Assembly (NCBI GenBank): GCA_030694465.1
Contig: JAUXYJ010000103.1
Span: 155,057-219,056 of the forward strand
Origin: Deltaproteobacteria bacterium
GTDB lineage: Bacteria; Myxococcota_A; Polyangia; Polyangiales; Ga0077539
Direction: 5' to 3'
Length of the DNA: 64,000 nucleotides
Shown here piece after piece: positions 1 to 64,000 of the stretch. The notes beneath the pieces were generated by a model that did not search any database, had not been told where the DNA came from, and saw only the letters and a list, made by a program, of their open reading frames with translations. How positions within the stretch are numbered: position 1 is the first letter of the stretch; each line of letters opens with the position of its first letter. The position numbers were made by a program, and so were the translations under genes.

Positions 1-6
1 GCCACG

Positions 7-450
7 GTGGGCCCCAGCGCGCTCCCTTGGGCGCTCTGTACGTTGGGCGCGTGGATCGCGACCGGCTGGCGCGGCGGAGCGCTTCTTTTGGGCGCCAAAA
101 AGGGACTCATTGCGGGCTTCGCGACGCTCTTGTTGCCGCTGTCTCTCTTGCGCCCATGCTGTCGTCCCGGCGTCGTGATGACCGCGGACTGCTGCACGCG
201 GCCAGAGCTCTGTGTGCTCGCGGGGAGCGCAATCGGTTTTGGACTCGCGGCACTGTTGCCCAAATCTCGCGACGCTTCACGCTGGGAAACTGCTGGTGGA
301 ATGGTCGTAGGCGTCCTGTCCGTCGCCGTGCTCAAGTGCAGCAAACTGTTTGTCGGCGAGGCGATGGGATTGCTCGTGGGGTTGTCCGTGGGCGTGTTGG
401 TCGTGTCGAGCGTCGCGAGCTTGCGAACTGCGCGATCCACAGCAGCGTGA
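7..450 (+). CDS. hypothetical small membrane protein (Gly/Leu/Val-rich, multiple predicted TM segments)
   Basis: GTG-initiated ORF at the window edge. Strongly hydrophobic composition resembling small stress-response membrane proteins. No recognisable catalytic motif. Could be spurious. Confidence 0.25.
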   Translation: MGPSALPWALCTLGAWIATGWRGGALLLGAKKGLIAGFATLLLPLSLLRPCCRPGVVMTADCCTRPELCVLAGSAIGFGLAALLPKSRDASRWETAGGMVVGVLSVAVLKCSKLFVGEAMGLLVGLSVGVLVVSSVASLRTARSTAA

Positions 451-607
451 GCCCTACGCGGATGCGCACGAGCGCCTCGCGGCGGACTCGCGACGCGACG
501 TTTGTGTGAAGATTTCTGCCAGTTCGTCGATTGAGTGAGAGCCGCGTGGTAGGCTCATCCCACTCTTTCGCACATCAGCCTTTTCTACTCTCACGGAGAG
601 AGCACCC

Positions 608-2197
608 ATGGCCGGACAGACCACAGGCGCGCTGCAAGTCTCCATCCCTAGCGGAACCCGCTTGGGACGCTACGAAGTCATCACCGAGATTGCCTCCGGT
701 GGCATGGCGACGGTTTTTCTTGGCCGAGCGCTCGGCGCCGCTGGATTTGCACGTCTTGTAGCCATCAAGTGCCTCCACCCGCACGTCGCCAAAGACGAAG
801 AGTTCGTTGGAATGTTTATGGACGAAGCGCGGCTGGCAGCGCGCATTCGTCACCCCAACGTAGTCGCTACACTTGACCTCGAGAACGGCGACGACGGGCT
901 GTTTCTTGTGATGGAGTTTGTCGAGGGCGAGGGCCTGCTGGGACTTTTGCGTGCGGTCTTTCGCGAACGCAAACGCGTCCCTACTCCGCTCGCCTTACGG
1001 ATCGCGCTTGACGTGCTCGCGGGGCTGCACGCCGCGCACGAGCTCACGGGGCAAAATGGCGAGCCTCTACGGTTGGTCCATCGCGACGTTTCGCCACACA
1101 ATATCCTGGTCGGAAGCGATGGCATCTCGAGAATCACCGACTTCGGGATCGCCCGCGCCGAAGAGCGACTGAGCGTCACGCGCGATGGGCAAATCAAGGG
1201 AAAGCTCAGCTACATGGCGCCCGAGCAGACCTCGGGTACCCCCGTCGATCGCCGCGCAGACCTGTGGTCGGTGGGCGTTGTCGTATGGGAATGCCTCGCC
1301 GGACGACGTCTGTTCTTTGGGCAAAACGACGGCGAAGTCCTGCGAAATCTACTCGTTCATCCGATCCCTCGCCTGCGCGATCTTGTGCAAGATATCCCTG
1401 CTGAGATCGACGCCGTGATCGCCAAAGCGCTCGCGCGAGACCCCGATGATCGCTACGCAACCGCATCACACTTTGCCGAGGCCCTCGAAGAAGCAGGCGG
1501 CGCCATTGGCATCGCCAGCACCCGCGCGGTCGGAGCCTTTTGTCGCGAGCTCGCCAGCGCCCGGATCGAGGCCCTCAACGCCGCAGCACGCGCTGCCGTG
1601 GGCGACAATGGCACCAGCTCTGTGCGCGCCGTCACGCGCTCACGCTTGCCCACCGACCCTGAGCGTACTGCCGTCCGCGACGAGGTCCCTTCGCTCACTG
1701 CGCTGCCCGACGCGCGCACGACCTCGCCCCCCTCGGCCATCACCAGCAGCGTAGTGCCCGTCCAGCCCGCGACGGCGCAGTCGCGCGCAGTGGTGCCGTT
1801 GGTGATCATTGGCAGCGTCTGTGTGGCCCTGCTCGCGGCCCTCGGAGGCATCGGGCTCTATGTCCGGGGACAGCGCGACGGCGCAGCGCGATCACAGCCC
1901 TCGGTCACAGTGACCTCTCCCTCGGTGACTCCCTCGGTGACTCCCACCGCGGCGCCCGTGACAGAGCCCACCGTCCCTGTGGCCGAGTCCACCGCCGACG
2001 CGGGAACCTCGGCCGAACCCGAGACCAACATGGTGATCTCTCCCGAGAGTGTCGCAGCGAACACAGCCCCTGGCGCAGCGCGCAACACGCACTCGCATGC
2101 GCGCACACCCTCTACACCGCGCCCGACAACGACAACGACCGGCACACGTCCTCCCACGACCAGCAACGGGCAGACCTTTAATCCCGAAGCGATGTAA
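608..2197 (+). CDS. Ser/Thr protein kinase (Hanks-type) with C-terminal TM segment and Pro/Thr-rich tail
   Basis: ATG at 608. Has the catalytic loop HRDVSPHNILV, DFG motif (ITDFGIAR), APE motif (YMAPE) and an N-terminal Gly-rich loop with VAIK. This is followed by a hydrophobic segment (VVPLVIIGSVCVALLAALGGIGLYV) and a low-complexity S/T/P tail. Confidence 0.9.
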   Translation: MAGQTTGALQVSIPSGTRLGRYEVITEIASGGMATVFLGRALGAAGFARLVAIKCLHPHVAKDEEFVGMFMDEARLAARIRHPNVVATLDLENGDDGLFLVMEFVEGEGLLGLLRAVFRERKRVPTPLALRIALDVLAGLHAAHELTGQNGEPLRLVHRDVSPHNILVGSDGISRITDFGIARAEERLSVTRDGQIKGKLSYMAPEQTSGTPVDRRADLWSVGVVVWECLAGRRLFFGQNDGEVLRNLLVHPIPRLRDLVQDIPAEIDAVIAKALARDPDDRYATASHFAEALEEAGGAIGIASTRAVGAFCRELASARIEALNAAARAAVGDNGTSSVRAVTRSRLPTDPERTAVRDEVPSLTALPDARTTSPPSAITSSVVPVQPATAQSRAVVPLVIIGSVCVALLAALGGIGLYVRGQRDGAARSQPSVTVTSPSVTPSVTPTAAPVTEPTVPVAESTADAGTSAEPETNMVISPESVAANTAPGAARNTHSHARTPSTPRPTTTTTGTRPPTTSNGQTFNPEAM

Positions 2198-2209
2198 GCC
2201 CCGAGAGCC

Positions 2210-3331
2210 ATGAACCACCGAGTTTCTTCGCGCCGATGTGCAGGCCTCTTGCCCTTCTTGCTCGCCCTAGGAGCTACGACAGCGCACACGACCGTGGCGC
2301 TCGCGCAAGGCCAATCCGCCGGAAGCGAGGCCGCCGCGCTCGTGAGATTTCAACGCGGGAGAGACCTCTACGCGACGCACGAGTACGCCGCCGCGCTCCT
2401 CGAGTTTCGCGCCGCGCACGAGCTGGTCCCCTCGCCCAATTCGCGGCTCTACATGGCGCGCTGTCTCCGTGATCTCAACCGACCGAGTGAGGCTTTTACC
2501 GAGTACTACCGTGCCGCGTCTGAGGCCTCGGATCGCGCCGCCCGTGAGCCGCGCTATGCGCCCACGCGAGACGCCGCGCGGCAAGAGCTCGAGGCCATCC
2601 GCGCACGCGTTGGCTATCTCACGCTCCATGGGCCCGCGACCGAGGTGCCTCAGCTCGAGGTGCGAGTGCGCAATGCTCCCGTCGCTTCAGCCACCTTCGA
2701 GGTGCCTCTGCCCACGGACCCTGGCACGCTCACGGTGACCGCATCGGCGCCCGGAATGCTCGCGTTTTCTCAGGAGATTTCCGTTATCGCAGGGCAGACC
2801 GCGGACGTGCGGATCGTGCTGCGCCCCGACCCCAACGCGCGCACTCAGCCCACCCCTCCGTCCACCCCTCCGCCGGGCTCGAACACGCCCCCCGCGCCCG
2901 TCGTCGTGGCACCGACCGTGCGCATGGTGCCCGTGCGCGAGGGCGGCGGCGCGCGCATCGCAGGCGTGGTCGTCGCGGCCGTGGGCTTGGGCGGACTGGG
3001 CGCGTTTGTCGCGTTCGGGTCGCTCGCACAGAGCCGCTTCAACGACCTGCGGACCGTGTGCGGAGGCATGCCCTGCGGGTCCGAATGGACAGCACAAATT
3101 GACGAGGGCGCGCAGTACCAGACCTTTGCCAATGTAGGGCTCGTCGTGGGAGGTCTCGCGCTCGTCGGCGGCACCGTAATGATCCTCGTCGGCGGAGCCA
3201 CCGAGCGCATGGTCCCCGAGACCGATCTGCCTCGCAGTGCGCGACGCAATCAGACGAATATCCAGGATATTCGCCCCTGGTTTGCCCAGACACCGACGAG
3301 CGTCAGCGCAGGACTCGGCGCCCAGTTTTAG
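2210..3331 (+). CDS. secreted TPR-like / PEGA-domain protein with C-terminal membrane anchor
   Basis: Signal peptide ([20 protein letters not shown]). The TPR-like helical region is followed by a PEGA-like beta segment ([25 protein letters not shown]), a Pro-rich linker and a TM helix. It is adjacent to the Ser/Thr kinase. Confidence 0.5.
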
Positions 3332-3392
3332 CGCCACGCCACCGCGGGTGACGGTTTGCGATGGGCCCGCGCGTGTTAAACCACAGCGGTCC

Positions 3393-3611
3393 ATGAACGC
3401 TCTCACTCGCGCGCCCTGCCCAACGTGTCGCACGCTCACCGTCGCGATTCGCAGTGAAAATCCTACGGCTCCGTTCTGCTCCACGCGCTGCAAGCTCGTC
3501 GATCTCGGACGCTGGCTCGACGAGTCCTACGGCGTCCCTGCCCCGCTCGCCGAGGACGAAGACGAGCTTGAGTCTCTGCCCGTCAGCAACGCGCGACGTG
3601 GTGACACGTGA
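3393..3611 (+). CDS. yacG: DNA gyrase inhibitor YacG (zinc-ribbon)
   Basis: The motif CPTC…(P)FCS.RC.L.DLG.W… followed by an acidic tail matches the E. coli YacG pattern (CPTCGK…[20 protein letters not shown]). ATG at 3393. Confidence 0.85.
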
Positions 3612-4948
3612 GCGCAGTAAACGCCACCGCGCGCTCGCCGCTGCCGACGTTGTTTCTCACGGCGTTTATCGATTTACTTGGATTTGGCCTCACCATTCCG
3701 CTCATGCCCTTCTACGCGCAGCGCTACGGGGCGAGCGCGCTCGAGGTCACCCTCCTCTTCGCCAGCTACTCGCTGATGAACTTCTTGTTCGTCCCACTTT
3801 GGGGAGAGCTCAGCGACCGCGTGGGCCGTCGCCCGGTCTTGCTCATCAGCATCGCCGCGACCGCGTTCTCGATGGTGTTCTTCGCCCTCGCAGACAGCTA
3901 CGGGATGCTTTTGGCCTCGCGGATCTTGCAGGGGATCATGACCGCCAACATCGCCACCCTGCAGGCCTACATCGCCGATGTCACCAAGCCCGCGGACCGC
4001 GGCAGAGCCATGGGGCTCATCGGTGCTGCATTTGGCCTAGGATTTATCGTGGGTCCCGCGGTCGGTGGCATCTTGGCGGCGTGGTCGTTTCGCGCGCCGG
4101 GGTTCGCCGCCGCGGCGCTCGCGACGGTCAACTTTGGCCTCGCCTTGCGCAACCTCCCCGAGTCACTGCACCTGCGCAAAGTGGTCCCGCCCAAAGAGGA
4201 CGCCGCGGGCTACCGCGAGCCCCCCGTAGAGACCAACGCGTTGGCCCCCTTGAGCCTCCGCGTGGTCGCCAACGTGATCTATCGCCAGGTCACCCTGCGA
4301 CCTCTCCGCGAGGCGCTCAAAGAGCGCACCATGGCGATGTTGGTCTTGGTGTTCTTTATCCAGGCGTTCGCGTTTACCAACCTCGAGTCCACCTTCGCGC
4401 TGTTTACTCAGGCGCGCTTCTCGTTTGGAGCCAAAGAGACCGGCTACCTCTTTGGCTGGATCGGCGTGGTCGTCGTGATCGTGCAGGGCGCGTTTTATGG
4501 GCGATTGTCCAAGCGCTTCTCGGATCTGTCACTCGCTCGTGTGGGGCTCTTCATGGTCTCTGTCGCGATGCTGGCGCTCGCGCTCATCCCGCTGCGCCCG
4601 CCCGCCTACGCGCTGCCGCCTGCGAACAGCCTAGAGTTCTTGTTTCGCGCGCGCTGGGTCTTCGCGATCTTGGCGGTGTCCGCGTTTGGCAACGCCCTGA
4701 TCAATCCATCGCTCTCGGCGGCCACGTCCAAGCGCTCAAGCGCAGACAAGCAGGGAGGCTCACTCGGGGTACAACAGAGCGCCGGAGCGCTCGCGCGCGT
4801 GCTAGGTCCTCTCTCGGCAGGGTTGCTCTTTGATCACCTCGGAGCCTCGGCGCCCTTGACCGTCGCCGCCGTCGGGACCGCCCTCGCGGGGATCTTCGTC
4901 GCGTGGGTCCCGCCAAGCCCGGTGGCCGAAGCAGAAGCCGCGGCCTGA
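3608..4948 (+). CDS. MFS transporter (12-TM, drug/H+ antiporter-like)
   Basis: GTG at 3608 overlaps the yacG stop (GTGA). Has MFS signature motifs ([18 protein letters not shown]…AYIAD) and many TM helices. Confidence 0.85.
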
Positions 4949-5050
4949 CCTGCTTTGCGTGGCATTTTGCAACGTTTTGTAGGTCAAGCCAAATGCGACA
5001 CGAAGATGCCTTCGCGAAACATCGCGTGGTACCGTCACCGGATCTACGCA

Positions 5051-6211
5051 ATGAAAAACCTACGTTTTCTACACGCCCTCTCGTTGGTCTGCGCCACCTC
5101 CCTCATGGCCGCTTGCGGTGCATCCACCACCGCGATGATGGGAGACGCTCAACCCGATCAACGCAGCCCCCAGGACGGCGGGATCGACGGCGCGATGCCA
5201 GGCATCGACGCAGGTGGCGGCTCGTTCTGTGCGCGCGCGTTTTGTGGGCCCGGCACCGAGTGCTGCGAGGCCTCGTCGAGCTGCATCCCGATGGGCACCG
5301 TGTGCGGCGCGTCGTCCACCGATGGAGGCCCTGCGCCCATGGACGCGGGCCCCGCCATGTGCGGCTCCGCGGTCTGTGGCGCAGACCAAAACTGCTGCAA
5401 CACCCCCGTCGGCATGGTCTGCCTGCCCAACACGGTGCCGTGCATGGGCACCGGCGGTGACGCCGGCAGCGGCGGAACCTGCGGCGGAATGACCTGCACA
5501 GCCACGCAAGAGTGCTGCAGCGCGTTCGGTCGCACGGGATGTGTTCCGCGTGGCAATTGTCCCGCCCCCGTGGACGCAGGGGCCTCGTGCGGCGGCATGA
5601 TGTGCAACGGCAGCCAAGAGTGCTGCACAGCCGCGGGCCGGCTGTTTTGTGCCCCCATCGGGACCTGCTCACCTCCCCCGGCCGACGCGGGCGCGACCTG
5701 CGGCGGTCGTGTGTGTACGGGCACGCAAATCTGCTGCAGCGCGATGGGCTTTATGACCTGCCTTGAGCCCCGCTTTTGCCCCACAGGCGTTCCGGACGCG
5801 GGCGCGGGGACCTGCAACGGCATGACCTGTGCTCCGAGCCAAGAGTGTTGCACGGCACTGGGTCGCACGGCATGCGTCCCTCGCGGCGTGTGCCCTAACA
5901 GCGGCGACGCGGGCACCGTCGACAGCGGGACCTCGTTTTGCGCGACCGCGCGGTGCTCAGCTGCGACCTTCTGCTGCGAATCGCAGCGCATGTGCATCCC
6001 GAACAACCAGACCTGCCGAAGCACGCCCGTCCCGGTGTGCCGCCCGGGCTGCTCACCCGCACAGACCTGCTGCCAGGGACTCCCCGGAATGGCTGGATTT
6101 TGCCTCGCGAGCTGCCCAATCAGCCCATGCCAAGGTGTCACCTGTGGCGGCGCGAACATGTGCTGTCCCAGCGGTGCCAACGCGGGAACCTGCCAAGCCA
6201 CCTGCCGCTAG
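5051..6211 (+). CDS. secreted lipoprotein built of about 10 Cys-rich repeats (myxobacterial Cys-rich repeat type)
   Basis: ATG at 5051 with a lipoprotein-like signal (LSLVCATSLMAACG). It has tandem ~35-aa modules with the pattern C-x3-C-x5-CC-x5-6-C-x5-C separated by P/DAGA linkers. Example: CGGMTCTATQECCSAFGRTGCVPRGNCPAPVDAGAS. Confidence 0.6.
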   Translation: MKNLRFLHALSLVCATSLMAACGASTTAMMGDAQPDQRSPQDGGIDGAMPGIDAGGGSFCARAFCGPGTECCEASSSCIPMGTVCGASSTDGGPAPMDAGPAMCGSAVCGADQNCCNTPVGMVCLPNTVPCMGTGGDAGSGGTCGGMTCTATQECCSAFGRTGCVPRGNCPAPVDAGASCGGMMCNGSQECCTAAGRLFCAPIGTCSPPPADAGATCGGRVCTGTQICCSAMGFMTCLEPRFCPTGVPDAGAGTCNGMTCAPSQECCTALGRTACVPRGVCPNSGDAGTVDSGTSFCATARCSAATFCCESQRMCIPNNQTCRSTPVPVCRPGCSPAQTCCQGLPGMAGFCLASCPISPCQGVTCGGANMCCPSGANAGTCQATCR

Positions 6212-6271
6212 GACTGCGACACTCCCACCAGGGGGGGAAGTGACCTGTCCAGCCCACCCGTGGCGGACGCG

Positions 6272-9200
6272 CTAGCGCGCAGAACGACGACGGCGTCGCA
6301 GCGTGAGCACCATGGCGCCGAGCGCCCAGAGCCCCATCTCAGTGGCTCGCAGCGGCGTGCGGGTACGCGCTACACGACAGCCGCAACCACCGCCGCCGAC
6401 CTGCACAGGGCCGCCGTCTGCGCTGCCATCCATGCCTCCGTCAGAAATCGATCCGTCTGACAAAACGCTGCCATCCGTCAGTTCTCCTCCATCGCCAACG
6501 CCCGCGTCCGTCACGCGCGGGGCGCACACGATGGTCGGGCTTGAGCTCACGCGACGCTGCCCAAACGGCAGCGGCGTGCGCCAGTTGCCCGTGTTGCTGT
6601 TGTCATGCCGAAACGTGGGCCACTGCACGTTGCCATCGGTGCGGCCCTGCGTGTGCCACGCGTAGAGCCAGCCGTTGCGCGTGGGCACCACCATCTCGAG
6701 TGTGCCGTCGCCATCGAGGTCCCCGAGCGCGGGGGCTGCGATCAGCCACTGGCCTGTGAATTTAGGAAACCCCGGCGCTTGCACACCGCACGCATCGACG
6801 GCGTGAACATAGTAGCCACCTGTGCCGAGAATGACCTCGGGGTACGCGTCCCCCGAGACGTCAGCGACCACGGGATTGACCAAGAACGTGTAGTCCTCGA
6901 TCACCTTCGGAAAGCCCGCGAGGGGGTTGCCTTCGCGCGCGTTCCACGCGCCCACGAGGTGATTGAAGTAGCCGGCTTCGCCACCACTTGCGCCGTTGAG
7001 CAGGTTCGCGTTTGCACCCGAAGCGATGAAGGCCAGCTCCCCAGAGTTTTGCAAATCAGCGAACGTGGGCACACCAAACGCGGGGATAAATGGCGCACGC
7101 ATGCGGTCATCGCTGCGCGATCCGTAGGTGATGTTGTCCATCAAAGCCAAGCGGTTGATTGTCGAAGGCATGCGAGGCTGCACGTTGCGCTGTGTGGGGC
7201 GCACGACCATCAGATCTGGGTTGGCGTTGCCCACGACCGCGAGCTCATCAAGACCGTCTCCGTCGACGTCACCGATCGCCGGAGACATCATGATCCCGGT
7301 GCCCACGATCGGGAGAATATCCACCGAAGTCACAGGGATCGGCCAGCCCGAATGCACAGGTCCGCCCGCGTGTCGCGTGCCATCGCCGTGCACAACGAAG
7401 ATGGGCGAGATGTCTCCGCTGGTGTTCGCGATGCGCTCGTTGGTGACCACCACGAGGTCGGGGATCGCGTCGGCATCCATGCGCGCCACACCGACGCTGC
7501 CAAAGATACGATTTCGCTCGGTGCCAGGCTCCACCGTGTAGTGCATATCCACAGGAAATCCCGGGTGATTTGCAGCCGTAAGCGAGTCGATCGCGTAGAG
7601 GTTTCCGTCAAACGCGCCGAAGACAATCTCGGGACGGCCGTTGCCATCGAGGTCCACGATCACCGGCGACGCCGCGATGCCGCGATCGAGCACACGCGTG
7701 GGCGAAGTGTCCGCGCTCAGCACGTCCGGGAGTGTCCGCGGAAACCCGTGCCCATACGCGCTCCCGTCATGATTAAACACGTACACAGTGCCCGCGTAGC
7801 TCGTCACGATGATCTCTGGCTGGGGGTCATCGTCGATGTTCGCGATCGCCGGTGTACCCAGCACGGCTTCGCGCAAGGTCGCAGGATCGAGGCGCCCCGC
7901 GGTGCCCGCTTGGTAGCCAGGGCTCAACCGATAGTCCACCACGCGGCCGTTGACTTGCTGCACAGCATCGAAGCCACGCTGCACGCCCAAACGCGCCGGA
8001 AACCCTGGGATTTCTGAGCCATTTGCGCTCAACGCGTGGAGCAATCCGTCGCTCGTCGCCACGATCACTTCGCCGCGACCGTCTCCGTTGAGGTCCGCGA
8101 TCCTCGGCGAGCTCTCACCGCTGCCACGCAAATCCACCGGAAATCCCGGCAGCAACGTGCTGTCCCGGTGCACATAAAACGCCTTGCGAAACTCCCCACG
8201 GACGTCCCCAGCGCTGCCGCCGTAGTGCGCCACTGCGCGCACACGCACGGTGATCGTGAAGCGATTTTCGCGCTCACCTGCGTTGTCCACCATGAGCGTA
8301 GACACATCGAGCGTCGCGAGCGATCCATCCACAGGGGCGCTGACGTTGTTGCGTGTGACCAGCGTCTGCCATGCGCTGTCTGCGGGCTCAACCCCTCGCG
8401 CCCACTCCACAACGTAGTCGTAGTTGCTCGCACGGCGCGCGCTGATGTGTCCGTCGATCTGCAGCGTGGGCGTGCGATCGGGGTAGATCACGGTGAACCA
8501 TCGCGGGCTGGTCACGTCGACTTCGGGCGGGATTTTTCCGTCTCGAATCGCTTCGAGCATGTTGCGCGTGTTGGGCCGACCGTAGCCAAATCGTTGATCC
8601 CAGCCTGGCAGCGACGGGTAGTACCGTCGGTTAAACATCGGGTGCGACGCTTGCGATTCGGGGACGTTAATGTCGTCCACCGTGGTGACCATCAGCTGCC
8701 GCGCTTCTTCGGCGCTCAACGCCGGCGTGAGCCCGCGCTGTTGTGCGTACGAGTACACTAGGCCCGCGATCCCTGACGATTGCCCCACGGCTTCGGACGA
8801 GCACGCGTTGCCCGCGACGGACAACATGAGCTGCGCGCCGTAGTTCGTGCAGTTGTTAAACGCCAAAAAAGTGGTCGAGGTCTCAAGCGTCCGGTTGCCT
8901 CGCACCGCGTGCACATAGAGCACGTGGTTGGTCGTCCCGGGCATGTTGTGATGTCGGCTGTTTTCATCCGCGGCACTCGCCACGACGAGCACATTGTTGC
9001 GATACGCGTAGTCCACCGAGTCCATCGCGAACGCGCTGTTGTTAAGCGTCCCGAGAGCCTCTTGAATCACGCGGACCCTGCGATTTTGCCCGTAGTCTAG
9101 GTCCGTCGCGTACACCACGGCTTGGGCAAAGTTGTTCACGTCTGTGACAAACGAGTCGCCCACACGCATGGGGATGTATTGGCACTCGGGGCATGCGCCG

Positions 9201-9946
9201 ATGTTACCGATGCCGTCGTTGGCGGTCGCGGTGCTGTCGTTGGCCTCGCCTGTGCCATGCCCATAGCGCGTGTCGTCGTACGGGTCGTTGTCATCGTGCA
9301 TAAAATCCCAGCCGGAGATGTCATCGACGTGCCCATTGCGGTCGTCATCGACGCCGTCTGAGAACACACGGATCAAGTCTCCTGCGTCGAGGATCCCGTT
9401 GCGGTTAGGGTCGTTGTTTGCGCCCATCGCGTCGCGACACATGCCCACCGGATGAGGCAGCGCGGTCCCGCACGGCACGCGTGGGTCGTTGGCCCAATCG
9501 CGTACGTCAATGCGCCCGTTGCCGTCCGAGTCGTACATCGCAAACGAGGTGCCATCGGCGCGCTGTGGAAGCGGCGTTTCACCCAGGTTAATTGCAGCCT
9601 GAAACTGAATCGAGCGCTCGTCCCACTCGATCCCAGAGTCCAGCACGGCGATCAAGACTCTTGGGTCTCCAAGAGACAATCCCCACGCGCGGTCCACGTT
9701 GTTTCCTGCGCCGATCGCGGTCTCTTCAGTGCGAAACCCCGCAAGCGCTTGGTTGCGTGCGGGCATCCACGACCAGTGGTGATACTGACGCGGATAGTCG
9801 GGATCGTTGGGCCACTGCGTCGGATCTGCTGCTTGTTCTCGCGTCAAATTCGCTGGAAATGGCCAAGCCATCACGCCCATCGGCGTGATCACAAGTGCCG
9901 CCGCGGTCAACGCCGCGAGTCTTCGAGTGCGTGGGATTGCTTTCAT
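6272..9946 (-). CDS. secreted subtilisin-like S8 peptidase fused to FG-GAP/integrin-alpha-like repeats, with MYXO-CTERM sorting signal
   Basis: Signal peptide after ATG at 9946 (an alternative GTG lies at 9958). S8 motifs are present: Asp in VLDSGIEWD, His in YGHGTGEAN, Ser region GQSSGIAG. It has multiple D-x-D/N-G-D-G repeats (DLNGDGRGEVIVATSDG, DLDGNGRPEIVFGAFDGNLYAI, DVDGDGLDELAV). The C-terminus GCGC-RVARTRT…TM…RRRRRSAR matches MYXO-CTERM. Confidence 0.8.
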   Translation of the reverse strand: MKAIPRTRRLAALTAAALVITPMGVMAWPFPANLTREQAADPTQWPNDPDYPRQYHHWSWMPARNQALAGFRTEETAIGAGNNVDRAWGLSLGDPRVLIAVLDSGIEWDERSIQFQAAINLGETPLPQRADGTSFAMYDSDGNGRIDVRDWANDPRVPCGTALPHPVGMCRDAMGANNDPNRNGILDAGDLIRVFSDGVDDDRNGHVDDISGWDFMHDDNDPYDDTRYGHGTGEANDSTATANDGIGNIGACPECQYIPMRVGDSFVTDVNNFAQAVVYATDLDYGQNRRVRVIQEALGTLNNSAFAMDSVDYAYRNNVLVVASAADENSRHHNMPGTTNHVLYVHAVRGNRTLETSTTFLAFNNCTNYGAQLMLSVAGNACSSEAVGQSSGIAGLVYSYAQQRGLTPALSAEEARQLMVTTVDDINVPESQASHPMFNRRYYPSLPGWDQRFGYGRPNTRNMLEAIRDGKIPPEVDVTSPRWFTVIYPDRTPTLQIDGHISARRASNYDYVVEWARGVEPADSAWQTLVTRNNVSAPVDGSLATLDVSTLMVDNAGERENRFTITVRVRAVAHYGGSAGDVRGEFRKAFYVHRDSTLLPGFPVDLRGSGESSPRIADLNGDGRGEVIVATSDGLLHALSANGSEIPGFPARLGVQRGFDAVQQVNGRVVDYRLSPGYQAGTAGRLDPATLREAVLGTPAIANIDDDPQPEIIVTSYAGTVYVFNHDGSAYGHGFPRTLPDVLSADTSPTRVLDRGIAASPVIVDLDGNGRPEIVFGAFDGNLYAIDSLTAANHPGFPVDMHYTVEPGTERNRIFGSVGVARMDADAIPDLVVVTNERIANTSGDISPIFVVHGDGTRHAGGPVHSGWPIPVTSVDILPIVGTGIMMSPAIGDVDGDGLDELAVVGNANPDLMVVRPTQRNVQPRMPSTINRLALMDNITYGSRSDDRMRAPFIPAFGVPTFADLQNSGELAFIASGANANLLNGASGGEAGYFNHLVGAWNAREGNPLAGFPKVIEDYTFLVNPVVADVSGDAYPEVILGTGGYYVHAVDACGVQAPGFPKFTGQWLIAAPALGDLDGDGTLEMVVPTRNGWLYAWHTQGRTDGNVQWPTFRHDNSNTGNWRTPLPFGQRRVSSSPTIVCAPRVTDAGVGDGGELTDGSVLSDGSISDGGMDGSADGGPVQVGGGGCGCRVARTRTPLRATEMGLWALGAMVLTLRRRRRSAR

Positions 9947-10024
9947 CGGTGTTCTCACTTTGCGGGCCTGAGAGCCTACGGCACTCTACACATGGCGCGC
10001 TCGGCGATGTGTAGCGATGATCCG

Positions 10025-10423
10025 CTAGGGTGTATGCGACGCGAGACGCCACGCGTTTCCGATGCGCCGGATACACTGTTCGAGTGCAATTTCGCTCAGT
10101 GATTCTTGCTGAATCAACGGCAGCAGCGCACGCCAAGCCTCGGCCAACGTACGGACCGCTTCCGAGCGTCGCTGAAGACTCACCGGGAGCGAGCTCTCAC
10201 ATCGCCCCGCCCGCACCGCGAACCGCAAGCGATCTCGCACAATCTCTCGACGCAACGCCGCTTCAAAGCGCCGCTGCGCGTCACGCTCGCTGCCCACCGG
10301 GCCATCGTCTACCGCGCACGCAACAAGCGCACGGGCGGCCTCACGAGGGCGCTCAATGGGCTGCAATTCTGCAGGGCTACGCTGACATGCACACAACAGC
10401 ACCGCGAGCGCGACGGCCCTCAC
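10025..10423 (-). CDS. small hypothetical protein (possible secreted/lipoprotein)
   Basis: The GTG at 10423 overlaps the stop of the upstream gene (GTGA), suggesting translational coupling. The N-terminus is hydrophobic (AVALAVLLCAC). No known domain. Confidence 0.3.
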   Translation of the reverse strand: MRAVALAVLLCACQRSPAELQPIERPREAARALVACAVDDGPVGSERDAQRRFEAALRREIVRDRLRFAVRAGRCESSLPVSLQRRSEAVRTLAEAWRALLPLIQQESLSEIALEQCIRRIGNAWRLASHTP

Positions 10424-11808
10424 GGCCCCGCGTCCTCGGGGTGCATCACGCGCTCGGCGAGCTCGGGTCGACGCCCCATCGTGAGCCATCCCGCGAGCTC
10501 TTGTCGCTGAGCCTCTGCGTGTGCAACCACACTCCCCAACGCCGCGGACGCGAGGGCGGCGCGCAGGGGATCTCGGGAGTCTGCGCTCAGCCGTCGCGCG
10601 GCTTCAATGCCGGCCTCGGGGGCGACCGCGGCAGCCGTAGTCATAGCGATTCTGCAGGCCAACAGCGCATCGTCGGTCCACGACTCGCGCGCGTCGATTA
10701 ACGCATCGCAGGGTTGGCCCACGCCGCCGGTCTCAAACGCAAAGCTCGACGCGAGCGCTACGTCGCCCCACGCGCGGGCTCTGAGAAGGGCACGTCGGAC
10801 CGCGTTGCGCGCGAGGCCCGCGTTGCCTTGGGCCACGGCAGCACGCGCCTGCAGCATCAGCACGGCGGGGTCATCACCGCTCGCTGCGACCGCTGCCGCG
10901 AGGTCTTGTACGACGCCCTCGTGTACGCTCCCTCCGAGGCTCGCGCGCTGGAGCTGAGCCCGTGCCGCGAGGGGCACCGCGCCGTCGGGCCACGCGCGCA
11001 CAGCGCTGTCGACAAGGGCGAGCGCCGCAGCGCCATTCGATGCTGGATTTAGTGCGGCCGAAGCGTGCGCGGACTGCACCATCATCGCGCCCGAGATCGC
11101 CTCTGCAGTCATCGCGCGTGGCAGCGCATCGCTCACCGCGACGACGGTCCCATCGACGAGGTCAAGCGCGTGCCCCGCGACGACCACCACATAGCGCCCA
11201 AGCACGCCCGTCGGATCCGGCGGAACATCTCCACGCACGCTCCGCGTTCGCTGCGCAAACGTCACAGCGAGCCCTCGCGAGCGGCAGGCAACCGAGAGGG
11301 CGCGAGCGAGATCGAGCGACGAAAACCGCGCGCCCGCGGATGCAAGCGCGACCCCAAGCGCCTGCGTCTCACGCGAGGGTCCGACCTGGTCTGGGGTGAC
11401 AACGACGTGATGATTTGCAGTACGAATGCGTGACGCGAGCGCATCAAAGATCGCGCGAGCCCGTGCGAGAGAGCCGCTGGGAAGCGTCTGCGGGGCGAGG
11501 GCAGCGAGCGAGGGTGCCTCTGCGAGCGGCGCGGGCACATCGGCCACAGTGCTCGTGCGTCCCTCGTGTGAATCACGCGCGGTTGTGGCCGAGCGACTCG
11601 CGCGGAGCTTGGTCACGCTGAAGACAACCACCGCGGCCGCAGCGATGATCGCGAACGTGATCAGCACCCGCACGCGCTTCTCGCGCTTGCTCAACGGCGT
11701 GCGTTTGCTCTCGCGGACCTCCATAAGCCCGGTCGTTCGTAGGCACGCGGGACAGCGGATGGCCTCGTCGTCGGTCTGGGCTTGGCAATACGAACACTCA
11801 AGGGCCAT
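10420..11808 (-). CDS. zinc-ribbon / single-TM membrane protein with large Ala-rich extracytoplasmic domain
   Basis: N-terminal C-x2-C-x13-C-x2-C (CSYCQAQTDDEAIRCPAC), then a TM helix (VLITFAIIAAAAVVVFSV). There is a possible transglutaminase-like core (…ACRSRGLAVTF… GHALDLVDG), very tentative. Confidence 0.5.
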   Translation of the reverse strand: MALECSYCQAQTDDEAIRCPACLRTTGLMEVRESKRTPLSKREKRVRVLITFAIIAAAAVVVFSVTKLRASRSATTARDSHEGRTSTVADVPAPLAEAPSLAALAPQTLPSGSLARARAIFDALASRIRTANHHVVVTPDQVGPSRETQALGVALASAGARFSSLDLARALSVACRSRGLAVTFAQRTRSVRGDVPPDPTGVLGRYVVVVAGHALDLVDGTVVAVSDALPRAMTAEAISGAMMVQSAHASAALNPASNGAAALALVDSAVRAWPDGAVPLAARAQLQRASLGGSVHEGVVQDLAAAVAASGDDPAVLMLQARAAVAQGNAGLARNAVRRALLRARAWGDVALASSFAFETGGVGQPCDALIDARESWTDDALLACRIAMTTAAAVAPEAGIEAARRLSADSRDPLRAALASAALGSVVAHAEAQRQELAGWLTMGRRPELAERVMHPEDAGP

Positions 11809-11894
11809 AGGATTCTCTAAGGGCGTGTGTATCGCATGACGCCCGCGGGCGCAGCCCTCACCCGAGGGGTCCCAATGATACGATCTTCGGGGTA

Positions 11895-13040
11895 ATGGCT
11901 ACTCTTCGATCGAGCGCACGCGCGAGGCTGCTCTTGGGGGCCACCCTGATGGTGGGCTGCAGCGCAAACCCGTCGATGGACGCGTCTATGCCCGACAGTG
12001 GCAACGCAGAGACCGGCAGCAGCCCCGAAGACGTGAGAGACACTGGGCCTGACGTCACCCCGGCGCGCTGCTCAATACGGCCAGCGCCCATGGCATTTCG
12101 GCGCAATTTACCGTCGATTCAGCCCACGGACGCGACGCTGCGGATGAATCATTTGCAGGCCAAAGCCACACACAACAGCTACCATCTGCGCCCCGCCGTC
12201 GACCTCCCCGAGTGGGACTACGAGCACGCCCCGCTCCGCACACAGCTCATGGAGCAAGGGGTCAGGAGCGTCGAGTTAGACATCCACTACGACAGCGCGT
12301 GCAGGCAATTTGCCGTCTATCACGTCGCATCCCTCGACGAGCGCACCACGTGCAGGACGCTCTTTGAGTGCCTCCTTGCGCTGCGAGATTTCTCACAAGC
12401 CAACCCGGGGCATCACCCGATCTTTGTGCACATCGAGCCCAAAGACCCGCCATTGCTCATGGATGGCACGAGGTTCACTGCGCTCGAGGGCGAGATCACC
12501 GCGGTGTTTTCGCGCGATTGGATCATCACGCCGGACGAAGTGCGCGGGGCCTCTGCGACATTGCGCGAGGCGATTTCGACCCGAGGATGGCCCTCGCTCG
12601 AGACCACGCGCGGTCGCATTCTGTTCTATCTCGACGACCGCGCCGCGCCCAGAGAGACCTACTCGTCCGGGGGGCAACATCTCAACGGCAGGCTCATGTT
12701 TGTCGACAGCGCGCCCACCGATCCGGTCGCAGCCATCGCTGTGCTCAATGACCCGATCGCCGACGCCGAAGCGATCACGCGTGCGCTCGCCGCGGGGATG
12801 ATCGTGCGCACACGCGCCGACTCGGATCCTGCCATGGCCCGTAGCAACGGTGCCCCTCGCCTTGCGCGCGCGTTGGCCTCGGGCGCACAGCTTGTGAGCA
12901 CTGATTTTCCTGCGATGACCATGGGTACAGACTACGTAGCAAACATCCCCGAGGGCACTCCCTCGCGCTGCTCACCGGTCACCGCACCCGCGATGTGCAC
13001 CCCTGGCATGATCGAAGACCCCGCGCGACTCGCCCGCTGA
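11895..13040 (+). CDS. lipoprotein, PLC-like phosphodiesterase (PI-PLC X-domain-like)
   Basis: Lipobox LMVGCSA. It contains an HNSYH motif and a DIHYD…FAVYHV TIM-barrel phosphodiesterase-like region. The assignment is from motif memory only. Confidence 0.55.
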   Translation: MATLRSSARARLLLGATLMVGCSANPSMDASMPDSGNAETGSSPEDVRDTGPDVTPARCSIRPAPMAFRRNLPSIQPTDATLRMNHLQAKATHNSYHLRPAVDLPEWDYEHAPLRTQLMEQGVRSVELDIHYDSACRQFAVYHVASLDERTTCRTLFECLLALRDFSQANPGHHPIFVHIEPKDPPLLMDGTRFTALEGEITAVFSRDWIITPDEVRGASATLREAISTRGWPSLETTRGRILFYLDDRAAPRETYSSGGQHLNGRLMFVDSAPTDPVAAIAVLNDPIADAEAITRALAAGMIVRTRADSDPAMARSNGAPRLARALASGAQLVSTDFPAMTMGTDYVANIPEGTPSRCSPVTAPAMCTPGMIEDPARLAR

Positions 13041-13090
13041 AATCGCAGCCTCGCTTGTGCCACGCGTGCGACGTCTCTTAGTATGTTCGC

Positions 13091-15415
13091 ATGTCGTCTC
13101 GCCCTGCACGGATCCCATGGGCCGCGTTTTTTTCAGGACAAACGCGAGCTCCCCGAGGGCTCTTGCTCTCGCTCGTGATGCTCTCTGCGGGCTGCGCTGC
13201 AGGCGAAGAGGGCGTGGGCCAGCAGGTCGAAGGCATCGCGATCGCGGGTCCGTGGGTGGCGCCCGCGACGACGCGCGACATCGCCCGCACACAGCGCGTC
13301 TCGGTGGTGGATCCACCCACGGTGGCGCCGGCGGGACGCTGCACATCGAGCAACCCGTTTGCGTGCTCGTGCACACACCCAGCGTGCACACCCGCGCACC
13401 CTGGGACCAACGATTTGCGTGCGTATTTGCTGCGTAGATTCACGCGCATTCGCAACGGTGGGTCATACTGTTGCAGACAAAACAGCGCTGCCTTGGGCTC
13501 TCTCTCGGTGCACGCGATCGGTCGCGCGATGGACCTGATGGTGCCCATGACCGGCGGCGACGCAGACAACACGATCGGCGATGAGGTGGCCAACTGGCTC
13601 GTCGAGAACGCGAACTTCATCGGGATTCAGCGCGTCGTCTGGGATCGCGCATACTGGAACGGCGAGCGAGGTTTCGGGCTCTTGAGCTCTTCGTCGCTGC
13701 CCCACACCGACCACCTCCACGTTGAGCTAAGCATCGCGGGTGGGGCACGGCAGACTCCGTTCTTTACCTCGGGCGCCTCGATGGGCTCGGGCACATGCAC
13801 ACCACGCTGCAACGGCACCGATCTTATCGCAGCCAACTGCACCATCACACACTGCGGACTCGTCGGCGCGCCGTGTCTCGCGGGCCCTCCGCCTTCATGC
13901 GGAACCCCGCCTCCCCCAGAGCCCCCCGAGGCGGTCTTGGTCCCCGGCGCAGCGCTCCCCGCGGTCGCGCGATTGGGCGCAGTGGGTCGCGTCCGTTGGC
14001 TCACACCCCAGCGCATGTTTGACACGCGCACCGCTGCCGAGAGCACGCGCTTGACCCGCGGAGGCGGCGCAACGAGCGGCCCCGTCCTCGCAGCTCAAGG
14101 GGCGGTCTATCGCAACTGGACCGGCGCTGGTTTGCCCGCGGACGCGAGCACCGTGTGGATAAACAACACCGCGGTGCCCAGCACCCTGGGCGGGTTCTTG
14201 TCCGTCATCGGCACGGGACAAGCGCGCCCCGAGACCTCGAATCTTAACTGGGCTCCCATGCGCGTGGCTGCCAACGCCGCGGTGGTTTCGCTTGGAGATT
14301 CACAGGGAATCTCTTTCGCTCCCAACACAGACGTCGAGCTCATCAGCGATGTGTACGCCGCGTTTGCTCCCACCGGAGACAACCTCACCGCAGCGGGCCC
14401 CCTCCGTGTGTACGACACACGGTCCGCGTCGATGCCGCTGCTACCCAATACGCCACGCGCCATCGATGTCCGCGCACCCGCGACAGCCACGGGCGTCATC
14501 GCCAACATCGCCGTCATCGCTGGCGCCGCCGACGGGTTTGTCGTGCTTTATCCCTGCGGAATGCCCGTCCCTGGCACAAGCTCCGTGAACTTCACCGCGC
14601 AACGTGTTGTGTCCAACAGCGTGATGGTGCAGCTCGGGACCGATCGGCAAATCTGCGCACGCTCGACCTCCGAAGTGGGGCTCATCGTGGACGTCTCGGG
14701 CTACCTCTCGCCCACTGGGCTGTCCGCGTATCAGCCGCTGCGCCCCGTGCGAATGCTTGACACGCGCTCGGGGACGACCCGCTATCGCAACCGCCTCGCG
14801 GCGCGACAGACTCTTGAACTTCCCATCCAGAGCATGCCCGGAATGCCTGCCAATGTGCACGCCGTGGTCGCCAACATCACCGCGGTCAACACCGCGGACA
14901 ACGGGTTTGTCACTGCGTATCCATGCGGCGGAGGCGCGACGGCCCCAGGCACCTCGTCGCTCAATTACGGCGCGAGCGACGTCGTCAGTGGGCTCGTCGT
15001 CTCGCCAGTTACCAACGGATCACTCTGCCTCTTCTCTTTGGTCCGCACCGATCTGATTGTGGATTTGCAGGGTGTCTGGACCGGCGCAATGCCCGCGCCT
15101 CCCACCATGATGATGATGGGCGAAGACCCCGGAGATCCTCCCGATCTCAGCAATGATGGCGGCCTCGACGATGCCTCTGGGCCCACGCCCATGGACGCTG
15201 CGGGCGCAGACACGGGCACTGCCGAAGACGCATCAAGCCCTCCATTGCGAGACGCCTCGCCCGACGCTCGCCGCGGAAGCGAGCCCCTCGAAGCGCCCTC
15301 TGGCTGTGGCTGCCGCACAGTGAATCACGCGGGCGATCGATCGTGCTCGCTCTTGGCCTTCGGCGCGTTTGCCACGCTGATGGCAGCCCAACGACGCCGG
15401 CGACGTACGCACTAG
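13091..15415 (+). CDS. secreted LAS-superfamily (peptidase M15-like) metallopeptidase-domain protein with three ~110-aa YPCG repeats and MYXO-CTERM
   Basis: Signal peptide. SVHAIGRAMDL fits the S-x-H-x2-G-x-A-x-D zinc-ligand motif of VanY/M15 peptidases, and HTDHLHVEL provides a further His pair. There are three tandem repeats containing V..DTR…ANI(A/T)…GF(V/L)..YPCG…TSS.N(F/Y)…LIVD..GY. The C-terminus GCGC-RTVNHAGDRSCS…TM…RRRRRTH is MYXO-CTERM. Confidence 0.7.
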   Translation: MSSRPARIPWAAFFSGQTRAPRGLLLSLVMLSAGCAAGEEGVGQQVEGIAIAGPWVAPATTRDIARTQRVSVVDPPTVAPAGRCTSSNPFACSCTHPACTPAHPGTNDLRAYLLRRFTRIRNGGSYCCRQNSAALGSLSVHAIGRAMDLMVPMTGGDADNTIGDEVANWLVENANFIGIQRVVWDRAYWNGERGFGLLSSSSLPHTDHLHVELSIAGGARQTPFFTSGASMGSGTCTPRCNGTDLIAANCTITHCGLVGAPCLAGPPPSCGTPPPPEPPEAVLVPGAALPAVARLGAVGRVRWLTPQRMFDTRTAAESTRLTRGGGATSGPVLAAQGAVYRNWTGAGLPADASTVWINNTAVPSTLGGFLSVIGTGQARPETSNLNWAPMRVAANAAVVSLGDSQGISFAPNTDVELISDVYAAFAPTGDNLTAAGPLRVYDTRSASMPLLPNTPRAIDVRAPATATGVIANIAVIAGAADGFVVLYPCGMPVPGTSSVNFTAQRVVSNSVMVQLGTDRQICARSTSEVGLIVDVSGYLSPTGLSAYQPLRPVRMLDTRSGTTRYRNRLAARQTLELPIQSMPGMPANVHAVVANITAVNTADNGFVTAYPCGGGATAPGTSSLNYGASDVVSGLVVSPVTNGSLCLFSLVRTDLIVDLQGVWTGAMPAPPTMMMMGEDPGDPPDLSNDGGLDDASGPTPMDAAGADTGTAEDASSPPLRDASPDARRGSEPLEAPSGCGCRTVNHAGDRSCSLLAFGAFATLMAAQRRRRRTH

Positions 15416-15531
15416 ATCGCGCTTTGCGTGGTCTCGGCAGAGACTCTGATCGCGCGGAGTTCAGCGATTAGAGCGCGTGGACACACTACAACCACGAAGT
15501 TTCTGCGCGTCTGTGTCATGGTGGCGACGTC

Positions 15532-16020
15532 ATGGACGACGACGCACGCAACGAGACGATCCGCCGCGGACTCAGCACGCATGTGCCTGAAATCGCGCAA
15601 GGTATCGTGGTCATTCACAAGATTGTCTCTGGACAAAATCGCAGCAAAATCGCTGTCCGATCGACCAAGCCCACGGTGGATCCGGTCAAGACGTGCGCTG
15701 CCCATGGCGCCGCGGCGATCCACGCTCTCCAGCAGCAGCTCGGTTGCACGATGGACCTCGTCGCCTGGGGTGCCAACTGGTCCGACAACATCCGCAGCTC
15801 ACTTCTTCCGCTCAAATGCACAGGGATTGACCCCGGCGAGTTCGAAGGAGACCCAGTGAAAATCGAGGGGCCCTACATGCAATACGACGAGGGCCACCAG
15901 CTCAGCGAGCGTGAAGCGATGGTCGCGACCATCTTGTCCCTCGCGCGCACACTCACCGGCGAAGAGCTGATCTTCTCGACTCCCGTGCGGTGGCTCCTCG
16001 CGCCTGCCCCAAGAGGCTGA
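15532..16020 (+). CDS. hypothetical protein
   Basis: 162-aa ORF in a locally lower-GC (~55%) stretch. No recognisable domain. A competing antisense ORF (15412..15723) is less plausible. Confidence 0.3.
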   Translation: MDDDARNETIRRGLSTHVPEIAQGIVVIHKIVSGQNRSKIAVRSTKPTVDPVKTCAAHGAAAIHALQQQLGCTMDLVAWGANWSDNIRSSLLPLKCTGIDPGEFEGDPVKIEGPYMQYDEGHQLSEREAMVATILSLARTLTGEELIFSTPVRWLLAPAPRG

Positions 16021-16087
16021 GCGCAATGAGCTCGTACGCTCGCTTTTTTCTCTGCATTTTTGCGCTCTAACCGCGGTCTCGCCTGCA

Positions 16088-18427
16088 GTGTCGTCCCACG
16101 CGCTACCCTCTACGCCGACCTCGTTGGCAGCCCCCCGCAGCCAGCGCCCCTGCCCTGTGTGTCGCGCCCCGGTAGACGTCCTCCGCGCACCCTACGTCGC
16201 GCATCGCGCCGGACACTTTGCCTATTATTGCTCGTTCGCTTGTTTTGAGCAGCGTGCGGACGTGGAGGGATCTCTTCGCGGCTCGACGGCCACAAGCGAT
16301 CCGCTCGCGCGGCCACAGCGCGAGCCCGAGGACCTCGTCGAAGAGCCCCTGGTCCCTGATGATTTGCAGCTCGAAGCACCGAGCCCTGTCGTCGAAGACA
16401 GCGCGCCGTTGCTGTCACAGCCGCTCCCCGTGCTTGTGTCTTTTGTGGGCGAGCCCACGCTCGATGAGCTGCGGATCATGCTCGGAATTCGCAGCGTCGT
16501 AGAGTCGCAGAGCGAAGGCCCCGCGCAGATCCCTGATCTCGTCGAGCGCCGCGCCGAGCCGCTGATCCTCGCGCCCATCACGTGGGTCCCCCTCGGGGCC
16601 GCGGCACTTTGCACGGCGATCACGCTGATCGCGATGCTTAGTTCGTCCGGGATTTCGCTAGCATTTTCGTCAATCGCCGCGCTCGGCGCCCTCACGATCG
16701 CGGGCCGCACGCTCTGGAGTCTGCGCGTGCTGGCACATCCCTTGTGGTGGAGCACTCCCTTCGCCGCCTCGCTGCTCATGATCGCGCGCGCGTCGAGTGT
16801 TCACAGCGCTGGAACATCGCTGGCGCTCGCAGCCCTCTGCGCGAGCGTCTTGCCCCTGCGCGCGTGGTTTGTGCATCGCACAATGCACAGCGCGTTGGGG
16901 GCGCTCGATGCCCAGCAGCGATGGCTTCCGCTGACTGCACGCGTGATCCGCGGCGCCGCGTCTGAGCCGACGATCCTAGAGAGCAAGCAGGTCCGTGCAG
17001 GCGAAGAGGTTCTTGTCGACGCAGGCGAGCGCGTCCCGACCGATGGCGTTGTGCGCGAAGGCGAAGCGACCCTTGAGACGGGCTCTCACGCACGCACCGT
17101 GAGCGTCGGCCATTCGGTCCTCGCCGGAGCGTATGTGCGCACGGGCTCACTGCAATTGCTCGCGACGCGCGCGGGCGAAGACGCAGCCATCATGCGCGCG
17201 CGGGCCATTTTTGATGGGCGCGAAGAGCGTGGTGCGCTCCCGGCGACAGCGCGGAGCCTGCCCACCCTCGCGGTCATAACCGTGGCAATGGCCACCGCGA
17301 TCGCGCTCTTTGTGGCACCGCAAGACCCTCTGGCCACCTTGGCGCTCACGCTCGTCGCGCTGCCCTTGGGGCCACTGCGTGTGCTCTCTCGCGCCCCGTG
17401 GATGCACGCCGCAGCGCAATCTCTCTCGCGCGGAACGGTCTTTCGCGACCTCCCAGCCCTCACCCTCGCCTCGCGCGTCGGGATGCTCGTGCTCTCGGTC
17501 CGCGCCACGCTCACACGCGGAGTGTTCGAGCTGTGCGAGATCGTCTCGATGGGTCATTGGACCGAGAAAGAGCTCCTCGCCCTCGCCGCGGGCGCAGAGC
17601 AACAAGCCCCCGAGCACCCCATCGCGACGGCGATCCTTGACGCCGCGCGGGCCAGACAATTGCGGCCTGATCCTGTGCGCAGACCCATCCCGATGCCAGG
17701 CAAGGGCATCGTGGCGGCGACGTCGCTGGGTGCGCCTCTCGTGGTGGGCTCCCGTGCGCTCTTGATCGCAGAGGGCATCGCGGTGGCGCCAGGCGAAGAG
17801 CTCGCGCGCGCGATCGAAGCCCACGGGCGGCACGCGGTGTTTATCGCGGTGAGCGGTCGCCTCGAGGGGATCTTAGGTCTCGAAGATCGTCCACGTGAAG
17901 ACGCACGAAACACTGTCCAAACGCTGATAGATGCGGGCCTCGCGGTCGCCCTCGTCGGCGGAGAGAGCGCGAACACACTCGACGCCCTGGCCCTCTCGCT
18001 CGACGTCGCGCAGGTCCGCGCCGAGGTGAGTCCCGAGGACCGCCCCGCACAAATTCGCGCATTGGGAGAGCTCTCCGGCTACGTCGCCGTCGCAGGGCAT
18101 CCCGCGCTCGATGACCTCGCGCTCGGCGCCGCCGATGTCTCAATCGGGCTCGCCTCCGCAGGTGGGACCGGCGCAGAGTGCACCATCGCGCTCTCAGGCG
18201 ACGCGCTCCGAGACGCCTCCGACGCGCTCTTGCTCGCGCGGCGTGCACGCAAAGCCAGCCAGTCCATGCTCTGGACCCTGATGATCTCGGGTGTCTTCGG
18301 AGCCCTCGGCCGCACGCTAGGGTTCTCGCTCGCCATCGCCACACTCCTCGCGCTCGTCGTGCCCACCGTGGGCCTGTGGCTGGCCGGAAGATACACACTG
18401 CAAGATCAACCGAGTGAAGGCACCTGA
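16088..18427 (+). CDS. P1B-type (heavy-metal) ATPase homologue with degenerate catalytic motifs and N-terminal TRASH-like Cys motif
   Basis: N-terminal CPVC-x19-C-x3-C metal-binding-like motif. Topology and the conserved HP motif (PEHPIATAIL, cf. SEHPLA) match CopA-like pumps. The other catalytic motifs are degenerate: DKTGTLT is replaced by SVRATLTRG (no phosphorylatable Asp), TM6 CPC by LPL, GDGINDAPAL by AGHPALDDLAL, and TGES by ETGS. GTG start at 16088. Confidence 0.7.
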   Translation: MSSHALPSTPTSLAAPRSQRPCPVCRAPVDVLRAPYVAHRAGHFAYYCSFACFEQRADVEGSLRGSTATSDPLARPQREPEDLVEEPLVPDDLQLEAPSPVVEDSAPLLSQPLPVLVSFVGEPTLDELRIMLGIRSVVESQSEGPAQIPDLVERRAEPLILAPITWVPLGAAALCTAITLIAMLSSSGISLAFSSIAALGALTIAGRTLWSLRVLAHPLWWSTPFAASLLMIARASSVHSAGTSLALAALCASVLPLRAWFVHRTMHSALGALDAQQRWLPLTARVIRGAASEPTILESKQVRAGEEVLVDAGERVPTDGVVREGEATLETGSHARTVSVGHSVLAGAYVRTGSLQLLATRAGEDAAIMRARAIFDGREERGALPATARSLPTLAVITVAMATAIALFVAPQDPLATLALTLVALPLGPLRVLSRAPWMHAAAQSLSRGTVFRDLPALTLASRVGMLVLSVRATLTRGVFELCEIVSMGHWTEKELLALAAGAEQQAPEHPIATAILDAARARQLRPDPVRRPIPMPGKGIVAATSLGAPLVVGSRALLIAEGIAVAPGEELARAIEAHGRHAVFIAVSGRLEGILGLEDRPREDARNTVQTLIDAGLAVALVGGESANTLDALALSLDVAQVRAEVSPEDRPAQIRALGELSGYVAVAGHPALDDLALGAADVSIGLASAGGTGAECTIALSGDALRDASDALLLARRARKASQSMLWTLMISGVFGALGRTLGFSLAIATLLALVVPTVGLWLAGRYTLQDQPSEGT

Positions 18428-18476
18428 GGGCTGCTTAGGGTCGCAGCGATCGATTGGTGCTATACTTCGCCGCGTT

Positions 18477-19034
18477 ATGCTCGACGACGTTCTTCAGGAC
18501 CTGCAATCTTCAATTCACAAAGCCCACGAGTCACTGCGCACGCAGCTTGGGCGCCTTCGCACCGGGCGCGCGACCGCGTCGATGCTTGATTCGGTTCGCG
18601 TGGACTATTACGGCACGCCAACACCGATCAGCCAAATGGCCAACGTCCAGGTGCCCGAGCCGCGCTTAATCACGGTCAAAGCGTGGGAAAAAAACCAGGG
18701 CAAAGCGATCGACAAGGCCATCCGTGAGTCGGGCCTTGGGCTCAACCCACAGCTCGACGGTGACCTCGTCCGGATCCCCATCCCCGCGCTCACCGAAGAG
18801 CGCCGCAAAGACCTCGCCAAGCAAGCGCGCAAGGTCGGCGAAGAGTGCAAGATCGCCGTGCGTGAGGCGCGCCGCAACGCCAAAGAGCTCGTTGACACGC
18901 TTGTCAAGGACGGCGATGTCGGCGAAGACGAAGGCGAGCTCGCCTGGAAAAAGGCTGAAGAGCTCGTCGTGCACGGCAACAAGCAGGTCGACGAGATCGT
19001 CGCCGGCAAAGAGAAAGACATCATGACCGTGTGA
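18477..19034 (+). CDS. frr: ribosome recycling factor
   Basis: Full-length RRF-like sequence (MLDDVLQDLQ…RTGRA..SMLD.V.VDYYGT.TPI.Q.A.V.VPE.R…EIVAGKEKDIM). Confidence 0.95.
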   Translation: MLDDVLQDLQSSIHKAHESLRTQLGRLRTGRATASMLDSVRVDYYGTPTPISQMANVQVPEPRLITVKAWEKNQGKAIDKAIRESGLGLNPQLDGDLVRIPIPALTEERRKDLAKQARKVGEECKIAVREARRNAKELVDTLVKDGDVGEDEGELAWKKAEELVVHGNKQVDEIVAGKEKDIMTV

Positions 19035-19072
19035 AGTGCCTTGAGGACATCACACGGTGATAGCTTCTCTGT

Positions 19073-20290
19073 GTGGCGTCCTTCTCTGCAGCAACACGTG
19101 AGCTCGTCCTTAAGCTCGTCTATTACGGTCCTGGCCTTGGCGGCAAGACGACCTCTCTCAAAGCGCTGCACGCGGCCGTGCGGCCCGAGCACCGCGGGCG
19201 CATGATCTCGCTCGCGACTCCGGTCGATCGCACGCTGTACTTTGACTTCTTGCCGCTGCGCTTGCCCAGCATCGGCGACGTGCAGCTGCGCTTGCAGCTC
19301 TTTACCGTCCCGGGCCAAGTGTACTTTAACGCCACACGCAAGCTCGTCCTCACGGGCGCTGACGGCGTGATCTTTGTCGCAGACTCACAGCGCGCGCGGT
19401 CCGAGGCAAACACCGAAGCGCTAGACAATTTGCGGGACAATCTCCGCGAGCTCAACCGAAACTTCGACGAGCTCCCGTTGGTGTTTTCGTACAACAAGCG
19501 CGACCTGGACGACGTGTTTGACATGGCGCAGCTCGACCAAGCGCTCAACCCCCGCAAGGTGCCCTCGTTTGCTACGTCGGCGACCCGCGGCGAGGGCGTG
19601 TTTGAGCCCCTGGATGCCGTCGTGCGCGAGGCCCTCGCGGATCTCGTGCGTCGCAAGACCCTCCCGCCCGATGTCCTCTTGCCCCAAGACCGCACCGTGG
19701 CCGAGCGGCTCGCGAGCGTCCAGGCAGAGGTCCCCAGCCGCAGCGTAGAGCCTGCCCAGGTCGTCGCTGGGGCAGCGCCACGGACGCCTCCGCCGGTGCC
19801 CATCCCAAGCGAAATCGAGGCCGCGCTGAGCCAAGCTACCGAGACCGTCGAGCGCCTGGTGTCCCCAGGCCAGAGAGCGCATGAGCCTCGCAACACGGTC
19901 ACGATGCCCGCGCTTCAGGTGGGGCCCACGAGCGATCGCAACCGGCGCTCGCTCACGCTGTCCTCGCTGTTTGACACAGACGAGCAAGAGGCTGTCAGGA
20001 CCATCGAAGACGCGCTCGACGAGGGGCTGCATCCACGTGCACTTTTGCTGCTCGAAGCGCTGTTGGTGAGGGTCTTAGATCGCAGCGCACGGATGGTCGG
20101 GCGCACCGAGGGGCACCACGAGGCGACCGCGTGGATGCTCGGGATTTCGCCCGAGCGCTACGCACGCACACGCACCGCCGCACAGCGCGCGCGACGCGGA
20201 ACCGCGGCCACACGACGCGAGGCTCTCGAGGCCTACGTGCTCGCGTGCAGCGCGCAGATCGCCGTCGCCGCGATGAGCGAGCGTGGCTAA
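19073..20290 (+). CDS. MglA-family Ras-like GTPase with ~210-aa C-terminal extension
   Basis: The N-terminal 195 aa are nearly collinear with M. xanthus MglA: LKLVYYGPGLGGKTTSL (P-loop), ISLATPVDRTLYFDFLPL (Arg-finger region conserved), TVPGQVY (catalytic Gln conserved), NKRD. GTG start 38 nt after frr. The extension is Pro/Ala-rich and then helical, with no known domain. Confidence 0.85.
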   Translation: MASFSAATRELVLKLVYYGPGLGGKTTSLKALHAAVRPEHRGRMISLATPVDRTLYFDFLPLRLPSIGDVQLRLQLFTVPGQVYFNATRKLVLTGADGVIFVADSQRARSEANTEALDNLRDNLRELNRNFDELPLVFSYNKRDLDDVFDMAQLDQALNPRKVPSFATSATRGEGVFEPLDAVVREALADLVRRKTLPPDVLLPQDRTVAERLASVQAEVPSRSVEPAQVVAGAAPRTPPPVPIPSEIEAALSQATETVERLVSPGQRAHEPRNTVTMPALQVGPTSDRNRRSLTLSSLFDTDEQEAVRTIEDALDEGLHPRALLLLEALLVRVLDRSARMVGRTEGHHEATAWMLGISPERYARTRTAAQRARRGTAATRREALEAYVLACSAQIAVAAMSERG

Positions 20291-20315
20291 CTCTGTCTGA
20301 AATATTGCAGCACTG

Positions 20316-20846
20316 ATGACACACCCGGCGATCGTATTGCTCCGCGCCATCAACCTCGGATCGCACCACAAGCTCCCCATGGCGCAGCTCGTCGCGCTGC
20401 TTGAGCAAGCCCAGTGCACCGAAGTGCAAACGTACATCCAGAGCGGCAATGTCATCCTGCGCTCGAAACTCCAGGGCGACGCGCTGCGCAAGCACCTTGA
20501 GTCACAGCTGCTCGCAAAGCTCGGCGTTGAGATCCCAGTGGTGGTGTGCTCTCTCGATCACTGGCACACGCTCGCCGCGCGATGTCCTTTTGAGCAGGAC
20601 AATCCCACGCATTTGCATGTGATGTTCTTTGCCCAACCGCTGGCCCCTGTGCCCCTCCTCGAGCCTCTGCGCTATGCGCCCGAGCGCTTCGCCATCGATC
20701 AGCGCGAGATCTTTTTGCACCTCCCCAAGGGCATGGGCGTGTCCAAGCTCGCCCCCGTCATCTCGCGCAAATACCCCGAGGGGACCGCTCGCAACTGGCG
20801 GACGGTCCTCGCGCTCACCGCCCTCGCTGAGAAGCTTACAGCGTAA
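20316..20846 (+). CDS. DUF1697 family protein
   Basis: N-terminus VLLRAINLGSHHKLPMAQLVALLE…VQTYIQSGNVIL matches the DUF1697 signature (LLRGINVGG.NK..MAEL…V.TYIQSGNV.F). Confidence 0.75.
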   Translation: MTHPAIVLLRAINLGSHHKLPMAQLVALLEQAQCTEVQTYIQSGNVILRSKLQGDALRKHLESQLLAKLGVEIPVVVCSLDHWHTLAARCPFEQDNPTHLHVMFFAQPLAPVPLLEPLRYAPERFAIDQREIFLHLPKGMGVSKLAPVISRKYPEGTARNWRTVLALTALAEKLTA

Positions 20847-20849
20847 GTC

Positions 20850-21827
20850 TTAGGCCCCAGGCTCGCGCAGCAAGAAGGGCATCGCCACATCGAGAAAGCG
20901 CTCGGTCGCATCGACGTGTGCAAAGTGGGATGCCTCGTCGAGCCAGACGAGCTCGCTGTCGGGCAAGAGCGCATGCAATCGCGCGCCGACGGACGGGGGC
21001 ACCATGGGATCTCTTCGCGCGTACACGAGCTGCAGCGGTAGTGGGCTCTCTCCGAGGGCTCTCAGGGCACGCTCAAACCGCCGCATCGCGCGGACATCGA
21101 GCGTGTCTTCGAGCGCGCGAGCAAACGCGCTGAAGCCCGACGCGGTCGAGAGCGGGTGACCGTAGACCCTGTGTTCTTCCTGGGATTTGAGCGATTCGTC
21201 GTAGTAGTGCACGTTGCGATGGACCCACTTGAGCGGGTCTCGCTGGACGATGGCGCGTAGCGCACGCTCCCAGATTGGGACGCTCTTGAGCGCACAGCGC
21301 AGCGCGACCATCCGCGCCGTCGCGAGACCCGGCGAGTGGAGGTTGACCAAACGCGAGAACACACTGCGATCTTGCAGCGCGAGATGCATGCAGAGGTAGC
21401 CGCCCATGGAGTTTCCGATGGCGGCACAGCCTCGGAGAGAGAGCGCGGTCACGAAGGCCCCGAGGGTCTCAGCGACGGCCTCGGGCGGATAGCGACGCGC
21501 GGGCTTGTCGCTCTCACCGCAGCCCACAAGATCTGGAATATACACTGTAAATTCGCTAGCCAACTGCGCGACTGCGTAGCGCCACGAGTACCCCGTCGTC
21601 ATGAGCCCATGGACAAGCAACAGGGGCGGCCCCGAGCCCGTCACGCGATAGCGCATCGCGAACGATCCAAACCAGTCGGTGTGCACGCGCACCGAGCGCG
21701 CCGTAAGCGAAAACCACGGGTGGGGCACACGCGGCCGTGCGGGCACATCGGCGTACGCGAGCTGCTCAAAAGGGCGGAGAGACACCCTCGCGAGGGTAGA
21801 GCCTTCGGGCGCGCGATGGGCCTGCAA
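20850..21827 (-). CDS. alpha/beta-fold hydrolase
   Basis: LLLVHGLMTTGYSWR oxyanion region. GNSMGG nucleophile elbow. C-terminal Asp/His region. Confidence 0.8.
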   Translation of the reverse strand: MQAHRAPEGSTLARVSLRPFEQLAYADVPARPRVPHPWFSLTARSVRVHTDWFGSFAMRYRVTGSGPPLLLVHGLMTTGYSWRYAVAQLASEFTVYIPDLVGCGESDKPARRYPPEAVAETLGAFVTALSLRGCAAIGNSMGGYLCMHLALQDRSVFSRLVNLHSPGLATARMVALRCALKSVPIWERALRAIVQRDPLKWVHRNVHYYDESLKSQEEHRVYGHPLSTASGFSAFARALEDTLDVRAMRRFERALRALGESPLPLQLVYARRDPMVPPSVGARLHALLPDSELVWLDEASHFAHVDATERFLDVAMPFLLREPGA

Positions 21828-21939
21828 ATGGGCTTATCGATCGACGATCCCGTCGGACCTCGCGACTGTGCGACAGGGCTCGACAGGGCACATCGAGGAT
21901 TCGCAATCGCGTGGGCTCGCGCTACGATCGCGCAACATC

Positions 21940-22914
21940 ATGACGCGCAATCTTCATACGCTTCTTTTTGCATCGCTGTCGTGCCTCGTCGCATGTGGCG
22001 GTGGTCCAGTGAACAACACCGACGGAGGGGCGGACGGCGACGCCGGGATGACCCTCTCACGGGTGACCGGATCGTTCACGACGATCAGCAGCGGGACCAC
22101 CAGTGAGCTCCGCGGAATCTGGGGAATTTCGCCCACAGATCTCTACGCCGTGGGCACTCAGACGCTGCGAAGATACAACGGAATGAGCTGGGCGGGCGAC
22201 GGTCGCACCGAGACCTTCGCTGCGGTGAGCGGCAGCGCTGCAGTGGGCGCCGTCGCGGTCGGTGGCGAGATGGGGATGTCCGGCGGAAGCGACATGGGGC
22301 GCGGCGTGATCGTGCAGCGCTTGGGCACAAGCTGGACCTCGCGCATGGTCGCGATGACGACGCCTCAGTTGCAGGGGGTGTTCGTCGCCGGAATGGACCT
22401 CTTTGCTGTGGGAAATGGGCTTATTCTGCGGGCTCCAAACAACGGCACCTGGGCGCCGTCGATGACGCCCGAGGCCGCCGGAGATCTCTACGCGCTGCAT
22501 GGCACAGGGCCGAGCGATGTGTGGGCTGTGGGCGAGAAGGTGTGGCACTGGGACGGCACCGCGTGGACCCGGTCCAACACGGGCAGCACGAGCTACGCGC
22601 TCGCGGTCTCGGCGATCGCGCCCAACGACGTGTGGATCGTGGGCGTGAGCGGCAGCGCGCGCCGTTGGGACGGCACGATGTGGGTGAATTTTCCCACGGG
22701 AATCAACGAGAGCCTGTACGGAATCTGGTCGCGCGCGGGCAACGACGTCTGGGCTGTGGGCGAGCGCGGCGCGGTCGTGCACTTTAACGGCGCCATGTGG
22801 GAGCGTGTGATGTCAGGCACCACCCAGACCCTGCGCGCGGTGCATGGATTTGCAGACACCGGGCAGCTCTTCGCGGTGGGCGAGAACGGCACCGCAGTGA
22901 CCTACACTCCCTGA
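21940..22914 (+). CDS. lipoprotein with beta-propeller repeats (Ycf48/BNR-like)
   Basis: Lipobox LSCLVACGGG at ATG 21940. It has repeated ~45-aa units containing DVWAVG(E)…W.WDGT.WT. Confidence 0.5.
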   Translation: MTRNLHTLLFASLSCLVACGGGPVNNTDGGADGDAGMTLSRVTGSFTTISSGTTSELRGIWGISPTDLYAVGTQTLRRYNGMSWAGDGRTETFAAVSGSAAVGAVAVGGEMGMSGGSDMGRGVIVQRLGTSWTSRMVAMTTPQLQGVFVAGMDLFAVGNGLILRAPNNGTWAPSMTPEAAGDLYALHGTGPSDVWAVGEKVWHWDGTAWTRSNTGSTSYALAVSAIAPNDVWIVGVSGSARRWDGTMWVNFPTGINESLYGIWSRAGNDVWAVGERGAVVHFNGAMWERVMSGTTQTLRAVHGFADTGQLFAVGENGTAVTYTP

Positions 22915-22918
22915 GTTT

Positions 22919-23446
22919 TTACAGGGATCCGAGGGGATCGTCTTCGAGCTTGGCGTTGTCTAACCCGCCGCATTTGCGCAGGGCTTCGTAGACGACAATG
23001 GCCGCGGCGCTGGCGAGGTTGATCGACCGGACGGCGCCGGCGGTGGGGATTCCGTAGCAGCGATCGCTAAATCGTTCGAGCAGGTCGCGCGGGAGCCCAG
23101 CGGACTCTTTGCCAAACACAAGCGCGTCGCCCGGAGCGATGTCCATGTCGAGATAGCTCTTGGCGCCTGTGGCTGAGAATACGTGGATTTTTGCACTAGG
23201 TTTGCGCAACTCGAAGGACCTAAAATCCGGGTGTGTCTCGAGCTTTACGAGGTGCCAGTAGTCCAAGCCCGCGCGCCGCACGGCCTTCTCATCGATCTGA
23301 AAGCCGAGGCGCCCGACGAGGTGCAGTGGGCACTGCGTTGCGGCACACAATCGCGCGATGTTGCCTGTATTCTGCGGGATTTCTGGCTCGACCAGCACCA
23401 CCTCAAGGGGCGACGCGAGGGGCGAAACGCGGAGCTTGCGTGTCAT
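22919..23446 (-). CDS. trmL: tRNA (cytidine/uridine-2'-O)-methyltransferase TrmL (SpoU family)
   Basis: VVLVEPEIPQNTGNIARLCAAT…LVFGKESAGLP. TrmL-sized, single SPOUT domain. Confidence 0.85.
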   Translation of the reverse strand: MTRKLRVSPLASPLEVVLVEPEIPQNTGNIARLCAATQCPLHLVGRLGFQIDEKAVRRAGLDYWHLVKLETHPDFRSFELRKPSAKIHVFSATGAKSYLDMDIAPGDALVFGKESAGLPRDLLERFSDRCYGIPTAGAVRSINLASAAAIVVYEALRKCGGLDNAKLEDDPLGSL

Positions 23447-23477
23447 GTGCGCGGGACGATACCGTCACACTCGCCGT

Positions 23478-24717
23478 GATGTCCGAGACTTTTTGCCCAC
23501 CCGCCCGTCGATCGCACTCTCATCCACGCAGCGCCCTGCGTGCGTTGCGCTGCGTCGCCGCTGTCGCGATGAGCGCTGCACCCCAGATCGCCCACGCGGA
23601 CACGAACGATTTAGCGCTCAATCGCCTGACTTTCTTCGATGGCGCCGCGGTCGGTGCGCCCGAACCCGCGTTTCAGTTTCGTGGCGGATGCGGCACGATG
23701 GCCGCGAACTATGCGCAGTGCTTTGCAGACAACACAGCGTTTGCAAACCTCGCCAATGAGCTTGGCGGAGCGCTCGCTCCCGGGCTCCTCGCGCCTGCCG
23801 CGACCATTGGCTACAACCGCGTGTACATCGCGTACGAGCACTCGATCACCAACATCAACGCGGGCTCCTCGCTGCGCCACTGGCAGCGTGGAACCGAGGG
23901 CATCGCGGCCTCGTCGCAGGGCAACGGCACCGAGCGCTCACGCACCCGCGTCCCCGAGGTTCTCTTCGCCTCGCGTTTGCACATGCGCCACGGGCTGCCC
24001 TACGGCTTTGAGCTCGGCGCGCAAGGGACCTACCTCCACGACTCGGGCCTGGTCGCCATGGGCGTGGACATCAAGTGGGCTCCCTTCGAGGGATTTCGCA
24101 CGGGTGTGGGCTACATCCCCGACATCGCCATCCGCGGCGCGGTCAACACGCTCGTGGGCAATCAGCAGCTCTATCTCACGGTCGTGAGCATCGACGCGCT
24201 GATCTCAAAGGCCATCACCGTCGCGGGCTCGTTCTCGATTACGCCCTACGCGGGGCTGCAATCGCTCTTGGTCTTTGGGGACTCTACGGTGATCGACGGG
24301 ACGCCGACGCGCTCAAGCTCGCAAGAGTGCTCACGACGCGACACGGTCTACAGCACAGACCCCATGACCGGACAGACCACGTCCTCGCTCGTCTGCGTCG
24401 CCGGAACAGGCACCCCCGCCGGCGCCTCCAGCGACTCTTTTAACGACGTAGTCTTTTTGCCCACGAGGCTCCTGCGCTGGCGGCCATTTGGCGGATTTCG
24501 CATCAAATACGGGGTCTTTACCTTCACGTCCGAGTTCATCATGGACGCGACCTCTCCCACGGCGCTCGCGGGCGGCTGCGGTGGCAGCGGCTCAGTCCCC
24601 GCGTATTGCGTCTCGGGGCGCCCTCGCGCGTCCAACGACGCCACACGGGACGCAGTGCAAATCGACCCGAATTTTCGCCAGTTCTCCGTGAACTTCGGCG
24701 TCGGCGTGACCTTCTAG
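23478..24717 (+). CDS. outer-membrane beta-barrel protein (hypothetical porin-like)
   Basis: Signal peptide …AAVAMSAAPQIAHA/DT. Alternating amphipathic beta-strand pattern. C-terminal VNFGVGVTF ends in an aromatic residue, typical of OMPs. The start codon is uncertain. Confidence 0.5.
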
Positions 24718-24721
24718 CGCT

Positions 24722-24741
24722 GACCCGGCGACGTCGCCGGA
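24722..24741. repeat. GC palindrome copy 1 (GACCCGGCGACGTCGCCGGA; perfect 16-nt core CCGGCGACGTCGCCGG), 8 nt after OMP stop codon
   Basis: Direct reading. The palindrome is centred on GACGTC. The 20-mer is identical to the copy at 33187–33206. Confidence 0.8.
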
Positions 24742-24787
24742 GTCATTCGCTTGCCACCGACCACCCCTCGCGTCCATCGTCACGCGC

Positions 24788-25519
24788 ATGACCGAGCGCG
24801 CCCCTGTGCAAGAGCCCTCTTCGCGATGGATCTATCACCTCGTGACCCCCTCGCGGTGGGCCCTCGGAGATGACCCGTACACGCCCGACTCGATCGCGCA
24901 TGAGGGCTACATCCATGGCTCTTTTCGCAGTGAATTACGCGAGAGCGCCAGGCTCTACTTTGCCCCCGAGAGCGCTCCCATTGTGCTGCAGCTCGACCCT
25001 GCCGTGCTGGCCGCGCATGGGATCGAGATCGTGTACGCCGACACCCCCCGCGGACCGATGCCACACCTGCACGCGCCGCTGCCACGCGCTGCGGTTCATC
25101 GCACGCTCACGCTCGACGAGAGTGACCAGAGCGACGACACACGCTCTGCGCTGGACACACTCTTGGCCAAGGTCCACGCGTTTAATCTCGCGCGCGATTG
25201 GCAGCAGTTTCACTCACCCAAGAACCTCGCGATGGCGCTGACCATCGAGGCCAGCGAGCTCGCCGAGCCCTACCGCTGGGACACCGACGCGCAGGCCTGG
25301 GAGCGCGCCCTGAGCGAGGCTGGACGCGCGCACCTGCAAGACGAAATGGCTGATATTTTGCTGCTATTACTCTCTCTCGCGGACTACAACAAGCTGGACC
25401 TGCTCGGCGCGACCGAGGGCAAGCTCGCGCGCAATGAGTCGCGCTATCCCGCTGCGCAATCCCGAGGACGCGCGGACAAGTACACCGCGTACCAAGCGCG
25501 CAAACCCGACGAGCCCTAA
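24788..25519 (+). CDS. DUF952 – MazG-like nucleotide pyrophosphohydrolase fusion protein
   Basis: The N-terminus WIYHLVTPSRW…PDSIAHEGYIHGSF is DUF952-like. The C-terminus is MazG/dCTPase-like (…EASELAEPYRW…ADILLLLLSLADYNKLDLLGATEGKLARNESRYP). Confidence 0.7.
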   Translation: MTERAPVQEPSSRWIYHLVTPSRWALGDDPYTPDSIAHEGYIHGSFRSELRESARLYFAPESAPIVLQLDPAVLAAHGIEIVYADTPRGPMPHLHAPLPRAAVHRTLTLDESDQSDDTRSALDTLLAKVHAFNLARDWQQFHSPKNLAMALTIEASELAEPYRWDTDAQAWERALSEAGRAHLQDEMADILLLLLSLADYNKLDLLGATEGKLARNESRYPAAQSRGRADKYTAYQARKPDEP

Positions 25520-25580
25520 GCGCTTGCCCCACGAACCGCGTCAGAGCTGTTGCACGCGAGTGCTGTTGCGCTACCCTCGC

Positions 25581-26387
25581 GACCCTCATATGGCAATCGA
25601 AGCGATCGCACTGCTCAAGTTTACGCCCGCACAAATCGAAGCCGCTTTTCCGGCCCAAGGGAGCACGCGCCCAGGCGCAGACGGCCAGCCGCTCAAGCTC
25701 TCGGCGCTCGAAGACGCGGTGTTGCTCACGCTCAACGTGAGCTTTGACCTCGAGCCCGACGAAGCCGGCGCGCTCTTGCGCAAGCGTCTTGGGTCGCTCC
25801 TCGATTCGCACACAGACAGCCGCGGAGTGCTCGTGCTCCCCGACCGCGCCAAGCCCCGCAGCAAGACCTACGACGACGCCATCGACGAGGTCGGCGAGCT
25901 GGGTTTCTGGGCCAAAAAAGTCGACAAAGACTACAAGCCGGCTGCACGTACCCCACGCGCGCAGCTCGACGAAGACCTGAGCAAGACCCTCAGCGATGAC
26001 AACACCCTCGGCGCACAGATGCAGGCCATGATGGGCGGGTTCTCGCCCGACATGATGGCGCAGGCGCAAGCCATGTTGGGCTCTCCCCAGGGCGCAGATC
26101 TCTTCGCCATGGCACAGCAACAGCTCCAAGCCATGATGTCTCAGCCCGGCGGAATGGACGCCCTCGCCAAAGGACTCAGCGAGGTCATGGGCGCTCAAAA
26201 CATCGACGCAGGCCAGCTCAAAGCCATGCTCCCCGAGAAGATGCCCACCCCCGAAGAGATGAAAGCCCTCTTTGAGCAAGGCAGCAAAGACTTCGAAAAC
26301 ATCGCCCGCGAAGACCCCAGCAAGGTCAAAGAGCTCACCGACAAGTTTGGCTCACTGCTCGACTCTAAAGAGCCCAAAAAGAGCTGA
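25581..26387 (+). CDS. hypothetical Met/Gln-rich protein
   Basis: ATG at 25581. It has a central low-complexity region (MQAMMGGFSPDMMAQAQAMLG…MAQQQLQAMMSQPGGMD). The antisense 365-aa ORF is His/Arg-rich and unlikely to be real. Confidence 0.45.
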   Translation, partial: DPHMAIEAIALLKFTPAQIEAAFPAQGSTRPGADGQPLKLSALEDAVLLTLNVSFDLEPDEAGALLRKRLGSLLDSHTDSRGVLVLPDRAKPRSKTYDDAIDEVGELGFWAKKVDKDYKPAARTPRAQLDEDLSKTLSDDNTLGAQMQAMMGGFSPDMMAQAQAMLGSPQGADLFAMAQQQLQAMMSQPGGMDALAKGLSEVMGAQNIDAGQLKAMLPEKMPTPEEMKALFEQGSKDFENIAREDPSKVKELTDKFGSLLDSKEPKKS

Positions 26388-26422
26388 GCCCCGCGCAACC
26401 GTCCGTCGTTGCCGCTCTGCCT

Positions 26423-27883
26423 TTGATCACCAATCTGCCGCTCTCACGCGCCGCCAAGCGCGCACTTTGGCTCTGCCTCACCGCGCAGGGTCTGTCAGCG
26501 ATTTTGGCGGCCCTCATGATCCTCGCGGGTCCCGAACTAGACACCGACGCGTTCGGCCACTTTATCGTCGCGCGCCGCATGATCGAGCACCCCAGCATGG
26601 TGTCTGTGCACTGGGTGTGGCTCCCGCTTTGGCACATGGTGTTGGCCGCGATCGAGCTGCTGGGGGGCGGGCTCACCAGCGCGCGCTGGCTCTCGTGGAC
26701 CCTCGGCGGGGTGACCTCTGCCGTTGTATTTGCAGCGCTCTCGCAAGAGAGCCCAGAGCTCGACCGCTCACATCGCGTGATCGAGGCCTCGCTCGCCGCG
26801 GGCCTGTGGGCGCTGTGTCCCCTCGCCCTGCTCGCGCGCAGCTCGGCCGAACCTGAGGCGCTGTTCACATTATTGATCAGCGTCTCTGCGTGGCAGTGGG
26901 CACGCCATCACCCCTGGCGCGCCGGGACAGCGCTGGCCCTCGCGGCGCTCTGTCGCTACGAAGTGTGGCCCGTCCTCGGGGCGGTCGCGCTGTGGCCTTG
27001 GATCAATCCATCCGCCAAATCCCTCGGACAACGCGCGATCGATGCACGCAAAGATCTCGGCACGTGGCTGTTGCCCGCCCTCGCGGTGCTCGCGTGGTGT
27101 GCGGTTCACCGCGTGCAGCACGGCGAGTGGCTCTGGTTTGTCCGCGAGAACCGCGCGTTTGCGCTGCGAGCCGTGGCGCGTTTGTTTGTCTCGCTGCCCT
27201 CGGTGCCGCGTCGCGCGGCTTGGTATGCGCTCACGTTGCCCTGGCTCGTGTGGGGCCCCGCGGTGCTCTTGGCGCCATGGGGAATGTGGCACCTGCATCG
27301 CAGGCGACACCATCGCTGGCTGCTCATGCCCTGCGTGATTGTCACGTTCTTGAGCTACGCGTGGCTGCGAGGACAGCACCTTGGGCTGGTCCGACACGCG
27401 ATCGCGACCAGCCCGTTTTATGCGGGCGCGATTGCGCTCGCGCTGACGGCGTGCGCTCGCTGGGCCCAGGGCGATCCGCGACGACGTGCTGCGTTTGTGT
27501 TGTGCATTGGCGTGTCATTTTGCTGGTTTATGTTCAACGTTGGGGCCCATGTGCGTGGGCATGTGCTGCAGGCCCAAGGCGCCCAGCGCGAGGTCCGCGC
27601 CGCGGCCGCGCTGCTCGCGCGCGAAGCCCACGACGACGCGATGGTGTTTTGCGATGACGCGATGGTCGAGCTGCACGCCGAGCTCGACCGCACGCATGTG
27701 CGTCGCTGGGCCGGGCGCGATGTGCGCCGCGCCAACGTGTGCGAAGCCCAGCTCGCGACAGGTCAGCCGACCTGGGTCGTGAGCACCCCGCGCTCGCTAC
27801 GCGCGCTGCAGGGCCTGTGCGAGCCGAGATTCAGCGCGCGCTCGGTGCTGGTACTGCGCTGTGATTGTCAGCTATTTCGCTGA
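26423..27883 (+). CDS. polytopic membrane protein, GT-C superfamily glycosyltransferase-like (PMT/ArnT-like)
   Basis: About 11 predicted TM helices. The first loop carries D-x-D..FGHF (LDTDAFGHFIV), resembling the DE.HFG motif of GT39/GT83 enzymes. The start (TTG 26423) is uncertain. Confidence 0.45.
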   Translation: MITNLPLSRAAKRALWLCLTAQGLSAILAALMILAGPELDTDAFGHFIVARRMIEHPSMVSVHWVWLPLWHMVLAAIELLGGGLTSARWLSWTLGGVTSAVVFAALSQESPELDRSHRVIEASLAAGLWALCPLALLARSSAEPEALFTLLISVSAWQWARHHPWRAGTALALAALCRYEVWPVLGAVALWPWINPSAKSLGQRAIDARKDLGTWLLPALAVLAWCAVHRVQHGEWLWFVRENRAFALRAVARLFVSLPSVPRRAAWYALTLPWLVWGPAVLLAPWGMWHLHRRRHHRWLLMPCVIVTFLSYAWLRGQHLGLVRHAIATSPFYAGAIALALTACARWAQGDPRRRAAFVLCIGVSFCWFMFNVGAHVRGHVLQAQGAQREVRAAAALLAREAHDDAMVFCDDAMVELHAELDRTHVRRWAGRDVRRANVCEAQLATGQPTWVVSTPRSLRALQGLCEPRFSARSVLVLRCDCQLFR

Positions 27884-28815
27884 TCCAAGTGAGCACGCGC
27901 CTGCGCGATCGCCTCGCGCACGACCTCGGCCGAGTGAGCGAGCTCGCTGCGCTCACGCGCGCTGCATTCAGGCAGTCCCAGCGACGTGGCGCCGTGCGAG
28001 CCCACAATGGCGGGGAGCCCAAGAGTGCACGAGAGCTCTTTGCTGTAGGTCGACACCGTGAGCACCGTGCGCTCGTCGCGTGCGATGGCCCGTGCGATGC
28101 GCGCGGTGACCGCTCCGATCGCGTGAGAGGTAGCGCCCTTGCGCGCGATGATCTCTTGCGCAGCGCCACGCACTTCGCGCGTGAGGGCGTCCCGCCAAGC
28201 ATCATCGAAGGGCACGCCGTTGCGCGCGCAAAACTCGCGCAAGGGCACACCCGCCACGCGCGCGCTGTCGAGCATCGAGACCGACGAGTCACCGTGCTCG
28301 CCCAGCACCCAGGCGTGGACACTCGACGGATGAATCGCGAATTTTTCTGAAATAAAGCTGCGCAAACGCGTGGTGTCGAGCACCGTCCCGGTCCCCAATA
28401 CCGCGACGCCGAGGGGCTCCCATCGGGCACGCAACAGCTCGGTCATCACGTCCACCGGGTTGCTCACGACCACAACGACCCTGGGCAACCCGCCACGCTC
28501 GATGGCCTCAGCGATCTCGCGCATCGCGTGGGCGTTGCGTGCCAAGAGCTCGAGCCTCGTCTCGCCAGGGTGCTGCTTTGCGCCCGCGGTGATCACGCAC
28601 AGGTCCACAGGGACGAGCGCGTCCATCGGCAGCGCCTCGACCTGCGGGGCGCCCATCAAAGGGGCCGCGTGTGCGAGGTCCAGGGCCTCACCCTGGGCCT
28701 TGTCCATCTTAATGTCCGTTAAGATTAAATGACTAGCGATTTGGCTGTACATCATGGACATCGCGCACGCGACTCCGACGGCCCCGGCGCCCACGATCAA
28801 CACACGATATTTCAT
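27868..28815 (-). CDS. ldh: L-lactate dehydrogenase
   Basis: Rossmann motif VLIVGAGAVG. The substrate loop ITAGAKQHPGETRLEL has Gln rather than the Arg of LDH-like MDHs. Catalytic motif GEHGDS. Confidence 0.85.
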   Translation of the reverse strand: MKYRVLIVGAGAVGVACAMSMMYSQIASHLILTDIKMDKAQGEALDLAHAAPLMGAPQVEALPMDALVPVDLCVITAGAKQHPGETRLELLARNAHAMREIAEAIERGGLPRVVVVVSNPVDVMTELLRARWEPLGVAVLGTGTVLDTTRLRSFISEKFAIHPSSVHAWVLGEHGDSSVSMLDSARVAGVPLREFCARNGVPFDDAWRDALTREVRGAAQEIIARKGATSHAIGAVTARIARAIARDERTVLTVSTYSKELSCTLGLPAIVGSHGATSLGLPECSARERSELAHSAEVVREAIAQARAHLDQRNS

Positions 28816-28820
28816 ACCCG

Positions 28821-29333
28821 CTAGCGCCCCATGCGGCCGGTGAGCTCAAGGAGCACGGTGTTGGTCGCCTCGCTTGGAGGCGGCAGCCTCGTCGAGGCGA
28901 TCCCGCGAAAGGTCAGGACGCCCGCGGTGACGCTCATCGTGACCATGCGAAAGGTCAGCGTGGTCTGCGTCCCGCCCGCGGTCACAGTGCACATCGCGCC
29001 ATCGGCGAACACAGCCGAATTACCACGCCGTTGCGCAGAGATGGTGCACAGCGACGCGCTCGACGTGTCCGAAAAGGTCACGCTCATCGAGGGCATCGGG
29101 CTGTTCTCGATGCGCACAATGACGTTGCTCGGCGACGCGGTCCCTGGGCCCGAAGGGGTCTGCTCGGTGGCGGTCCCGCTCATGGCCCAGGTGCCCAAGA
29201 AGGGCCCCGCGCCGGCCTCGACCACCTCGCCTGGCACAACGATCAACGGAGAGCCCGCGCCGCACGCCGTAGCGCTCAGGGCCATGCCAATCACCAACGC
29301 AGCCGAGAGCCGCGACCATCGAGGGGTATTCAC
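28821..29333 (-). CDS. lipoprotein, cassette component A (paralogue of 31077..31682)
   Basis: Lipobox LSATACG. It shares GTWAMSGTAT, …DGAMCTV… and GVLTFRGIAS blocks with the upstream paralogue. Confidence 0.5.
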   Translation of the reverse strand: MNTPRWSRLSAALVIGMALSATACGAGSPLIVVPGEVVEAGAGPFLGTWAMSGTATEQTPSGPGTASPSNVIVRIENSPMPSMSVTFSDTSSASLCTISAQRRGNSAVFADGAMCTVTAGGTQTTLTFRMVTMSVTAGVLTFRGIASTRLPPPSEATNTVLLELTGRMGR

Positions 29334-29381
29334 GGGGCGAGATCTTACGCAAGGTCGCGCGCAGAAGACAGCCGCGAGCGC

Positions 29382-30014
29382 TCAGCAGTGCGCGACGTTT
29401 GCCGCACGAATCATCATCGCGCGCACCACCCTGAGCACCACCGCGTTGTTGAGCCCTACGCGCTCGGTCGCGCCGATGCCCGACTGCACGGTGGTCACAT
29501 AGCGCCGCCGCGAGATGCTCCCTGGCGTCGCCACGTAGCCCGAGACCGCGGCCGCCTCGACCAAGACCTCGATGGTGGCCCCACGAGGGCTCGTCCAGCG
29601 GATCCTCGACATCCGCCGCGCCAAGATCCCGCTGAGGTCCTCGGCGAGGTCCTGCGCCCTAAACGCGGTCTGCTGCGAGGTCACTGGGGCGAGCCTCCGC
29701 AATCGTCTCGCCATCGCCCGCTCACCGATGCGCTCAAGGGCCATCGGCGCGAGCTCGCGCACCATCATGTCCGCGATCACGTAGCCCACTTCGCGCTCGG
29801 AAAACGCGGCAGTGCTCACGCCGGATGAGTTGTCAATTTGCACGTCGCTGAGCCCGCCCGCGACCGCGCGGAGCTGTCGCATGGCGTCGTTGCGCAAGAG
29901 ATTGAGCGTGGGGCTCGGCGAGAGACACCGCGGCTGCGCGCTCGCTCGCGACGGTCCCACGGTGATCGCACTCACACACACGGCCAACGCACACACCCAG
30001 GTCGTCCAACGCAT
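29382..30014 (-). CDS. secreted protein, cassette component B (paralogue of 31654..32277)
   Basis: Signal peptide MRWTTWVCALAVCVSAITVGPSRASA. It aligns along its whole length with the B' copy (QPRC.SPSPTL…AAFSEREVGYVIADMMVRELAP…ANVAHC). The start is set at ATG 30014 to avoid overlap with glk. Confidence 0.5.
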   Translation of the reverse strand: MRWTTWVCALAVCVSAITVGPSRASAQPRCLSPSPTLNLLRNDAMRQLRAVAGGLSDVQIDNSSGVSTAAFSEREVGYVIADMMVRELAPMALERIGERAMARRLRRLAPVTSQQTAFRAQDLAEDLSGILARRMSRIRWTSPRGATIEVLVEAAAVSGYVATPGSISRRRYVTTVQSGIGATERVGLNNAVVLRVVRAMMIRAANVAHC

Positions 30015-30027
30015 GGGCGCCAGTGTC

Positions 30028-31020
30028 TCATGCCAGCAGGGCTGACGCTCGCGCGGCGCCCCACAATGGCAAGCGCTCGTCGGTGATGAGCCAGATGGGC
30101 ATGGCCGCGAGGGTCTGCGCAAAGCGCCCCTTGTCGCTAAATCCCCTGCAAAAGTCCCCGAGTTCGAGCACTTTTGCGAGCTTGGCGCTCACGCCCCCTG
30201 CGACGTACACTCCGCCGCGAGACAGCACGCTCAGCGCGAGGTTGCCTGCCTCGGCGCCATACAGCTCGCAGAAGCGTCGGGCTGCGCGCATGCACAACAC
30301 ATCTCGGCCCTGGACCGCTTCGTCACCGATGACCGCCGAGGGGTCTTCGTGGGCCATGCGCTCTCGGACACGTGGGCTCTCGGCGCCTGGTTCGCGCTGG
30401 GCCATTGAGGCATAGACCCACGCGAGACCTGGGCCAGAGACAATTCGCTCGACCGAAACGTGAGGGTTTTCGCCGCCCAATCGCGCTTGGGTAAATCGCA
30501 ACAGGGCGACGTCTTCGTCGGTCCGTGGCGCGAAGCTCTTGTGTCCACCCTCGGTCGCGATCGCGAAGTGTTGTCCCTGGTGTGCGATCAACGCGCTCTC
30601 GCCCAAGCCCGTCCCTGCGGCGATCACGGCGATGTTGGCGTTGCGATCCGCGGTGCCTTCTTGCAAGCACACACACTGCGAAGGGTCGACCGCGAGCACC
30701 CCGTACGCGGTCGCTTGGAGGTCATTGAGCAAGAGCACCCGCGAGGGCGCGACCCCCAGCGTATGCGCGAGCGCGCGGCCGTCGATGACCCAGCGCAGGT
30801 GCGTGGTCTCACAGCGCTGATCGCTGACCACTCCGGGGAGCCCAAAGCATGCCGAGGTCACGCGCGAATCCGAGAGAAATTGCACACAGAGCGCATCCAG
30901 AGAGTCCCACGATGCGCTGTCAAAGACAGCCTCGCGCACGAGGCTAGGCGTGGGCCCTTGGGTCTCGAAGAGGCCGAGTCGAACTTTGGTTCCACCGATG
31001 TCACCTGCGAGGATTGTCAC
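30028..31020 (-). CDS. glk: glucokinase
   Basis: ILAGDIGGTKVRLGLF N-terminal ATP-binding motif typical of Glk. LLNDLQATAYG. GTG start at 31020 assumed. Confidence 0.85.
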   Translation of the reverse strand: MTILAGDIGGTKVRLGLFETQGPTPSLVREAVFDSASWDSLDALCVQFLSDSRVTSACFGLPGVVSDQRCETTHLRWVIDGRALAHTLGVAPSRVLLLNDLQATAYGVLAVDPSQCVCLQEGTADRNANIAVIAAGTGLGESALIAHQGQHFAIATEGGHKSFAPRTDEDVALLRFTQARLGGENPHVSVERIVSGPGLAWVYASMAQREPGAESPRVRERMAHEDPSAVIGDEAVQGRDVLCMRAARRFCELYGAEAGNLALSVLSRGGVYVAGGVSAKLAKVLELGDFCRGFSDKGRFAQTLAAMPIWLITDERLPLWGAARASALLA

Positions 31021-31048
31021 GGGGGCAAAGTTAGCAGAGCAGCCCCGT

Positions 31049-31068
31049 ACCCGGCTACGTCGCCGGGT
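31049..31068. repeat. GC palindrome variant copy (ACCCGGCTACGTCGCCGGGT), between cassette gene A' stop and glk start
   Basis: One mismatch relative to the perfect palindrome. It lies 9 nt downstream of the TAG at 31077–31079 (minus strand) and ~28 nt upstream of the putative glk GTG. Confidence 0.6.
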
Positions 31069-31076
31069 GGCTCGCG

Positions 31077-31682
31077 CTAGCGACGCCCAGAGAGCTCCGA
31101 GCGGGTGATCCTGGGCTCTTGGTCGCGGCCAAAGCCAGGCAACCACATTCGCGCAGAGATCACCCCGCGAAAACTCAGCACGCCGTGCTGCACCGAGAGC
31201 GAGGCTTGAGAGAACACAAGATCAACGAACACCGGTGAACTTCCAGTCCGACAGGGCGTCCCCTCGGCGATCACGGCGGTGTTGCGAGTCCGCGCGAGGG
31301 GCACAACGCACAACACCTCGGCAGGCTCAAAGACGGTGAGCTGCAGGCCCCTCCCTGGGATGTCTTCGATCCGCATCGTGAGCGTCACGGGTCTCACCAG
31401 AGGCAGAGGCTCGCCAGGTCCCGACAGATGGGTCGCCGTCCCGGTCATGGTCCACACCCCCACCATGGACTCGAGGGGTGCCTCTTCGAGCCTCGTGAGG
31501 GGGTCATCGAGGGGCGTGCTCGCGCCGCACGAGAGCGCGCAAAGCGCCTGCCCCATCGCGAGCGCGATCCCCAGAGTCCGCGTCGCCCGTCTGTCCCCCA
31601 TGGTCTTCACCTTGGGGGTGACTGTAGCAAACCTCGGGCAAGATGGGTAGTGGTCACTCACATCGCGCCACGCTCGCAGCAC
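31077..31682 (-). CDS. lipoprotein, cassette component A' (paralogue of 28821..29333)
   Basis: Lipobox ALSCGAS. It has GVWTMTGTAT, …EGTPCRT…, GVLSFRGVIS. Confidence 0.5.
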   Translation of the reverse strand: MLRAWRDVSDHYPSCPRFATVTPKVKTMGDRRATRTLGIALAMGQALCALSCGASTPLDDPLTRLEEAPLESMVGVWTMTGTATHLSGPGEPLPLVRPVTLTMRIEDIPGRGLQLTVFEPAEVLCVVPLARTRNTAVIAEGTPCRTGSSPVFVDLVFSQASLSVQHGVLSFRGVISARMWLPGFGRDQEPRITRSELSGRR

Positions 31683-32277
31683 GGATCAACATCGCCCTCA
31701 TGATTTGCAGTACCGCTTCACTCTGTAAGCCTACGCGCTCGGTGGCTCCGACCCCTGACTGGATCGTGGTGACATAGCGCACGCGGTGCATGCTGCCGGG
31801 GGTCGCGACATAGCCCGAGACCGCAGCCGCCTCGACCAGAACCTCGAGGGTCGCACCACGCGGAGTTCTCCAACGGACACGCCCCATCCGTCGCGCGAGC
31901 GTGTTGGCGAGGTCTTCGGCAAGGTCCTGCGCCCGAAATGCGGTCTGCTGGGAGGTCACCGGCGCGAGCCTCCGCAGACGCCTGGCCATCGCGCGCTCTC
32001 CGATGCGCTCGAGCGCGAGGGGCGCGAGCTCACGGACCATCGTGTCTGCGATCACATAGCCAACTTCGCGCTCTGAAAACGCAGCCAAGTCCACACCCGA
32101 TGAGTTGACGATAGGGACATCTCGGAGACCCGTCGCCACGTGATGAAGCTGCCGCATCCCGGCGTCACGGACCATCGCCAACGTGGGACTAGGCGACACA
32201 CACCGAGGCTGTGCAGAGGCACTCACCGACGCGCTGCCAAGCACAAGGACACACAGACTCGCAGGGATCCATCGCAC
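31654..32277 (-). CDS. secreted protein, cassette component B' (paralogue of 29382..30014)
   Basis: Signal peptide MRWIPASLCVLVLGSASVSASA. About 75% nucleotide identity with the B copy over its length. Confidence 0.5.
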   Translation of the reverse strand: MRWIPASLCVLVLGSASVSASAQPRCVSPSPTLAMVRDAGMRQLHHVATGLRDVPIVNSSGVDLAAFSEREVGYVIADTMVRELAPLALERIGERAMARRLRRLAPVTSQQTAFRAQDLAEDLANTLARRMGRVRWRTPRGATLEVLVEAAAVSGYVATPGSMHRVRYVTTIQSGVGATERVGLQSEAVLQIMRAMLIRAASVARCE

Positions 32278-32393
32278 CCTGGCAGTGTGTCACATCGCGC
32301 GCGCAACCTGGGCCGCGACGCGCTGGGCGTTTGCAGCAGAGCGTGCTCTCAATCCAAACCACAACAGCGGACGCGATGCTCCCCCGTTTGGCG

Positions 32394-32897
32394 CTAACCC
32401 GGCGACGTCGCCGGGTTACTCACTGCCATGGCGTCTACCCGCGCGACGAGCGCATCGAGCCGGTCCACCAGCGCACGTTGCGTGTCAATTTGCTGCTGTG
32501 CGAGCGCTTGCGCGGTGTCTTCTCGGGCTCGCTGCGCTGCGCTCGGGGGCTCGAGCGCGCGCGCGGCCATCGCGGGCCCGAGGGTCATCAATGCGCTCGC
32601 GATGGCCTTGCCCGCGGTGGTCACCGCGAACACCCGCGCATAGCCCACCGAGAGACACGTGGTGGTGAACACCAAGGCGTCCCAGAACGAGTTGACCTCG
32701 GGGTTTGCGTCGCGCTCGGCGACATAGAACAGCCACGCGCTCCCGAGGCTCGTCGCGATCACCGCGTCCAACGGATCTTGGGCGATCACTGCGCGAAGCT
32801 CATCGCGCGCCGCGCCGTACGCGCCGCCTAGGTCTTGCGACCCAAGCACGCGGCCAAGCGCTGAGAGCGCGAGGGTCTCGGCGGCGTTTGTGCTCAT
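32394..32897 (-). CDS. 2-TM ion-channel-like protein with K+-channel-type pore loop (non-canonical filter)
   Basis: TM1 (LDAVIATSLGSAWLFYVA), then NSFWDALVFTTTCLSVGYA (cf. K+-channel sfwWavvTmTTVGYGD), then TM2 (VFAVTTAGKAIASALMTLGPAMAA), then a helical C-terminal tail. Its ATG overlaps the flotillin stop (ATGA). Confidence 0.55.
   Translation of the reverse strand: MSTNAAETLALSALGRVLGSQDLGGAYGAARDELRAVIAQDPLDAVIATSLGSAWLFYVAERDANPEVNSFWDALVFTTTCLSVGYARVFAVTTAGKAIASALMTLGPAMAARALEPPSAAQRAREDTAQALAQQQIDTQRALVDRLDALVARVDAMAVSNPATSPG
32396..32417. repeat. GC palindrome copy 2 (AACCCGGCGACGTCGCCGGGTT, perfect 22-nt palindrome) forming the last 7 codons of the channel-like gene
   Basis: Direct reading. 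On the minus strand it encodes …NPATSPG followed immediately by TAG. Confidence 0.8.
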
Positions 32898-35083
32898 GCG
32901 CCCTCGGCCTCGCGTGCGGTGTCACTCGCTGCGCGCACACCGATGGTGCCCGTGGCGTTGGCGTCCATCGCGGCGAGTTTGGCTGCGAGCTCGGGGTCTT
33001 CGTTGGCGACCTTGCGCAGCTCTTCGGGGAGCGCGCCCAGCATTTTGCGCGCCGAATCGGTCAGGCGGTCCGTGTCAACCTGTGCAAACTGCATGAGCTC
33101 ACGCAAGAGCGGAAACGCCGCGCCCGCCTCGAGGATCGTGCGCAACACAGGCGACGCCGCGCCGAACGCGCCCTGTCCGTTGCCCGACCCGGCGACGTCG
33201 CCGGATGAGCCACCCTGGCCATTGTTCATCTGCAAGACCTTGATCTCGCGGATGGCGTGCGCCGGGGCCATGAGCTCTTTGGTCACGTCGGGCAGCACGG
33301 TGAGCGCCTTGAGCACGATGTCACGCAGCAAGAACTTGCTGGCCACTTGGTTCTCGGCGTCGACCAACGCTTTGCGTGCGTCGGCCTCGGCGGCGCCCTT
33401 TTGCCGCGTCGCTTCAGCGAGCGCGATGAGCGCTTCGGCCTCGAGCTGCGCAGCTTTTGCCCGCGCCTCTGCAGTGATTCTCACGCGGTCTGCGTCTGCT
33501 TGGGCCTCGGCACGGACCACATTGGCCGCCGAGTCCGCGGCGACCATGAGCGCGCGCGCAGAGCCCTCTGCCTCGGCGATGTGGCCCTCGGCTTGGGCAC
33601 GCTTCGCCGCTGCAGCGCCGTCGGCTTCGGCTTTGACGGCAGCCGCGCTGGTCTCTGCGCCAAGCTTGCGTACAAAGGCTTCGCGCTCGGCCGCGATACG
33701 CGCTTGCTGAGCGCTCTCTTCGGATTTAATCACCGCGATCTCTTTCTCGCGGCGGGCCTGTGCGGTGGCTTCGACCGTGAGAATTCCCTGGGTTGCCTGC
33801 GTTCGGTCCGCTTCGGCTTGGAGCTTGAGCGCCTCGGCGCGGGCCTCGACCTCGAGCGCCTGGGTCACCGCGATTTGCTTGGACACACGCGCGGTCTCGA
33901 TCACGCGCTGCTTCTCGATTTCGGCAGCCTCGATGGTCTTGACCTTCTCGATCTCGGCGGTCTCGATGGTCTTGCGCTTCTCGACCTCGGCGTTCTCGAC
34001 GGTGCGCTGCTTCTCGATCATCGCGGCCTCGACCTCGCGCTCTTTGGCGATCACCGCGACCTGCTGCTGCTTCTCGGACGAAATCTGCGCCTCGCGGGTC
34101 GCAGCGACGCGCTGAGCCTCTGCGATTTGCAGTGCTTTTTGCTGCTCGATCTTCGCGTTCTGCACAGCCTGCTCTTTCGAGAGCGCGGCCATCTCTTGGT
34201 CGCGCTGCTGCTCGTACACGGCCTTGGCGGTCGCGGTCGATTGCGTCGCGGTGTACTCTTGCACACGGCGTGTCTGGTCACTCTCGTTGCGGTTGTCCGC
34301 TTCGATCAGCTCAAGCGCGCGACGATGCGCGGTGACGTTTTGCTCTTGGATCGCGACGTCGGCTTCGCGCTCGATCAAGTTGGTCTTGCGCGCGTTGGCC
34401 TTCACCTGCTCGGTGATGGTCATCAGGCCCTCGGAGTCAAAGAAGTCCGACGCGTTGAGCTCGGCGATCGACACCATTGCGAGGGCCGTGATTGACACGT
34501 TCTCGAGGGTAAGACCGTTCTTTTTGAGCTCTTCAGAGAGGGCCTTCTGGATGCTCTCGGCGAAGTCTTTGCGGTTGGTGTGCAGCTCCATAAACGAGCT
34601 GTTGGCCGCGACAGAGCGCAGGGCGTCCGTGAGCTTTCCCTCGATGAGATCGCCGATCGCGCCTTCGTCGAGGTTGCGCTCACCAAACGAGCGCGCCGCG
34701 GTGAGCACGTCGTCTTCGAGCGGCTCGACCTTGATGTAGAGCTCGGTCGTGACGGTCGCGCGGATCTTGTCGCGCGTCACCAGGGCCATGTTGCCCGAGC
34801 GATCGACCGTGAGTTTATGCGAGCGAAGTGAGACTCGCATGAGCTGATGCAAGATCGGAAACACGGTGACACCGCCGCCGATCACCACTTTGTTTCCGCC
34901 TGCGCCCGTACGCACCAGCGCCTCGTCAGCGCCACAGCGACGATAAAACCGCGCGATGGTGACGAGCAACAGCGTGAACACAAAGATCACCGCCGAAGCG
35001 ATCAACGCCGAGACAATAAACTGCGGCTGCTCCCAAAAGCGAAGCGCCGAACCCTGTGCGACAAAGACCTCTAGCTGATTCAT
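32894..35083 (-). CDS. flotillin-like SPFH/band-7 protein (YqiK-type) with long EA-rich coiled coil
   Basis: N-terminal TM, PHB domain (…KLTVDRSGNMALVTRDKIRATVTTELYIKV…) and an extended EA/Q-rich repeat region typical of flotillins. Confidence 0.85.
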   Translation of the reverse strand: MNQLEVFVAQGSALRFWEQPQFIVSALIASAVIFVFTLLLVTIARFYRRCGADEALVRTGAGGNKVVIGGGVTVFPILHQLMRVSLRSHKLTVDRSGNMALVTRDKIRATVTTELYIKVEPLEDDVLTAARSFGERNLDEGAIGDLIEGKLTDALRSVAANSSFMELHTNRKDFAESIQKALSEELKKNGLTLENVSITALAMVSIAELNASDFFDSEGLMTITEQVKANARKTNLIEREADVAIQEQNVTAHRRALELIEADNRNESDQTRRVQEYTATQSTATAKAVYEQQRDQEMAALSKEQAVQNAKIEQQKALQIAEAQRVAATREAQISSEKQQQVAVIAKEREVEAAMIEKQRTVENAEVEKRKTIETAEIEKVKTIEAAEIEKQRVIETARVSKQIAVTQALEVEARAEALKLQAEADRTQATQGILTVEATAQARREKEIAVIKSEESAQQARIAAEREAFVRKLGAETSAAAVKAEADGAAAAKRAQAEGHIAEAEGSARALMVAADSAANVVRAEAQADADRVRITAEARAKAAQLEAEALIALAEATRQKGAAEADARKALVDAENQVASKFLLRDIVLKALTVLPDVTKELMAPAHAIREIKVLQMNNGQGGSSGDVAGSGNGQGAFGAASPVLRTILEAGAAFPLLRELMQFAQVDTDRLTDSARKMLGALPEELRKVANEDPELAAKLAAMDANATGTIGVRAASDTAREAEGA
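33187..33206. repeat. GC palindrome copy 3 (GACCCGGCGACGTCGCCGGA) inside flotillin CDS
   Basis: Identical 20-mer to copy 1. It encodes SGDVAGSG in the Gly-rich C-terminal region of the flotillin. Confidence 0.8.
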
Positions 35084-35200
35084 GGTGTCCCGACCTCCCG
35101 ATGTTTGTGACCAAGTTGTGCTGTGAATTTGCTGACCAACGCGACCATCGCGCGGACACCAGAGACACAGCTACAGGCTCGGCACAGACTGCGATACTTG

Positions 35201-35941
35201 CTATGTGCGACGACGACCGGGCAGCACGCTGTCGAGCGCGCTGACGACCAGTCGACCTTGCTCTTGCTCGACCACAACGACCTCGCGTCCCTCTTCAATG
35301 GGCACGCTGTCATGGGTCACGCACACCACACGGACGACGTGCCCGATGCGGTCTTTGATCCGAACCTCGCCAAACTCGCGGTCGACCCTGCTTGAGATCA
35401 CCACGCCGCTGCTTCCCACGAGCCCCTCGCGCGAGGTCGCCTCTTGGCCCTCGGTCGAGAACACTTTGCCGGCGATCGCCGCCATCGCGCGGGTACACAG
35501 CGCACCGATCACCAGCGCGATCGGGATCACCCAGACCATGGACCACAGCGGCGGCCGCGCGAACCCATAGACCAGCGTGTTGACCGAGAGCCCCGCGACG
35601 GCAAACGCCACCGCGAAGGTCTGCAGCAAGAAGGTCATCGGCGCGCGACCAAAGCCCAACAAGCCCACGAGCGAGACCGTGGCTTCGCCCTGCACGCTCA
35701 CGGCGTGGTGCCCTTCGCTCTCGCTCTCACCGTCCGCGTCTCCATCGCCGTCGGCGTCGGTGTCCACGCTGTCCGGGACTCCGTCGCCATCGCTGTCGTG
35801 GCCGTCGGCGTCGCCATGGTCACCGCCCGCGAGCAAGCCCAGGACGCCTGAGACCTGCAAGAGAGCTACACCTACCGCGATCGCGACCGCGGTGAGATAA
35901 GGCACGTTTGCCCAAGCGAGCCATGCAGACAAAACGGTCAT
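35201..35941 (-). CDS. NfeD-like (YqiJ-type) membrane protein with C-terminal OB-fold
   Basis: N-terminal TM helices, an acidic/His-rich loop (DHGDADGHDSDGDG), and a C-terminal beta-rich segment (GEVRIKDRIGHVVRVVCV…VVVVEQEQGRLVV) typical of NfeD partners of flotillins. Confidence 0.7.
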   Translation of the reverse strand: MTVLSAWLAWANVPYLTAVAIAVGVALLQVSGVLGLLAGGDHGDADGHDSDGDGVPDSVDTDADGDGDADGESESEGHHAVSVQGEATVSLVGLLGFGRAPMTFLLQTFAVAFAVAGLSVNTLVYGFARPPLWSMVWVIPIALVIGALCTRAMAAIAGKVFSTEGQEATSREGLVGSSGVVISSRVDREFGEVRIKDRIGHVVRVVCVTHDSVPIEEGREVVVVEQEQGRLVVSALDSVLPGRRRT

Positions 35942-36291
35942 CAAGAACGGCCCTTGCGTGCCACACGCTCTCGCCCAAAAAGACGAGATGCGCGGCCGCG
36001 AAGTGAGAGAATGCGGGTGGGAAACCTCCGCAAAAAAGTGAGCGCCACGATGGGTGCAGATCCGCGTTGGCTCCGTCAACGGCAGATCGGTCACGCATCA
36101 TCCGATTTTGCGCGGCTGTCACCGAAGGCTTTCTGGCGAAAAGTTGCCTTGGAGCGCGGTTCTGTAGCTTAGCTCGGCCAGATTCGGTCACCTGGACGCG
36201 CCCCACGCGGCGCCGCGGGTGTCCCCCTCTGCCACGAGAGCGGGTTGTTTTGTAGTCCAACACAGCCGCCTCGTGTCATCCGACGGAGCGA

Positions 36292-38163
36292 GTGATGGGC
36301 ATGAACGAGCACGCGATTTCGGCGCAAACAACCCTGCTGACCATGGCACCCGCGTGCGAGACCTCGGACGAGAGCCTCGACGCCACCGAGACCATGATGG
36401 AAGAGACGGAGCTCTCGGGCAGCCCTGCGCTGATCGCGTTTGCGCAGCGCGCGGCGGCAGAGCGAGACGGGCTGCGGAGCGAGATTCATCGCATCCGCGA
36501 GGCGTTTGCGAGGCTCGAGTCCCAGTCGCGTATGGGCAAGACCCCGTCGCGCGAGACCGCTGAGCTGCGAGAGACCCTTGAGCTCCGTGACCGCGAAGTG
36601 CGACGGCTGAAAGACGCCAACATCGCCCGCGAGAGGCTGTTGACCGACGCGCGCAATCGACTGGACGAAGCGCTGCATCAGCGCGCCGCCGCGGTCGCCA
36701 AGCTCGACCTCCGTGAGCGTGGTGTAAGCGCGATCGAGAGCGCTCTTGAAGAGCACAAGCACGAGCTCTTGCACACGCGACGGCGTGTAGCGCAGCTTGA
36801 GATCGAGCTTCATCGGGCGGTCCAGAGCGAGCGTGGTCTCTCTGCGATGCTCGAGGACACGCGCGGGCAGCTCTCTGAGGCGAGGCAGTCGCTTGAGACG
36901 CTACACAGCGAGCTCAGCGACACCCGTGAAGCGCTCACGATGTCCAACGACGCCGCGGTCTCACGCGAAGAGGCCCTGCGCGCAGAGCGTGCTCGGCTCG
37001 ACGCACAACGCGCTGAAGAAATCCTCGTCGAAATGGAGCGGCGCGAAGAGCTCTCAGCAGAGCTTGAGGCGTTGAGTGTGCGGCACGTGCACGAGCTCGC
37101 GCTGAGCGAATCGCGCGCTGAAGAGAGCCTCGAAGTCACACGCAAAGAAGCGAACGAGCGACTCGCAGCCCTCTGCGCACACGCTAAAGAGGACCTCGCT
37201 GCGGCGCATGTGGGGTACTCACGCGGGCTGCAGTTTGCGCTTCATGAGCAGACCGAGTCCGCGCTCGCCGCGCGCGAGGCGCTCTGTGCGTGGCACGCCG
37301 GCGAGCTCTTGGGGCAGCGATTTGCCCTGCAAGAGCGCGTCGTGAGCGAACGCGATCAGCACACTGCGACCCGCGCGCGGTTTATGCTTGAGCTCAACGC
37401 GATGACGCAAGACTGCGATCGCATGGTCGAAGAGCACGCGCTCACGCGCAGCGAGCTCACCGCGACGCTTGAGGGCACCACCCGTGGGCTCGCCTTTGTG
37501 CGCGCCGAGACGCAGTCCGAAGTGGCCTCCGAGCGCGCCCTCCGCATGGCCGAGGCCACACGTCACGGTCAAGCCATGAACGCGCTGCGTGAGGCCCACG
37601 AGCGGAGCCTCTGCGACCAGGACGAATCGAGCGAGTTTGCAGCGACAGCGCTTCGCACACGGATCGCTCGCGAGACCGAGCGCGCGCGCAAGCTCGAGGG
37701 CGAGCTTGAGGCGAGCGCACAGCACCGAGACCAGTGCGCCGAGCTGGTCGCCGCGTGGCTCACTGCACGGGACGAATCGATTGCATATTTGCAGGCAGAT
37801 CGCGCGGAGCTGCGTGCCCTCTACGAAGAAGCCGACGCGGTCCGAGAGCGACTCGCGCAGGCGAGCGTGGATGCAGCGAAGCAAGCGCGTGGCGCACGCG
37901 AGCGCGCAGAGTCGGCCGAACGACAGCTGCTTGAGCGCACGCAGGCGATCTCGGCGACCGTGGGGATCCTCACGCGAGTGACCGTCGAGCAGCACGCGGT
38001 CGCAGGAGCGCTACGGCACAAGCGCGCGCTGCCCACCATGGCCGACGTCGACGCTGCCATCGCGGCGGTGACCCAGCGCGTGCCCGAAGAGATCGGCGAA
38101 GAGCTCTGGCTCGCGCGCGACGCGATCGCCGCAGCGATCTTCGCGGGCCCCTCGATTGATTGA
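36292..38163 (+). CDS. large coiled-coil protein (SMC/myosin-tail-like, E/R/L/A-rich)
   Basis: 623 aa of near-continuous heptad-like charged sequence. No antisense competitor of comparable length. It is divergent from the nfeD–flotillin operon. Confidence 0.5.
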   Translation: MMGMNEHAISAQTTLLTMAPACETSDESLDATETMMEETELSGSPALIAFAQRAAAERDGLRSEIHRIREAFARLESQSRMGKTPSRETAELRETLELRDREVRRLKDANIARERLLTDARNRLDEALHQRAAAVAKLDLRERGVSAIESALEEHKHELLHTRRRVAQLEIELHRAVQSERGLSAMLEDTRGQLSEARQSLETLHSELSDTREALTMSNDAAVSREEALRAERARLDAQRAEEILVEMERREELSAELEALSVRHVHELALSESRAEESLEVTRKEANERLAALCAHAKEDLAAAHVGYSRGLQFALHEQTESALAAREALCAWHAGELLGQRFALQERVVSERDQHTATRARFMLELNAMTQDCDRMVEEHALTRSELTATLEGTTRGLAFVRAETQSEVASERALRMAEATRHGQAMNALREAHERSLCDQDESSEFAATALRTRIARETERARKLEGELEASAQHRDQCAELVAAWLTARDESIAYLQADRAELRALYEEADAVRERLAQASVDAAKQARGARERAESAERQLLERTQAISATVGILTRVTVEQHAVAGALRHKRALPTMADVDAAIAAVTQRVPEEIGEELWLARDAIAAAIFAGPSID

Positions 38164-38174
38164 TTGATTGATAG
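38154..38174. repeat. (GATT)4-GATAG tetranucleotide repeat providing stop codons in all three forward frames
   Basis: gattgattgattgattgatag. It overlaps the TGA stop of the coiled-coil gene (38161–38163). It is AT-rich in a ~70% GC context. Confidence 0.7.
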
Positions 38175-38204
38175 CCACAGAGGGCCATTGGGGTCTCGGG
38201 AGGG

Positions 38205-38468
38205 TCAGCGTTTTTGCCAGTGCGGCATGGCTTCGACGGCACGACGAGCGTGCTCGAGGGCGCCAGCGCGGGGCATCTTGTTGACCTTCATAAAGCGCTC
38301 GGTGGCCATGTTCTCGATCACGGCGTCGAGGGACAAGAGCGCTCCGTGTTTGTCGGTGCAGCAGGCACAGTAGGCGTTGTCTGCGCGGCCGCCGCCGTGT
38401 TCTTTTGCGGTCATCATGGGCGCCCCGCAGGACTGACAAGCCGGACCGCCTTGGACAAAGAGTGTCAT
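38205..38468 (-). CDS. small zinc-ribbon protein
   Basis: An 87-aa ORF from internal ATG 38468 with two CxxC pairs (CQSCGAP… CACCTDKH). Confidence 0.5.
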   Translation of the reverse strand: MTLFVQGGPACQSCGAPMMTAKEHGGGRADNAYCACCTDKHGALLSLDAVIENMATERFMKVNKMPRAGALEHARRAVEAMPHWQKR

Positions 38469-38568
38469 CGCTAACTCGCTCGGTCTTTCTGCGCGCACAT
38501 CGGTTGTGCAAACGCGACCGAGAGCGTGACACGTGCGACCGACAAACGCACGGGGGGACAAACGCCGG

Positions 38569-39141
38569 CTATTTCTTCTTCTTCGCGGCGAGTCGCGCTG
38601 CGCGTTGGGCGGCGACGTCGCGCGTCTGTGCTGCGATTCCGCGGGTAATAATCCGCTCGGTCTCGGCGAGCCCACGCCAGCCAAGCAGCTCGTGCTGAGT
38701 GCCCTCGACGTCGAGAATCCAGTGAAAGAACTGCTCGATTTCGCGCAACAGTCGGCGCGGCAGATCGCTCAGGGCGCCGTGGGCAGACCAGGTCTTGTCC
38801 TCGGTCGAGATGGCGATGAGCCGGTGGTTTTCTTTTCCGTCTTTTTTGGCGCGCAGCACGCCGATGGGGCGCGCATACACCAAGCACCCCGGAAACGCCG
38901 GAGCGTCCATCAAGACCAGCACATCCAGCGGGTCGCCATCGCCCGCTTTTGTCTGTGGAACAAACCCAAAATCAAACGGAAACGACGCCCCCGCAAAGAG
39001 CACGCGGTTGAGCCGAAAGAGCCCAAGTTCTTCGTCGTATTTGTACTTGTTGCGCGACCCGCGTGGGGTCTCGACGACGACGTTAAGAATCCCCGGCGCG
39101 GCGTACGCCGGCAGTCGATCCCACGGTGTTTGCTTGGCCAC
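38569..39141 (-). CDS. ppa: inorganic pyrophosphatase (family I) with basic C-terminal tail
   Basis: YKYDEELGLFRLNRVL…DGDPLDVLVLMDAP…PGCLVYARPIGVL — canonical PPase I motifs. Followed by a KKKK tail. Confidence 0.9.
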   Translation of the reverse strand: MAKQTPWDRLPAYAAPGILNVVVETPRGSRNKYKYDEELGLFRLNRVLFAGASFPFDFGFVPQTKAGDGDPLDVLVLMDAPAFPGCLVYARPIGVLRAKKDGKENHRLIAISTEDKTWSAHGALSDLPRRLLREIEQFFHWILDVEGTQHELLGWRGLAETERIITRGIAAQTRDVAAQRAARLAAKKKK

Positions 39142-39165
39142 GTATGAGTCTTTCGCGCAGTGTGA

Positions 39166-40377
39166 CTACAGCCCACGGTCGCGCAGAAAATGCTCGCGCC
39201 AGTGTGTGGGCAAATCGAGAAAGCCCTCAGTGTACAGATAGTCGTAGATGGCGTCGCACACGACCGTGCAGATGGCAGAAAAGATCTGCGGGTCTGCAAC
39301 AAACTCAAGGGTCTCTTCGCGAAACGTCGCGCGCATTTCGCTCGTCCGCTGCACGAGAGGGCCCTGCACGTTCATCACTAAGCGCTCGATAAAATGCTTA
39401 TCAAATGCAGCTCGAAACGCAGAGAAGACCTCGGGCGCGAGCTTGTACCCATGAGGCCGCCCTTCGCCCACGCGAGACTGCGTGATCACGGCCCAGCAGA
39501 AGTCTCCGAGCGAGGGTCTAAACTCTTCGTAGAAGAACTTAAGCAGCACCTCACGGTAGATCGCCAAGAGCGCTTCGAGCTCGGGGGTCGTGCGCGAGAG
39601 GTACTCCATGCGGAGGTCTTTCTCGATGACGTCAAACCGCGCGAGCGCGTCCGTGAGCACCTTGGGGTCGGCGTACCGCTGCGCGCGCAGCGTCGCCACA
39701 ATGGCGTCTCGATGCATGCGCATCGCGATGTAGAGCGCCTGGTCTGGGTAGGTCACCGAGAGCGACTGCCGCACCTGCGTAGTGATCTTGGTGTAGAGCG
39801 CAGAGTTAAAGAATTGCGCGGTAATCTTGCGCTGAATGTCTTCGAGCTTGCGCGCCATAAAGCCCTCGCGGCGCGGCGAGAAGAGCTTCTCAAGGAGGTC
39901 ACGCATCGTGGCGATGAGCTGAATGGAGAGGTCCACCGTGGGCTCGGGCGCTTGGTGCACAATGCGCACACCTGCCAACTGGAGCGCTTGCAGCTCGGCC
40001 ACGACAGCCTCGGTGATCGCATCGAGGTCTTTGTTGGTCTCTTGGGGAGCGCCGTAATAGACCACTTTTGCCTGGATCTGCTCTTCGCGCAGGCGGCTGG
40101 CGGTCGCGGCGACGTCTACGAGCGCGCGGGTCGTCGTCGGGTGCAACAGCGAGCTCTTGTCGCGGGTCGCGCTCTCGCTCACCGGCGGTGGTGCGACGAG
40201 CTTTGGGGCGGGAGCCGCCACGGGAGTTGCTCCAGGGGGAGTCGCCGGCTTGGGGAGCGGGTGCGCGGGTGTCCCTGGGCTCGCGAGAGGGCGTGGGGGC
40301 GGAGGCGGAGGACGCGGCGGTCCCTTAGGAGCATCTGTCACAGCGGGGGGATGGTGCCCCTTCGTGCCCCGACTCAC
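39166..40377 (-). CDS. hypothetical protein with Pro-rich N-terminus
   Basis: N-terminal 90 aa are Pro-rich (PPRPPPPPPRPLASPGTP…) followed by a ~300-aa helical domain with no known motif. It sits between the TerB-like gene and ppa on the same strand. Confidence 0.45.
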   Translation of the reverse strand: MSRGTKGHHPPAVTDAPKGPPRPPPPPPRPLASPGTPAHPLPKPATPPGATPVAAPAPKLVAPPPVSESATRDKSSLLHPTTTRALVDVAATASRLREEQIQAKVVYYGAPQETNKDLDAITEAVVAELQALQLAGVRIVHQAPEPTVDLSIQLIATMRDLLEKLFSPRREGFMARKLEDIQRKITAQFFNSALYTKITTQVRQSLSVTYPDQALYIAMRMHRDAIVATLRAQRYADPKVLTDALARFDVIEKDLRMEYLSRTTPELEALLAIYREVLLKFFYEEFRPSLGDFCWAVITQSRVGEGRPHGYKLAPEVFSAFRAAFDKHFIERLVMNVQGPLVQRTSEMRATFREETLEFVADPQIFSAICTVVCDAIYDYLYTEGFLDLPTHWREHFLRDRGL

Positions 40378-40395
40378 AACCCAGCGCTGCGTCCC

Positions 40396-40893
40396 TCAGC
40401 CCGGAATCGATCGGCGCGAGAGCTCATCGCGGACTTGCGACGCGATGGCGGCGACGGATGCGATGGACTGCCCTGCGTGAACCGCAATCTTTTCAAGCAC
40501 TTTTAGCTCATTTGCGTCCAAGCCGTTGCTCGCGTACGCGATGGCTGCGGCCAAGCTCAGGCCCTCTTCGGCGGCATGGTGGCTCTGCAATACTCGCCCA
40601 ACAACTCGGCAGCGGTCGTCTTCGCCGAGGGTCTTTCGGAGGTCGACGAAGTCTGCGACGAGCTCATCGAGTTCTGAGACGGAGACATCGTCTTCGGTCA
40701 GCACAAGGACCGCGCGCTTGAGTGTCGTGAGCTCATGGGCATCCACGGTCCCGTCAGCGGCCGCGACGAGGTAGCCAGCCTCTACGATGGTGTTAAACAA
40801 CAACGAGGGGTCCCCGCCGTCTTCGCTCACTTTGTCATTGCGAAGCGCGCGCGCGAGTGGAAGCAAATGGTCAAGCACGGTCCCGAGCGACAT
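40396..40893 (-). CDS. TerB-like (tellurite-resistance TerB/DUF533 fold) protein
   Basis: Tandem helical repeat with the conserved …AADG.V…E…L… pattern (LVAAADGTVDAHELTTL; AIAYASNGLDANELKVLEKIA). Confidence 0.5.
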   Translation of the reverse strand: MSLGTVLDHLLPLARALRNDKVSEDGGDPSLLFNTIVEAGYLVAAADGTVDAHELTTLKRAVLVLTEDDVSVSELDELVADFVDLRKTLGEDDRCRVVGRVLQSHHAAEEGLSLAAAIAYASNGLDANELKVLEKIAVHAGQSIASVAAIASQVRDELSRRSIPG

Positions 40894-41022
40894 GGTCGTA
40901 AAAACCTCTCTTCGTAGGAAAAACGCTTGTCAACCAAGCGCCCCCTGCAGAGTGCCACACTCTGTCACCGAGCGTCTGTGCTCTTGTGCATCACCGTCTG
41001 ATTTTGCTCAGAAGGGTTCACG

Positions 41023-43812
41023 CTAGGGCGCGCCGCTGTCTGCTGTCTCGCTGGGGGCTTCGTTCGGGAGGCTCGGGGCTGCCGCCGCGCTCGGGATCGA
41101 TGCGTCGCGCTCGGGCGCTCCGGCGTCATCATCGTCGTCACTGAGCGCTTCAAGAGGGATGCCTCCCTCGCCCATCGTGAAGAAACTCGACAGCGCGCTT
41201 GGGCCCGCATCACTCTGCGGAACCCCGACCTCTCGCGGCTCTGTTCCACTGAGAAAATACTCGTCGATTGCGTCAGACTGCCCCGGCCGCGCCAGCATCC
41301 CCGTGACCGGATCGATCCTCGCGGTGACAATCCCTTCGGGGCGCACAAAGTCCACCGCCGCTGGGCGCCGCGCGCGCACGTAGTCTCCAAAGAACCGCAC
41401 CCACATGGGCAGCGCCGAGCGCGCGCCCTCTTCGCCAGACCCGAGCCTCTGCCGGTCATCGAAGCCTACCCACACCCCCGCGACGAGATCGGGCGTGTAG
41501 CCCACAAACCACGCATCGCGCGAACCGTTGGTAGTCCCCGTCTTGCCAGCGACTGGGCGGCCCAAGGACTGCGCACGCTGTGCGGTCCCGCGCTGGACCA
41601 CCGAGGTCATCATCGAGGTCACCAAGAAGCTCTCTGCGGGCGAGATCACCACGCGCGGCGCCTCGCGTGTGGGCAACGGAATGTCGCGCCCATCGGGTCC
41701 CACAATCCTGGTGATCATTCGAGGCGCTTCGTAGCGTCCGCCCGAGGCCCAGACGGCGTACGCGTTGGTCATTTCGAGGGGGCTCAGCGAGGCGACGCCG
41801 AGCGCGAGAGCCGGCACCGGATCCATGGGCGCAGAGAGCCCAAAACTGCGCGCGTGGGCGACCAGCGAAGGCGCAGTGAGATCGGTCACCACCTGCGCGG
41901 CCACAATGTTGCGCGATTGCGCGAGAGCCTCACGCAGGCTCATCAAGGGCTCGGCCGGAGCGTTGGGCCGGTGATGCGATTCGCTAGGACACCAGGTGCC
42001 AAAACAGCGCGGGTTTGGGTCAACCATGCTCGCGAGGTTCATCCGACGTGACGACAGCGCGAGCGAGTACAAGAAGGGCTTAAACGCGCTGCCCGGCTGA
42101 CGCATCGCGCGGCTCGCGCGGTCAAAGCCACCGGCGACGCCCTCGTAGCTGCCCACGAGCGCGCGGACCTCACGCGTCACGGGGTCGATGGCCACGAGCG
42201 CCGCCTGCGGGCCCATTTCGATTCGCATAGGGCCAGGGCTTTCAGGCGTAATCGTACGGTCAACGCTCACGCGCAGCGCGCTGCCGATGGGGGCAAACGC
42301 TGTGGGCGTGGGCTCAGAGCGGACATAGCGCGCGACAGAGTTCCACGGGATGACTCCGCTGCTGGGACCCACGCGGACGGTGATCTCACCCGGCGTGTGG
42401 GTCCCTGGGTCTGCGTCGCGCACAGACTCGACCGTGCCGCGGTAAATCCGCCCCGGAATCAATCGCCCATCCGCTGGCGCAGCCTCTGCAGGCTGAACGT
42501 TGCCCGAGCCTCCGCGCGCACGTCGCACGCCAGGGGCGAGCAACGGGCCGCGGTAGCCCTGCCGATCGTCGAGCTCGCGCAGACCCACTTGCACGGCCTC
42601 ACGCGCGGCACGCTGCAGCACTGGATCAATGCTCGTATAGACGGTGTATCCGCCATCGCGAAGCGCTGTATCTCCAGCGATTTGCCTAAGATAACTGCGT
42701 GCTTGCTCGACCACTTCGGGCGCGTTTCCCTCGTCGTCGTCGCCCTCACGAATGCGCATGGGCTCGGCGTCCGCGGCGTCGGCCTCGGCGCGCGAGATAA
42801 ACTCTTTGTCCACCATCTGGTTGAGGATCCAGCGACGTCGCCGCCTCGCCGCCTCGGGGTGATTGCGCGGAGAATATTGCACCGGAGATTTTGGGATCCC
42901 CGCGAGCAAGACGCACTCACCCAGAGTGAGCTCTCGCGCGTGTTTTCCGAAGTAAAACCGCGCGGCTTCTTCGACCCCGTTGCGCCCATGACCAAACGCG
43001 ATGTGGTTGAGATAGAGATACAAGATCTCGTTTTTGCCCAGCTCCGCTTCGATCCGGCGCGCGAGCACAACCTCACGCACCTTGCGCGCGAGCGAGCGCT
43101 CGGGCGTAAGAAACACGTTCTTCACCACCTGCTGCGTGATCGTGCTCGCCCCCTGCGCGGTCGTCCCTTTGCGCACGTTGATCCAGAGCGCGCGCAACAT
43201 GCCCGGATAGTCCAAGCCCGTGTGCCGATAAAAGTCCGCGTCTTCGGCAGCCAACACAGCACGCACAAGATTAATCGGCACCTGCTCAATCGGGATCACC
43301 GTGCGGCGCTCGATAAAGAGCTCTGCCAACACCGTGCCATCCCGCGCGAGCACACGGGTCGTCTGCGGAGGCCGCCAGTGCGCCCTGAGGTTGTGCACGT
43401 CGGGCAGGTCTCGGCCGTAGTACACAAAGAGCCCCACGACGCCCGCGAGCCCTAAAAACCCTAGCGAAATCACCGCAAGCACGCTGCGAATCACCCACGT
43501 GCGGGCGCTGCTCTCTTCGCGCTTTGTGTGCACACTCTTGCGTGACATCGCGGCTCTCTTGCTCTCTTCGGGCGGTGGACGCGAGGGCTCGCTCGCCGCA
43601 TTGGACAGCGCGTAGTCCCCCATGGACCAGGGCTTTTGCTCGGATGGCATCTGCGAAGCGCGCGTCTCCGGGGGCCTCTGCGGGCCCACTGGGACGCGAG
43701 GTTTTTGGCCCATTCCGCCGCTCGATCGCGTGGCAGAGCCTGGGTCTTCTACGGTAGCCGCCTGCTCCAGTGTGGGCGCAGTACCATCGATCTCGTCGTT
43801 GTCGTCAGTCAT
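41023..43812 (-). CDS. mrcA: class A penicillin-binding protein 1A (transglycosylase/transpeptidase)
   Basis: GT51 motifs (EDADFYRHTGLD, …TITQQVVKN), transpeptidase SAFKPF, SRN, KTGTTN. N-terminal cytoplasmic tail plus TM. Confidence 0.95.
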   Translation of the reverse strand: MTDDNDEIDGTAPTLEQAATVEDPGSATRSSGGMGQKPRVPVGPQRPPETRASQMPSEQKPWSMGDYALSNAASEPSRPPPEESKRAAMSRKSVHTKREESSARTWVIRSVLAVISLGFLGLAGVVGLFVYYGRDLPDVHNLRAHWRPPQTTRVLARDGTVLAELFIERRTVIPIEQVPINLVRAVLAAEDADFYRHTGLDYPGMLRALWINVRKGTTAQGASTITQQVVKNVFLTPERSLARKVREVVLARRIEAELGKNEILYLYLNHIAFGHGRNGVEEAARFYFGKHARELTLGECVLLAGIPKSPVQYSPRNHPEAARRRRRWILNQMVDKEFISRAEADAADAEPMRIREGDDDEGNAPEVVEQARSYLRQIAGDTALRDGGYTVYTSIDPVLQRAAREAVQVGLRELDDRQGYRGPLLAPGVRRARGGSGNVQPAEAAPADGRLIPGRIYRGTVESVRDADPGTHTPGEITVRVGPSSGVIPWNSVARYVRSEPTPTAFAPIGSALRVSVDRTITPESPGPMRIEMGPQAALVAIDPVTREVRALVGSYEGVAGGFDRASRAMRQPGSAFKPFLYSLALSSRRMNLASMVDPNPRCFGTWCPSESHHRPNAPAEPLMSLREALAQSRNIVAAQVVTDLTAPSLVAHARSFGLSAPMDPVPALALGVASLSPLEMTNAYAVWASGGRYEAPRMITRIVGPDGRDIPLPTREAPRVVISPAESFLVTSMMTSVVQRGTAQRAQSLGRPVAGKTGTTNGSRDAWFVGYTPDLVAGVWVGFDDRQRLGSGEEGARSALPMWVRFFGDYVRARRPAAVDFVRPEGIVTARIDPVTGMLARPGQSDAIDEYFLSGTEPREVGVPQSDAGPSALSSFFTMGEGGIPLEALSDDDDDAGAPERDASIPSAAAAPSLPNEAPSETADSGAP

Positions 43813-44075
43813 AGGGGATGCAGGCTTGGTGAGATGCGTTGCGCAGAGTGTACGCGTGGGGCCTTCACTTCACTGCACGACGTGTGGGTTCTCACACGAT
43901 CTGTCACGCACATGCGAACGTCGCATACCGCACTCAACCGCGGATGTCTGGTAGCGTCTAACAACATCTACGCTTGTTTTCGCACGAGTCGCTAAGACGC
44001 TGCATTCTGCTGCGCTGAGCACTCGTTCGAGCCAAAGTTTCTATTTTGCTTGTCCACTCTCGCCAGGAGCGATCC

Positions 44076-46739
44076 ATGACGCCTACTCCATTCCTCAAGA
44101 AACCCCTGCGCTGGGGGCTGACTTTTTCGATCCTCGCGCTGGCCACAGTTGCAGGCTGTAGCGCCGAACCAGAGCCCATGGGCGGCGACGGCGGAGGTGA
44201 CAGCGGCCTCGGCAACGACGTGTCTTCGATGGACATCGTGAGCCCCACAGACATCGTGGTTGCGCCCGACGAAGGGCAGGACAGCGGAAGCAGCAACGAC
44301 GCCGCCGCCGATGGGGCCGCGGACGGTGCAGCCGATGTGGTCGTCGATGCGCCCCCGCCGCGATGCGCACCCGGTGTGGACAGCGACATGGACGGCATCC
44401 CCAACGACGAAGAGTGTCGCTTGGGGCTCGACCCCTTCAACCCTGACTCGGACATGGACGGCATCCCCGATGGGATCGAAGCGCGCTACCCACGGATCTG
44501 CGTCGCCACGATGCCAAGCGCGCAACGCAGACCCCCACAGCGCTGCAACGTCGACGACGAGTGCCGCACCGGCGAGCGCTGCAACGGGCTCAACCCGTTG
44601 TCACCGGACTCGGACGGCGACGGCGTCCCCGACCGCGAAGAAGACACGAACTTCGACGGTGTAATCGACCCCATGCGCGGCGAGAGCGACCCGCGCTTGG
44701 GAGACACCGACGGAGACGGCACCGGAGATGCCATGGCGGGCATCGCGATCTGTCGCCCCTCGGGCTTGGCGACCGTGGTGCAAAACGGCATCCCGGCCAG
44801 CCCTGTGCAGGTGGGCTATGCGCCGACGTGGACCAACGCAGGGCGCGTCACAGGGACGCTCATGCGTGGCGCGATCGTGCTCAACGACATGACCGCCGGC
44901 GTCGCGGCGGTGACCATGACCATGCCCTCGATGGGCGATGTGCGCACAGAGTCCACGCGGCTTGAGGCACAAATGGTCGCAGCCCTCGGCGCAGGGACAA
45001 CGGGCGTTCTCGTGGGCCGCGCGCTCACGACGCACGAAATGAACCCTGCGATCACCTCGACCTACCGTGTCGCGCGGGCGACCACCGCGAGCGCTCTCCG
45101 TGACGCGCTGATCATGCCCATGGTCGGCGCGGCCGCGCCGGTGCCCGCCGCAGCGATTGGCATGTCCACGCAGTTCTACGTAGACGTCACCGTGGTGCGT
45201 CGCACGATGGGCACGGCGGCAAACTTCAACGACGTGCTCATCGCGGTCTCGCCGAGCGCTTCGTACGACAACCCGATGCTCACCACGGCCATTCGGTCCA
45301 TCGATTTGGTCAACAGCACGGCGACCGCGCAGAGCGATCGCGGCCTTGGCTTTAAGTGCCAGACCTTCGTCGCAGCGGCAGCTCCCTCGGTGGACTTCTT
45401 GTGGACCGTGGACACCTCGGGCTCGATGGGTCCGCATCAGACGCGCTTGGGCAACACGGCCACCGCTTTCTTCTCACGCATGGCCGCGGCCGGAATCGAC
45501 TTTCGCGTCGGTGTGATCCAAGCCGGCTCAGCCGTCGCAGGCCCTAACCTCGCGACCTTCAACTGGATCGCGGGCTCGGACGCCATGGGCGCCAGGCGCT
45601 TGTGCGAAGAGGTCACCTCGGCGGGCCTCGGCCGCTGCCCGACGTCTCCGACCGACACGCTCAGCCCGTTTCCGTTTGCGGGTGGCCAAGAAGAGCCCAC
45701 CGCGGCGGCGATCTTGACCCACCGCGCGTTTACGCAGCTCGCCCCGGCGACCAACCCACGGCGCATCCGTGCGGGCGCGCAGTTTGTCACATTTCACGTG
45801 ACCGACGAGCCAGGGTCTAACGACTTTACCCGCTATTTCTCTGCCAATCGTGATCCACAGAACATGATGCCTTGGGGCGCGCTCTACAACTCGACGTCGC
45901 TCAACAACATCATCGATTACTTTCGGCGAAATTCAATCCTGACCTTTGGTCTTTTACCCGTCAACGCCAACCGCTGCGACATCTACAGCGTCGCCGATTT
46001 GCCCCGCTGCGTGGTCGAAGGAAACCGCGGCGCGGTCATCCCGATCGCCACCGCGACAGACCCCGAAATCGCCGCAGCGATGTCTCGCATCGTCGACGCG
46101 ATCGCGGGCGCTTCGAGCCAGTTTCGGCTCACCTCGACGCCCATCACCAGCACGCTCAAAGTGCGCGTCCGCGGGATGGATGTTCCGCGCTCGCGCTCAG
46201 AGGGCTTTGACTACGACTCGGTGTCCAACGCGGTCGTGTTCTACGGTGCGCGCTTTCGTCCTGCGCGTGGCAACGAGGTCGTGCTCTCGTACCGCGTCTG
46301 GCAGCCCTGCCCGAGCGCTGGTGGCATGTGCGTAACCGACTCCGAGTGCTGCCAGCCTCACGTCTGCACCGGCGGCCGTTGTCTGCCGCCCTGCACCACC
46401 CTGGGCGCAATGTGCATGCGCAACGAAGACTGCTGCTCGCCCAACATCTGCACCAGCGGACGCTGCGCCCCGCCCACCACGTGTCGCCCTGTCGGCGAGA
46501 TGTGCATGCGCAACGAAGACTGCTGCTCGCCCAACTCGTGCACCGGCGGCGTGTGCACCCCTCCGCCGCCCTGCATGCCCATCGCAGGCATGTGCCGCAC
46601 CAACGCGGACTGCTGCGACAACAACTGCGTCGGTGGCCGCTGCGCGCCTCCTCCGTGCCGCATGGTCGGTGACAGCTGCCGCTCGGCCGCGGACTGCTGC
46701 GACCGTAGCTGCATCGGCAACGTCTGCGCGCCAGGCTGA
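44076..46739 (+). CDS. lipoprotein with thrombospondin type-3 Ca-binding repeats, VWA domain and six C-terminal Cys-rich repeats
   Basis: Lipobox LALATVAGCS after ATG 44076. It has D-x-D-x-DG-x-x-D repeats (DSDMDGIPNDEE, DSDGDGVPDREED, DTDGDGTGD). The MIDAS motif DTSGSM lies in a VWA-like region. The C-terminus has 6× C-x5-CC-x3-C-x3-C modules (MCMRNEDCCSPNICTSGRCAPP). Confidence 0.75.
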   Translation: MTPTPFLKKPLRWGLTFSILALATVAGCSAEPEPMGGDGGGDSGLGNDVSSMDIVSPTDIVVAPDEGQDSGSSNDAAADGAADGAADVVVDAPPPRCAPGVDSDMDGIPNDEECRLGLDPFNPDSDMDGIPDGIEARYPRICVATMPSAQRRPPQRCNVDDECRTGERCNGLNPLSPDSDGDGVPDREEDTNFDGVIDPMRGESDPRLGDTDGDGTGDAMAGIAICRPSGLATVVQNGIPASPVQVGYAPTWTNAGRVTGTLMRGAIVLNDMTAGVAAVTMTMPSMGDVRTESTRLEAQMVAALGAGTTGVLVGRALTTHEMNPAITSTYRVARATTASALRDALIMPMVGAAAPVPAAAIGMSTQFYVDVTVVRRTMGTAANFNDVLIAVSPSASYDNPMLTTAIRSIDLVNSTATAQSDRGLGFKCQTFVAAAAPSVDFLWTVDTSGSMGPHQTRLGNTATAFFSRMAAAGIDFRVGVIQAGSAVAGPNLATFNWIAGSDAMGARRLCEEVTSAGLGRCPTSPTDTLSPFPFAGGQEEPTAAAILTHRAFTQLAPATNPRRIRAGAQFVTFHVTDEPGSNDFTRYFSANRDPQNMMPWGALYNSTSLNNIIDYFRRNSILTFGLLPVNANRCDIYSVADLPRCVVEGNRGAVIPIATATDPEIAAAMSRIVDAIAGASSQFRLTSTPITSTLKVRVRGMDVPRSRSEGFDYDSVSNAVVFYGARFRPARGNEVVLSYRVWQPCPSAGGMCVTDSECCQPHVCTGGRCLPPCTTLGAMCMRNEDCCSPNICTSGRCAPPTTCRPVGEMCMRNEDCCSPNSCTGGVCTPPPPCMPIAGMCRTNADCCDNNCVGGRCAPPPCRMVGDSCRSAADCCDRSCIGNVCAPG

Positions 46740-47182
46740 GCCGCTCGCTGCGCACCTAAGGGGGGACTGATTCGTTCAGCGGGGGCTGTGCGCGACCGCG
46801 CCTCGTGCGAGGGGTTGCGCAGGAGAAATCACCGAATCGCCTGACCGATGGACCGGACGAGAAAAGTGCGCTTCGAGCTCGCGAGAAACCTCGACCGTGA
46901 CCACTCTCCGCGTCTCTTTGCTGCTGTGCAGTTCGCTCTCGCTGCGGTGCTCACGCGGATCCGGCAGCGCTCTGAACTCCTGCTTGAATGACTCACGGAT
47001 GCCTGCTCGAAACGTCCTGGATCTCTAGGATCTCAGTGGTCGGTGTAGGCCCAGAGTTCCTCACGGAGTCCAAGGGTCGCCCGATGCGCTAACCCCGCGT
47101 GCAGACCTCGTCCAAGAGCGCGATGGATCGGGAGCGTCCAGCGCAGCACCGTTGCCACGCGCGAGGTGGGTCGGTCGGCTCT

Positions 47183-48148
47183 CTAGGACAGAGGGCTCTG
47201 ACCGGCTTCGCCCGCGAGGAGATAGAGCACAGCCATGCGCACAGCGACGCCAGCTTCGACTTGGTCGAGGACCACGCTCTGGGGGCCGTCAGCGATCTCG
47301 GGGTCGATCTCGACGCCCCGGTTCATCGGGCCGGGGTGCATCACGATCGCGTCGGGTTGGGCGAGCTTTAAGATCTTGTGGTTGAGCCCAAAGTGTCGCG
47401 AATACTCTCGCGCAGTCGGAAACAACACCTCGCCCATTCGCTCGCGCTGGATCCGCAACATCATCAGGACATCGGCGCCTTCAGCTGCACGCGCGAAGTT
47501 GTCAAACACTTCGACCCCCAGGCGCTCGATGCCCGGCGGGATCATCGTGCGCGGGCCGCACACACGCACGGTCGCTCCCAAGCGCGTGAGCAAGTGCGCG
47601 TTGCTGCGCGCGACGCGCGAGTGCGTGAGATCGCCCGTGATGGTCACGACAAGCCCGGCGAGCCTGCCCTTGGCGCGGCGGATGGTGAAAGCGTCCAAGA
47701 GCGCCTGGGTGGGGTGCTCGTGCGTTCCGTCGCCTGCGTTGACAACCGAGGCGCGGGTGCGCTTGGCGATAAAGTGCGGCGCGCCGCTTGAGCCATGGCG
47801 CATCACGATCACGTCGGGCTGCATGGCCTCGAGGTTCTTGACCGTATCTAAGAGCGTCTCGCCCTTGGACACACTCGAGCCCGACGAGGACACGTTGACC
47901 ACGTCGGCGCTGAGGCGTTTTCCGGCGATTTCAAACGAGGTGCGCGTCCGGGTGCTGGCCTCAAAGAACAGGTTGATCACGGTCTTGCCACGCAGCGTTG
48001 GGACCTTGCGGATCTTGCGACGCGAGACATCAAAGAAGACCTCGGCGGTGTCCAAAAACTGCACAATCCGCTGGGTCTCGAGCTTCTCGATGTCGAGCAA
48101 ATGCCGGTGCGTAGCGCTCATGGCAGCAACACTCTCTCGTGTGATCAC
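47183..48148 (-). CDS. pyrB: aspartate carbamoyltransferase catalytic subunit
   Basis: STRTR carbamoyl-phosphate motif, HPTQALLD, and HP.P motif. Full length. Confidence 0.95.
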
Positions 48149-48717
48149 GCGCCGTCATCCGCATCGGATTCGATCACCAACGCGCAGTCCGCGCGGTCGT
48201 CCGAGTCAAGCACGACGTCTACGCGGTCGTCGTACGCGGTGTGTACTTCGCGCCCGACGTACTGGGCCGCGATGGGGAGCTCACGATGGCCGCGATCGAT
48301 CAGGCAACAGAGCTGAATGCTCCGTGGGCGGCCATAGTCCATCAGCGCGTCGATGGCTGCGCGCACGGTTCGCCCGGTAAAGAGCACATCGTCGATGAGC
48401 AACACGACCCGATCGTCCAACGGAAAGTGCAGGTCACTTCGGCCCACAATCGGCGCCGCAAGAGATGTCCCGACGTCGTCCCGGTAGAGATTAATGTCCA
48501 CGCTTCCTACCGGGACATCCAAGCCCTCGAGCTCGCGCAACAGCACCCGGAGGCGGTACGCGAGGGGCACGCCTCCGCGGCGAATGCCGACGAGACACAG
48601 GGCCTTGGCCCCACGGTTTTGCTCGGTGATTTCACCGGCCATTCGACGGAGGGCGCGAGAGATCTCGTCCGCATCCATCACTACGCGCTCTGCCATGGGC
48701 TTCATTCGGTGCGACAC
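48145..48717 (-). CDS. pyrR: bifunctional pyrimidine operon regulator / uracil phosphoribosyltransferase PyrR
   Basis: PRPP-binding motif [17 protein letters not shown]. The size and ATGA overlap with pyrB indicate a pyrR–pyrB operon. Confidence 0.9.
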
Positions 48718-48900
48718 AAGAGACTAGTCGCTTCGGATCACAGCGTCGAGAACCGTGCAAACCTCGGGCGCCGTGACTCGCGTCCACATCGTTCGGGGTT
48801 GTGTGCTTCTGCGCAGAACAGCATGCGAGTTGTTCACTTGTTTGTTGACCCCGAGCCTAAGGTCTACTCATGCTTTCGCCGAAAGTGAGGGTGCGACGGG

Positions 48901-50523
48901 ATGTCTGCCCGCGTCCTAGTCGTCGATGACAGCGCAACCATCCGAAGGCTCGTTCGGACGGTGCTCGAAGAATCTGGCTACGAAGTCAGCACCGCGCTCG
49001 ATGGGCAAATGGCGCTGGATCTTCTGCGCCGTGAGTCTTTTGACCTGCTGCTCATCGACTTTGTCATGCCCAGACTCAATGGCTATCAGCTCGCGATGGC
49101 CGTGCGCGCCATGCCCTCGATCGCGTCCATCCCGATCATCCTGATGAGCGCAAAGGCCGACACCATCGGCGCCAAATTTTTGCAGCAGACGCGCTCGTCC
49201 CAGCGCATCTCAAAGCCCTTCGAGCCCAACGCGCTGTTGACCGTGATCGAAGAGACCCTGCGCCAGCGCACTTCGCAGCCGCAGAGGCCCCAGACGCTCG
49301 TGAGCCATGAGCTAGGCGTCGGTCAGTCCATCGCGCCGCCACCAGCGTTTGCGCCCGAGCGCAGCGCACGCACGCAGGCGCCCATCGCGGCCAACGCGCC
49401 CTCTCCGTTTGCGAGCGCGACCTCGGCGAGCGCGACCCCCAACCGCACCGCCGACACGCTCTTTGTGCGCCCACGGACCGACACGGTTCTTGAGAGCCTG
49501 CCGAGCTTCGCCGCACCCACCTCTGCGCTCGACGACCAAGAGAACACGTTTGTAGGTCAGCTGCCGTTTGGGTTTGAAATGGACCCGTCGCTCGACGACG
49601 ACCCGGTCGAGAACACCGACCTGCGCGCGGTGATTCAAGACGAGTCTCCGCCGCGCTTGTTGGTCCGCAAGCTCCTCTCGATGATCGCAGGGCAAGGCTA
49701 CGACGCGCTCGATCACCTCGAAGATCCGCTGGTCGATTCGCTCACTGACGACGAACTCAGAGACCTCTTGGGCTTGGTCCGCGAGGCCCTCGGAGACCGC
49801 GAGCTCGTCGCAGGACTCCAAGGCCGCATCGACTCTGTTCCGCTCGCTGAGGTGATGCAGTTGCTGCGATTTCAGCAGCAGTCGGGCGTGCTGGTCGTGC
49901 GCCGTGGGGGCGCCATCGTCGACCTCTGTTTTCACCGCGGGGCCATTGATCTGGCGCTGGCCCGCAACGTTTCGTCTGAGTTTTTGCTGGGTCGATACGC
50001 GGTCGCCGGCGGAGTGATCTCGCGCGAAGAGCTCGACGAGATTCTCAACAATGGCCTCGACGAGCGGCTCGGCGCGTACCTCTTGCGCTCAGGGCGGCTC
50101 GACGCCGAAGGGCTCGAGCGACTGCTCACCCGACAAGCGTCCGAGATTCTCTACGAGGTGTGCCGCTGGCGCGACGGGAGCTTTGAGTTCTTCGCGGGGC
50201 TGAGGCCCACCGAGGCCCAAGAAGCTGCGCTCGGTCTGCCTGTCGAAATGCTCGTGCTTGAGGGCTTTCGGCGCGTCGATGAGTGGAGTCAAATCGAGCA
50301 AGAGCTTCACTCGTTCGATGATGTATTTACGCCCGACTACTCGGTCATCGAGAACGTCGGGCTCGCGAGGCTCTCCCCAAGTGAGCGGCGCGTGCTGGAT
50401 GCCCTCGACGGAGCGCGCACCGTCAACGACCTCATCGCCGCCACCGCGATGAACAGCTTCGACGCATGCAAGACACTCTTTCAGCTCCGCCGCGCGCGCC
50501 TGATCCGCCGGAGAAACGCGTGA
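48901..50523 (+). CDS. response regulator: N-terminal receiver domain, long disordered P/A/S linker, C-terminal DUF4388 (PATAN-like) domain
   Basis: REC motifs VLVVDDS…D(L)LLIDFVMP…(phospho-acceptor Asp)…KP. The central ~180 aa are low complexity. The C-terminus PLAEVMQLLRFQQQSGVLVVRRGG…LCFHRGAIDLA fits the DUF4388 pattern. Confidence 0.8.
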   Translation: MSARVLVVDDSATIRRLVRTVLEESGYEVSTALDGQMALDLLRRESFDLLLIDFVMPRLNGYQLAMAVRAMPSIASIPIILMSAKADTIGAKFLQQTRSSQRISKPFEPNALLTVIEETLRQRTSQPQRPQTLVSHELGVGQSIAPPPAFAPERSARTQAPIAANAPSPFASATSASATPNRTADTLFVRPRTDTVLESLPSFAAPTSALDDQENTFVGQLPFGFEMDPSLDDDPVENTDLRAVIQDESPPRLLVRKLLSMIAGQGYDALDHLEDPLVDSLTDDELRDLLGLVREALGDRELVAGLQGRIDSVPLAEVMQLLRFQQQSGVLVVRRGGAIVDLCFHRGAIDLALARNVSSEFLLGRYAVAGGVISREELDEILNNGLDERLGAYLLRSGRLDAEGLERLLTRQASEILYEVCRWRDGSFEFFAGLRPTEAQEAALGLPVEMLVLEGFRRVDEWSQIEQELHSFDDVFTPDYSVIENVGLARLSPSERRVLDALDGARTVNDLIAATAMNSFDACKTLFQLRRARLIRRRNA

Positions 50524-50906
50524 ACGACGCGACCCCACGCTGGTTTGTCTTCACCCGCGCGCAAACACAATTTGCCCTCTCCGCGCACGCCGTTCGCTGT
50601 GTGCTCCCCTCGATCCGCAGCACGCCGTATCCCACGCCGCTGCCGCTGATGCTCTCGCTCTTTGCCTACGACGGCCGCATCGTCTCGCTTGTCGACCCGC
50701 AGTCAGACTCAAGCGAGTCCATCACGGACGTGCACGTCTGCCACGCTGTCCTCGTGCACAGCGAGCTCGGGGATGTCGCGTTTGCGCTCGACCACACCGA
50801 GGGCTTTGCGAACACGCTCACCACCGAGCAGCGCCTCGAACCCGAGGCCATCTTGCGCATGCTCCGCTGGTCGATTCGCCGCGGAGAGCGCATCTCCGCC
50901 CCCTAA
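50520..50906 (+). CDS. CheW-like coupling protein (divergent)
   Basis: The GTG at 50520 overlaps the upstream stop (GTGA). The segment WFVFTRAQTQFALSAHAVRCVLP…LFAYDGRIVSLVD resembles CheW beta-strands. Confidence 0.55.
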   Translation: MNDATPRWFVFTRAQTQFALSAHAVRCVLPSIRSTPYPTPLPLMLSLFAYDGRIVSLVDPQSDSSESITDVHVCHAVLVHSELGDVAFALDHTEGFANTLTTEQRLEPEAILRMLRWSIRRGERISAP

Positions 50907-50981
50907 CGATCCCCCAAAGGGCCGGCACGTCCCACGTGGCCCCACCCACCTCTTTTGCACCCCCCCCATTGAGCACGCATC

Positions 50982-51911
50982 ATGGACGACCTTCGACTGC
51001 TCTTGCACCAACTTGCAGACCGCCTCGCCGATCGCGCATCGGTCGCTTTGCCCGCAATCGAGCCCGTCCCCGAAGCTCTGCCGAGCGCGGCGGAGCTGAG
51101 CGAAGAGCACGTGTTCTTGAGAGCGTTCTTCGACGCGGTGGTCGAGGGCGACCTCTCGGCTCGCTTGCCCGCCGCCAGCGACCCACTGGTCCAACGCGGC
51201 GAAGAGACCCTCGAGCGACTGCGCACGCTCTTGCGCAGCGCGCGCGAGTCAACCGAAGGCGTCGGGCTCCGCGCAGACACCATCGTCGACGCGATTGAGC
51301 ATGCAGCTTCGGCTGGAAATCAACAGCGAATCATCCTCGATCACGCCATGGACGAGATGCGCCCGCTCTTGGTGAGGCTCAACGATTTGCAGCACGAGAC
51401 CGCGGAGATCACGACGAGCTGCGACCGCATCGCGCTGCTCGCGCTCAACACCGGGATTGAGGGGCTGCGTGTAGGCGGCGAGGTTGCTCGCGCGCTCTCG
51501 ACGCTCGGAGACGAAATCCGCCGACTTGCCGTGCGCTCTTCGCTCACCGCGCGAGAGCTGGGCGAGGCGCTCAAGAGCACAGGCGAGTCGGCCAAACGCG
51601 GATCGACGAACATCGAAGAGGCCCGCGCAATGCTCAGGCATATCGCAGACGAAGTGACCCGCGCGGCCTCATCTGCCGAGTCGGTTCGCATCGCAGACGA
51701 GACCCTCCGCGACGCGACCGCGGGCTTTCGCGTGCTCGACATCGAGAGCGAAGAGCTGCTCCTTCGGCTGGATGACACAGCCACGCGGTTGGCCGACGAG
51801 CTCGTGCGGGCCGGCAAGCTCGCGCAGCGCAATGTGGCGGGCAGCGAAGACGTACGCGCCGCCGTCGCACGCATTCAGAAGCTCGTCGCTGGGGAGCACA
51901 ACGCGCGGTGA
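50982..51911 (+). CDS. soluble methyl-accepting chemotaxis protein (signalling domain only, no TM/sensor)
   Basis: The highly conserved MCP hairpin tip region (IALLALNTGIEGLRVGGEVARALSTLGDEIRRLAVRS) sits within a ~300-aa coiled coil. No hydrophobic segments. Confidence 0.75.
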   Translation: MDDLRLLLHQLADRLADRASVALPAIEPVPEALPSAAELSEEHVFLRAFFDAVVEGDLSARLPAASDPLVQRGEETLERLRTLLRSARESTEGVGLRADTIVDAIEHAASAGNQQRIILDHAMDEMRPLLVRLNDLQHETAEITTSCDRIALLALNTGIEGLRVGGEVARALSTLGDEIRRLAVRSSLTARELGEALKSTGESAKRGSTNIEEARAMLRHIADEVTRAASSAESVRIADETLRDATAGFRVLDIESEELLLRLDDTATRLADELVRAGKLAQRNVAGSEDVRAAVARIQKLVAGEHNAR

Positions 51912-54004
51912 GCGGCGACTCGTTGCCGCTTGACCCAGAGCTCCAAGAGCTCTTTCGCGCAGAGCTCGAGCGTCGCGCCAGCGCCGTCTTGGCCATCGAG
52001 CATGACCCCCGCAGCGCCCTGCGCAATTTGCACGCGCTCCGGGGCGCCGCGGCCATGATGGGCGCAGCGAGTCTGGCTGCCTATTTGCTGCAACTCGAGA
52101 AGAGCATCCAGCGCGGCGAGAGCCTGAGCGCCGAAGAGATCCGCCACAGCCTCATCAGCGCGATCACGCAGACTGGGCTCGACGCCAGCCCGCTACGCGA
52201 CGCGCAGCCGTCACGCGAGCTCACGAGCAGCACTCCCCCAGCGCGCATGCGCGGCTCGGACCCGCCCGAGCGCGGCATCACTGACAGCGCAGCGTCGTGG
52301 CAACAACAGGGCGTCAAACTAGAGATTCGCCAGTTCTTTTTGTCTGAGTCACGACAACGCGTAGAGCAGTTTTCGCGTGCGATCGCGCGCATCTCGCGCG
52401 ATGAGAGCGCAGAGAGCTTTACCGAGCCTCTGCGCGAGGCGTTTAGGCACGTCCATGCGATCAAGGGCAGCGCGTCGACGGTGGGCTTTGATGCCATCGC
52501 CTCGGCCACACACGCGCTCGAGAGCGCCCTCGCGAAGCTGCTCAAAGAGCTGGTCGTGCCGAGCACACAACAGCTCGCAGCGCTCTCGGATTGCGCCACG
52601 CTCTTGGGCGCGATGCTGACCTCACCCGAGCGCTCAGACAGCAGCGTGACCGAGCTCCGCGCTGTGCTTCGCCAAGCACATTTGCTCACTGAGACCGCGG
52701 CAGCGTATGCGCTTGGACACACGGCCCCTGCGGTCGAGCGTGCGCCCGACGCGGTGCGCGTCCCGTCGGCCGCCCTGCACGGGCTCGAAGCACGCATGAA
52801 CGACGTCTCCACGGTGACCGATCGGCTCGAGGCGGTCTTGAGCCGCAGCAGCGAGCACGCGCGGGCCCTCGACGACCTCTCCAGCGGGCTGGACGAAGGC
52901 ATCCGGCGCCTAGGGCCTGCTCGCCCTTGGGGCGTCCCTGCCGAGGTCCTCGAACGATTTCACAGCATGGCCAGGATCCTTCGTGAGTCCGCGATCTCGC
53001 TTGACACCGAGACCCTCGCGGCGACCAAAGAGGTCGAATCCCTCACGTCCATGACCTCGGAGCTACGGCAAGAGCTGCAACGGATCAGCATGACCACCGT
53101 GCAGTGGCTCTACGAGCGTGTTGCCCCCGTCGCGCGCGCAGCAGCGACCACTGTGGGCGTCGAGCTGCGCATCGAGCGCACGGGCGAAGACGTCGAGCTC
53201 GCGCGCAACATCGCCGAGCGCTTGGTCGAACCCATGGCGCAGCTCGTGCGCAACGCGGTGGTCCATGGCATCGAAGCGCCGACGCGCCGCATGGCCCTCG
53301 GAAAACCCGTCCGCGGTCGCATCGCGCTCAGAGCCGTGCGGCTGGGCGAAGTGCTGCGGCTTACCATCGAAGACGACGGCAGCGGCGTGGACACCGACGC
53401 AGTCCGGCGCGCCGGCGAACGCGACGGTCTCATTGACCGCTCGGCCTCGCACGACGAGCTGTTATCCCTTCTGTTTCATGCGGGATTCTCAACGCGCAGC
53501 CGCGCGGACACCAGCGCAGGGCGAGGCGTTGGGCTCGACATCGTGCAACGTGAGCTCATCGAGCTCGGAGGCAGCGTCTCGATCCACTCGACGAAGGGAC
53601 GCGGCACCGAGTTTGTACTGGAGCTCCCTGCACGCGCGGGGATGCAGCGCGTCCTGGTCGTGGGAGCCGGCAACCGGCGATTTGCGATCCCGATTGACAA
53701 CGTGATCGAAGTTCGCCTGGCAAAAACCGACGAAAACTGCATCTCGCTCCTCGCCTGGCTCGGACTGGACGACACCTACGGGTCGTCGAACAGCGTCGTA
53801 GAGCTCTCGATCCGCAGCCACCGTATCTCGCGCAGCGTCGATTGGGTCGAGCGCGCACGAGAGGTCATTGTGCGCCCGCTCCCTGCGTGGATCGCGGGCA
53901 TTGATTCGTGGTCTGGCGCGATCGTTGAACCCGACGGGGGGATCTTGCTTGTGCTGGACACCGACCGACTCGCGGCCCAGCACGAAGGCAACTTTATCGG
54001 GTAA
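51908..54004 (+). CDS. cheA: chemotaxis histidine kinase CheA with two Hpt domains and C-terminal CheW-like domain
   Basis: The GTG at 51908 overlaps the MCP stop (GTGA). The Hpt domains are marked by NLHALRGAAAMMG and FRHVHAIKGSASTVGFD. HATPase_c motifs (N-box NAVVHGIE, G1 EDDGSGVD, G2 GRGVGLD.V) follow, then the CheW-like domain VLVVGAGNRRFAIPIDNVIEV. No receiver domain. Confidence 0.9.
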   Translation: MSGDSLPLDPELQELFRAELERRASAVLAIEHDPRSALRNLHALRGAAAMMGAASLAAYLLQLEKSIQRGESLSAEEIRHSLISAITQTGLDASPLRDAQPSRELTSSTPPARMRGSDPPERGITDSAASWQQQGVKLEIRQFFLSESRQRVEQFSRAIARISRDESAESFTEPLREAFRHVHAIKGSASTVGFDAIASATHALESALAKLLKELVVPSTQQLAALSDCATLLGAMLTSPERSDSSVTELRAVLRQAHLLTETAAAYALGHTAPAVERAPDAVRVPSAALHGLEARMNDVSTVTDRLEAVLSRSSEHARALDDLSSGLDEGIRRLGPARPWGVPAEVLERFHSMARILRESAISLDTETLAATKEVESLTSMTSELRQELQRISMTTVQWLYERVAPVARAAATTVGVELRIERTGEDVELARNIAERLVEPMAQLVRNAVVHGIEAPTRRMALGKPVRGRIALRAVRLGEVLRLTIEDDGSGVDTDAVRRAGERDGLIDRSASHDELLSLLFHAGFSTRSRADTSAGRGVGLDIVQRELIELGGSVSIHSTKGRGTEFVLELPARAGMQRVLVVGAGNRRFAIPIDNVIEVRLAKTDENCISLLAWLGLDDTYGSSNSVVELSIRSHRISRSVDWVERAREVIVRPLPAWIAGIDSWSGAIVEPDGGILLVLDTDRLAAQHEGNFIG

Positions 54005-54016
54005 TTCACTGGGGAT

Positions 54017-56362
54017 TTAGCGTCTGGGGCAATGGGACGTCGCCGGCCGCAAGAGCTCACTCATGCGCGAGCGGAGCTGCTCGGCGACCGCGGACTCTTG
54101 GCTGTACACATTGCGCCGCTCGGCCGCGTCGCGATCGAGCTGAAACAGCTCCCAGCTGTTGCGTGTCGCGTCGTGGAGGAGCTTCCACGGGGGCGCTACG
54201 AGCGCGAGGCTCGTCGGACGGAGATCTCCACCGGGGGACACATCTGCCGCGAGGGCACCACGCCACGGGATCTGCGCTTCGGGTGCGCTCTGAAGCAGCG
54301 GGACCAGCGACCTCGCGGGCGAGCGCAGCGTGGGCGTGCGGCCTACGTACGCGAGCGCGGTGGGATACAAATCCATCAACGAGACGAGGCTGCGACGCGG
54401 CCCCGGACGAATCCCCGGACCCCGCACTACGAGCACCACCCGCAGCGCCTCTTCGTGCGCGTCAAACGCGTGGTAATTTACACCGTGTTCGTTAAACGCT
54501 TCGCCGTGATCGCTGAACACCACGACGATGAGCGGGCGAGCCTCTGCGATGCGGTTGGCCGTGCGAAACAAGCGAGGCAAGAGCGAGTCTACGTGGGCGA
54601 TCTCTTCGTCGTAACGGTCGATCGGTTCGTGGCCGAAATCCCGAGGCTCTGTGCGATCGGTGTAGGGCTCGTGCGGATCGACCATGTGCACCCACAAGAA
54701 GAAGGGCCGCGCCTGACGACCCGCGTTGAGGAGCCAATCGCGCGCGTGGTCTACGGTCACGTACGCGGCATCTTTGAACCCGTTGCCCTGCTCGACCGTG
54801 TCAAATCCCTGAAAAAATCCAGCCGTTAGCGCGAAGTAGCTCGTGTTGGTGTAGGCCCCTGTCGCGTAGTTTTCTACGCGGAGCACCTCGGCGAGCATCT
54901 CGTTCGCGTCACGCAATGGCGGAAACTGCGGGTCGCGTCCCCAGCACAGGCTCGCCGGAGGGCGCCCTGAGAACGCGCTCGCGAACGCGCGGATGGTCTG
55001 CGGCGCCGTGGTGTACGCCTGATCAAATCGCGCGGCGTTCTGTGCGAATTCTCTGAGATTGGGCGTGGTGTCACGCGCGTATCCGTAGAGCGATGTGTGA
55101 TCCGGGCGCATCGTGTCGATCGAGATAAACAGCACCGAGGGGTGGTTGCTCGCGGGAGCGACGAAGGGCGCAGGGCGATCCTCGGGCGCGGGCACAGCGT
55201 CGAGCCCTGTGCAGTTTTCGTCCCGTCCATTGCCTGGAATATCTCGCGCGAGTGGGTTGATCCGAGGATCGCGGTCGTTGCAATCGCCCCCGCCAAAGTA
55301 CCGGCCGTAGCCATCATGGTCCGCGTCAGTCCAGCGCTGTAGCGTCGGAAAAATCTTTGAAGCGAGCAGCGACCGCTGAGTGATCGCGTCGGTAATCCAT
55401 GGGTTTTTTCCGAGCGTCATCGCGCTCAACCCAAACGCGACGACCACTGTGCTCGCCAGCACCCACGTCACCGAACGCGCGATCGTGGGTCGAGCTCTCT
55501 GCACCCACCGCAGCGCGAGCCCATAGCCCACCAAGCCCATCAGCGACAACCCGAGCGGGCGGAGGTCCAGACGACTTAGAACGTTTCGTCCTGCAAAAAC
55601 AGTGACCAATAGAGACAAGCCTGCGAGCGCTGCCACCACCAATCCCACTGCGCCTGGGCTCGCCCAGCGACGTCGCCGGGACAACGGGAGCTCGAGCATC
55701 ATGGCCGCGACCATGGCCGCGATCACCCCAAGCCCGAGCGACGCCACGCCCGCCGAGACGATCAGAATCGCAGCCAGCATGGGCGTCCGCACGCTCTGCA
55801 CGATGAGCACAGTGGCCCGCAGCGCGATGACTGCCGCAGTGAGCGTGCCAATCGAGGCCATCACCACACGCAGGGCGCCACGTTGGTCCTCGGCGAACCA
55901 TCGCGCGGGGCCCTCAAGAAAATAGGCACGCGCGCGCTGCACCGAGCCTCGACGAAGCGAAGAGAAAACCGCAATGGCGTGCAAAATCCCTAGCATAGAG
56001 CCCAAGGGGGCGATCGCACCGAGGGCATACGCGAGCAGCCACCCCAGCCCACTCGCGCGACGCTCAAACGCCGAGGTCCGCGCAAAGGCAACGAGTGTGT
56101 CTGTAAGCGCGAGCGCGCACGAGACGCCAAGCGCGGCGCTCACATGGGCCAAGAGCAACACGCGCAGGGTGGGCGGCTCGATCGCAGTGGGCGTCTCGGA
56201 CGACGCGGTCGTGGGAGCAGATGTCACGGTAAATCGCTGGATCGCAGAGAGCTGCGCAGACGCGTTCGACACTAGCGCGAATCGACAGCGCGATGCGTAG
56301 TCATTTGTCGCATCGGTGGGTGCTCTGCGCGGCAACGCGAGTACACTGCCTGCACCTTTCAT
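54017..56362 (-). CDS. membrane-anchored sulfatase-like (alkaline-phosphatase superfamily) hydrolase/transferase
   Basis: At least 8 N-terminal TM helices. C-terminal domain with SIDTMRPDH metal-binding motif and a TTAPQT putative Thr nucleophile region (LtaS/EptA/arylsulfatase-like). The exact start is uncertain. Confidence 0.75.
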   Translation of the reverse strand: MKGAGSVLALPRRAPTDATNDYASRCRFALVSNASAQLSAIQRFTVTSAPTTASSETPTAIEPPTLRVLLLAHVSAALGVSCALALTDTLVAFARTSAFERRASGLGWLLAYALGAIAPLGSMLGILHAIAVFSSLRRGSVQRARAYFLEGPARWFAEDQRGALRVVMASIGTLTAAVIALRATVLIVQSVRTPMLAAILIVSAGVASLGLGVIAAMVAAMMLELPLSRRRRWASPGAVGLVVAALAGLSLLVTVFAGRNVLSRLDLRPLGLSLMGLVGYGLALRWVQRARPTIARSVTWVLASTVVVAFGLSAMTLGKNPWITDAITQRSLLASKIFPTLQRWTDADHDGYGRYFGGGDCNDRDPRINPLARDIPGNGRDENCTGLDAVPAPEDRPAPFVAPASNHPSVLFISIDTMRPDHTSLYGYARDTTPNLREFAQNAARFDQAYTTAPQTIRAFASAFSGRPPASLCWGRDPQFPPLRDANEMLAEVLRVENYATGAYTNTSYFALTAGFFQGFDTVEQGNGFKDAAYVTVDHARDWLLNAGRQARPFFLWVHMVDPHEPYTDRTEPRDFGHEPIDRYDEEIAHVDSLLPRLFRTANRIAEARPLIVVVFSDHGEAFNEHGVNYHAFDAHEEALRVVLVVRGPGIRPGPRRSLVSLMDLYPTALAYVGRTPTLRSPARSLVPLLQSAPEAQIPWRGALAADVSPGGDLRPTSLALVAPPWKLLHDATRNSWELFQLDRDAAERRNVYSQESAVAEQLRSRMSELLRPATSHCPRR

Positions 56363-56364
56363 TC

Positions 56365-57285
56365 ATGAAACGATTTCGCAATCTCGATGATCTCGAGCAC
56401 GAGCGTTCGATCCAAGGTGTGTTGCGCTGGCAGCTTGAGCGTGCGCAACAAAAGCGACTGATCGGGACACCCGCTTCGGTCGTCGACAACGACGGATCAC
56501 TGCTCAAGGGCGCGCCTAAGGCCAGCCTCACTTGGCTCGGTCACGCGAGCTGGCTCGTCCAGATCGCGCAGACCAGCGTGATGATTGACCCGGTACTCTT
56601 TGCGAGGATCGCGCTGACGGTGCAGCGGCACGCAGGACCCGGGCTCACGCTCGCGCAGCTCCCGACGATCGACGCGGTGCTCATCACGCACAACCACATG
56701 GATCACATGGACGCGCCCTCTGTGATGGCCCTCGCCAAGCAGTGTCCGTGGGCGACTTTTGTGGTGCCCGAGGGGCTGCGTCCCTGGTTTGTGCGCCACG
56801 GGATCGAGCGCTCGGTCGAGCTGCCGTGGTGGTCTTCGACCAAGGTGGGGGGCGTAAAGATCCAAGCGGTCCCATCGCAGCACTGGTCTCGCCGAGGGCT
56901 GCTCGACGAAGACCGCACGCACTGGTGTGGCTACGTGATCGAGGGGGACGGAAGGCGCGTGTATCACACCGGAGATACCGCTTATTTCACTGGATTTTCA
57001 CAGATCGCCGCGCGGGTGGGTGCGATCGACGCTGCGATGCTCCCGATTGGCGCGTACGAGCCACGCTGGTTTATGCGATCGCAACACATGAACCCCGACG
57101 ACGCTGTGCGCGCCTTCGAAGACCTCCGCGCGACGCGCTTTGTCGCGATGCACTGGGGCACGTTTATGCTCACCGACGAGCCCCTCGACGAGCCCCCGAA
57201 AGCACTGGCTCGCGCGTGGAAATCCCATGGAATTACCCAAGCCAATCCCGAGATTCCCGCCATCGGAGAGACGCTGTGGCTCTGA
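56365..57285 (+). CDS. MBL-fold metallo-hydrolase (NAPE-PLD-like)
   Basis: TWLGHASWLVQ… and ITHNHMDHMD (the H-x-H-x-D-H motif), plus a downstream His/Asp. Confidence 0.8.
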   Translation: MKRFRNLDDLEHERSIQGVLRWQLERAQQKRLIGTPASVVDNDGSLLKGAPKASLTWLGHASWLVQIAQTSVMIDPVLFARIALTVQRHAGPGLTLAQLPTIDAVLITHNHMDHMDAPSVMALAKQCPWATFVVPEGLRPWFVRHGIERSVELPWWSSTKVGGVKIQAVPSQHWSRRGLLDEDRTHWCGYVIEGDGRRVYHTGDTAYFTGFSQIAARVGAIDAAMLPIGAYEPRWFMRSQHMNPDDAVRAFEDLRATRFVAMHWGTFMLTDEPLDEPPKALARAWKSHGITQANPEIPAIGETLWL

Positions 57286-57938
57286 TCTTTGACACGGGCT
57301 CTGAGACTCTCAACCAGAGACTCAGGGCCCTCACGCCGAGTGTCCACGCGGCCTGCGAGGGCGCAGACAGCGCGCATGACCTCGCCCACGTCGAGCGCGT
57401 CACACGCAACGCGCAGAGGCTCTCGCGCGCGACCGGCGCACGGACAGAGATCTCGGTGACCGCGGCGCTGTTGCACGAGCTGTTTAACTACCCCAAAGGG
57501 CACCCAGACTCGCGCAATTCGGGACACGTGTGCGCGCAGCACGCGAGCGCACTTTTGACCCAGCACGCGTGGGATCAAGAGACCATCACGCAGGTGCATT
57601 ACGCCATCGCAGTGCACCCGTTCTCGCTCGGCGTGGTGCCAACAACGCTTGAGGCCCAGGTGCTCCAGGACGCCGACCGACTCGACGCCATCGGAGCCAT
57701 CGGGATCGCGCGATGCTTTGCCACCTGCGCCGCGATGGGCCGACCCTTTTATGACCCAGACGACCCGTGGAGCGAGCACCGCGCGCTCGATGACAAGCTC
57801 TGGGGCGTCGATCACTTTGCGCTGAAGTTAGACAAACTCGCGGGCTCCATGCACACCGAAGCGGCGCGCGAGATGGCACACGCGAAGAGCGCTTTTATGA
57901 GTGAATTCCTGGCGCAAATGCGCGCAGAAGTTGGGTAG
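57272..57938 (+). CDS. HD-domain phosphohydrolase
   Basis: HD-domain motif pattern (H…HD…H…D: AHDLAHVERV, LHELFNYPKGH, LQDADRLDAIGAIG). The start is assigned to the GTG at 57272, overlapping the upstream stop. This is uncertain. Confidence 0.65.
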
Positions 57939-57986
57939 CGAGCCCGCACAATCGGGCGGTCTCAGATGCAAGCGCGAAAGCAGTGA

Positions 57987-58014
57987 TTGACAAGCGGGGG
58001 ATGTTTGTTAGTTT
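57987..58014 (+). promoter_or_regulatory. putative sigma-70-like promoter for tRNA-Ser (TTGACA-16-TAGTTT)
   Basis: TTGACA at 57987–57992 and TAGTTT at 58009–58014 with a 16-nt spacer, 16 nt upstream of the tRNA 5' end. Only a sequence match. Confidence 0.4.
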
Positions 58015-58030
58015 CCGCGGCCCCTTCGTT

Positions 58031-58120
58031 GGAGAGCTGTCCGAGTGGTTGAAGGAGCCTGACTCGAAATCAGGTGTACCGGTAACGGTATCGGGGGTTC
58101 GAATCCCTCGCTCTCCGCCA
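58031..58120 (+). tRNA. tRNA-Ser (anticodon CGA), CCA encoded
   Basis: GGAGAGC acceptor stem, long variable arm, anticodon loop CUCGAAA, T-arm GGTTCGAATCC, 3' GCTCTCC-G-CCA. Confidence 0.85.
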
Positions 58121-58243
58121 ACGAAGTGTTTGTCGCTCGCGGCACGCGCTTTGTTTGCACGTTTTCTGTCCTGGGTTGTCCTTCTGCGCGCCAAAGCCCT
58201 CGTTTGCTCGCGCTGGACCCACACAGAGTCTCAAAAGTTCTCT

Positions 58244-58330
58244 GGAGAGCTGGCCGAGTGGTCTAAGGCGCAGCACTGGAAATGCTGTGTACGGGGAACC
58301 GTACCGAGGGTTCGAATCCCTCGCTCTCCG
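58244..58330 (+). tRNA. tRNA-Ser (anticodon GGA)
   Basis: Same acceptor/T-arm as the first copy, anticodon loop CUGGAAA, long variable arm. No encoded CCA. Confidence 0.85.
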
Positions 58331-58530
58331 CCCAATATCCCCTCCTTTTGCCTCACCCCCGCTTCACCACGGGCCCTGAGCGCGCTGGGATCCCACCACA
58401 GACCGTGGTAGGCACTCTCCCCTATTGGCCTCGTAGCCCTGAATCCCACGCCGCCGTGGCCCTCACGGGCGCACTTCGCCGCAGGATTCTCCTACGCATC
58501 TCACTTTTGCCCCGAGGACCTCCCCTCCCT

Positions 58531-59055
58531 GTGCGAACCATCCCACTCTCGACCCTCGCGCTCACCCTCTTGGCCGCATGCAACCGCGCTCCCCCCGAGC
58601 CCCCGGTTGTATGGCCTGCAGAGACCCCAGCGCCCCCCGGAGCGCCCGGACCGGGCACGCAGACCCGGAGTGGCACCCCGCCCACGACGCCGCCCACTGT
58701 GACCGTCCCCTCGGGCGACAAGCCCACGACCCTCCGCACGCGAGACCTCATCGTGGGCACCGGCGCCGAGGCCACCAACGGGCGCACCATCCGCGTGCAA
58801 TACACCGGCGTGGCTTGGTCGACCCGGCGCAAGTTCGACTCGTCGTGGGACCGCGGCGGCGACCCCTTCTCGTTTACGCTCGGCGCCGGCGGAGTCATCC
58901 CAGGCTGGGACCGCGGCGTGCTCGGCATGCGCGTTGGCGGCCGTCGTGAGCTCGTAATCCCGCCCGATCTTGGCTACGGCGAGCGCGGCGCAGGCGCAGA
59001 CATCGGCCCCAACGAGACGCTCGTCTTTGTGGTCGACCTCGTCTCGGTGCAATAG
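58531..59055 (+). CDS. FKBP-type peptidyl-prolyl cis-trans isomerase, lipoprotein
   Basis: GTG 58531. Lipobox LTLLAACN. Canonical FKBP domain (V.Y.G…G..FDSS…PF.F.LG.G.VI.GWD.G..GM.VGG.R.L.IPP.LGYG). Confidence 0.9.
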   Translation: MRTIPLSTLALTLLAACNRAPPEPPVVWPAETPAPPGAPGPGTQTRSGTPPTTPPTVTVPSGDKPTTLRTRDLIVGTGAEATNGRTIRVQYTGVAWSTRRKFDSSWDRGGDPFSFTLGAGGVIPGWDRGVLGMRVGGRRELVIPPDLGYGERGAGADIGPNETLVFVVDLVSVQ

Positions 59056-59057
59056 CC

Positions 59058-59576
59058 TCAACCCGGCGCGAGCTCACCCGGGATCAACATCATTTCGAGC
59101 ATCGTGACGCGAAACCCAAGCCTCGCGAACAACGCCTGCCCTCCTGCGTTTTGTGCGGCCGTGTGCAAAAGCACCCGCGTCGCGCCCCGCGCACGCATCC
59201 TCTCGACAAACGCCCGCACCAGCGCCTCTCCGACGCCCGCTCGTCGCGCGCGCTCGTCCACAAAGAGGTCGTGCAACACCGCGCTCTCGTCGAGCAACAG
59301 CTCCCAATTGCGCGGCTCACGGCGCCCGAACGCGTAGCCCATCAACGCACTCTGCCCTGCAATTTCGGCCACCAACACGACACTCGCGTCGTTGGCCATC
59401 TCGCCCTGCAGGTAGCGCGCATACCCCTGCTCGATGGACTCTCCCGCGCGCAAAAACCGCGCAGCGTCCCACGCGTGATGGAGCCTCACGAGCTGCGCCG
59501 CGAGCACGCCAAGCTCCGCAAGATCCCCCGCTGTCGCAGGCCGCACACGCACGCTTGTTTCGGTTTGCTCAGTCAT
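59058..59576 (-). CDS. GNAT family N-acetyltransferase
   Basis: Acetyl-CoA-binding motif …RRAGVGEALVRAF…ARGATRVLLHT…. Confidence 0.75.
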   Translation of the reverse strand: MTEQTETSVRVRPATAGDLAELGVLAAQLVRLHHAWDAARFLRAGESIEQGYARYLQGEMANDASVVLVAEIAGQSALMGYAFGRREPRNWELLLDESAVLHDLFVDERARRAGVGEALVRAFVERMRARGATRVLLHTAAQNAGGQALFARLGFRVTMLEMMLIPGELAPG

Positions 59577-59666
59577 GGTTGTCCGCGCACAAAGTAGCAA
59601 CCCCCAGCGTTCGTCGCATTCGAGTGCACAGAGACTCTGCACAATTGCGCTACTCTGCGAGGCGCC

Positions 59667-60464
59667 ATGGCCCGCTTACCGAATGCAGCTCACGATCGCT
59701 CACGCCTGACCTTTTGGCGCGATGACCAAGGCCTCTCGACCACCGAATACATTATTATTCTCGCGCTCATCGCGATCGGTGCCGTCGCAGCGTGGCGTGG
59801 CTTTGGCGCCCGCGTCCGCACCCGCGTCGCGCAAGGGAGCGCCGCGGTAGACACGCTCCAAGCCGGCATGGGCGGCGCAGGCGCGGGCAACGCCAACGGC
59901 AGTGGTGGCGGATCAGCCAACGGAAACGGCGCGGGCGGTGCCAACGGAAGCGGTGGGGACCCCGGCAATGGCGCGGGTGGCGCTGGCAACGCGGGTGGCG
60001 CGGGTGGCGCTGCGGCAGGCGCAAACGGCGCAGCAGGTGCAGGCGCAAACGGAGCAAACGGTGCAAACGGTGCAAACGGTGCAAACGGCACAAACGGCGG
60101 GGGCGCTGCGACCCAAACCGAGCACAGCAACGTCACCACGGGCGGAGCCAATGACGGCGACGCAGGCATCGCGGCGCTCGAGGCCCAAGAGGCCGAGAAG
60201 CTCCGCACGCGGAGGCTGATGGCGTTTGGCGTCGCGGCGCTCTGCATGCTGATCTTGATCGGCATCGCCGTGCGCAACGCCTACGTAGCCAAAAAGATCC
60301 GCGAAGACGCCGAGCGCGAGCGCAACGAGGCGCACGACGCGGGCACGTACAACCTGCAAGGCGCCGCGGGTGGCGGAGGCGGTGGCCCTCCGGTCCATGG
60401 CGCGGGCGGCGACGACGGTGGCTCACGCATGAGCCTCGCGGATATCACGATCCCCCCTCCGTGA
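59667..60464 (+). CDS. Flp/Fap-type pilin-like protein with long Gly/Ala/Asn-rich C-terminal extension and second TM segment
   Basis: The N-terminus ends in …DQG/LSTTEYIIILALIAIGAV, fitting the Flp prepilin cleavage consensus G/XXXXEY followed by a hydrophobic helix. The 265-aa length is far above typical Flp (50–80 aa). It contains a (GAN)n repeat and a C-proximal TM (LMAFGVAALCMLILIGIAV). Confidence 0.5.
   Translation: MARLPNAAHDRSRLTFWRDDQGLSTTEYIIILALIAIGAVAAWRGFGARVRTRVAQGSAAVDTLQAGMGGAGAGNANGSGGGSANGNGAGGANGSGGDPGNGAGGAGNAGGAGGAAAGANGAAGAGANGANGANGANGANGTNGGGAATQTEHSNVTTGGANDGDAGIAALEAQEAEKLRTRRLMAFGVAALCMLILIGIAVRNAYVAKKIREDAERERNEAHDAGTYNLQGAAGGGGGGPPVHGAGGDDGGSRMSLADITIPPP
60045..60098 (+). 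repeat. tandem 9-bp repeat (GCAAACGGN)×6, in-frame (Gly-Ala-Asn)n
   Basis: Direct reading of six consecutive units: gcaaacgga, gcaaacggt ×3, gcaaacggc, acaaacggc. It lies within the Flp-like CDS. Confidence 0.8.
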
Positions 60465-60483
60465 GCGACGCCACAATACGTGG

Positions 60484-61905
60484 TTATTCGCTGCGCTTGA
60501 CGTACTCGAACTCGATCGGGCGGCCCTTGATTCCGTGCTTGGGGGGCGCAATCCAGTTGGCCATTTTGCCCGGCTCGAAGACGGGCTTGGTCATCAGACT
60601 CTTCACGTAGGCTTCGTCCTCGGGGCTCGGGAGCCACTCGTTTTTGTGCGCGTTAAACTCAGCCTCGGTGATGATCTTGCCTGCGGGATCGAAGTGAATC
60701 CCTGCATAAATCCCGGACTGACGGTGAAAGCGTGAGCTCGGCAACGTGAGCGCAAAGTTCACGCCACGCTCAGCGAGCAGGCGGTTCCACTTGTCCACGC
60801 CGCGCTGGCTGTCTTCGATGTACTCGCCGCGCAAGACCTCGTTCATGGCGTTGCGCATCGGGACCGCTTCGTCGACAAGACGACCGTCTTTGACCATCGT
60901 GAGGGTCATGGTCTGATCGAGCGCGATGTGGTCCTCGTAGCGGTCTTCTTTGGCGCGGCCCTTGAGTCCACCTGCGAAGAAATTCGCAGCGTTTGAGCTG
61001 ACTTCACCACCGAAGAGATCCAACGAGACGCTGTACCAACGGTTGAGATATCTCTGGATCGTCGGGAGATCAATCCCGCCCTGCGCACGCGCATCTTGGT
61101 TGGGGTCCTGCGCCATCAGCTCGCACGTGCGATCCAGCACACGGAGCACGCCGGTCTCGCCCACAAACATGTGATGCGCTTCTTCGGTGAGCATAAACCG
61201 CGTGGTGCGCGCGAGCGGATCAAACGAGCTCTCGCTGAGCGCGAGCAGCTGATACTTGCCATCGCGGTCGGTGAAATACGTAAACATAAAGAAGCTCAGC
61301 CAGTCTTGGCAGGGCTCGTTAAAAGCCCCGAGAATCCTGGGCTTATCGTCTGCGCCCGAGCGCCGATCCAAGAGCCCGTCTGCCTCTTCGCGGCCATCAC
61401 GACCAAAGTACGTGTGGAGCAAATAGACCATGGCCCACAGGTGCCGCCCCTCTTCGACGTTGACCTGAAACAGGTTGCGAAGATCGTAGAGCGACGGGCA
61501 CGTGAGCCCAAGCAATCGCTGCTGTTCAACGCTCGCGGGCTCGGTGTCTCCCTGGGTCACAATCAACCGCCTGAGCGCGTTGCGGTGCTCGCCCGGAATC
61601 TGTTGCCACACGGGCTTGCCGTAGTGATCTCCGAAGCCAATCGTGCGGTCCTTGATGGGATCGGTCAGAAAGATTCCCCAGCGATAATCCGGCATTTTGA
61701 CGTAGTCAAAGTGCGCCCACCCGTCGGGGCTCACGCTGACCGCCGTGCGAAGATAAATCTGGTCTTCTTGAAAGCCCTCGGGGCCCATTTCTTTCCACCA
61801 GTCGACAAAGCGCGGCTGCCACTCTTCGAGCGCGCGCTGCAAGCGCTTGTCACTGGTGAGATCCACGTTGTTAGGGATCTTCTCGTTGGTCGCGATTGAG
61901 CTCAT
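60484..61905 (-). CDS. boxB: benzoyl-CoA 2,3-epoxidase (oxygenase) subunit B
   Basis: Near-collinear with BoxB as I recall it (…EKIPNNV.L…LQRALE.WQP…YLRTAVSV.P.GWA.F.YVKM.DYRWGIFL…VTQGDTEPASVEQQR.LGLT.PSLYDLRNLFQVNVEEGRHLWAMVYLLH…). A di-iron enzyme of correct size (473 aa). Confidence 0.85.
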   Translation of the reverse strand: MSSIATNEKIPNNVDLTSDKRLQRALEEWQPRFVDWWKEMGPEGFQEDQIYLRTAVSVSPDGWAHFDYVKMPDYRWGIFLTDPIKDRTIGFGDHYGKPVWQQIPGEHRNALRRLIVTQGDTEPASVEQQRLLGLTCPSLYDLRNLFQVNVEEGRHLWAMVYLLHTYFGRDGREEADGLLDRRSGADDKPRILGAFNEPCQDWLSFFMFTYFTDRDGKYQLLALSESSFDPLARTTRFMLTEEAHHMFVGETGVLRVLDRTCELMAQDPNQDARAQGGIDLPTIQRYLNRWYSVSLDLFGGEVSSNAANFFAGGLKGRAKEDRYEDHIALDQTMTLTMVKDGRLVDEAVPMRNAMNEVLRGEYIEDSQRGVDKWNRLLAERGVNFALTLPSSRFHRQSGIYAGIHFDPAGKIITEAEFNAHKNEWLPSPEDEAYVKSLMTKPVFEPGKMANWIAPPKHGIKGRPIEFEYVKRSE

Positions 61906-62034
61906 CGATGCTCTCCTCGAAAGGGTTCAGTGCAATGTTACAGGGCTGCATCACCGTGCCTACGCGCCGCGCAGGCCCCACGCTCTACGATGCCGTCGGC
62001 ACACGCTGCGTGTCACAAGAAGCAGCAAAAATGC

Positions 62035-63705
62035 TCACGTACGGCGCCAGTCAAACTCGGGTCGCTCGGGCTGTCCGTACATGGTCAGCGCGCCGCGAGG
62101 GCCCGTCGAGTTCGGTCGCGTAAAGATCCAGTTTTGCCACGCCGACAGGCGCCCAAAGATCTTGGTCTCTAGGGTCTCAGGGCCGGCGTAGCGTAGCGAA
62201 GCTTCCATCCCAGTGAGCGCGTCGGGGCTGATCGAAGCGCGCTCTTCAATGGCCAACCGCACCTCGTCGTCCCAGTCAATCGCGTCGGGCGCCAGCGTGA
62301 CGAGCCCGACCTTCTCGGCCGCACGTGCGTCGTAGATCGAGCACTCTGCGAGCAATTTTGCAGGTCTTTCGGGATCATGCAGAAATCGTGTCTGCAGACG
62401 GCTCAGCCCGTTGGACATCAAGAACGCGCCCCCGTTGAGCGCAGAGAGCTGCACCGTCGCAGGCGACTCAGCGTCGGGATCATCGCGGTGATACGTACGA
62501 TCCGCAGCGAGGCTCAGCTCGAAGAGCGAGCCCACAAAGCACGAGCCCTCGCGCACAAACGCGAAGATCGACCGCGCGCTCTGGTCCAAACGCTTGAGCA
62601 CGCGACGCTGAAACAACAGCACCTCGTGCACAAATCCGTCGTCGCGCGAGGCAAACATCGCCGCGTCCGAGCTGAGCACTTTCGCAGGGTCGCCCTCGGT
62701 TTCGAGCAGCAAGAGCCCAATGGTCTCGTGGTTGAACCGAAGATTCAGGAGCGCGTCGTCGAGCTCGCGAAAGGCACGCAGCGCCCACAGCGCGTTGCCC
62801 TGCTCGCGGAGCGCCGTGGCTCCCGTGGGCGTGTCCGTCGTGGGCGCACGCACAGTGATCCGAGCGACATGTGCGGCCTGATCGATCTGCAACGTGACAT
62901 GACGATAGTCTGCTCCGTCGCTGCGATACGTCGCACCCAAGGGCTCGAGGACGAGCCCCTCCCAGTCACTTACACGCGTCGATTGGGCCACCAGGGTCTG
63001 CACATGCGCGTCCACTGTCGCGACAAACTTCGACCGCGGGACCACCTTGTCGACGAGGTTCCATTGCGCGGCGCGCGGCCCGCGGATTCCCTCGGCGAGC
63101 GTGCAAAACACGTCCGCCAAATCACGACGCACCTTGCGCTTGTCCACCAGCCGCGTGAGCCCGCCGGTCCCCGGCAACACCGCTAACAACGGCACCTCGG
63201 GCAGAGACACCGCGCTCGACCCATCATCGCTCAGATAGATCTCATCGCACGCGAGCGCGAGCTCGTAGCCCCCACCCGCACAGGGACCATTGACCGCGCA
63301 CAGGGTCTTTACGCCACCCTCGGCGCTGAGCTCTTCGAGACCCAAGCGCGTCTCGTTGGTGTACTTGCAGAAGTTCACCTTAAAGGGATGCGTCGACATG
63401 CCCAGCATGTAGATGTTGGCACCCGAGCAAAACACCCGGTCTTTGCCGCTCTGCACCACCAGGGTCTTCACCGCGGGGTGCTCAAATCGCAGGCGCTGGA
63501 TCGCGTCGGCGAGCTCAATGTCCACGCCCAGATCGTACGAGTTGAGCTTTAACGGATAGCCAGGCCGCAGCCCGCCGTCTTCGTCAATGTCCATGCTCAA
63601 TCGTGCGACCGCGCCGTCTACGGCAAGCTTCCAGTGCTTGTATCGGCTGGGGTGCGTCTCGAATCGAATGGGCTCTTGCCCGTGCGGGGTCACTGTGTCG
63701 GCCAT
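62035..63705 (-). CDS. boxC: 2,3-epoxybenzoyl-CoA dihydrolase (crotonase superfamily, double-domain)
   Basis: 556 aa, matching the BoxC size. The N-terminus …YKHWKL…ARL.MDIDEDGGLRPGY.LKLNSYDLGVD.EL.DA… and two enoyl-CoA hydratase-like halves. It lies directly upstream of boxB. Confidence 0.85.
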   Translation of the reverse strand: MADTVTPHGQEPIRFETHPSRYKHWKLAVDGAVARLSMDIDEDGGLRPGYPLKLNSYDLGVDIELADAIQRLRFEHPAVKTLVVQSGKDRVFCSGANIYMLGMSTHPFKVNFCKYTNETRLGLEELSAEGGVKTLCAVNGPCAGGGYELALACDEIYLSDDGSSAVSLPEVPLLAVLPGTGGLTRLVDKRKVRRDLADVFCTLAEGIRGPRAAQWNLVDKVVPRSKFVATVDAHVQTLVAQSTRVSDWEGLVLEPLGATYRSDGADYRHVTLQIDQAAHVARITVRAPTTDTPTGATALREQGNALWALRAFRELDDALLNLRFNHETIGLLLLETEGDPAKVLSSDAAMFASRDDGFVHEVLLFQRRVLKRLDQSARSIFAFVREGSCFVGSLFELSLAADRTYHRDDPDAESPATVQLSALNGGAFLMSNGLSRLQTRFLHDPERPAKLLAECSIYDARAAEKVGLVTLAPDAIDWDDEVRLAIEERASISPDALTGMEASLRYAGPETLETKIFGRLSAWQNWIFTRPNSTGPRGALTMYGQPERPEFDWRRT

Positions 63706-63744
63706 CTCACCTCTAGGGCTAGCACCCAGATCGCTCGCAGCGCA

Positions 63745-63780
63745 AGCAGTATACTGCTAGCGTCTGCAACGAGACATGCA
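63745..63780. promoter_or_regulatory. candidate operator region in boxC–regulator divergent intergenic (AGCAGTATACTGCT palindrome; TGCA-N8-TGCA)
   Basis: There is a 14-nt perfect palindrome at 63745–63758 and TGCAACGAGACATGCA at 63765–63780. This low-GC region sits between divergent start codons. Confidence 0.35.
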
Positions 63781-63816
63781 GTTTACTTCCTATGGGCTCT
63801 CTTCTGAGGGCGCACC

Positions 63817-64000
63817 GTGAGCGCGCTTGAGTCAAGCCACGACGGGCTGCTCAACGACCTCGGACGAGCCGTGCGCACCCGACGCGAAGCGCAGTCTCTG
63901 ACCCGCAAAGCGCTCGCGCTGCGGGCCAGCGTGAGCGAGCGTTTTTTGGCCGAGCTCGAGGCAGGTCGCGGCAACGTGAGCGTCACGCGATTGCAAGACA
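63817..64000 (+). CDS. XRE-family HTH transcriptional regulator (BoxR/BzdR-like), 5' part only
   Basis: GTG at 63817. LGRAVRTRREAQSLTRKALALRASVSERFLAELEAGRGNVSV is an HTH_XRE motif. It is divergent from boxC and the CDS runs off the window end. Confidence 0.6.
   Translation, partial: MSALESSHDGLLNDLGRAVRTRREAQSLTRKALALRASVSERFLAELEAGRGNVSVTRLQD

Follow-up and report, generated by a model that had tools for sequence, protein, structure and literature searches.

A conserved Myxococcota clade of P1B-type ATPase homologues that lacks the catalytic residues of the pump

Background

Few pumps are understood as well as the P-type ATPases, for which the Asp residue that becomes phosphorylated usually serves as the defining feature of the family. 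One gene in the window (the whole stretch of 64,000 nucleotides of Myxococcota DNA analysed here) raises the question of whether a protein with the layout of a P1B-type heavy-metal pump can be maintained without that residue, and for what use. A previous reading of the nucleotide sequence and its open reading frames, made without database searches (hereafter the sequence-only reading), proposed that this gene is not a pseudogene of recent origin but encodes a conserved pseudo-ATPase. We examined the profile matches, residue alignments, predicted structure, relatives, selection and gene context of the encoded protein, and then weighed the possible functions.

Methods

The window protein was compared with the Pfam and NCBIfam profiles and, by phmmer, with PDB sequences. 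Relatives were sought by word-index homology searches and by an exhaustive HMMER search of 1.84 billion representatives, the matches being clusters at 50% identity. The related loci used for gene context (L numbers) were found with a 3-sequence alignment, and this sample is biased toward the sub-clade of the window protein. The AlphaFold2 (AF2) model was computed with the family alignment as input and was compared with known structures by Foldseek.

Results and discussion

Reading frame and predicted fold

The frame of 779 codons was found unbroken, as the sequence-only reading had stated. Its start codon is GTG at 16088 or possibly TTG at 16124; the public gene call for the same protein (P0001) begins at codon 24, truncating a conserved Cys motif. 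The features of the gene are listed in Table 1.

Table 1. Features of the pseudo-pump gene and its downstream neighbour in the window
Feature	Position (nt)	Strand	Basis and remarks
Whole CDS of the pseudo-P1B-ATPase	16088..18427	+	ORF list; intact, 779 aa
Cys4 TRASH/zf-FCS-type zinc ribbon (predicted)	16151..16243	+	Family Cys conservation, Pfam/PDB profiles, AF2
Pro/Glu-rich disordered linker	16256..16552	+	pLDDT <50 at residues 66-120 and 138-157
Short linker helix PTLDELRIMLGI, aa 123-134	16454-16489	+	AF2 helix 125-131
Helices MA, MB, M1, M2	16553..16882	+	Hydropathy; AF2 helices 163-182, 188-214, 218-237, 241-277
Actuator (A) domain	16925..17212	+	Pfam E1-E2_ATPase and motif table
Helices M3-M4, with CPC equivalent L425-PLGPL (nt 17360-17377)	17249..17395	+	Alignments
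Phosphorylation-loop remnant S470-V-R-A-T-L-T in place of DKTGTLT	17495..17515	+	Residue alignments
Nucleotide-binding (N) domain	17543..17887	+	Family counts; pLDDT ~97
P domain, second half, with three remodelled motifs	17954..18124	+	Residue alignments
Helices M5-M6	18245..18397	+	Motif table; AF2 helices 707-740, 748-771; family conservation 0.39
frr (ribosome recycling factor)	18477..19034	+	Pfam RRF 2.6e-58; 49 bp downstream of the pseudo-pump CDS

Homology to the P1B pumps is well established. The protein passed the cut-offs of Pfam E1-E2_ATPase (44.3 bits against 28.1, covering residues 281-427) and of the generic TIGR01494 (64 against 62.3). It scored slightly below the cut-off of Pfam Hydrolase (25.8 against 26.4), far below that of the NCBIfam heavy-metal P-type ATPase model TIGR01525 (182 against 346), and failed TIGR01511 (116 against 397). 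No specific match, and no curated family covering the protein, was found in Pfam and NCBIfam. The top PDB match by phmmer was CopA of Archaeoglobus fulgidus (7r0g, E = 2.5e-37, residues 257-735), and the same entry, in the E1 state, was the top Foldseek match of the AF2 model (TM-score 0.73). The model (pLDDT 85.6, pTM 0.77) contains eight long helices and the A, P and N domains, that is, the full P1B-ATPase fold as judged by AF2 and Foldseek; a model of this confidence, built from family covariation, indicates a folded protein.

Loss of the catalytic and metal-binding motifs

The sequence-only reading had described DKTGTLT as changed to SVRATLTRG without Asp, GDGINDAPAL as changed to AGHPALDDLAL, and TGES as mutated. 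The residue alignments bear this out, pairing DKTGTLT with S470-VRATLT, GDGINDAPAL (GDGxNDxPAL in general form) with G670-HPALDDLAL (nt 18092-18124), in which only the second Asp is retained, and the TGE dephosphorylation loop with a degenerate T331-G-S (nt 17078-17086). The same reading had CPC replaced by LPL: the absence of CPC stands, as segment 414-436 of the window protein has no Cys, His or Met, but the register was off by up to 3 residues. HMMER aligns CPC to GPL and MAFFT aligns it to PLG, and the AF2 model has a helix kink at 424-427 within the equivalent segment. Profile and structure alignments show that the motifs were rightly registered and are truly lost, and no canonical DKTGT or CPC is present elsewhere in the window protein, whose other Cys residues are only at 175, 251, 483 and 698. 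The PxDG Asp319 of the A domain is retained, as it is in 144 of 145 family members.

Some losses lie outside those named before: R652 (nt 18041-18043) stands in place of the Lys that is conserved in the P domain, TGD is G-G-E (aa 624-626), and the ligands of Cu(I) pumps in M5 and M6 are gone according to the motif table, 'YN' of M5 being 'IS' and 'MxxSS' of M6 missing.

The replacements recur across the family. Among 152 aligned sequences, the phosphorylation position is Cys in 101, Ser in 11 (including the window protein), Ala in 11, Arg in 10 and Asp in one; at the Thr of DKT, 105 have Arg and 18 have His; and the P-domain Lys is Arg in 137. Ala stands at the position of the TGE Glu in 98 of the 152, the first Asp of GDG has given way to Arg in 55 and to His in 46, and the second Asp persists in 138. 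The recurrent changes are thus Asp to Cys, Thr to Arg, Lys to Arg and Asp to Arg or His. One further Arg, R556 of the N domain (VGSR, nt 17744-17755), is invariant in the family (149/149), whereas the equivalent position is variable in canonical pumps. From these alignments, the acidic, Mg-dependent catalytic cleft appears to have turned basic through non-random, recurrent replacements and the new N-domain Arg.

The window protein has all of the signature residues R472, R652, H671, R556, C22/C25/C48/C52 and D30-V-L-R-A. It is a more degenerate copy than the family consensus, having Ser rather than Cys at the Asp position, Ala rather than Gly at 473, and GGE rather than SGD. We also asked whether Cys470, His671 and Asp675 might form a cryptic metal site in the P domain; as a family-wide feature this was rejected because the co-occurrence of Cys and His is weak (37/101 against 9/51).

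The clade proteins keep the pump architecture, but neither the Asp that is phosphorylated, nor the GDG Asp that binds Mg2+, nor the TGE Glu, nor any intramembrane metal ligand is left; as far as their residues tell, they cannot run the Post-Albers cycle. An active pump or phosphatase could in principle use an unconventional nucleophile, Cys or Ser in place of Asp, through a phosphocysteine or phosphoserine intermediate. The prevalence of Cys at this position, the occurrence of Ser, and the retention of the following Gly-Thr, of an S/T-G-D/E motif and of the second Asp of GDGxND speak for such an enzyme. However, no nucleophile is universal, because Ala, Arg, Leu, Thr, Gly or Pro occupies the position in about a quarter of the members. 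In addition, the Mg2+ ligands have become Arg or His, the Glu required for dephosphorylation is missing, the membrane region offers no ligand for any metal and is the least conserved part of the protein, and Cys 470 and His 671 do not tightly co-vary. We therefore regard continued catalysis as very improbable.

Extent, phylogeny and selection of the family

The word-index searches returned only two real relatives (P0002 and P0003), the rest being canonical pumps, and such a search with a 49-sequence profile gave no further relatives; the family surfaced only in the exhaustive HMMER search. There, at least 150 clusters at 50% identity were found (P0001 and 149 others, scoring between 271 and 1099 bits). 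Their frames are intact, at roughly 700-800 aa, and essentially all 150 matches listed have the same losses. The orthologues with shared substitutions that the sequence-only reading had called for are thus numerous. Named members come only from Myxococcota metagenome-assembled genomes (MAGs), and the identified members are all from metagenomes and MAGs.

In a neighbour-joining tree, 137 family members were cleanly split from 102 canonical sequences by a branch of 0.32. The window protein scored 578 bits on a family HMM from which it had been left out, against 213 bits on a canonical P1B HMM. The score on the family HMM exceeded that on the canonical HMM by at least 186 bits for each family member, and fell short of it by at least 227 bits for each canonical pump. 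These sequence comparisons indicate that the family is a large and old clade of P1B-type ATPase homologues, monophyletic and belonging to Myxococcota.

Conservation differs among the domains: 0.55-0.61 in P, 0.54 in N, 0.53 in the zinc ribbon, 0.47 in A and 0.34-0.39 in the transmembrane helices, with MA, MB, M1 and M2 at 0.34. By this measure, the Cys4 finger and the domains in the cytosol are the main targets of selection, and the membrane helices are not. In two unsaturated orthologue pairs, dN/dS was 0.215 (at dS 0.57) and 0.167 (at dS 0.42), values that mean purifying selection and supply the analysis proposed earlier; the neighbours frr, argF and argD gave 0.06-0.07, so that the pseudo-pump is about threefold more relaxed.

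The possibility that the gene is a recently inactivated copper-pump pseudogene, its frame open by chance, can be judged at this point. The disappearance of all the catalytic motifs and the score far under the curated P1B threshold are what such a pseudogene would show. However, at least 150 clusters share the losses and have intact frames, dN/dS is 0.17-0.22, the replaced positions are themselves conserved (as in Thr to Arg of DKT, Lys to Arg, and R556), and the AF2 model drawn from family covariation is of high confidence. The pseudogene explanation is effectively refuted, and the motif losses, the many relatives and dN/dS support the earlier proposal of a conserved pseudo-ATPase.

Retained nucleotide-pocket motifs

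The N domain of the window protein keeps E504, H510-P511, G538-x-G540 and G554. The HP motif had been noticed before, and it is indeed kept as PEHPIA at 508-513 (nt 17609-17626); the GxG motif is PGKGI at 537-541 (nt 17696-17710). In the family, E504 is found in 120 of 152 members, H510 in 94, G538 in 145, G540 in 148 and G554 in 149 of 149. The window protein has the full quintet of E504, H510, G538, G540 and G554, as have 77 of the 152 family members. Since the pocket is complete in only about half of the members, ATP binding cannot be the universal function of the family.

N-terminal Cys4 finger, linker and membrane helices

The sequence-only reading had reported an N-terminal motif C-x2-C-x19-C-x3-C. 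The motif exists, but its middle gap is x22 and not x19: the spacing is C22-x2-C25-x22-C48-x3-C52, within the TRASH range of x19-22. The window protein has the F/Y-C-S core as 'YYCSFAC', and the family consensus is CxxCGxxVDPLRA...FxYFCSxxC, in which the (V)D(P)LRA motif, D30-V-L-R-A in the window protein, is specific to the family. Among the sequences that include the N-terminus, the four Cys occur in 112/113, 114/116, 125/125 and 114/126, respectively, the last having 11 His in addition. The AF2 pLDDT of the finger is 88-94.

The N-terminal segment of the window protein alone, a copy too divergent for the purpose, gave no profile match. Among 40 family N-terminal segments, 35 matched DUF7576 (best 3e-7), 19 zf-FCS, 19 TRASH_HVO_1752_C and four YHS, all with scores below or near the gathering scores, and the family N-terminus matched ribosomal protein eL24, a TRASH fold, among the PDB profiles (E = 0.007). 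At the family level, these matches speak for the label 'TRASH-like' given earlier. In the TRASH domain of L24e, the metal is held by four Cys, and a YHS domain is the copper sensor in an adenylyl cyclase (PMC4626032).

Between the finger and the membrane helices lies the disordered linker, whose PTLDELRIMLGI motif occurs in eight of the 152 members, only in the window's sub-clade.

Gene context

No terminator-like site was found between the pseudo-pump CDS and frr, and no promoter-like site was seen; the one hairpin upstream of the CDS (16027-16042) is within chance expectation, and no Rfam element was found in 13000-21000. The pairing of the orthologue with frr is conserved in the window's sub-clade (L005, L006, L007 and L013). 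In L017, L010-L012 and L018-L022 the gene directly follows argD or argD-argF, with an 8-bp overlap between it and argF in L017, and in L003 and L008 it directly precedes argH-lysA. No partner gene is conserved family-wide, the context by clade being frr, argD-argF with fur, or argH-lysA. A Ser/Thr kinase-TPR pair is likewise among the clade-specific neighbours. Small upstream ORFs of the window (a KH-domain protein) and of L001 (149 aa) were compared as possible counterparts and rejected, as they are not homologous; the upstream 'Extensin-like_C' proteins are related at the domain level only.

The position within arginine clusters in two of the three clades might suggest a sensor of arginine biosynthesis, in which carbamoyl phosphate or a similar acyl-phosphate would bind in the remodelled pocket for acyl-phosphates and the protein would report the status of the pathway; P domains of P-type ATPases are able to accept small acyl-phosphates. 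The window's own clade has frr and no arg genes nearby, however, and the arrangement could be explained if the gene had been inserted long ago into an arg cluster that is itself conserved. We consider this idea very improbable.

The context also bears on whether the protein might bind no small ligand at all and serve purely as a scaffold, as a membrane anchor or, paired with a canonical P-type pump, as its regulatory pseudo-subunit, the finger being only a structural zinc ribbon or an interface between proteins. The incomplete nucleotide pocket in half of the family fits such a role, as does the family-specific 'DPLRA' motif, and the conserved surface Arg residues (R33, R531, R556, R603, R607 and R652) could equally form a protein interface. 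On the other side, no conserved neighbouring partner gene was found, and the GxG and VG adenine-pocket motifs are nearly invariant, beyond the usual upkeep of a fold, although this last argument is weak. We consider a pure scaffold unlikely.

Proposed function

Our preferred reading, to which we assign a probability of roughly 0.7, is a membrane-anchored, non-catalytic pseudo-pump whose cytosolic head binds a ligand or an acidic partner and whose finger holds a metal, and which acts as a sensor, regulator or scaffold. The membrane part would serve as an anchor and the cytosolic head as a non-hydrolysing binding module. Its ligand may be a nucleotide or another phosphorylated or anionic molecule in the remodelled N/P cleft, or else an acidic partner protein, and the TRASH finger would carry a structural or sensed metal ion (Zn or Cu). 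An anchor, a binding head and a metal finger would together make an inner-membrane sensor, regulator or scaffold, not a transporter.

A more specific version can be offered only tentatively. The clade would be the first natural case of the P-type ATPase fold used as a receptor: the acidic, Mg2+-dependent phosphorylation site would have been rebuilt into a conserved pocket lined by Arg, His and Cys, which would bind a phosphorylated metabolite or nucleotide without hydrolysing it, the TRASH finger would read a metal, and E1/E2-like movements would signal at the myxobacterial membrane. Candidate ligands are ATP, second messengers and acyl-phosphates, carbamoyl phosphate among them.

The clade genes are labelled "Cu+-exporting ATPase", "cation-translocating P-type ATPase" or "HAD family hydrolase" in databases. 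Where they are labelled as working pumps, counts of metal-resistance genes are therefore inflated for Myxococcota genomes and for soil and sediment metagenomes; the sequence signature of the clade would let the mislabelled genes be flagged. A clade of this size, spread through a lineage and under selection, in which the machine persists without its chemistry, points to a second, non-transport use of the fold. Its members are also naturally occurring "frozen" variants with which domain coupling can be studied.

Comparison with known systems

We found no description of such a clade of inactive P-type ATPases in the literature searched, including a 2023 JBC review. Myxococcus xanthus has members of FUPA27 and FUPA32, two of the 'functionally uncharacterized P-type ATPase' families of TCDB (PMC3924187). 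FUPA27 is a copper-insertion pump, and, compared by description, neither family is described as lacking the catalytic Asp. FUPA32 was considered as the family of the clade and rejected: its M. xanthus member MXAN_4270 matches a Methanobrevibacter smithii protein (1e-90), so FUPA32 is a different, widely distributed family.

The P1B-1 Cu(I) ATPases (CopA of A. fulgidus and Legionella pneumophila, and human ATP7A/B) have the same fold and domain order as the clade and share with it HP, GxG and VG of the N domain, PxDG of the A domain and the second Asp of GDGxND. In contrast to these pumps, the clade has no phosphorylatable Asp, TGE Glu, CPC, YN or MxxSS, has Arg or His in place of the Lys and of the first GDG Asp, lacks an HMA (MxCxxC) domain, and has poorly conserved membrane helices.

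The YHS/TRASH Cu-ATPases (for example P0014, P0015 and P0072; PF04945) likewise have an N-terminal Cys-rich finger of the TRASH superfamily before the P1B core, and these three are among the top-scoring canonical pumps on the family profile. Unlike the clade, they keep CPC and DKTGT ('IACPCAL' in P0014 and P0015), and they are not specifically nearer to the family (distance 1.88, against 1.83-1.90 for other pumps).

A P-type fold also serves as a regulatory or sensing module, and not as a stand-alone pump, in the ATPaseP-GC proteins of apicomplexans, which are eukaryotic, of the P4 (flippase-like) type, and fused to a cyclase. They resemble the clade in this non-pump use, without a known evolutionary link to the bacterial, P1B-derived proteins. 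An example of such a P-type-ATPase-like domain fused to a guanylate cyclase is Toxoplasma gondii ATPaseP-GC (bioRxiv 10.1101/475848).

For the finger, the closest functional parallels are the YHS adenylyl cyclase of Mycobacterium phlei and archaeal CopR/CopT, in which a TRASH or YHS module senses metal and feeds an output other than transport (PMC4626032). Their output domains differ from that of the clade, in which metal sensing by the finger is putative.

Homology and motif losses

The pseudo-ATPase gene lies in DNA of 65-67% GC, and its frame is uninterrupted over 779 codons, as the sequence-only reading had stated. By sequence comparison, the encoded protein is clearly homologous to heavy-metal P-type pumps. 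Pfam E1-E2_ATPase gave 44.3 bits (cut-off 28.1), HAD Hydrolase 25.8 bits (slightly under its cut-off of 26.4), and NCBIfam TIGR01525 182 bits (E=1.7e-53; curated cut-off 346). No curated HMM specific to the family was found among its Pfam and NCBIfam matches. The closest solved structure was A. fulgidus CopA (7r0g; E=2.5e-37, residues 257-735).

An AlphaFold2 model built from a family alignment of 49 sequences (mean pLDDT 85.6, pTM 0.77) has eight long membrane helices, an A domain, and an N domain inserted into the P domain; residues 19-66 form a small beta-rich finger, with a disordered linker between it and the core. Foldseek ranked the E1 state of CopA nearest to the model, at a TM-score of 0.73; E2-state structures reached 0.44-0.47.

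Motifs were assigned where the HMMER and MAFFT alignments agreed. The reported losses of DKTGTLT, TGES, and GDGINDAPAL stood, as did the retention of the HP motif, and no canonical motif was hidden elsewhere in the protein; thus, mis-registration does not account for the losses, and only small corrections were needed. The CPC site is indeed lost, with no Cys, His, or Met within residues 414-436, although the exact 'LPL' register could not be upheld. In the A domain the protein retains PxDG (D319), and in the N domain the adenine-pocket residues (E504, H510-P511, G538-x-G540, and G554). Most of the tested features that define a functional P1B ATPase are nevertheless lacking, and thus the protein should not be filed as one.

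Catalytic and metal-site motifs in the window protein and in 152 aligned family sequences
Canonical feature	Window protein	Family
DKTGTLT, Asp	S470-VRATLT	Asp 1, Cys 101, Ser 11, Ala 11, Arg 10
Thr of DKT		Arg 105, His 18
Gly-Thr of DKTGT		Gly retained in 137, Thr in 121
TGE	T331-G-S	0
GDGINDAPAL, first Asp of GDG	G670-HPALDDLAL	Arg 55, His 46
Second hinge Asp	D675, retained	retained in 138
P-domain Lys	R652	Arg 137
TGD	G-G-E	S/T-G-D/E in most
M5 YN	IS	0
M6 MxxSS	absent	0
CPC	L425-PLGPL (register ambiguous by 2-3 residues)	0

A family of probable dead pumps

A word-index search returned only an identical metagenomic copy and two relatives, P0002 (35% identity) and P0003 (32%), both of which share the window protein's motif losses and Cys4 motif. 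When 1.84 billion cluster representatives were searched exhaustively with HMMER, at least 150 matched, with scores falling smoothly from 1099 to 271 bits; all the matches listed (at least 271 bits) score above canonical pumps, which reached roughly 220 bits against a similar profile. The alignment comprised 149 of these (P0001, the window's own protein, was left out), the window protein itself, P0002, P0003, and five canonical pumps. The relatives sought with the same substitutions thus exist, and their replacements are conserved rather than random. R556, which follows the invariant G554, occurs in 149/149 family sequences and is variable in canonical pumps; R531, R603, R607, Q611, D615, and E577 are 89-99% conserved in the family, with no such conservation in canonical pumps. 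The net result is the conversion of an acidic Mg2+-binding cleft to a basic one.

Catalysis by an unconventional Cys or Ser nucleophile at the phosphorylation site would fit the most frequent replacement there, but not all members have a nucleophile at this position, and the remaining requirements of the pump cycle are missing; we regard it as very improbable.

In a neighbor-joining tree, a single long branch (0.32) divided 137 full-length members from 102 canonical P1B sequences, and set-specific HMMs separated the two by at least 186 bits one way and 227 bits the other. The window protein scored 578 bits on the family HMM, from which it had been left out, and 213 on the canonical HMM. Of the pumps sampled, none of the canonical subgroups was specifically nearer to the family. 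By these sequence measures the family is distinct from working pumps, and at the family level the finding is solid.

N-terminal finger and linker

The N-terminal Cys4 motif is present as C22-x2-C25-x22-C48-x3-C52; the spacing of 19 originally given is actually 22, inside the TRASH range. In members with the N-terminus, the four cysteines occur in 112/113, 114/116, 125/125, and 114/126 (plus 11 His), and a family-specific D-P-L-R-A motif lies between them. When 40 finger segments were scanned singly, 35 matched DUF7576, 19 zf-FCS, 19 TRASH_HVO_1752_C, 4 Arc_trans_TRASH, and 4 YHS; the window's own segment, too divergent, gave no match alone. Against the PDB, a profile of the segments matched ribosomal protein eL24. 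L24e consists of one TRASH domain, with a metal bound via four Cys, and YHS/TRASH domains are found on Cu-ATPases (PMC4626032). Because of these matches, the label 'TRASH-like' appears correct at the superfamily level.

Automated start calls systematically cut this domain. The public P0001 call starts between the first two cysteines, and the P0003 call (665 aa) leaves out the entire finger, which the longer, true ORF further upstream contains.

A short helix, PTLDELRIMLGI, is predicted in the otherwise disordered linker; its pattern, P-[ST]-L-[DE]-x-x-x-x-M-L-G-[LI], is found in 8/152 members, all of the window's sub-clade, and may act as a short linear motif for interaction.

Selection

Two orthologue pairs had unsaturated dS; their Nei-Gojobori dN/dS was 0.215 (L005/L006; dS 0.57) and 0.167 (L010/L012; dS 0.42), as against 0.06-0.07 for the flanking frr, argF, and argD. 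The gene is thus under purifying selection, somewhat relaxed, in keeping with the proposal of a conserved gene; a decaying pseudogene is scarcely credible. Mean top-residue frequency in the family alignment was highest in the P domain (0.55-0.61), N domain (0.54), and Cys4 finger (0.53); the A domain followed with 0.47, and the membrane helices came last (0.34-0.39), the reverse of what is expected of an ion-binding transporter.

Distribution and gene context

Named members come only from metagenome-assembled genomes labelled Myxococcales, Polyangiales, Deltaproteobacteria, or Proteobacteria; the nearest genome relative is 47% identical. An MglA paralogue three genes from the pseudo-ATPase accords with an origin in Myxococcota. 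Gene context is kept inside clades and differs between them. In the window's clade (window, L005, L006, L007, and L013) the gene precedes frr, in the window with a 49-bp gap and no terminator in it. In the largest clade (L017, L010-L012, and L018-L022) it is right behind argD or argD-argF, in L017 with an 8-bp overlap of the argF stop and its own start, and a Fur-family gene or a Ser/Thr kinase-TPR pair often comes next. In a third (L003 and L008) it precedes argH-lysA. In these other clades, it sits within arginine and lysine biosynthesis clusters. This recurrent placement may go back to an old insertion site, or it may have a functional reason; a sensor of arginine-pathway acyl-phosphates, which the position would suit, is very improbable. 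No universal partner gene was found across the clades compared, and a pure scaffold or pseudo-subunit is unlikely.

Features in the window and in the compared loci
Feature	Location	Strand	Remarks
Subtilase, FG-GAP repeats	window 6272-9958	-	1228 aa
Conserved protein	window 10420-11808	-	462 aa
PI-PLC-like protein	window 11895-13040	+	Ca2+-dependent; Pfam PI-PLC-C1 7.7e-74
Secreted protein	window 13091-15415	+	weak Extensin-like_C
NusA-like KH ORF	window 15532-16020	+	162 aa; Pfam KH_5 1.5e-7; TIGR01953 NusA, partial, 2.6e-11
Weak hairpin, T-run	window 16027-16042		downstream of KH ORF
Pseudo-ATPase	window 16088-18427	+	779 aa
P0001 start	window 16088-16160; L004 3670		756 aa; GTG codon 24
Linker helix	window 16454-16489		aa 123-134
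MglA paralogue	window 19073-20290	+	405 aa
Secreted protein	L001 4615-7389	-	Extensin-like_C
Secreted proteins	L003 652-2568, 2701-4197		YkuD
Longer P0003 ORF	L003 4255-6444		contains finger
Pseudo-ATPase, argH-lysA	L003 4255-9212
Arginine cluster with pseudo-ATPase	L017 5893-11002

The gene immediately downstream of frr encodes a paralogue of MglA, the GTPase of gliding motility (phmmer against M. xanthus MglA, E=3.6e-54, residues 5-191), with an additional C-terminal extension of about 210 aa without a family match; it was not found beside frr in the orthologous loci L005, L006, L007, and L013. At the corresponding position in L001 there is no homologue of the KH ORF that immediately precedes the pseudo-ATPase. 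In three distant loci, the region just upstream encodes large secreted proteins with cell-wall-type domains; those of L001 and L003 are 50% identical, and the window counterpart is related at the domain level only. The PI-PLC-like and subtilase genes, also upstream, are absent from L006 and L013, where the 462-aa protein directly adjoins the pseudo-ATPase; thus, about 11.9-16.0 kb of the window looks like an insertion specific to the source genome.

Proposed mode of action

The alignments show a protein predicted to be unable to form an aspartyl-phosphate or coordinate catalytic Mg2+ canonically, and lacking the dephosphorylation Glu and an intramembrane metal site. It is folded and membrane-embedded, with selection on the cytosolic head and Cys4 finger. 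It would be a membrane-anchored pseudoenzyme, whose remodelled Arg-rich N/P cleft would bind an anionic ligand without turnover. The ligand could be a nucleotide, as the full adenine-pocket set is retained in the window copy and in half of the family; the other candidates are a different phosphorylated metabolite and a partner protein of acidic character. The finger may carry a structural or sensed metal. That this is a selected, non-catalytic pump homologue is highly probable; that it is specifically a ligand-binding sensor or regulator is tentative. We give the combined reading a probability of roughly 0.7.

Relation to known systems

Searches of the searchable literature gave no account of a P1B clade that is catalytically dead, and a text search of a 2023 review on the field's open questions gave none either. 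The TCDB family FUPA32 proved on comparison to be a different family. The finding has a practical consequence for annotation, as database labels of the family are 'Cu+-exporting ATPase', 'cation-translocating P-type ATPase', and 'HAD family hydrolase'. Apicomplexan guanylate cyclases carry P-type-ATPase-like domains, which are among the closest functional analogies of the dead pumps. The TRASH/YHS sensor modules (PMC4626032) are also among these. The window protein is descended from P1B-1-type CopA pumps but would work differently.

Follow-up and report, generated by a model that had tools for sequence, protein, structure and literature searches.

Among the Ras-like polarity switches of bacteria MglA serves as the model, with what is known of it coming almost wholly from Myxococcus. 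Canonical MglA localises to the cell poles, and its GTP hydrolysis is stimulated by MglB. Group 1 of the MglA family is defined by an arginine adjacent to the G2 threonine in combination with a TVPGQ G3 motif (PMC4316618). With MglA from M. xanthus, F56, F57, and F59 of β2 contact the roadblock core of MglB, while K181 and K185 of α5 bind the acidic C-terminal helix of MglB (PMC6785124).

SofG is an orphan MglA paralog, i.e., one that retains the intrinsic arginine and that is not stimulated by MglB. It is reported by Bulyha et al. in 2013 to carry an N-terminal extension ahead of its G domain. A further mark of SofG is its interaction with the bactofilin BacP. ‘Group II MglA2’ homologs similarly are described as possessing an extra region, there C-terminal, and as lacking an MglB partner, these being proteins of 225–327 aa as found in Myxococcus, Geobacter, and Fibrobacter (Fremgen et al. 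2010, PMC3000849). Sequences of greater than 240 aa were dropped from the 2014 survey of Wuichet & Sogaard-Andersen, that is, 39 of the 488 making up the MglA subclade (PMC4316618), and the long family with which we are here concerned therefore went unanalysed in that survey.

The gene in question occupies positions 19073–20290 of the forward strand of a 64-kb stretch of DNA, which in its entirety is what was analysed and is referred to here as the window. It consists of 405 codons plus a stop, and its product, predicted to be a GTPase paralogous to MglA whose C-terminal domain is HEPN-like, is on record at NCBI as MDP3279019.1, ‘MAG: GTPase domain-containing protein [Deltaproteobacteria bacterium]’. 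The start codon is GTG, and a longer N-terminus is made impossible by an in-frame TAG at 19061–19063, 12 nt upstream of that start. The absence of an N-terminal extension, as claimed in an original prediction made from the letters of the DNA alone, thus stands, and it distinguishes this protein from SofG, which was compared by description only. Homologs, indeed, share the opening residues MAS... of the protein.

The 405-aa product is found in identical form in an independent Logan assembly (run SRR13727538), with neighbours there also as in the window, i.e., a P-type-ATPase-like gene, frr, the GTPase gene, DUF1697, and a hydrolase, in that order. The gene is real, and it is neither a canonical MglA nor an annotation artefact. 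A canonical mglA with a mis-called start or stop, an open reading frame that runs through into the adjacent gene, or a chimera of assembly could be imagined instead, particularly as some family members are named ‘gliding motility protein MglA’ in databases. Against this, two independent assemblies supply the same 405-aa product, GC3 is 0.80 throughout the open reading frame (versus a window G+C of 0.65), and the same architecture is retained by Sorangium cellulosum So ce56, Sorangium So ce726, and Minicystis rosea, all three with complete genomes. This artefact reading is already refuted, its probability being negligible, and the divergence from canonical MglAs and co-occurrence with them, as considered below, argue in the same direction.

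Residues 1–195 (19073–19657) make up an MglA-type G domain. Over residues 5–192 there is no gap in the alignments to MglA of M. xanthus (6hjh/6h17/5ymx; E ~4e-54) and of T. thermophilus (3t12; E 5e-51), with β1 beginning at residue 10 as it does in MglA, and MglA is the best structural match of the protein. Searches of Pfam and NCBIfam with the full-length protein, by comparison, return weak Ras, Arf, and small_GTP matches only. The G1 motif or P-loop, G19-P-G-L-G-G-K-T-T27, is found at 19127–19153, and within it G19, G21, L22, G24, K25, and T26 are invariant across 110 aligned family members. Switch I, at 19226–19234, reads D52-R53-T54 in 110 out of 110, which places an intrinsic arginine finger beside the G2 threonine. 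Also invariant among the 110 are the G3 motif T78-V-P-G-Q82 (19304–19318), with its catalytic glutamine, and N141, K142, and D144 of the G4 motif N141-K-R-D144 (19493–19504). The original prediction had posited collinearity with MglA along with the intrinsic arginine and the catalytic glutamine, and all three are borne out by the gapless alignment and by the constancy of R53 and Q82.

As judged from its sequence, the G domain is of the Group-1 MglA type, that is, a Ras-like domain with G1–G5 motifs and with a complete catalytic set (P-loop, Arg53, Thr54, TVPGQ, NKRD). What is shared with MglA (M. xanthus MXAN_1925; T. thermophilus) is the collinear domain, the intrinsic arginine, the TVPGQ and NKRD motifs, and the hydrophobic residues of β2. 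In size the protein departs from Group 1, whose members are single-domain proteins of 150–240 aa, as here there are 405 aa and an extra C-terminal domain. The protein would be a GTP/GDP switch that makes use of MglA’s own catalytic machinery and, as that machinery in MglA needs repositioning by a partner, hydrolysis probably would still require a GAP acting in trans.

A homolog search over 5.8 billion proteins with the full protein yielded in excess of 100 representatives of clusters, each about 400 aa long, these at 40–70% identity and 98–100% query coverage, and with Minicystis rosea, Byssovorax, and Polyangiaceae MAGs among the full-length homologs. When GTDB species were scanned at one genome each, relatives were found in at least 314 species genomes and, among the best 80 loci of those 314 genomes, every locus for which a lineage is named belongs to Polyangia. 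The ortholog in So ce56 (CAN92572.1 / WP_012235045.1 / UniProt A9G230) is called, depending on source, a ‘gliding motility protein’ or a ‘GTPase domain-containing protein’. Across the 110-sequence alignment, mean column identity is 0.81 over the G domain (1–195), 0.50 over the segment which follows it (196–225), 0.27 over a linker (226–294), and 0.67 over the C-terminal domain (295–405). Retention of the extension in more than 100 full-length homologs excludes what the original prediction itself had put forward as its refutation, i.e., that this is the canonical mglA with an extension not conserved in relatives. On the other hand, the C-terminal domain had been described there as unique, and this it is not, since the same domain marks the family in those at least 314 species genomes.

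The protein is 49% identical to M. xanthus MglA and 54% identical to canonical Polyangia MglA. By neighbor joining the long family is monophyletic, sits upon a long stem, and stands apart from the canonical MglAs, to which it is 50–53% identical versus the 82% seen between canonical MglAs of Polyangia and of Myxococcus. High identity to M. xanthus MglA and a grouping with the canonical proteins, as would be expected of a canonical ortholog, thus are both lacking here, and the 49–54% identity to canonical MglA versus 82% among canonical MglAs is not what a mis-called canonical gene would display. In five loci of relatives, furthermore, an mglB (160 aa) and a canonical mglA (195–205 aa, 81% identical to M. 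xanthus MglA) lie approximately 3 kb from the long gene, upstream of it and on the opposite strand. In two additional loci mglB is seen near the long gene with no mglA visible. These seven loci confirm the status of paralog, as had been proposed, and a canonical mglBA in the same loci as the long gene counts once more against an artefact. Given a separate clade in the tree together with the presence of canonical mglB-mglA in the same loci of relatives, that is, the protein is a true paralog. As gauged by sequence comparison, the gene is a member of a conserved family of MglA paralogs, one that is found in Polyangia wherever a lineage is named.

Orphan, long MglA paralogs are as such a known kind. 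SofG and Group II MglA2 resemble the family in being longer than 195 aa, in possessing an extra region, and in having no MglB partner. The family differs from Group II MglA2 in its total length (368–803 aa), in its residence in Polyangia wherever named, and in having its own C-terminal domain. From MglA it differs in forming a separate clade at the just-noted 49–54% identity, in its 210-aa tail, in its loss of the K181/K185 pocket, in the window’s lack of an adjacent mglB, and in coexisting with canonical MglA in relatives.

Immediately upstream of the gene is frr, encoding ribosome recycling factor (18477–19034, forward strand; longest open reading frame from 18414; independently called as 185 aa), as identified by Pfam RRF (E 2.6e-58) and TIGR00496 (E 4e-53). 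The end of frr at 19034 leaves a gap of 38 nt prior to the start of the GTPase gene, precisely as predicted. No terminator-like site was seen between the two, from which it follows that co-transcription is likely, i.e., frr and the GTPase gene probably are co-transcribed. In no other locus of the family, among the best 80 loci of the 314 genomes, is frr the neighbour. As a functional partner frr can be rejected, since its adjacency is confined to this contig.

Among the four closest relatives (66–68% identity) the gene instead comes after a tightly packed block, on its own strand, that encodes a GAPDH-PGK fusion, a Ser/Thr kinase, a protein of 370 aa, and an MFS transporter. The window retains the kinase, a 373-aa protein, and the MFS gene at 608–4948 (84%, 52%, and 72% identical, respectively, to those of locus L009), with some 14 kb separating that block from the GTPase gene. 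In a larger Polyangiaceae clade a rhomboid gene lies approximately 50 nt upstream in the same orientation (39 loci). Other conserved neighbours there are a divergently transcribed group encoding ECF sigma, TPR, acyltransferase, DnaJ, and HSP70 proteins, a convergently transcribed gene whose product is secreted and about 560 aa long (34 loci), and, downstream, a sigma54 response regulator (38 loci) accompanied by three to four pilin-like genes (34 loci). By synteny, the rhomboid and the sigma54 regulator/pilin-like cluster would be candidate partners in that clade. Likening a zinc-ribbon rhomboid partner to GltJ is a weak case, as the zinc ribbon of GltJ binds MglB plus linker and not MglA. No operon partner that is common to the whole of the family was found in the loci examined.

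A chemosensory module elsewhere in the window had been suggested to be functionally related polarity or motility circuitry. The module does exist, in the form of REC-DUF4388/PATAN, MCP, and CheA genes at 48901–54004 (PATAN and DUF4388 being the same thing). The proposed relation does not hold up, since the cluster lies 29 kb from the GTPase gene and is missing from the flanks of family members in 80 of 80 loci. Without synteny with the family, the REC-PATAN cluster is rejected as a partner.

Absence of an MglB gene from the window, a further claim of the original prediction, is upheld. Robl_LC7 is found by Pfam in none of approximately 64 plausible open reading frames, and an HMM constructed from Polyangia MglBs came up blank as well across the six-frame open reading frames of at least 50 aa. 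Most Group-1 members have mglB within four genes, whereas here there is none within the entire window, and in most loci of the family mglB likewise is absent from within four genes of the long gene. The surfaces with which MglA meets MglB have, in the meantime, fared differently from one another. At β2 positions 56, 57, and 59 the residues are Y, F, and F in 110 of 110 family members. Position 181 of α5, by contrast with the lysine of MglA, is never basic (E in 54, D in 28, S in 23, Q in 4, and A in 1; n=110), and at position 185 an acidic residue is found in 54 sequences and a basic one in 46 out of the 110. The window’s protein has D181 and R185, while canonical Polyangia MglAs retain both K181 and K185. 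Based on such residue comparisons, the surface for the roadblock core is kept and the α5 allosteric pocket is lost or charge-reversed, which together argue for a regulatory regime that is unlike that of MglA. Invariance of Y56/F57/F59 suggests, more specifically, a roadblock-type partner, while a residue 181 that is never basic suggests that the allosteric route via the acidic C-terminal helix of MglB probably has been abandoned.

Beyond the G domain the original prediction had described a C-terminal extension of P/A-rich and helical parts, and its 210 aa can indeed be resolved, into a post-G segment, a linker, and a helical domain. The post-G segment, at residues 196–233 (19658–19771), is a conserved stretch of about 35 aa in which A210, R212, and P221 are nearly invariant; it is modelled at pLDDT 77–88 in the full-length prediction, with a helix at 207–215 and a short strand at 228–230. 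The linker, residues 234–294 (19772–19954), is variable, moderately P/A-rich (P+A 0.26–0.28), and largely disordered, with pLDDT falling below 50 at 234–244 and 259–290. The region between the domains (residues 196–294) ranges from 61 to 161 aa across the 110-sequence alignment, with the linker itself ranging from about 60 to greater than 400 aa among a wider set of family members. The full-length model has a pTM of 0.66 and this, despite the presence of approximately 85 low-confidence residues, hints at some defined geometry between the domains.

The helical domain, residues 295–405 (19955–20287), was predicted by structure modelling to have a HEPN-like fold. [quoted passage not shown] Modelled on its own (pLDDT 92.3, pTM 0.86), the domain consists of four long helices plus a short helix between helices 2 and 3, which is the HEPN bundle topology. 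Foldseek with this model returned 2hsb first (E 0.02, TM 0.64); 1wol and 2q00 come next and 1o3u is sixth, HEPN entries accounting for three of the top four. The tail is 9–18% identical to HEPN domains (AF0298/UPF0332 2hsb, the MNT-associated HEPN toxins, and sacsin HEPN 3o10).

Sequence is less accommodating. No Pfam match was found for the window’s domain at E up to 10, a single weak AadA_C match (E 0.075) was all that Pfam supplied for the tails of 32 family members, NCBIfam had no match for the domain, and a sequence-profile search of the PDB with the tail returned noise only, at E 0.67 or worse. Membership among HEPN domains thus receives no support from sequence profiles. Within the domain E312, R333, and Y363 are invariant and R309, R362, R367, and R374 are nearly so. 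[quoted passage not shown] In helix 2, furthermore, an invariant arginine, R333, stands where HEPN domains have their conserved acid. In lacking a profile match and the histidine of Rx4-6H, and in substituting Arg for the helix 2 acid, the tail therefore differs from the above-noted HEPN domains, as it does also in being joined to a Ras-like GTPase, an architecture of which no description was found. The domain can be called HEPN-like to the extent that HEPN is the closest predicted fold, with a best Foldseek E of only 0.02, and it probably is non-catalytic or catalytically degenerate, going by that model. HEPN likeness in a small helical bundle can also come about through convergence. The possibility that the tail is instead a fused MglB, i.e., a roadblock GAP, was rejected, as its fold is all-helical and it displays neither the α/β roadblock fold nor a match to Robl_LC7.

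The domain’s distribution is a narrow one. Searching for homologs of the tail by itself in a word index recovered four fragments, and in a full HMMER scan a profile of the last approximately 115 residues was run against 1.84 billion representatives. Matches were found in 225 clusters, in all of which the domain is at the extreme C-terminus. Presence of a G domain was checked in 152 representatives, these being the 150 listed from the scan together with matches from the earlier tail-only search, and among those proteins of at least 350 aa a G domain occupies residues 1–194 in all but four. Of these four, P0172 and P0252 are evident frameshifts and P0161 probably is 5′-truncated, leaving P0257, and other architectures bearing the same tail thus were set aside. 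The C-terminal domain, since a G domain is found in nearly all representatives of this length, is specific to the MglA-type fusion.

How might such a tail function? Rag/Gtr and Roco proteins possess a small G domain followed in the same chain by a domain which both dimerises and controls the GTPase cycle, with the C-terminal domains of Rag proteins being roadblock folds and COR a different fold. The tail here differs from either in being an all-helical, HEPN-like bundle that is found beyond a long, disordered linker. Dimerisation or partner binding (for localisation or as effector) would be the most likely role of the tail, these being the usual roles of HEPN domains. The reading that we favour by a little, as one whose probability is somewhat better than even, is that of an MglA-type GTP switch with a tethered, degenerate HEPN-like domain as dimerisation or partner-binding module, and for which hydrolysis needs a trans-acting factor. 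The tethered tail would, on that reading, confer a specificity distinct from that of canonical MglA, much as SofG makes use of its extensions.

Alternatively, the post-G segment and/or the C-terminal domain could fold onto the switch regions, or onto the charge-reversed α5/interswitch pocket, thereby serving as an intramolecular regulator, which we consider to be rather unlikely. Equally doubtful is that such a regulator would be a built-in GAP, GEF, or auto-inhibitor standing in for MglB, which is in essence what the original prediction had suggested in having a tethered C-terminal module take the place of a separate GAP or effector. The lack of an MglB gene in the window and, in most loci, within four genes is consistent with this, as too are the conservation and pLDDT of a post-G segment that belongs to neither domain, and the full-length pTM of 0.66. 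Particularly, position 181 has gone from lysine to Glu, Asp, or Ser while arginines of the tail (R212, R309, R333, R362, R367, R374) are invariant or nearly so. The C-terminal domain, however, consists of helices only and bears no relation to GAPs of the roadblock/longin type or to known MglA regulators, and a linker whose length varies between about 60 and upwards of 400 aa would serve better as a tether than as a fixed clamp. Canonical mglB, moreover, is present in the same genomes, i.e., beside the long gene in seven loci, and the β2 surface as used by the roadblock core is invariant.

Fusions of NTPases with HEPN domains are documented, and certain HEPN families employ alternative catalytic residues or bind RNA non-catalytically (PMC3710099). 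PrrC, RloC, and STAND-HEPN proteins in this regard offer a likeness, in that an N-terminal P-loop NTPase is combined with a C-terminal HEPN-type domain (PMC3710099). Theirs, though, are ABC or STAND NTPases, intact HEPN RNases, and a context of defence, versus the small Ras-like switch, degenerate HEPN motif, and housekeeping context seen here. From such precedents, from the HEPN-like fold with its arginine at the motif position, and from a conserved polar set (E312, R333, R362, Y363, R367, R374) that could represent a ligand-binding or catalytic site instead of a protein interface, an effector might be envisaged, i.e., either an RNase relying on an alternative active site or a binder of RNA or nucleotides, under the control of the G domain’s nucleotide state. 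[quoted passage not shown]

That the tail derives from HEPN and is coupled to the switch as a sensor or effector also can be entertained, though as something quite improbable. Either the C-terminal domain, with its many arginines, or else the helix of the post-G segment would dock on the charge-reversed α5/interswitch pocket, taking up the role of the MglB helix in allosteric exchange and in assisting the GAP, or instead the state of the GTPase would gate the binding of RNA or nucleotides. Were that gating real, then a HEPN module would for the first time be tied to a Ras-like polarity switch of bacteria. In the literature as searched, no paper combining MglA and HEPN was found, nor any citing the So ce56 accession numbers, and the family with its HEPN-like domain is, as far as searched, undescribed.

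The stakes we would call moderate, with the function being something that we infer, and database labels for the long family are generic only. Orthologs nevertheless reside in cultured strains, i.e., Sorangium cellulosum So ce56 (A9G230) and Minicystis rosea. If the structural model is correct, then a GTPase fusion would be added to the repertoire of non-catalytic HEPN domains. Defined here is a second MglA lineage, one which has kept the intrinsic-Arg machinery and the β2 surface, has lost the pocket for the allosteric helix, and has gained a tethered, HEPN-like domain. The family as such may be viewed as a natural experiment in the gain, by MglA-type switches, of regulators and outputs.

Immediately 5' of the long GTPase, that is, of the MglA paralog with a HEPN-like C-terminal domain encoded at window 19073-20290 (+), the window and its four closest relatives (L006-L009, with long GTPases 66-68% identical to that of the window) are differently arranged. 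In those relatives, genes for a Ser/Thr kinase, a 373-aa protein and an MFS transporter directly precede the long GTPase (e.g., L009 5546-9982), whereas their window counterparts, at 608-4948 (84%, 52% and 72% identical, respectively, to those of L009), are parted from it by about 14 kb. The intervening segment, 4949-19072, which encodes a 1228-aa subtilase/FG-GAP protein, a PI-PLC, a 774-aa protein, a KH protein, a P-type-ATPase-like gene product and Frr, looks like a rearrangement or an insertion. L009 also carries a GAPDH-PGK fusion (3017-5332, +), i.e., a single 771-aa ORF with Gp_dh_N/C and PGK domains, as likewise do L006-L008.

Within the window, the 779-aa ORF at 16088-18427 (+) has a Cys-rich N-terminus (CPVC...), weak matches only, to E1-E2 ATPase and HAD, and a 3' end that overlaps the longest frr ORF. 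It may encode a divergent P-type ATPase. Elsewhere, DUF952 and a MazG-like domain are found within one 243-aa ORF (24788-25519, +), and a flotillin/SPFH protein (729 aa) adjoins a YqiJ/NfeD-like membrane protein (32894-36094, -), which is an ordinary SPFH-NfeD pairing.

The chemosensory cluster of the window (48901-54004), which the original prediction had offered as possibly related circuitry, consists of a 540-aa response regulator with REC and DUF4388 (PATAN) domains, a 146-aa ORF (50466-50906), an MCP-signal protein (50982-51911) and a CheA (51908-54004) that contains Hpt, HATPase and CheW domains. The literature often ties PATAN proteins to MglA/MglB and to type IV pili. The cluster lies 29 kb from the long GTPase, and no synteny between such a cluster and the long GTPase family was seen among the best 80 loci, out of at least 314 species genomes with a relative.

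Canonical polarity-GTPase genes do occur near the long paralog in a subset of Polyangia, a Sandaracinus MAG among them, as an operon of mglB (160 aa) and mglA (195-205 aa) about 3 kb upstream and on the opposite strand (e.g., L067 639-1741, minus strand). Loci with nearby canonical mglB/mglA are L048, L049, L060, L067, L070, L071 and L079, with mglB seen without mglA in L048 and L060. The closest relative L007 possesses, 6 kb upstream of its long paralog, a third MglA-like gene (3135-3884, +), the product of which, about 195 aa as counted from the likely start MAFIHR, shares 59% identity with M. xanthus MglA and 46% with the long family.

In M. xanthus, MglA connects to MreB. Directly after the long GTPase of Minicystis rosea (CP016211.1), on the opposite strand, are found rodA, pbp2, a 190-aa ORF, mreC and mreB (L001 9330-15109), an adjacency to mreB and rodA not seen as a conserved feature.

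The Polyangiaceae clade displays neighbors of its own, homologs of which were not found in the window. At 39 loci of this clade, a rhomboid-family gene (e.g., L004 7107-7976; L077 2756-3676), the product of which bears an N-terminal, zinc-ribbon-like CxxC...CxxC motif, precedes the long GTPase by about 50 nt on the same strand; 3' of the long GTPase are a sigma54 response regulator and three to four prepilin-type (N_methyl) genes. Rhomboid, regulator and prepilin-type proteins are possible functional partners of the long GTPase in this clade.

Follow-up and report, generated by a model that had tools for sequence, protein, structure and literature searches.

A short GC-rich palindrome of 20-24 bases is present in four copies within 8.5 kb of the genome of an uncultured, Polyangiales-like myxobacterium, and three of the four lie 3-8 nt past a stop codon or overlap one, between genes on the same strand. 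We consider the chances about even that these sequences (c1 to c4, Table 1) are copies of one REP-like stem-loop repeat without a terminal tag, which was copied at the DNA level in this lineage and settled at or next to stop codons. REP-like hairpin repeats at gene ends are an ordinary kind of bacterial repeat. The window is the whole 64-kb stretch of DNA that was analysed; copies were counted in 80 kb of the source genome.

The 16-mer core of the palindrome, CCGGCGACGTCGCCGG, is exact in three copies (from 24725, 32399 and 33189) and differs by one base in the fourth (CCGGCTACGTCGCCGG, at 31051), so the recurrence noticed in a preliminary description of this DNA is real. The 20-mer GACCCGGCGACGTCGCCGGA is found exactly at 24722-24741, as had been described, and at 33186-33205, one base away from the 33187-33206 first given. 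The four copies share the consensus (T/G)(A)ACCCGGCGACGTCGCCGGGT(T)(A), the sites have a G+C content of 80%, and three of them recur in L090, a Logan assembly built independently from the same sample. Outside the core of 20-22 nt only the pair c1/c3 is alike (16 of 24 positions, P = 0.0026 per pair), and, because this likeness falls partly in ancestral codons of the OMP-like gene, the size of the repeat unit is only approximate.

Table 1. Palindrome copies, neighbouring genes and coding near-copies, in positions of the window.
Feature	Position	Strand	Remarks
OMP-like gene	23233..24717	+	ends ...GVTF-TAG; orthologue alignment puts the true start ~100 codons downstream of 23233
c1	24721..24745	+	TGACCCGGCGACGTCGCCGGAGTCA; stem with one bulged A
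Lineage-specific block A'-B-[c2]-glk-A-(C)-mdh	27868..32393	-	4.5 kb; c3 at left edge, c2 inside
c2	31048..31069	-	ACCCGGCGACGTAGCCGGGT (sense strand); one core mismatch; 7-bp stem, 6-nt loop
Gene B	stop 31077-31079	-	174 aa, lipoprotein-like
K-channel-like gene	32394..32897	-	Ion_trans_2, 167 aa; 3' end formed by c3
c3	32395..32418	-	TAACCCGGCGACGTCGCCGGGTTA; perfect palindrome, 24 nt
Flotillin/SPFH gene	32894..35083	-	729 aa, NCBI MDP3279035.1; carries c4
c4	33186..33205	-	20-mer identical to that of c1; in frame within the flotillin gene
Near-copy, non-member	55664..55679	-	CCAGCGACGTCGCCGG; in a sulfatase gene, read SRRRRW; <=13 bits
Near-copy, non-member	42829		coding (RRRRRW); <=13 bits
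Near-copy, non-member	17714		coding (AATS); <=13 bits

Two of the copies are intergenic, one covers a stop codon together with seven codons, and one is fully intragenic. c1 begins 3 nt past the TAG stop of the OMP-like gene (24715-24717) and ends 42 nt ahead of the start of a DUF952/MazG gene (24788), while c2 begins 8 nt past the TAG stop of gene B and ends 28 nt ahead of the GTG start of glk (31020). This one-mismatch variant had rightly been placed (at 31049-31068) before glk, but its upstream gene had been taken for A'; the stop at 31077 is that of gene B, and the A/A' paralogue ends at 31654. c3 supplies the seven C-terminal codons (NPATSPG) of the Ion_trans_2 K-channel gene and shares bases with the TAG that ends this gene (32394-32396); it is indeed a perfect palindrome running into this stop, although 2 nt longer than the 22 nt first given. 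c4 encodes SGDVAGS in a variable Gly/Ser-rich linker of the flotillin, between ...KVLQM and FGAASPVL..., where the SGDVAGSG reported earlier is borne out and reads SSGDVAGSG. TAGCGC adjoins three of the four copies, as had been observed. The same-strand gene pairs around c1, c2 and c3 are OMP>DUF952/MazG, B>glk and K-channel>A', respectively; A and A', both secreted, are a duplicated gene (74% amino acid identity), and C is a doubtful ORF.

A recurrence of this kind could in principle reflect chance, or the codons of an easily encoded G+C-rich sequence (GDVAG, PATSP, RRRR). In favour of this explanation, an 18-mer of the palindrome has more than 89 matches scattered over many unrelated high-G+C genomes, in sequence that looks coding, every near-copy from the window and from L114 falls in coding sequence, with all three reading frames used, and the central 10-mer GCGACGTCGC occurs 7 times (0.77 expected). 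Two of the four copies are non-coding, however, and the numbers are far from those expected: with up to 3 mismatches, the 20-mer gave 9 matches from 6 loci (the four copies and two coding near-copies) against a mean of 0.02 in 100 dinucleotide shuffles, and with up to 2 mismatches the 16-mer gave 8 against a mean of 0.20, in agreement with the earlier statement that the recurrence in 64 kb exceeds chance. When codons were resampled with the proteins fixed, 0.01 exact 16-mers were expected, compared with the 2 observed in coding sequence, and the probability of the exact 16-mer given the peptide is 0.004 (c4) and 0.0065 for the two coding copies. In a profile built from the four copies, the members score 20-26 bits and every near-copy, all of them in coding sequence, reaches at most 13, which leaves the members at least 7 bits above each near-copy. 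Codon usage is thus no explanation for the two copies that overlap coding sequence; runs of Gly-Asp-Val-Ala or Arg codons, which had been named as a possible complete explanation, fit only the three near-copies and none of the four members. Chance or codon-driven recurrence is therefore effectively refuted as the origin of the members and retains next to no probability. Isolated half-sites (CCGGCGAC) outside the dyads are about 3-fold over a third-order Markov expectation, like the codon-favoured CGGCGACG, and in this comparison they give no sign of a family of their own. Judged from the sequences, the copies arose by copying of DNA and not by peptide or codon constraint.

Four relatives (~75% flotillin identity) lack all four copies at the matching positions, and none was found in ~115 kb of related DNA. 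The tail of the K-channel reads DAMAVS+NPATSPG* here, compared with DAQTAPSTR*, DAQQPSAR* and DALATR* in relatives, in which the TAG CGC context is kept, and removal of 21 nt at c3 restores the ancestral ...TAG CGC ending, as in the relatives L103 and L104. From the OMP stop to the DUF952 start there are 70 nt here versus 2-9 nt in relatives, with a conserved ...GVTF* end. The flotillin linker has 20 aa, compared with 16-20 aa in 11 relatives, whose linker already encodes G-(D/E)-G-A-G; since the net change in length is only 0-4 residues, a simple insertion at c4 is not demonstrated. These alignments suggest lineage-specific added sequence at three sites, namely the K-channel end (~21 nt before the ancestral TAG), the OMP spacer and the flotillin linker. 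c2 sits in the 4.5-kb block, which offers no counterpart for comparison; in each of the four relatives read for gene order (three of them also as DNA), the interval from the K-channel gene to the next syntenic gene lacks this block.

Each copy is predicted to form a stable hairpin, with stems of 7-12 bp, energies of -15 to -19 kcal/mol and z scores of -2.6 to -5.0 (c1, -18 kcal/mol, z -3.05; c2, -15.1 kcal/mol, z -3.5; c3, -18.7 kcal/mol, z -5.0), and the predicted loop is ACGU in all except c2. c1 is the only intergenic perfect stem of at least 8 bp in the whole window, c3 overlapping a stop codon. The same 20-mer also makes up the stem of terminators of the classical kind, a hairpin plus a T-run, in metagenome contigs that are unrelated (L098, L100, L094), and the sequence is therefore a competent RNA hairpin. 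Intrinsic terminators are likewise G+C-rich hairpins placed right after stop codons, but none of the four copies is followed by a T-run and a terminator scan lists none of them, so they are not canonical terminators. They differ further in that three of the four lie within same-strand gene runs and not at operon ends, and in that an identical sequence recurs, which terminators do not need. 'I-shaped' hairpins without a U-tract have been proposed as intrinsic terminators in high-G+C bacteria. Of the suggestion of a REP-like or terminator family able to enter coding sequence, the terminator half in its canonical form thus falls away, and the REP-like half fits best, because the copies are not seen at the matching positions of relatives, appear to have been copied as DNA, lie within 8 nt of stops and would form stable hairpins.

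REPs are short (20-40 nt), G+C-rich, perfect or imperfect palindromes that share a consensus, lie no more than ~20 nt from where the upstream ORF ends, among same-strand genes, now and then overlap or sit in ORFs, have a lineage-specific distribution and fold into stable RNA hairpins, all of which resembles the present copies; the differences are that only four copies are known here, all in 8.5 kb, and that half of them overlap coding sequence, which is above the usual for REPs. With regard to the REP criteria of PMC12306157, the copies are palindromes with a stem-loop and share a consensus at a length of 20-24 nt (about 14-40 nt in that definition). The same criteria ask for a place outside genes and usually near their 3' ends, which c1 and c2 have, and for many copies dispersed over the genome, the defining REP property, of which four in 8.5 kb are seen here. 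The GTAG/CGTC tag (PMC3733652) was not found, since the copies have no conserved unpaired tetranucleotide: their flanks (TGAC, GTAC, TAAC and CGAC) pair in the stem and CGTC occurs only in the loop or centre. The closest type is therefore that of the untagged stem-loop repeats, without GTAG/CGTC tags, of Di Nocera et al. 2013 (PMC3733652). Head-to-head dimers or a BIME arrangement are absent among the four copies, and no RAYT (Y1/IS200-like) or other transposase gene, which in a REP/RAYT system (REPtron) would have the repeats on its flanks, is present in the 64-kb window; the copying may be due to a RAYT-like transposase with its gene elsewhere in the genome, or to short-patch conversion among neighbouring copies.

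By analogy with REPs, the hairpin, transcribed between same-strand genes, would act as post-transcriptional punctuation: it may block 3'-to-5' exonucleases, may terminate transcription in part, though without a U-tract, and would in this way uncouple the expression of the upstream cistron from that of the downstream one. [quoted passage not shown] 17. In the flotillin linker and the channel tail, both variable parts of their proteins, the repeat is probably a passenger that the protein tolerates. Intragenic REP insertions and Rickettsia palindromic elements (RPE) are similarly palindromic repeats lying in frame in genes, in segments that tolerate extra residues, as the flotillin linker and the C-terminal tail of the channel would be, but RPE-1 elements far exceed the present copies in length, and REP dimers inside genes add 20-30 aa, compared with ~7 codons here. 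DNA uptake sequences (DUS/USS), which occur as inverted pairs in terminators and are also embedded in coding sequence, are a further parallel, being over-represented motifs found as dyads after genes and within variable protein segments.

The clustering of the copies bears on a different, rather improbable account, in which there is no genome-wide family and one hairpin arose (for example at the K-channel gene end) and was then copied into three sites nearby, through short-patch gene conversion or through template switching, while rearrangements were shaping the region. No further copies are present in the other ~71 kb of source genome (the rest of the window, L106 and L114), and, with four copies placed at random, so tight a cluster would have a post hoc P of roughly 0.005-0.01. 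The region is also a rearrangement hot spot (the 4.5-kb inserted block, the duplicated A/A' and the new 70-nt spacer), c3 lies exactly at the block edge, and a codon version of the G-(D/E)-G-A-G linker is one base off the palindrome and hence a plausible conversion target. On the other side, conversion between tracts of ~20 nt with unrelated flanks has no established mechanism, and ordinary REP families form local clusters too (PMC3733652). Absence outside the 8.5 kb is weak evidence, because the 80 kb sampled are less than 1% of a typical Polyangiales genome. It is less probable still that the dyad propagates itself locally and marks, or perhaps mediates, recent micro-insertions and the 4.5-kb block insertion in one neighbourhood, as a hairpin-templated or recombinase-targeted 'junction element' without known counterpart; such a dyad would enter proteins as it spreads, here as the last seven codons and the stop context of the K-channel and as seven codons of the flotillin linker.

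The position of c3 at the block junction and of c2 between two block modules could also point to sites of a site-specific recombinase (integron attC-like or dif/pdif-like) bounding cassettes such as A'-B and glk-A-mdh. The palindromes could be taken for a 6-bp GACGTC centre flanked by inverted arms of 9 bp, and c1 has one extra-helical base. This is nevertheless a very improbable reading: the other block edge (the mdh/486-aa gene overlap) has no palindrome, gene A homologues in other genomes lie in unrelated surroundings without such palindromes, and no integrase or recombinase gene is present in the window. Integron attC sites are defined by an R''/L''-L'/R' structure with RYYYAAC...GTTRRRY, a length of 57-141 bp and an adjacent IntI integrase, and the copies do not fit this, being far shorter at 20-24 nt, with no GTTRRRY/RYYYAAC core and with flanks (GTTAGCG, GTTACTC) that misfit GTTRRRY.

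The GACGTC at the centre had also suggested a restriction-site signature, an option that is without support since this hexamer is neither avoided nor strongly enriched (34 occurrences versus 25.7 expected). A protein-binding site was the other alternative raised, and we keep it as an unlikely rival in which one dimeric DNA-binding protein, with its gene elsewhere, would use the copies as operators or enhancer-like sites and co-regulate the genes directly downstream (DUF952/MazG, glk, A'-B and the K-channel gene). Every copy lies upstream of a gene start, at 42 nt (c1), 28 nt (c2), ~120-220 nt (c3) and ~290 nt (c4), a perfect 20-bp dyad is what a dimer would suit, and neither the crowding of the copies into one neighbourhood nor the copy inside the flotillin gene would need a special argument. 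Operators are dyads at the promoters of a regulon, usually with the cognate regulator close by and with conservation among relatives. Nevertheless, the cluster has no regulator gene within it or next to it, its genes (several of which have no Pfam match) gave no DNA-binding or regulator domain, and no sigma-54 promoter signal was found. Moreover, all 16-20 positions are conserved, centre included, which resembles recent copying more than selection on two half-sites; the sites are G+C-rich, are missing in relatives that retain the same genes, and are tight against upstream stops, which is unexpected for operators.

A narrow literature check, not a survey, pairing REP with Myxococcus or Sorangium gave no REP-naming paper among the matches listed. 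Should copies turn out to be spread through the source genome, Polyangiales would have a described REP-like repeat, and the family would mark operon punctuation in organisms whose recognisable terminators are few; the window shows, in a clean and small example, such a repeat re-making a gene 3' end and also lying in frame within the linker of a protein. If only local copies exist, interest shifts to how a 20-nt dyad spreads between neighbouring sites. Either way, NPATSPG and SGDVAGS should not be annotated as conserved protein features.

A G+C-rich palindrome recurs at four places in the window (copies c1 to c4, at 24.7, 31.05, 32.4 and 33.2 kb), and it is a real, non-random, lineage-specific repeat, for which an untagged REP-like hairpin element is the best classification; four copies are known, within 8.5 kb of the 80 kb read. 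The 20-mer GACCCGGCGACGTCGCCGGA is present exactly at 24722-24741 and 33186-33205, the second site lying one base away from where the preliminary description had placed it, and the 16-mer CCGGCGACGTCGCCGG is found exactly at 24725, 32399 and 33189 and with one mismatch at 31051. The palindrome at the end of the channel gene is perfect and encodes NPATSPG, as had been claimed, although its length is 24 nt (32395-32418) and not 22. The copies are spaced by 6326, 1348 and 790 nt, and three of them recur in L090, a Logan assembly made independently from the same sample. c1 starts 3 nt past the TAG of the OMP-like gene. c2 starts 8 nt past the TAG of gene B and ends 28 nt ahead of the GTG of the glucokinase gene (glk), thus in the intergenic location first described, although the upstream gene is B and not the A' paralogue. 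Two of the four known copies have been taken up into coding sequence: c3 forms the last seven codons of the channel gene, overlapping its TAG, and c4 lies in frame within the flotillin gene, encoding SGDVAGS.

Genes around the palindrome copies (window numbering; gene calls from the Logan record and Pfam)
Feature	Position	Strand	Remark
NfeD/YqiJ-like gene		-	
Flotillin	32894-35083	-	100% identical to NCBI MDP3279035.1
Ion_trans_2 K-channel	32394-32897	-	
A'	31654-32175	-	Secreted paralogue of A
B, lipoprotein-like	31077-31601	-	
Glucokinase (glk)	30028-31020	-	
A	29382-30014	-	Secreted paralogue of A'
ORF C (Logan call)	28861-29502	+	Probably not a real gene
Malate/lactate dehydrogenase (mdh)	27868-28815	-	
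OMP-like gene	End at 24717	+	
DUF952/MazG	24788-25519	+	
Two genes without assigned function		+	

A and A', which lie on either side of B and glk, share 74% amino-acid identity (78% nucleotide identity over 300 nt) and belong to a very rare family (6 proteins among 5.8 billion), whose other members are found in unrelated contexts. ORF C overlaps A on the opposite strand and its low-complexity product has no family match. For the OMP-like gene, the longest possible ORF starts about 100 codons upstream of the orthologue starts, and its Arg/Ala/Ser-rich N-terminal 100 residues (23233-23530) are probably not translated. The flotillin coiled-coil contains five tandem 33-nt (11-aa) repeats of the EIEK-x-KTIE-type heptad/hendecad (33891-34065), which are similar in relatives, with an additional duplicated stretch in P0010.

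Chance recurrence is negligible, as proposed from the sequence, and the pattern is far above shuffle expectation: dinucleotide shuffles predict 0.02 and 0.20 matches at the tolerances used, versus 9 and 8 observed. A codon-driven background does exist, because the central 10-mer is about 9-fold over its third-order Markov expectation, and weaker look-alikes occur both in the window (17714, 42829 and 55664) and in L114, another contig of the same genome (11726). All of them are coding, and their readings as AATS, RRRR or GDVA cover the three frames. In a profile built from c1 to c4, the members score 20-26 bits and every look-alike 13 bits or less. When synonymous codons were resampled with all window proteins fixed, 0.01 exact coding 16-mers were expected versus 2 observed, and, with the peptide given, the exact 16-mer has a probability of 0.004 for SGDVAG and 0.0065 for PATSPG. 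The likeness of the coding copies is therefore one of DNA and not the outcome of selection on the peptide, and codon-driven amino-acid runs, named beforehand as a refuting explanation, do not account for it.

Comparison with relatives suggests that the copies lie in lineage-specific sequence. The source genome is a MAG of an uncultured, Polyangiales-like bacterium; the nearest other flotillins are 74-76% identical, and four relatives (L103, L104/L105, L115 and a JGI contig) share, in whole or in part, the order PBP...YqiJ-flotillin-K-channel-(membrane protein)-...-DUF952/MazG-OMP-SpoU. The palindrome is absent from those with DNA (22 kb each; the JGI contig provides gene order only) and from the loci of the rare gene A homologues, and at every copy site with a counterpart in the relatives the window sequence is extra or divergent. 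The channel ends in DAMAVS-NPATSPG* in the window versus DAQTAPSTR*, DAQQPSAR* or DALATR* in the relatives; removal of the 21 nt AACCCGGCGACGTCGCCGGGT leaves ...AGT TAG CGC, which matches the ancestral ...CGG TAG CGC and ...AGG TAG CGC. The OMP C-terminus (...GVTF*) is conserved and the next start follows 70 nt on, versus 2-9 nt in relatives, c1 sitting within this OMP-DUF952/MazG spacer. The flotillin linker (KVLQM to FGAASPVL) is of low complexity and variable, with 20 aa in the window versus 16-20 aa in 11 relatives, and reads G-D-V-A-G where several relatives have G-(D/E)-G-A-G. Finally, the 4.5-kb block A'-B-glk-A-mdh, with c2 inside and c3 at its edge, is missing from all four relatives. 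This block (27868-32393, including the doubtful ORF C) does not differ in G+C content from the sequence around it and lies between the K-channel gene and a 486-aa membrane-protein gene, which overlap tail to tail in relatives without it. A recombination site at the block edge is unlikely, since the other edge has no dyad, the window encodes no recombinase and a core of attC or dif-like type is missing; an integron attC, a dif-like site and a CRISPR were rejected on length, missing core motifs, irregular spacing and lack of a recombinase. A larger MITE-like unit of 40-100 nt is not established, flank similarity being confined to c1-c3 (P = 0.0026 per pair) and falling partly in ancestral OMP codons.

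The region 43800-59650 is a second lineage-specific rearrangement. The FKBP and GNAT genes, directly beside PBP in relatives, are about 14 kb away and inverted in the window (58282-59642), and the intervening genes comprise a Cys-rich 897-aa protein, pyrB/pyrR-like genes, a che-like cluster, sulfatase, MBL, HD and two tRNA-Ser. The stretches 5158-6207 and 44046-46739 encode secreted proteins that contain Cys-rich modules in tandem (DNA repeats of 108-114 nt and 84-90 nt); they have a weak conotoxin-like Pfam match and at least one paralogue elsewhere in the same MAG (Q8Q09_17860).

Each copy, folded on its sense strand, gives a stem of 7-12 bp closed by an ACGU loop (in c2 by a 6-nt loop), with energies of -15.1 to -18.7 kcal/mol (z-scores -2.6 to -5.0), or -22 to -28 kcal/mol with flanks. 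Of the 13 perfect stems of at least 8 bp in the whole window, c1 alone is intergenic and c3 alone overlaps a stop codon. Of the options put forward in the preliminary description, a REP-like or terminator element fits best, in its REP-like half (anatomy, nearness to stops, presence in coding sequence); the copies are not canonical terminators: no T-run follows any of the four copies and the terminator scan picks up none of them. The Rfam scan gives nothing at the copies, its matches being two tRNA-Ser genes alone. A restriction-site (AatII-type) signature was discarded, GACGTC not being depleted, and sigma-54 promoters at the sites give no signal (27 matches versus 32 expected). In metagenome contigs the perfect 20-mer has 12 matches, none related to the source, and three are canonical terminators in which ACCCGGCGACGTCGCCGGGT is the stem of a hairpin followed by a T-run (L098, 58-77; L100, 8296-8315; L094, 298-317, other strand). 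This use as a terminator stem shows that the 20-mer can serve as an RNA hairpin, and that hairpins of this kind have arisen more than once. In a further contig (L092) the 20-mer lies in the middle of an approximately 80-nt palindrome. An 18-mer search of genome contigs, which did not reach the source, gives at least 89 scattered matches in unrelated high-G+C taxa, mostly one-sided and coding-like. In a Paracoccaceae MAG (contig CBDETS010000007.1; L004, L020, L044, L068) the 18-mer is part of a longer repeat with identical flanks, present in at least four copies and probably an IS element or a gene in several copies; a fifth copy is found in a second Paracoccaceae MAG (L026). A literature search with the palindrome sequence itself yields unrelated primer matches only.

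TAG CGC closes each of the three genes adjacent to a palindrome, as previously noted. Stop usage among all predicted genes of the window is TGA 25, TAG 13 and TAA 9, and CGC follows 6 of the 13 TAG stops, which suggests that the source genome prefers TAGCGC as a stop context. That it is a part or target of the element is doubtful, since it is common, ancestral at the K-channel gene and inconsistent in orientation relative to the dyad (c3 differs from c1 and c2); its presence at the copies may be a coincidence of stop context or may reflect a target that is weakly preferred.

The source-genome sequence read beyond the window comprises 2.7 kb to its left (L106) and the 13.4 kb of L114, which belongs to the same MAG and was reached via the paralogue P0186 (Q8Q09_17860); neither contains a member, and L114 has one coding near-copy. 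The clustering within 8.5 kb of 80 kb has a random-placement P of roughly 0.005-0.01, post hoc, which is unlikely. The copies may therefore have a purely local origin, or a local function such as binding sites for a trans-acting protein, which would explain why they lie together. Against binding sites, no regulator is found close by, 16-20 positions are all conserved, centre included, relatives with the same genes do not have the sites, and the sites sit tight against stops.

Most probably the copies are REP-type repeats, whose anatomy they match (PMC3733652, PMC12306157, the latter being the source of the REP criteria). Such repeats are short, G+C-rich and palindromic, share a consensus and mostly follow the upstream ORF by less than 20 bp, between unidirectional or convergent genes, with some units overlapping or inside ORFs; their families number from under 20 copies up to thousands, and some lack a GTAG or CGTC tag (PMC3733652). 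For E. coli REPs, a spacing from the stop codon of less than 16 nt is reported to matter (PMC12306157). By analogy, the transcribed hairpins would be expected to protect upstream mRNA segments and to weaken read-through; with their stems within that distance, they would also be expected to impede terminating ribosomes.

Follow-up and report, generated by a model that had tools for sequence, protein, structure and literature searches.

The locus analysed here raises the question of why a conserved housekeeping gene, glucokinase (glk), should stand between two copies of a gene pair for exported proteins. It lies in a 64-kb stretch of a myxobacterial metagenome genome (the window), where no further copies of A or B were found. 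We name the upstream pair B1/A1 and the downstream pair B2/A2, which correspond respectively to B'/A' and B/A of the first-pass annotation.

Layout of the locus

The genes are all read in one direction, from the minus strand, in the order B1–A1–hairpin–glk–B2–A2–ldh:

32398..32415: perfect palindrome copy, CCCGGCGACGTCGCCGGG, at the 3' end of the upstream Ion_trans_2 gene
31654..32277, minus strand: B1, 207-aa precursor, from its open reading frame and translation, 74% identity to B2 and the orthologue alignment
31077..31601, minus strand: A1, 174-aa precursor (longest open reading frame 31077-31682)
31050..31067: GC-rich palindrome, CCCGGCTACGTCGCCGGG, 10 nt past the A1 stop, between A1 and glk
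30028..31020, minus strand: glk, glucokinase of 330 aa, with a GTG start giving VTILAGDIGGTK; PF02685, TIGR00749
29382..30014, minus strand: B2, 210-aa precursor, identical to NCBI protein P0002 (Q8Q09_27805)
28821..29333, minus strand: A2, 170-aa precursor, identical to NCBI protein P0006 (Q8Q09_27800)
27868..28815, minus strand: ldh, L-lactate/malate dehydrogenase family, 315 aa, Ldh_1_N and Ldh_1_C

Read from the sequence, gene content, order and spacing around glk agree with the first-pass annotation, including the palindrome between A1 and glk and the 13-nt gap between glk and B2. Its description of the cassette as divergently duplicated holds for the sequences, which have diverged, but not for the orientation, the copies being direct and on the same strand. 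The 29-nt overlap that it reported between B1 and A1 exists only with the longest A1 reading frame, which opens at GTG 31682; the likely start is ATG 31601, because it agrees with the 174-aa NCBI call (P0005), is preceded by AAGGTGA and yields a signal peptide of normal length, and the overlap is then replaced by a 52-nt spacer. The GTG start of glk at 31020 lies 56 nt past the A1 stop, and the spacings glk-B2, B2-A2 and A2-ldh are 13, 48 and 5 nt, the last being the distance from the A2 stop to the ldh start. With gaps as short as 13 nt and 5 nt, glk-B2-A2-ldh may be read as one transcript. By its profile matches glk is a glucokinase, with curated models matched above their cut-offs (PF02685, E 4.5e-89, 299 bits against 22.1; TIGR00749, 232.1 bits against 225.45). 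Within NCBIfam, ldh matches best the L-LDH model TIGR01771, whose cut-off of 303.55 it does not reach (281.7 bits). The locus was met in one other assembly (Logan), in which the sequences of the A and B proteins, the gene order and the 330-aa glk call are as they are here; from these sequences it looks like the same organism, so that the locus would be carried by one organism.

The GC palindrome has six matches in the window against 0.35 expected. The copy at 31050-31067 has a predicted fold with a 7-bp GC stem, the whole stretch folding no better than shuffles (z -0.8), and is a candidate hairpin that may end or punctuate the B1-A1 transcript. The copy at 32398..32415, with a 10-bp stem (z -1.9), separates the Ion_trans_2 operon from B1 and is followed by a 116-nt spacer. 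Neither a sigma-70-type promoter nor a canonical terminator was found around the cassette, nor a riboswitch or other Rfam element at it.

An old, lineage-specific duplication

The likeness between the copies is real and far above chance: B1 and B2 are identical at 151 of 205 positions (73.8%, ~74%; BLASTP E 5e-98), A1 and A2 at 52 of 146 (36%; E 7e-23). The nucleotide identity claimed for B1 and B2, ~75%, was measured at 73% over the mature B coding sequence. A single collinear blastn alignment (32214-31431 against 29939-29166, E 1.7e-109) covers B, the position of the spacer and the first ~57 codons of A, while the flanks and the spacer itself have nucleotide identity at the random level. Since this one alignment reaches from B into the start of A, the B-A pair was copied as one unit; together with the gene order, it upholds the proposal of a two-gene exported cassette that was duplicated as a unit, diverged and brackets glucokinase. 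B1 and B2 are also mutual closest relatives, with 74% identity to each other against 48-60% (at most 60.5%) to their orthologues, and same-strand, multi-gene collinearity between mutually closest copies is the signature of a tandem segmental duplication. The synonymous divergence between the pairs (dS = 1.14 for B and 1.27 for A) makes the duplication old, and it is lineage-specific.

The two genes have since been held to different degrees. B is strongly constrained, with a pN/pS of 0.26 (CI 0.19-0.34) and a 30-codon core (codons 91-120) without a single amino-acid change between B1 and B2 despite a pS of 0.49, and A is weakly constrained, with a pN/pS of 0.76 (CI 0.62-0.91) that is below 1 in 99.8% of bootstraps. 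Recent gene conversion is absent, because no window of low dS occurs; as a source of the identical B core it was rejected, pS there being 0.49-0.57. After duplication, A and the N-terminal third of B would have taken up most of the divergence between the two pairs. That A and B are intact in both copies after dS > 1 fits a functional pair.

We propose that a three-gene segment, either B-A-glk or glk-B-A, was duplicated in tandem and that the redundant glk was then lost. The order B1-A1-glk-B2-A2 would be what remained after duplication and loss, with glk as a passenger whose co-transcription with B2-A2-ldh would be positional. The position of glk, which the first-pass annotation had singled out as unusual, would then have a simple account. 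No remnant of a second glk was found at the locus, and none is expected at dS > 1. Direct copies, two-gene collinearity, mutual closest relatives and a single-copy gene in between are shared with known cases of lineage-specific tandem duplication and differential loss, from which this locus differs in that neither the ends of the duplicated segment nor the lost glk copy can still be seen; as they are invisible at dS > 1, the duplication-plus-loss route is one of parsimony and not of observation.

The B and A families

The B1 precursor carries the signal peptide MRWIPASLCVLVLGSASVSASA followed by cleavage before QPRC, which leaves a mature protein of ~185 aa with a pI of 11.0, 25 Arg and 0 Lys; in B2 the signal peptide ends in SRASA, again before QPRC, and the mature pI is 11.3. 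The ASA/Q site (the slash marks cleavage) is thus present in both copies, and A20, A22, Q23 and C26 are invariant in five B sequences. On this sequence evidence B is a Sec-exported protein, with an n-h-c signal and an A-x-A site that are kept in the orthologues. C26, near the N-terminus, and C206, at the C-terminus, are both invariant in the orthologue alignment, and B is probably disulfide-stabilised. The AF2 model of B1 is an all-helical bundle with a pLDDT of 64 overall and 75-89 in the core; the models of A and B are of moderate confidence (pLDDT 62-64), built from 2- and 4-sequence alignments. B1 matched no family in Pfam, NCBIfam, PHROGs or PADLOC, nor did B2 in Pfam and NCBIfam; PDB sequence searches with profiles of B, A and the distant relatives returned noise only, and a Foldseek comparison of the B model with the PDB gave nothing with E < 0.27 and generic helical bundles only. 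The model can be likened to secreted, disulfide-stabilised four-helix bundles such as the plant invertase/pectin methylesterase inhibitors, at the level of the fold class only, since identity is 5-10%, any helical bundle would score as well and there is no Pfam match.

Orthologues of B were found in only three other Myxococcota metagenome lineages, in searches of libraries of 5.8 billion and 1.8 billion proteins and of GTDB and JGI contigs. Each orthologue is a single-copy gene; two kinds of gene neighbourhood occur, with either a GTPase-like gene and DUF1697 or unrelated genes beside B and never glk or ldh; at the orthologue loci (L001-L005 and L008) no A-like open reading frame occurs within 10 kb. 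A single A–B pair unlinked to glk had been named as an outcome that would speak against the cassette; the observed state comes close to it, the orthologues being B alone, unlinked to glk and without A. An exhaustive HMMER run of the B profile yielded one more orthologue and nine weak matches, eight of them with the core motif and none annotated. Seven of the nine, gathered in alignment A4, match B over residues 55-122 (hhalign probability 97.8%, E 8e-13), which ties B to an unnamed family through a 65-residue core, AD..VR..AP.ALE..G....A..LR.L.PVT...TA. Most members of this family, unlike B, are cytoplasmic, and their N- and C-terminal parts differ from those of B; among them are a fusion to pentapeptide repeats and a protein from a phage-like contig. 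Of the genomic contexts seen for the distant relatives, one is a phage-like contig and the other an uninformative chromosomal one. Because no member is annotated or solved, the link gives no function for B.

The A1 signal peptide ends in ALS before the Cys, leaving a mature protein of ~150 aa with a pI of 6.2. A2 fits the PROSITE PS51257-type lipoprotein pattern (VIGMALSATA/C), A1 misses it by one position, with a Cys at -4, and neither fits the strict [LVI][ASTVI][GAS]C lipobox. A is probably a lipid-anchored lipoprotein, judging from these motifs, with an atypical lipobox and a lipidation that is uncertain for A1; cleavage by SPase I at the same site is possible. Neither A1 nor A2 matched a family in Pfam, NCBIfam, PADLOC or PHROGs, and the two are the sole members of their family in the libraries searched. 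The AF2 model of A, from two sequences, is an all-beta up-and-down barrel, which may be likened to small beta-barrel (calycin-like) lipoproteins, namely BT_2261-type lipid-binding proteins, bacterial lipocalins and avidin-/MliC-type barrels.

Possible roles of the pair

Taken as a whole, the best explanation, to which we give a probability of about 0.55, is an old duplicated B-A unit with B as its core, A as an accessory and glk as a passenger. B would be the functional core, acting in the periplasm or cell envelope, where its charged and invariant helical core of 65 residues would bind a conserved partner; A would be a lineage-restricted accessory lipoprotein that tethers or binds B, or B's ligand, at the membrane.

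The co-evolving toxin–immunity or effector–partner module suggested by the first-pass annotation would make B an exported effector or toxin and A the periplasmic lipoprotein that inhibits it or confers immunity, with the pair duplicated and diversifying by antagonistic co-evolution. The unit is indeed exported, comprises two genes and has a very narrow distribution, A evolves fast (36% identity, pN/pS 0.76), both genes are retained in both copies, and the small barrel predicted for A resembles, at fold level only, co-encoded beta-barrel inhibitors, among which are MliC/PliC, the serralysin inhibitor Inh and the staphostatins. An adjacent pair, a lipoprotein, a narrow distribution and one fast-evolving partner are likewise shared with toxin–immunity and polymorphic-toxin modules, including the myxobacterial SitA/SitI, in which the toxins are lipoproteins and SitI is cytoplasmic; A is, however, far shorter than SitA-type toxins, and both A and B are exported. 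The difficulty lies with B: the supposed effector is the slow partner, under strong purifying selection (pN/pS 0.26) and with codons 91-120 invariant, and its orthologues in three lineages lack an adjacent A-like gene, an arrangement unexpected for an exported toxin, which would go unguarded. Even A stays below a pN/pS of 1, so that rapid diversification of both partners is not what was found (B 0.26, A 0.76, in one organism). The domain databases (Pfam, NCBIfam, PHROGs and PADLOC; for B2, Pfam and NCBIfam) returned no toxin, immunity or defence domain in A or B, structural matches did not go past generic helical bundles, and a Pfam scan of the neighbouring genes within ~10 kb showed none that belongs to a mobile element or a secretion system. 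We therefore regard the module as unlikely, and the locus seems to be what an ordinary segmental duplication left behind rather than a toxin–immunity system. An envelope module, in which the exported, Arg-rich B would bind a conserved target and its cognate lipoprotein A would bind or neutralise B, giving two specificity pairs, one of them in a glycolytic operon, is put at the same low level.

Slightly less credence still is given to a link with sugar metabolism, in which B2-A2, and B1-A1 by ancestry, would act at the envelope, for instance in acquiring glucose or handling lactate, under regulation shared with glk and ldh. The 13-nt and 5-nt gaps imply co-transcription of B2-A2 with the enzymes for the first and last steps of glucose-to-lactate fermentation, and the tight packing of B2-A2 with glk and ldh may mean that they are truly linked in function; against it, B orthologues elsewhere never lie beside glk or ldh, A and B carry no transporter, binding-protein or enzyme signatures in Pfam or NCBIfam, and the hairpin sets B1-A1 apart from glk. 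A literature search for a link between glk, ldh and lipoproteins in Myxococcota found no papers. A itself may be unrelated to the function of B and have hitch-hiked, as B orthologues work without an adjacent A. The lowest standing goes to the idea that A1 and A2 are non-functional and only B is real, the A frames being long open frames of 65% GC DNA in a duplicated spacer. It would account for the two-member family and the weak constraint (pN/pS 0.76), and GC3 fails to separate A2 from its antisense frame, which the Logan gene caller picked over A2. That antisense frame, however, overlaps the conserved 3' end of B2, and the protein similarity of A1 and A2 runs the full length in the annotated frame alone, even through the 3' half, where DNA similarity is gone; because conservation is frame-specific, A is coding. 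The conserved signal peptide, Cys+1 and two further Cys, the bootstrap result and the coherent barrel modelled from two sequences point the same way.

With the duplicated unit as the preferred reading, B constitutes a tiny, unannotated exported protein family in Myxococcota whose 65-residue core connects it with a wider family, itself uncharacterised, and A is a genome-specific, probable lipoprotein. The housekeeping gene between the paralogues needs no special explanation, and the relevance outside annotation is small. Should A and B prove to bind each other specifically, their two diverged copies would amount to a small natural experiment in partner co-divergence.

Gene layout and duplication of the B–A pair

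The genes encoding the exported protein B, modelled as helical, and the small, lipoprotein-like protein A, modelled as a beta barrel, occur on both sides of the glucokinase gene glk. As transcribed, B1 and A1 come before glk and correspond to B' and A' of the first-pass annotation; B2 and A2, its B and A, come after glk and are followed by a gene of the L-lactate/malate dehydrogenase (ldh) family.

Genes of the locus
32394-32897, minus: Ion_trans_2 gene; 116 nt between its palindrome-bearing end and B1
31654-32277, minus: B1; 52 nt to A1
31077-31601, minus: A1; 56 nt to glk, with the palindrome copy 31050-31067 inside
30028-31020, minus: glk; 13 nt to B2
29382-30014, minus: B2; 48 nt to A2
28821-29333, minus: A2; 5 nt to the ldh-family gene
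27868-28815, minus: ldh-family gene, last in the list

For A1, A2 and B2 the coordinates agree with the proteins called by NCBI in the source genome ("MAG: Deltaproteobacteria bacterium"), where they lie on a contig of 313 kb under locus tags Q8Q09_27800, 27805 and 27815. The 29-nt overlap between B1 and A1 described in the first-pass annotation holds for the longest A1 ORF, but not for the start at ATG 31601. The latter is favoured because it agrees with the 174-aa database call (P0005), is preceded by AAGGTGA and results in a signal peptide of normal length, and because GC3 drops in the 5' extension of the longest ORF. The 13-nt gap between glk and B2 is borne out by the coordinates, as is the presence of a GC palindrome between A1 and glk. 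This candidate hairpin after A1, together with the gaps of 13 nt and 5 nt, suggests two transcripts, B1-A1 and glk-B2-A2-ldh.

The palindrome, CCCGGCGACGTCGCCGGG (18 nt), is found in five to six copies in the window, against 0.35 expected.

Copies of the palindrome
24724-24741
31050-31067
32398-32415 (perfect, over the last codons of the Ion_trans_2 gene)
33188-33205
55663-55680
17713-17730 (weaker copy)

Three copies are located at or just past gene 3' ends, where a T-tract is absent, and two are intragenic, in the flotillin C-terminal region and in a 781-aa ORF; no similarity was detected among the flanks. The element may be a terminator-like hairpin or REP-like. Directly upstream of B1 (32394-36094, minus) lie a YqiJ/NfeD-like gene, a 729-aa flotillin (Band_7 + Flot) and the small Ion_trans_2 channel gene, which probably form a membrane-microdomain operon, as indicated by the 4-nt overlap between the flotillin and channel ORFs.

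Duplication of the two-gene cassette is confirmed by similarity at both protein and DNA level. B1 and B2 share 151 of 205 residues (E 5e-98), A1 and A2 share 52 of 146 (E 7e-23), and one collinear blastn alignment (E 1.7e-109) starts within the signal peptide of B, passes the position of the spacer and reaches codon ~57 of A. B and A were thus copied together as a unit and in direct orientation, so that "divergently duplicated" is incorrect if orientation was meant. Beyond the aligned stretch, in the flanks and the B–A spacer, identity is at random level. The tblastx similarity of A1 and A2 spans their full length in the annotated frame only and continues at protein level into the 3' half, where DNA similarity has vanished, which argues that A is translated. 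A 223-aa antisense ORF (28831-29502, plus) spans A2 and the 3' end of B2, and the gene caller of the Logan assembly annotated it in place of A2. GC3 does not discriminate between the two strands; the frame-specific conservation with A1 favours A2 as the gene. The B-A-glk-B-A order would be most simply explained if a segment of three genes was duplicated in tandem and one of the two glk copies, being redundant, was then lost; no remnant of that copy is visible at the locus, and none is expected at such divergence.

Constraint on the two exported proteins

Nei-Gojobori estimates are dS 1.14 and dN 0.23 for B1/B2, and dS 1.27 and dN 0.76 for A1/A2. Both genes are intact in both copies after a dS above 1, which fits a functional pair. 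The bootstrapped pN/pS of the mature chains is 0.26 for B (CI 0.19-0.34) and 0.76 for A (CI 0.62-0.91). No low-dS window was found along B, and its codons 91-120 show zero amino-acid changes, yet a pS of 0.49, so that the identical core reflects purifying selection; gene conversion as its source is ruled out by the same value. B1 and B2 are closer to each other (73.8%) than either is to any orthologue (48-60%). It is B2, packed between glk and ldh, that is 3-7 percentage points farther than B1 from every orthologue, suggesting mildly asymmetric divergence after the duplication.

Mature B (~185 residues, pI 11.0-11.3) follows a signal-peptidase site A-S-A↓Q and has two invariant cysteines, four residues into the chain and at the C-terminus. 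Its AlphaFold2 model, from a four-sequence alignment, is an all-helical bundle with a pLDDT of 64 overall and 75-89 in residues 70-160. The signal of A is lipoprotein-like (A2 matches the PROSITE-type pattern, A1 is off by one position), with two further conserved cysteines, a mature pI of ~6.3 and an up-and-down beta barrel as model (pLDDT 62). Neither protein matched a Pfam, NCBIfam, PHROGs or PADLOC family (for B2, Pfam and NCBIfam were searched) or a PDB sequence. All four mature proteins are devoid of Lys, against 25 Arg in B, an extreme bias even allowing for a 65% GC genome.

Distribution and distant relatives of B

Among 5.8 billion clustered proteins, B retrieved only itself, B2 and two orthologue clusters; a profile search run exhaustively against 1.8 billion representatives added one orthologue and nine weak matches, and the scans of GTDB species representatives and JGI metagenomes gave one locus each. 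B is a single gene in every relative. In the MAG-91 "Myxococcales" lineage (loci L001-L003 and L005) its neighbours are a GTPase-like gene on one side and a DUF1697 gene on the other, as they are in a second lineage (L004) with 74.5% identity to the first; in LNFM01001175 (L008) it is placed between two unrelated opposite-strand genes. No A-like ORF or glk occurs within 10 kb of B in any relative, and no relative of A beyond its own paralogue was found in the libraries searched. In the other lineages B clearly functions with no A next to it. Only one further assembly carries the whole locus (L006/L007); its A and B proteins are identical to those of the window, its gene order is the same, and it looks to derive from the same organism. 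The DUF1697 gene comes directly after the B orthologue in two related lineages (L005 10718-11257; L004 795-929). The window has a DUF1697 gene as well (20316-20846, plus), on the strand opposite to A2 and ~8.5 kb away from it, with 35% protein identity by tblastx; this may reflect synteny that was once more extensive.

Eight of the nine weak matches carry the core motif AD..VR..AP.ALE..G....A..LR.L.PVT...TA, and an alignment of seven against B residues 55-122 reached an hhalign probability of 97.8%.

Shared 65-residue motif of the invariant B core
31912-32115, minus: B1 residues 55-122; other members P0008-P0015 and L011 1633-2145

These distant relatives are scattered, unannotated and mostly without signal peptides; one is a tandem fusion with pentapeptide repeats, and one is on a phage-like contig of many small co-directional ORFs. 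They yield no functional lead.

Interpretation of the cassette

The reading of A and B as a co-evolving effector/partner module, of the toxin-immunity type, is unlikely: constraint is strong on B and weaker on A, neither protein has a toxin signature, the B orthologues are singletons, and the scanned neighbours offer no mobile or secretion-system context, all of which counts against it. A link of the pair with sugar metabolism through glk and ldh, for which the spacing is the sole basis, is contradicted by the orthologue contexts. In the working model proposed here, B would be the conserved component, located in the periplasm or envelope, with A as its lineage-specific lipoprotein partner. In evolutionary terms the cassette is real but unremarkable, and its two exported proteins are uncharacterised and narrowly distributed.
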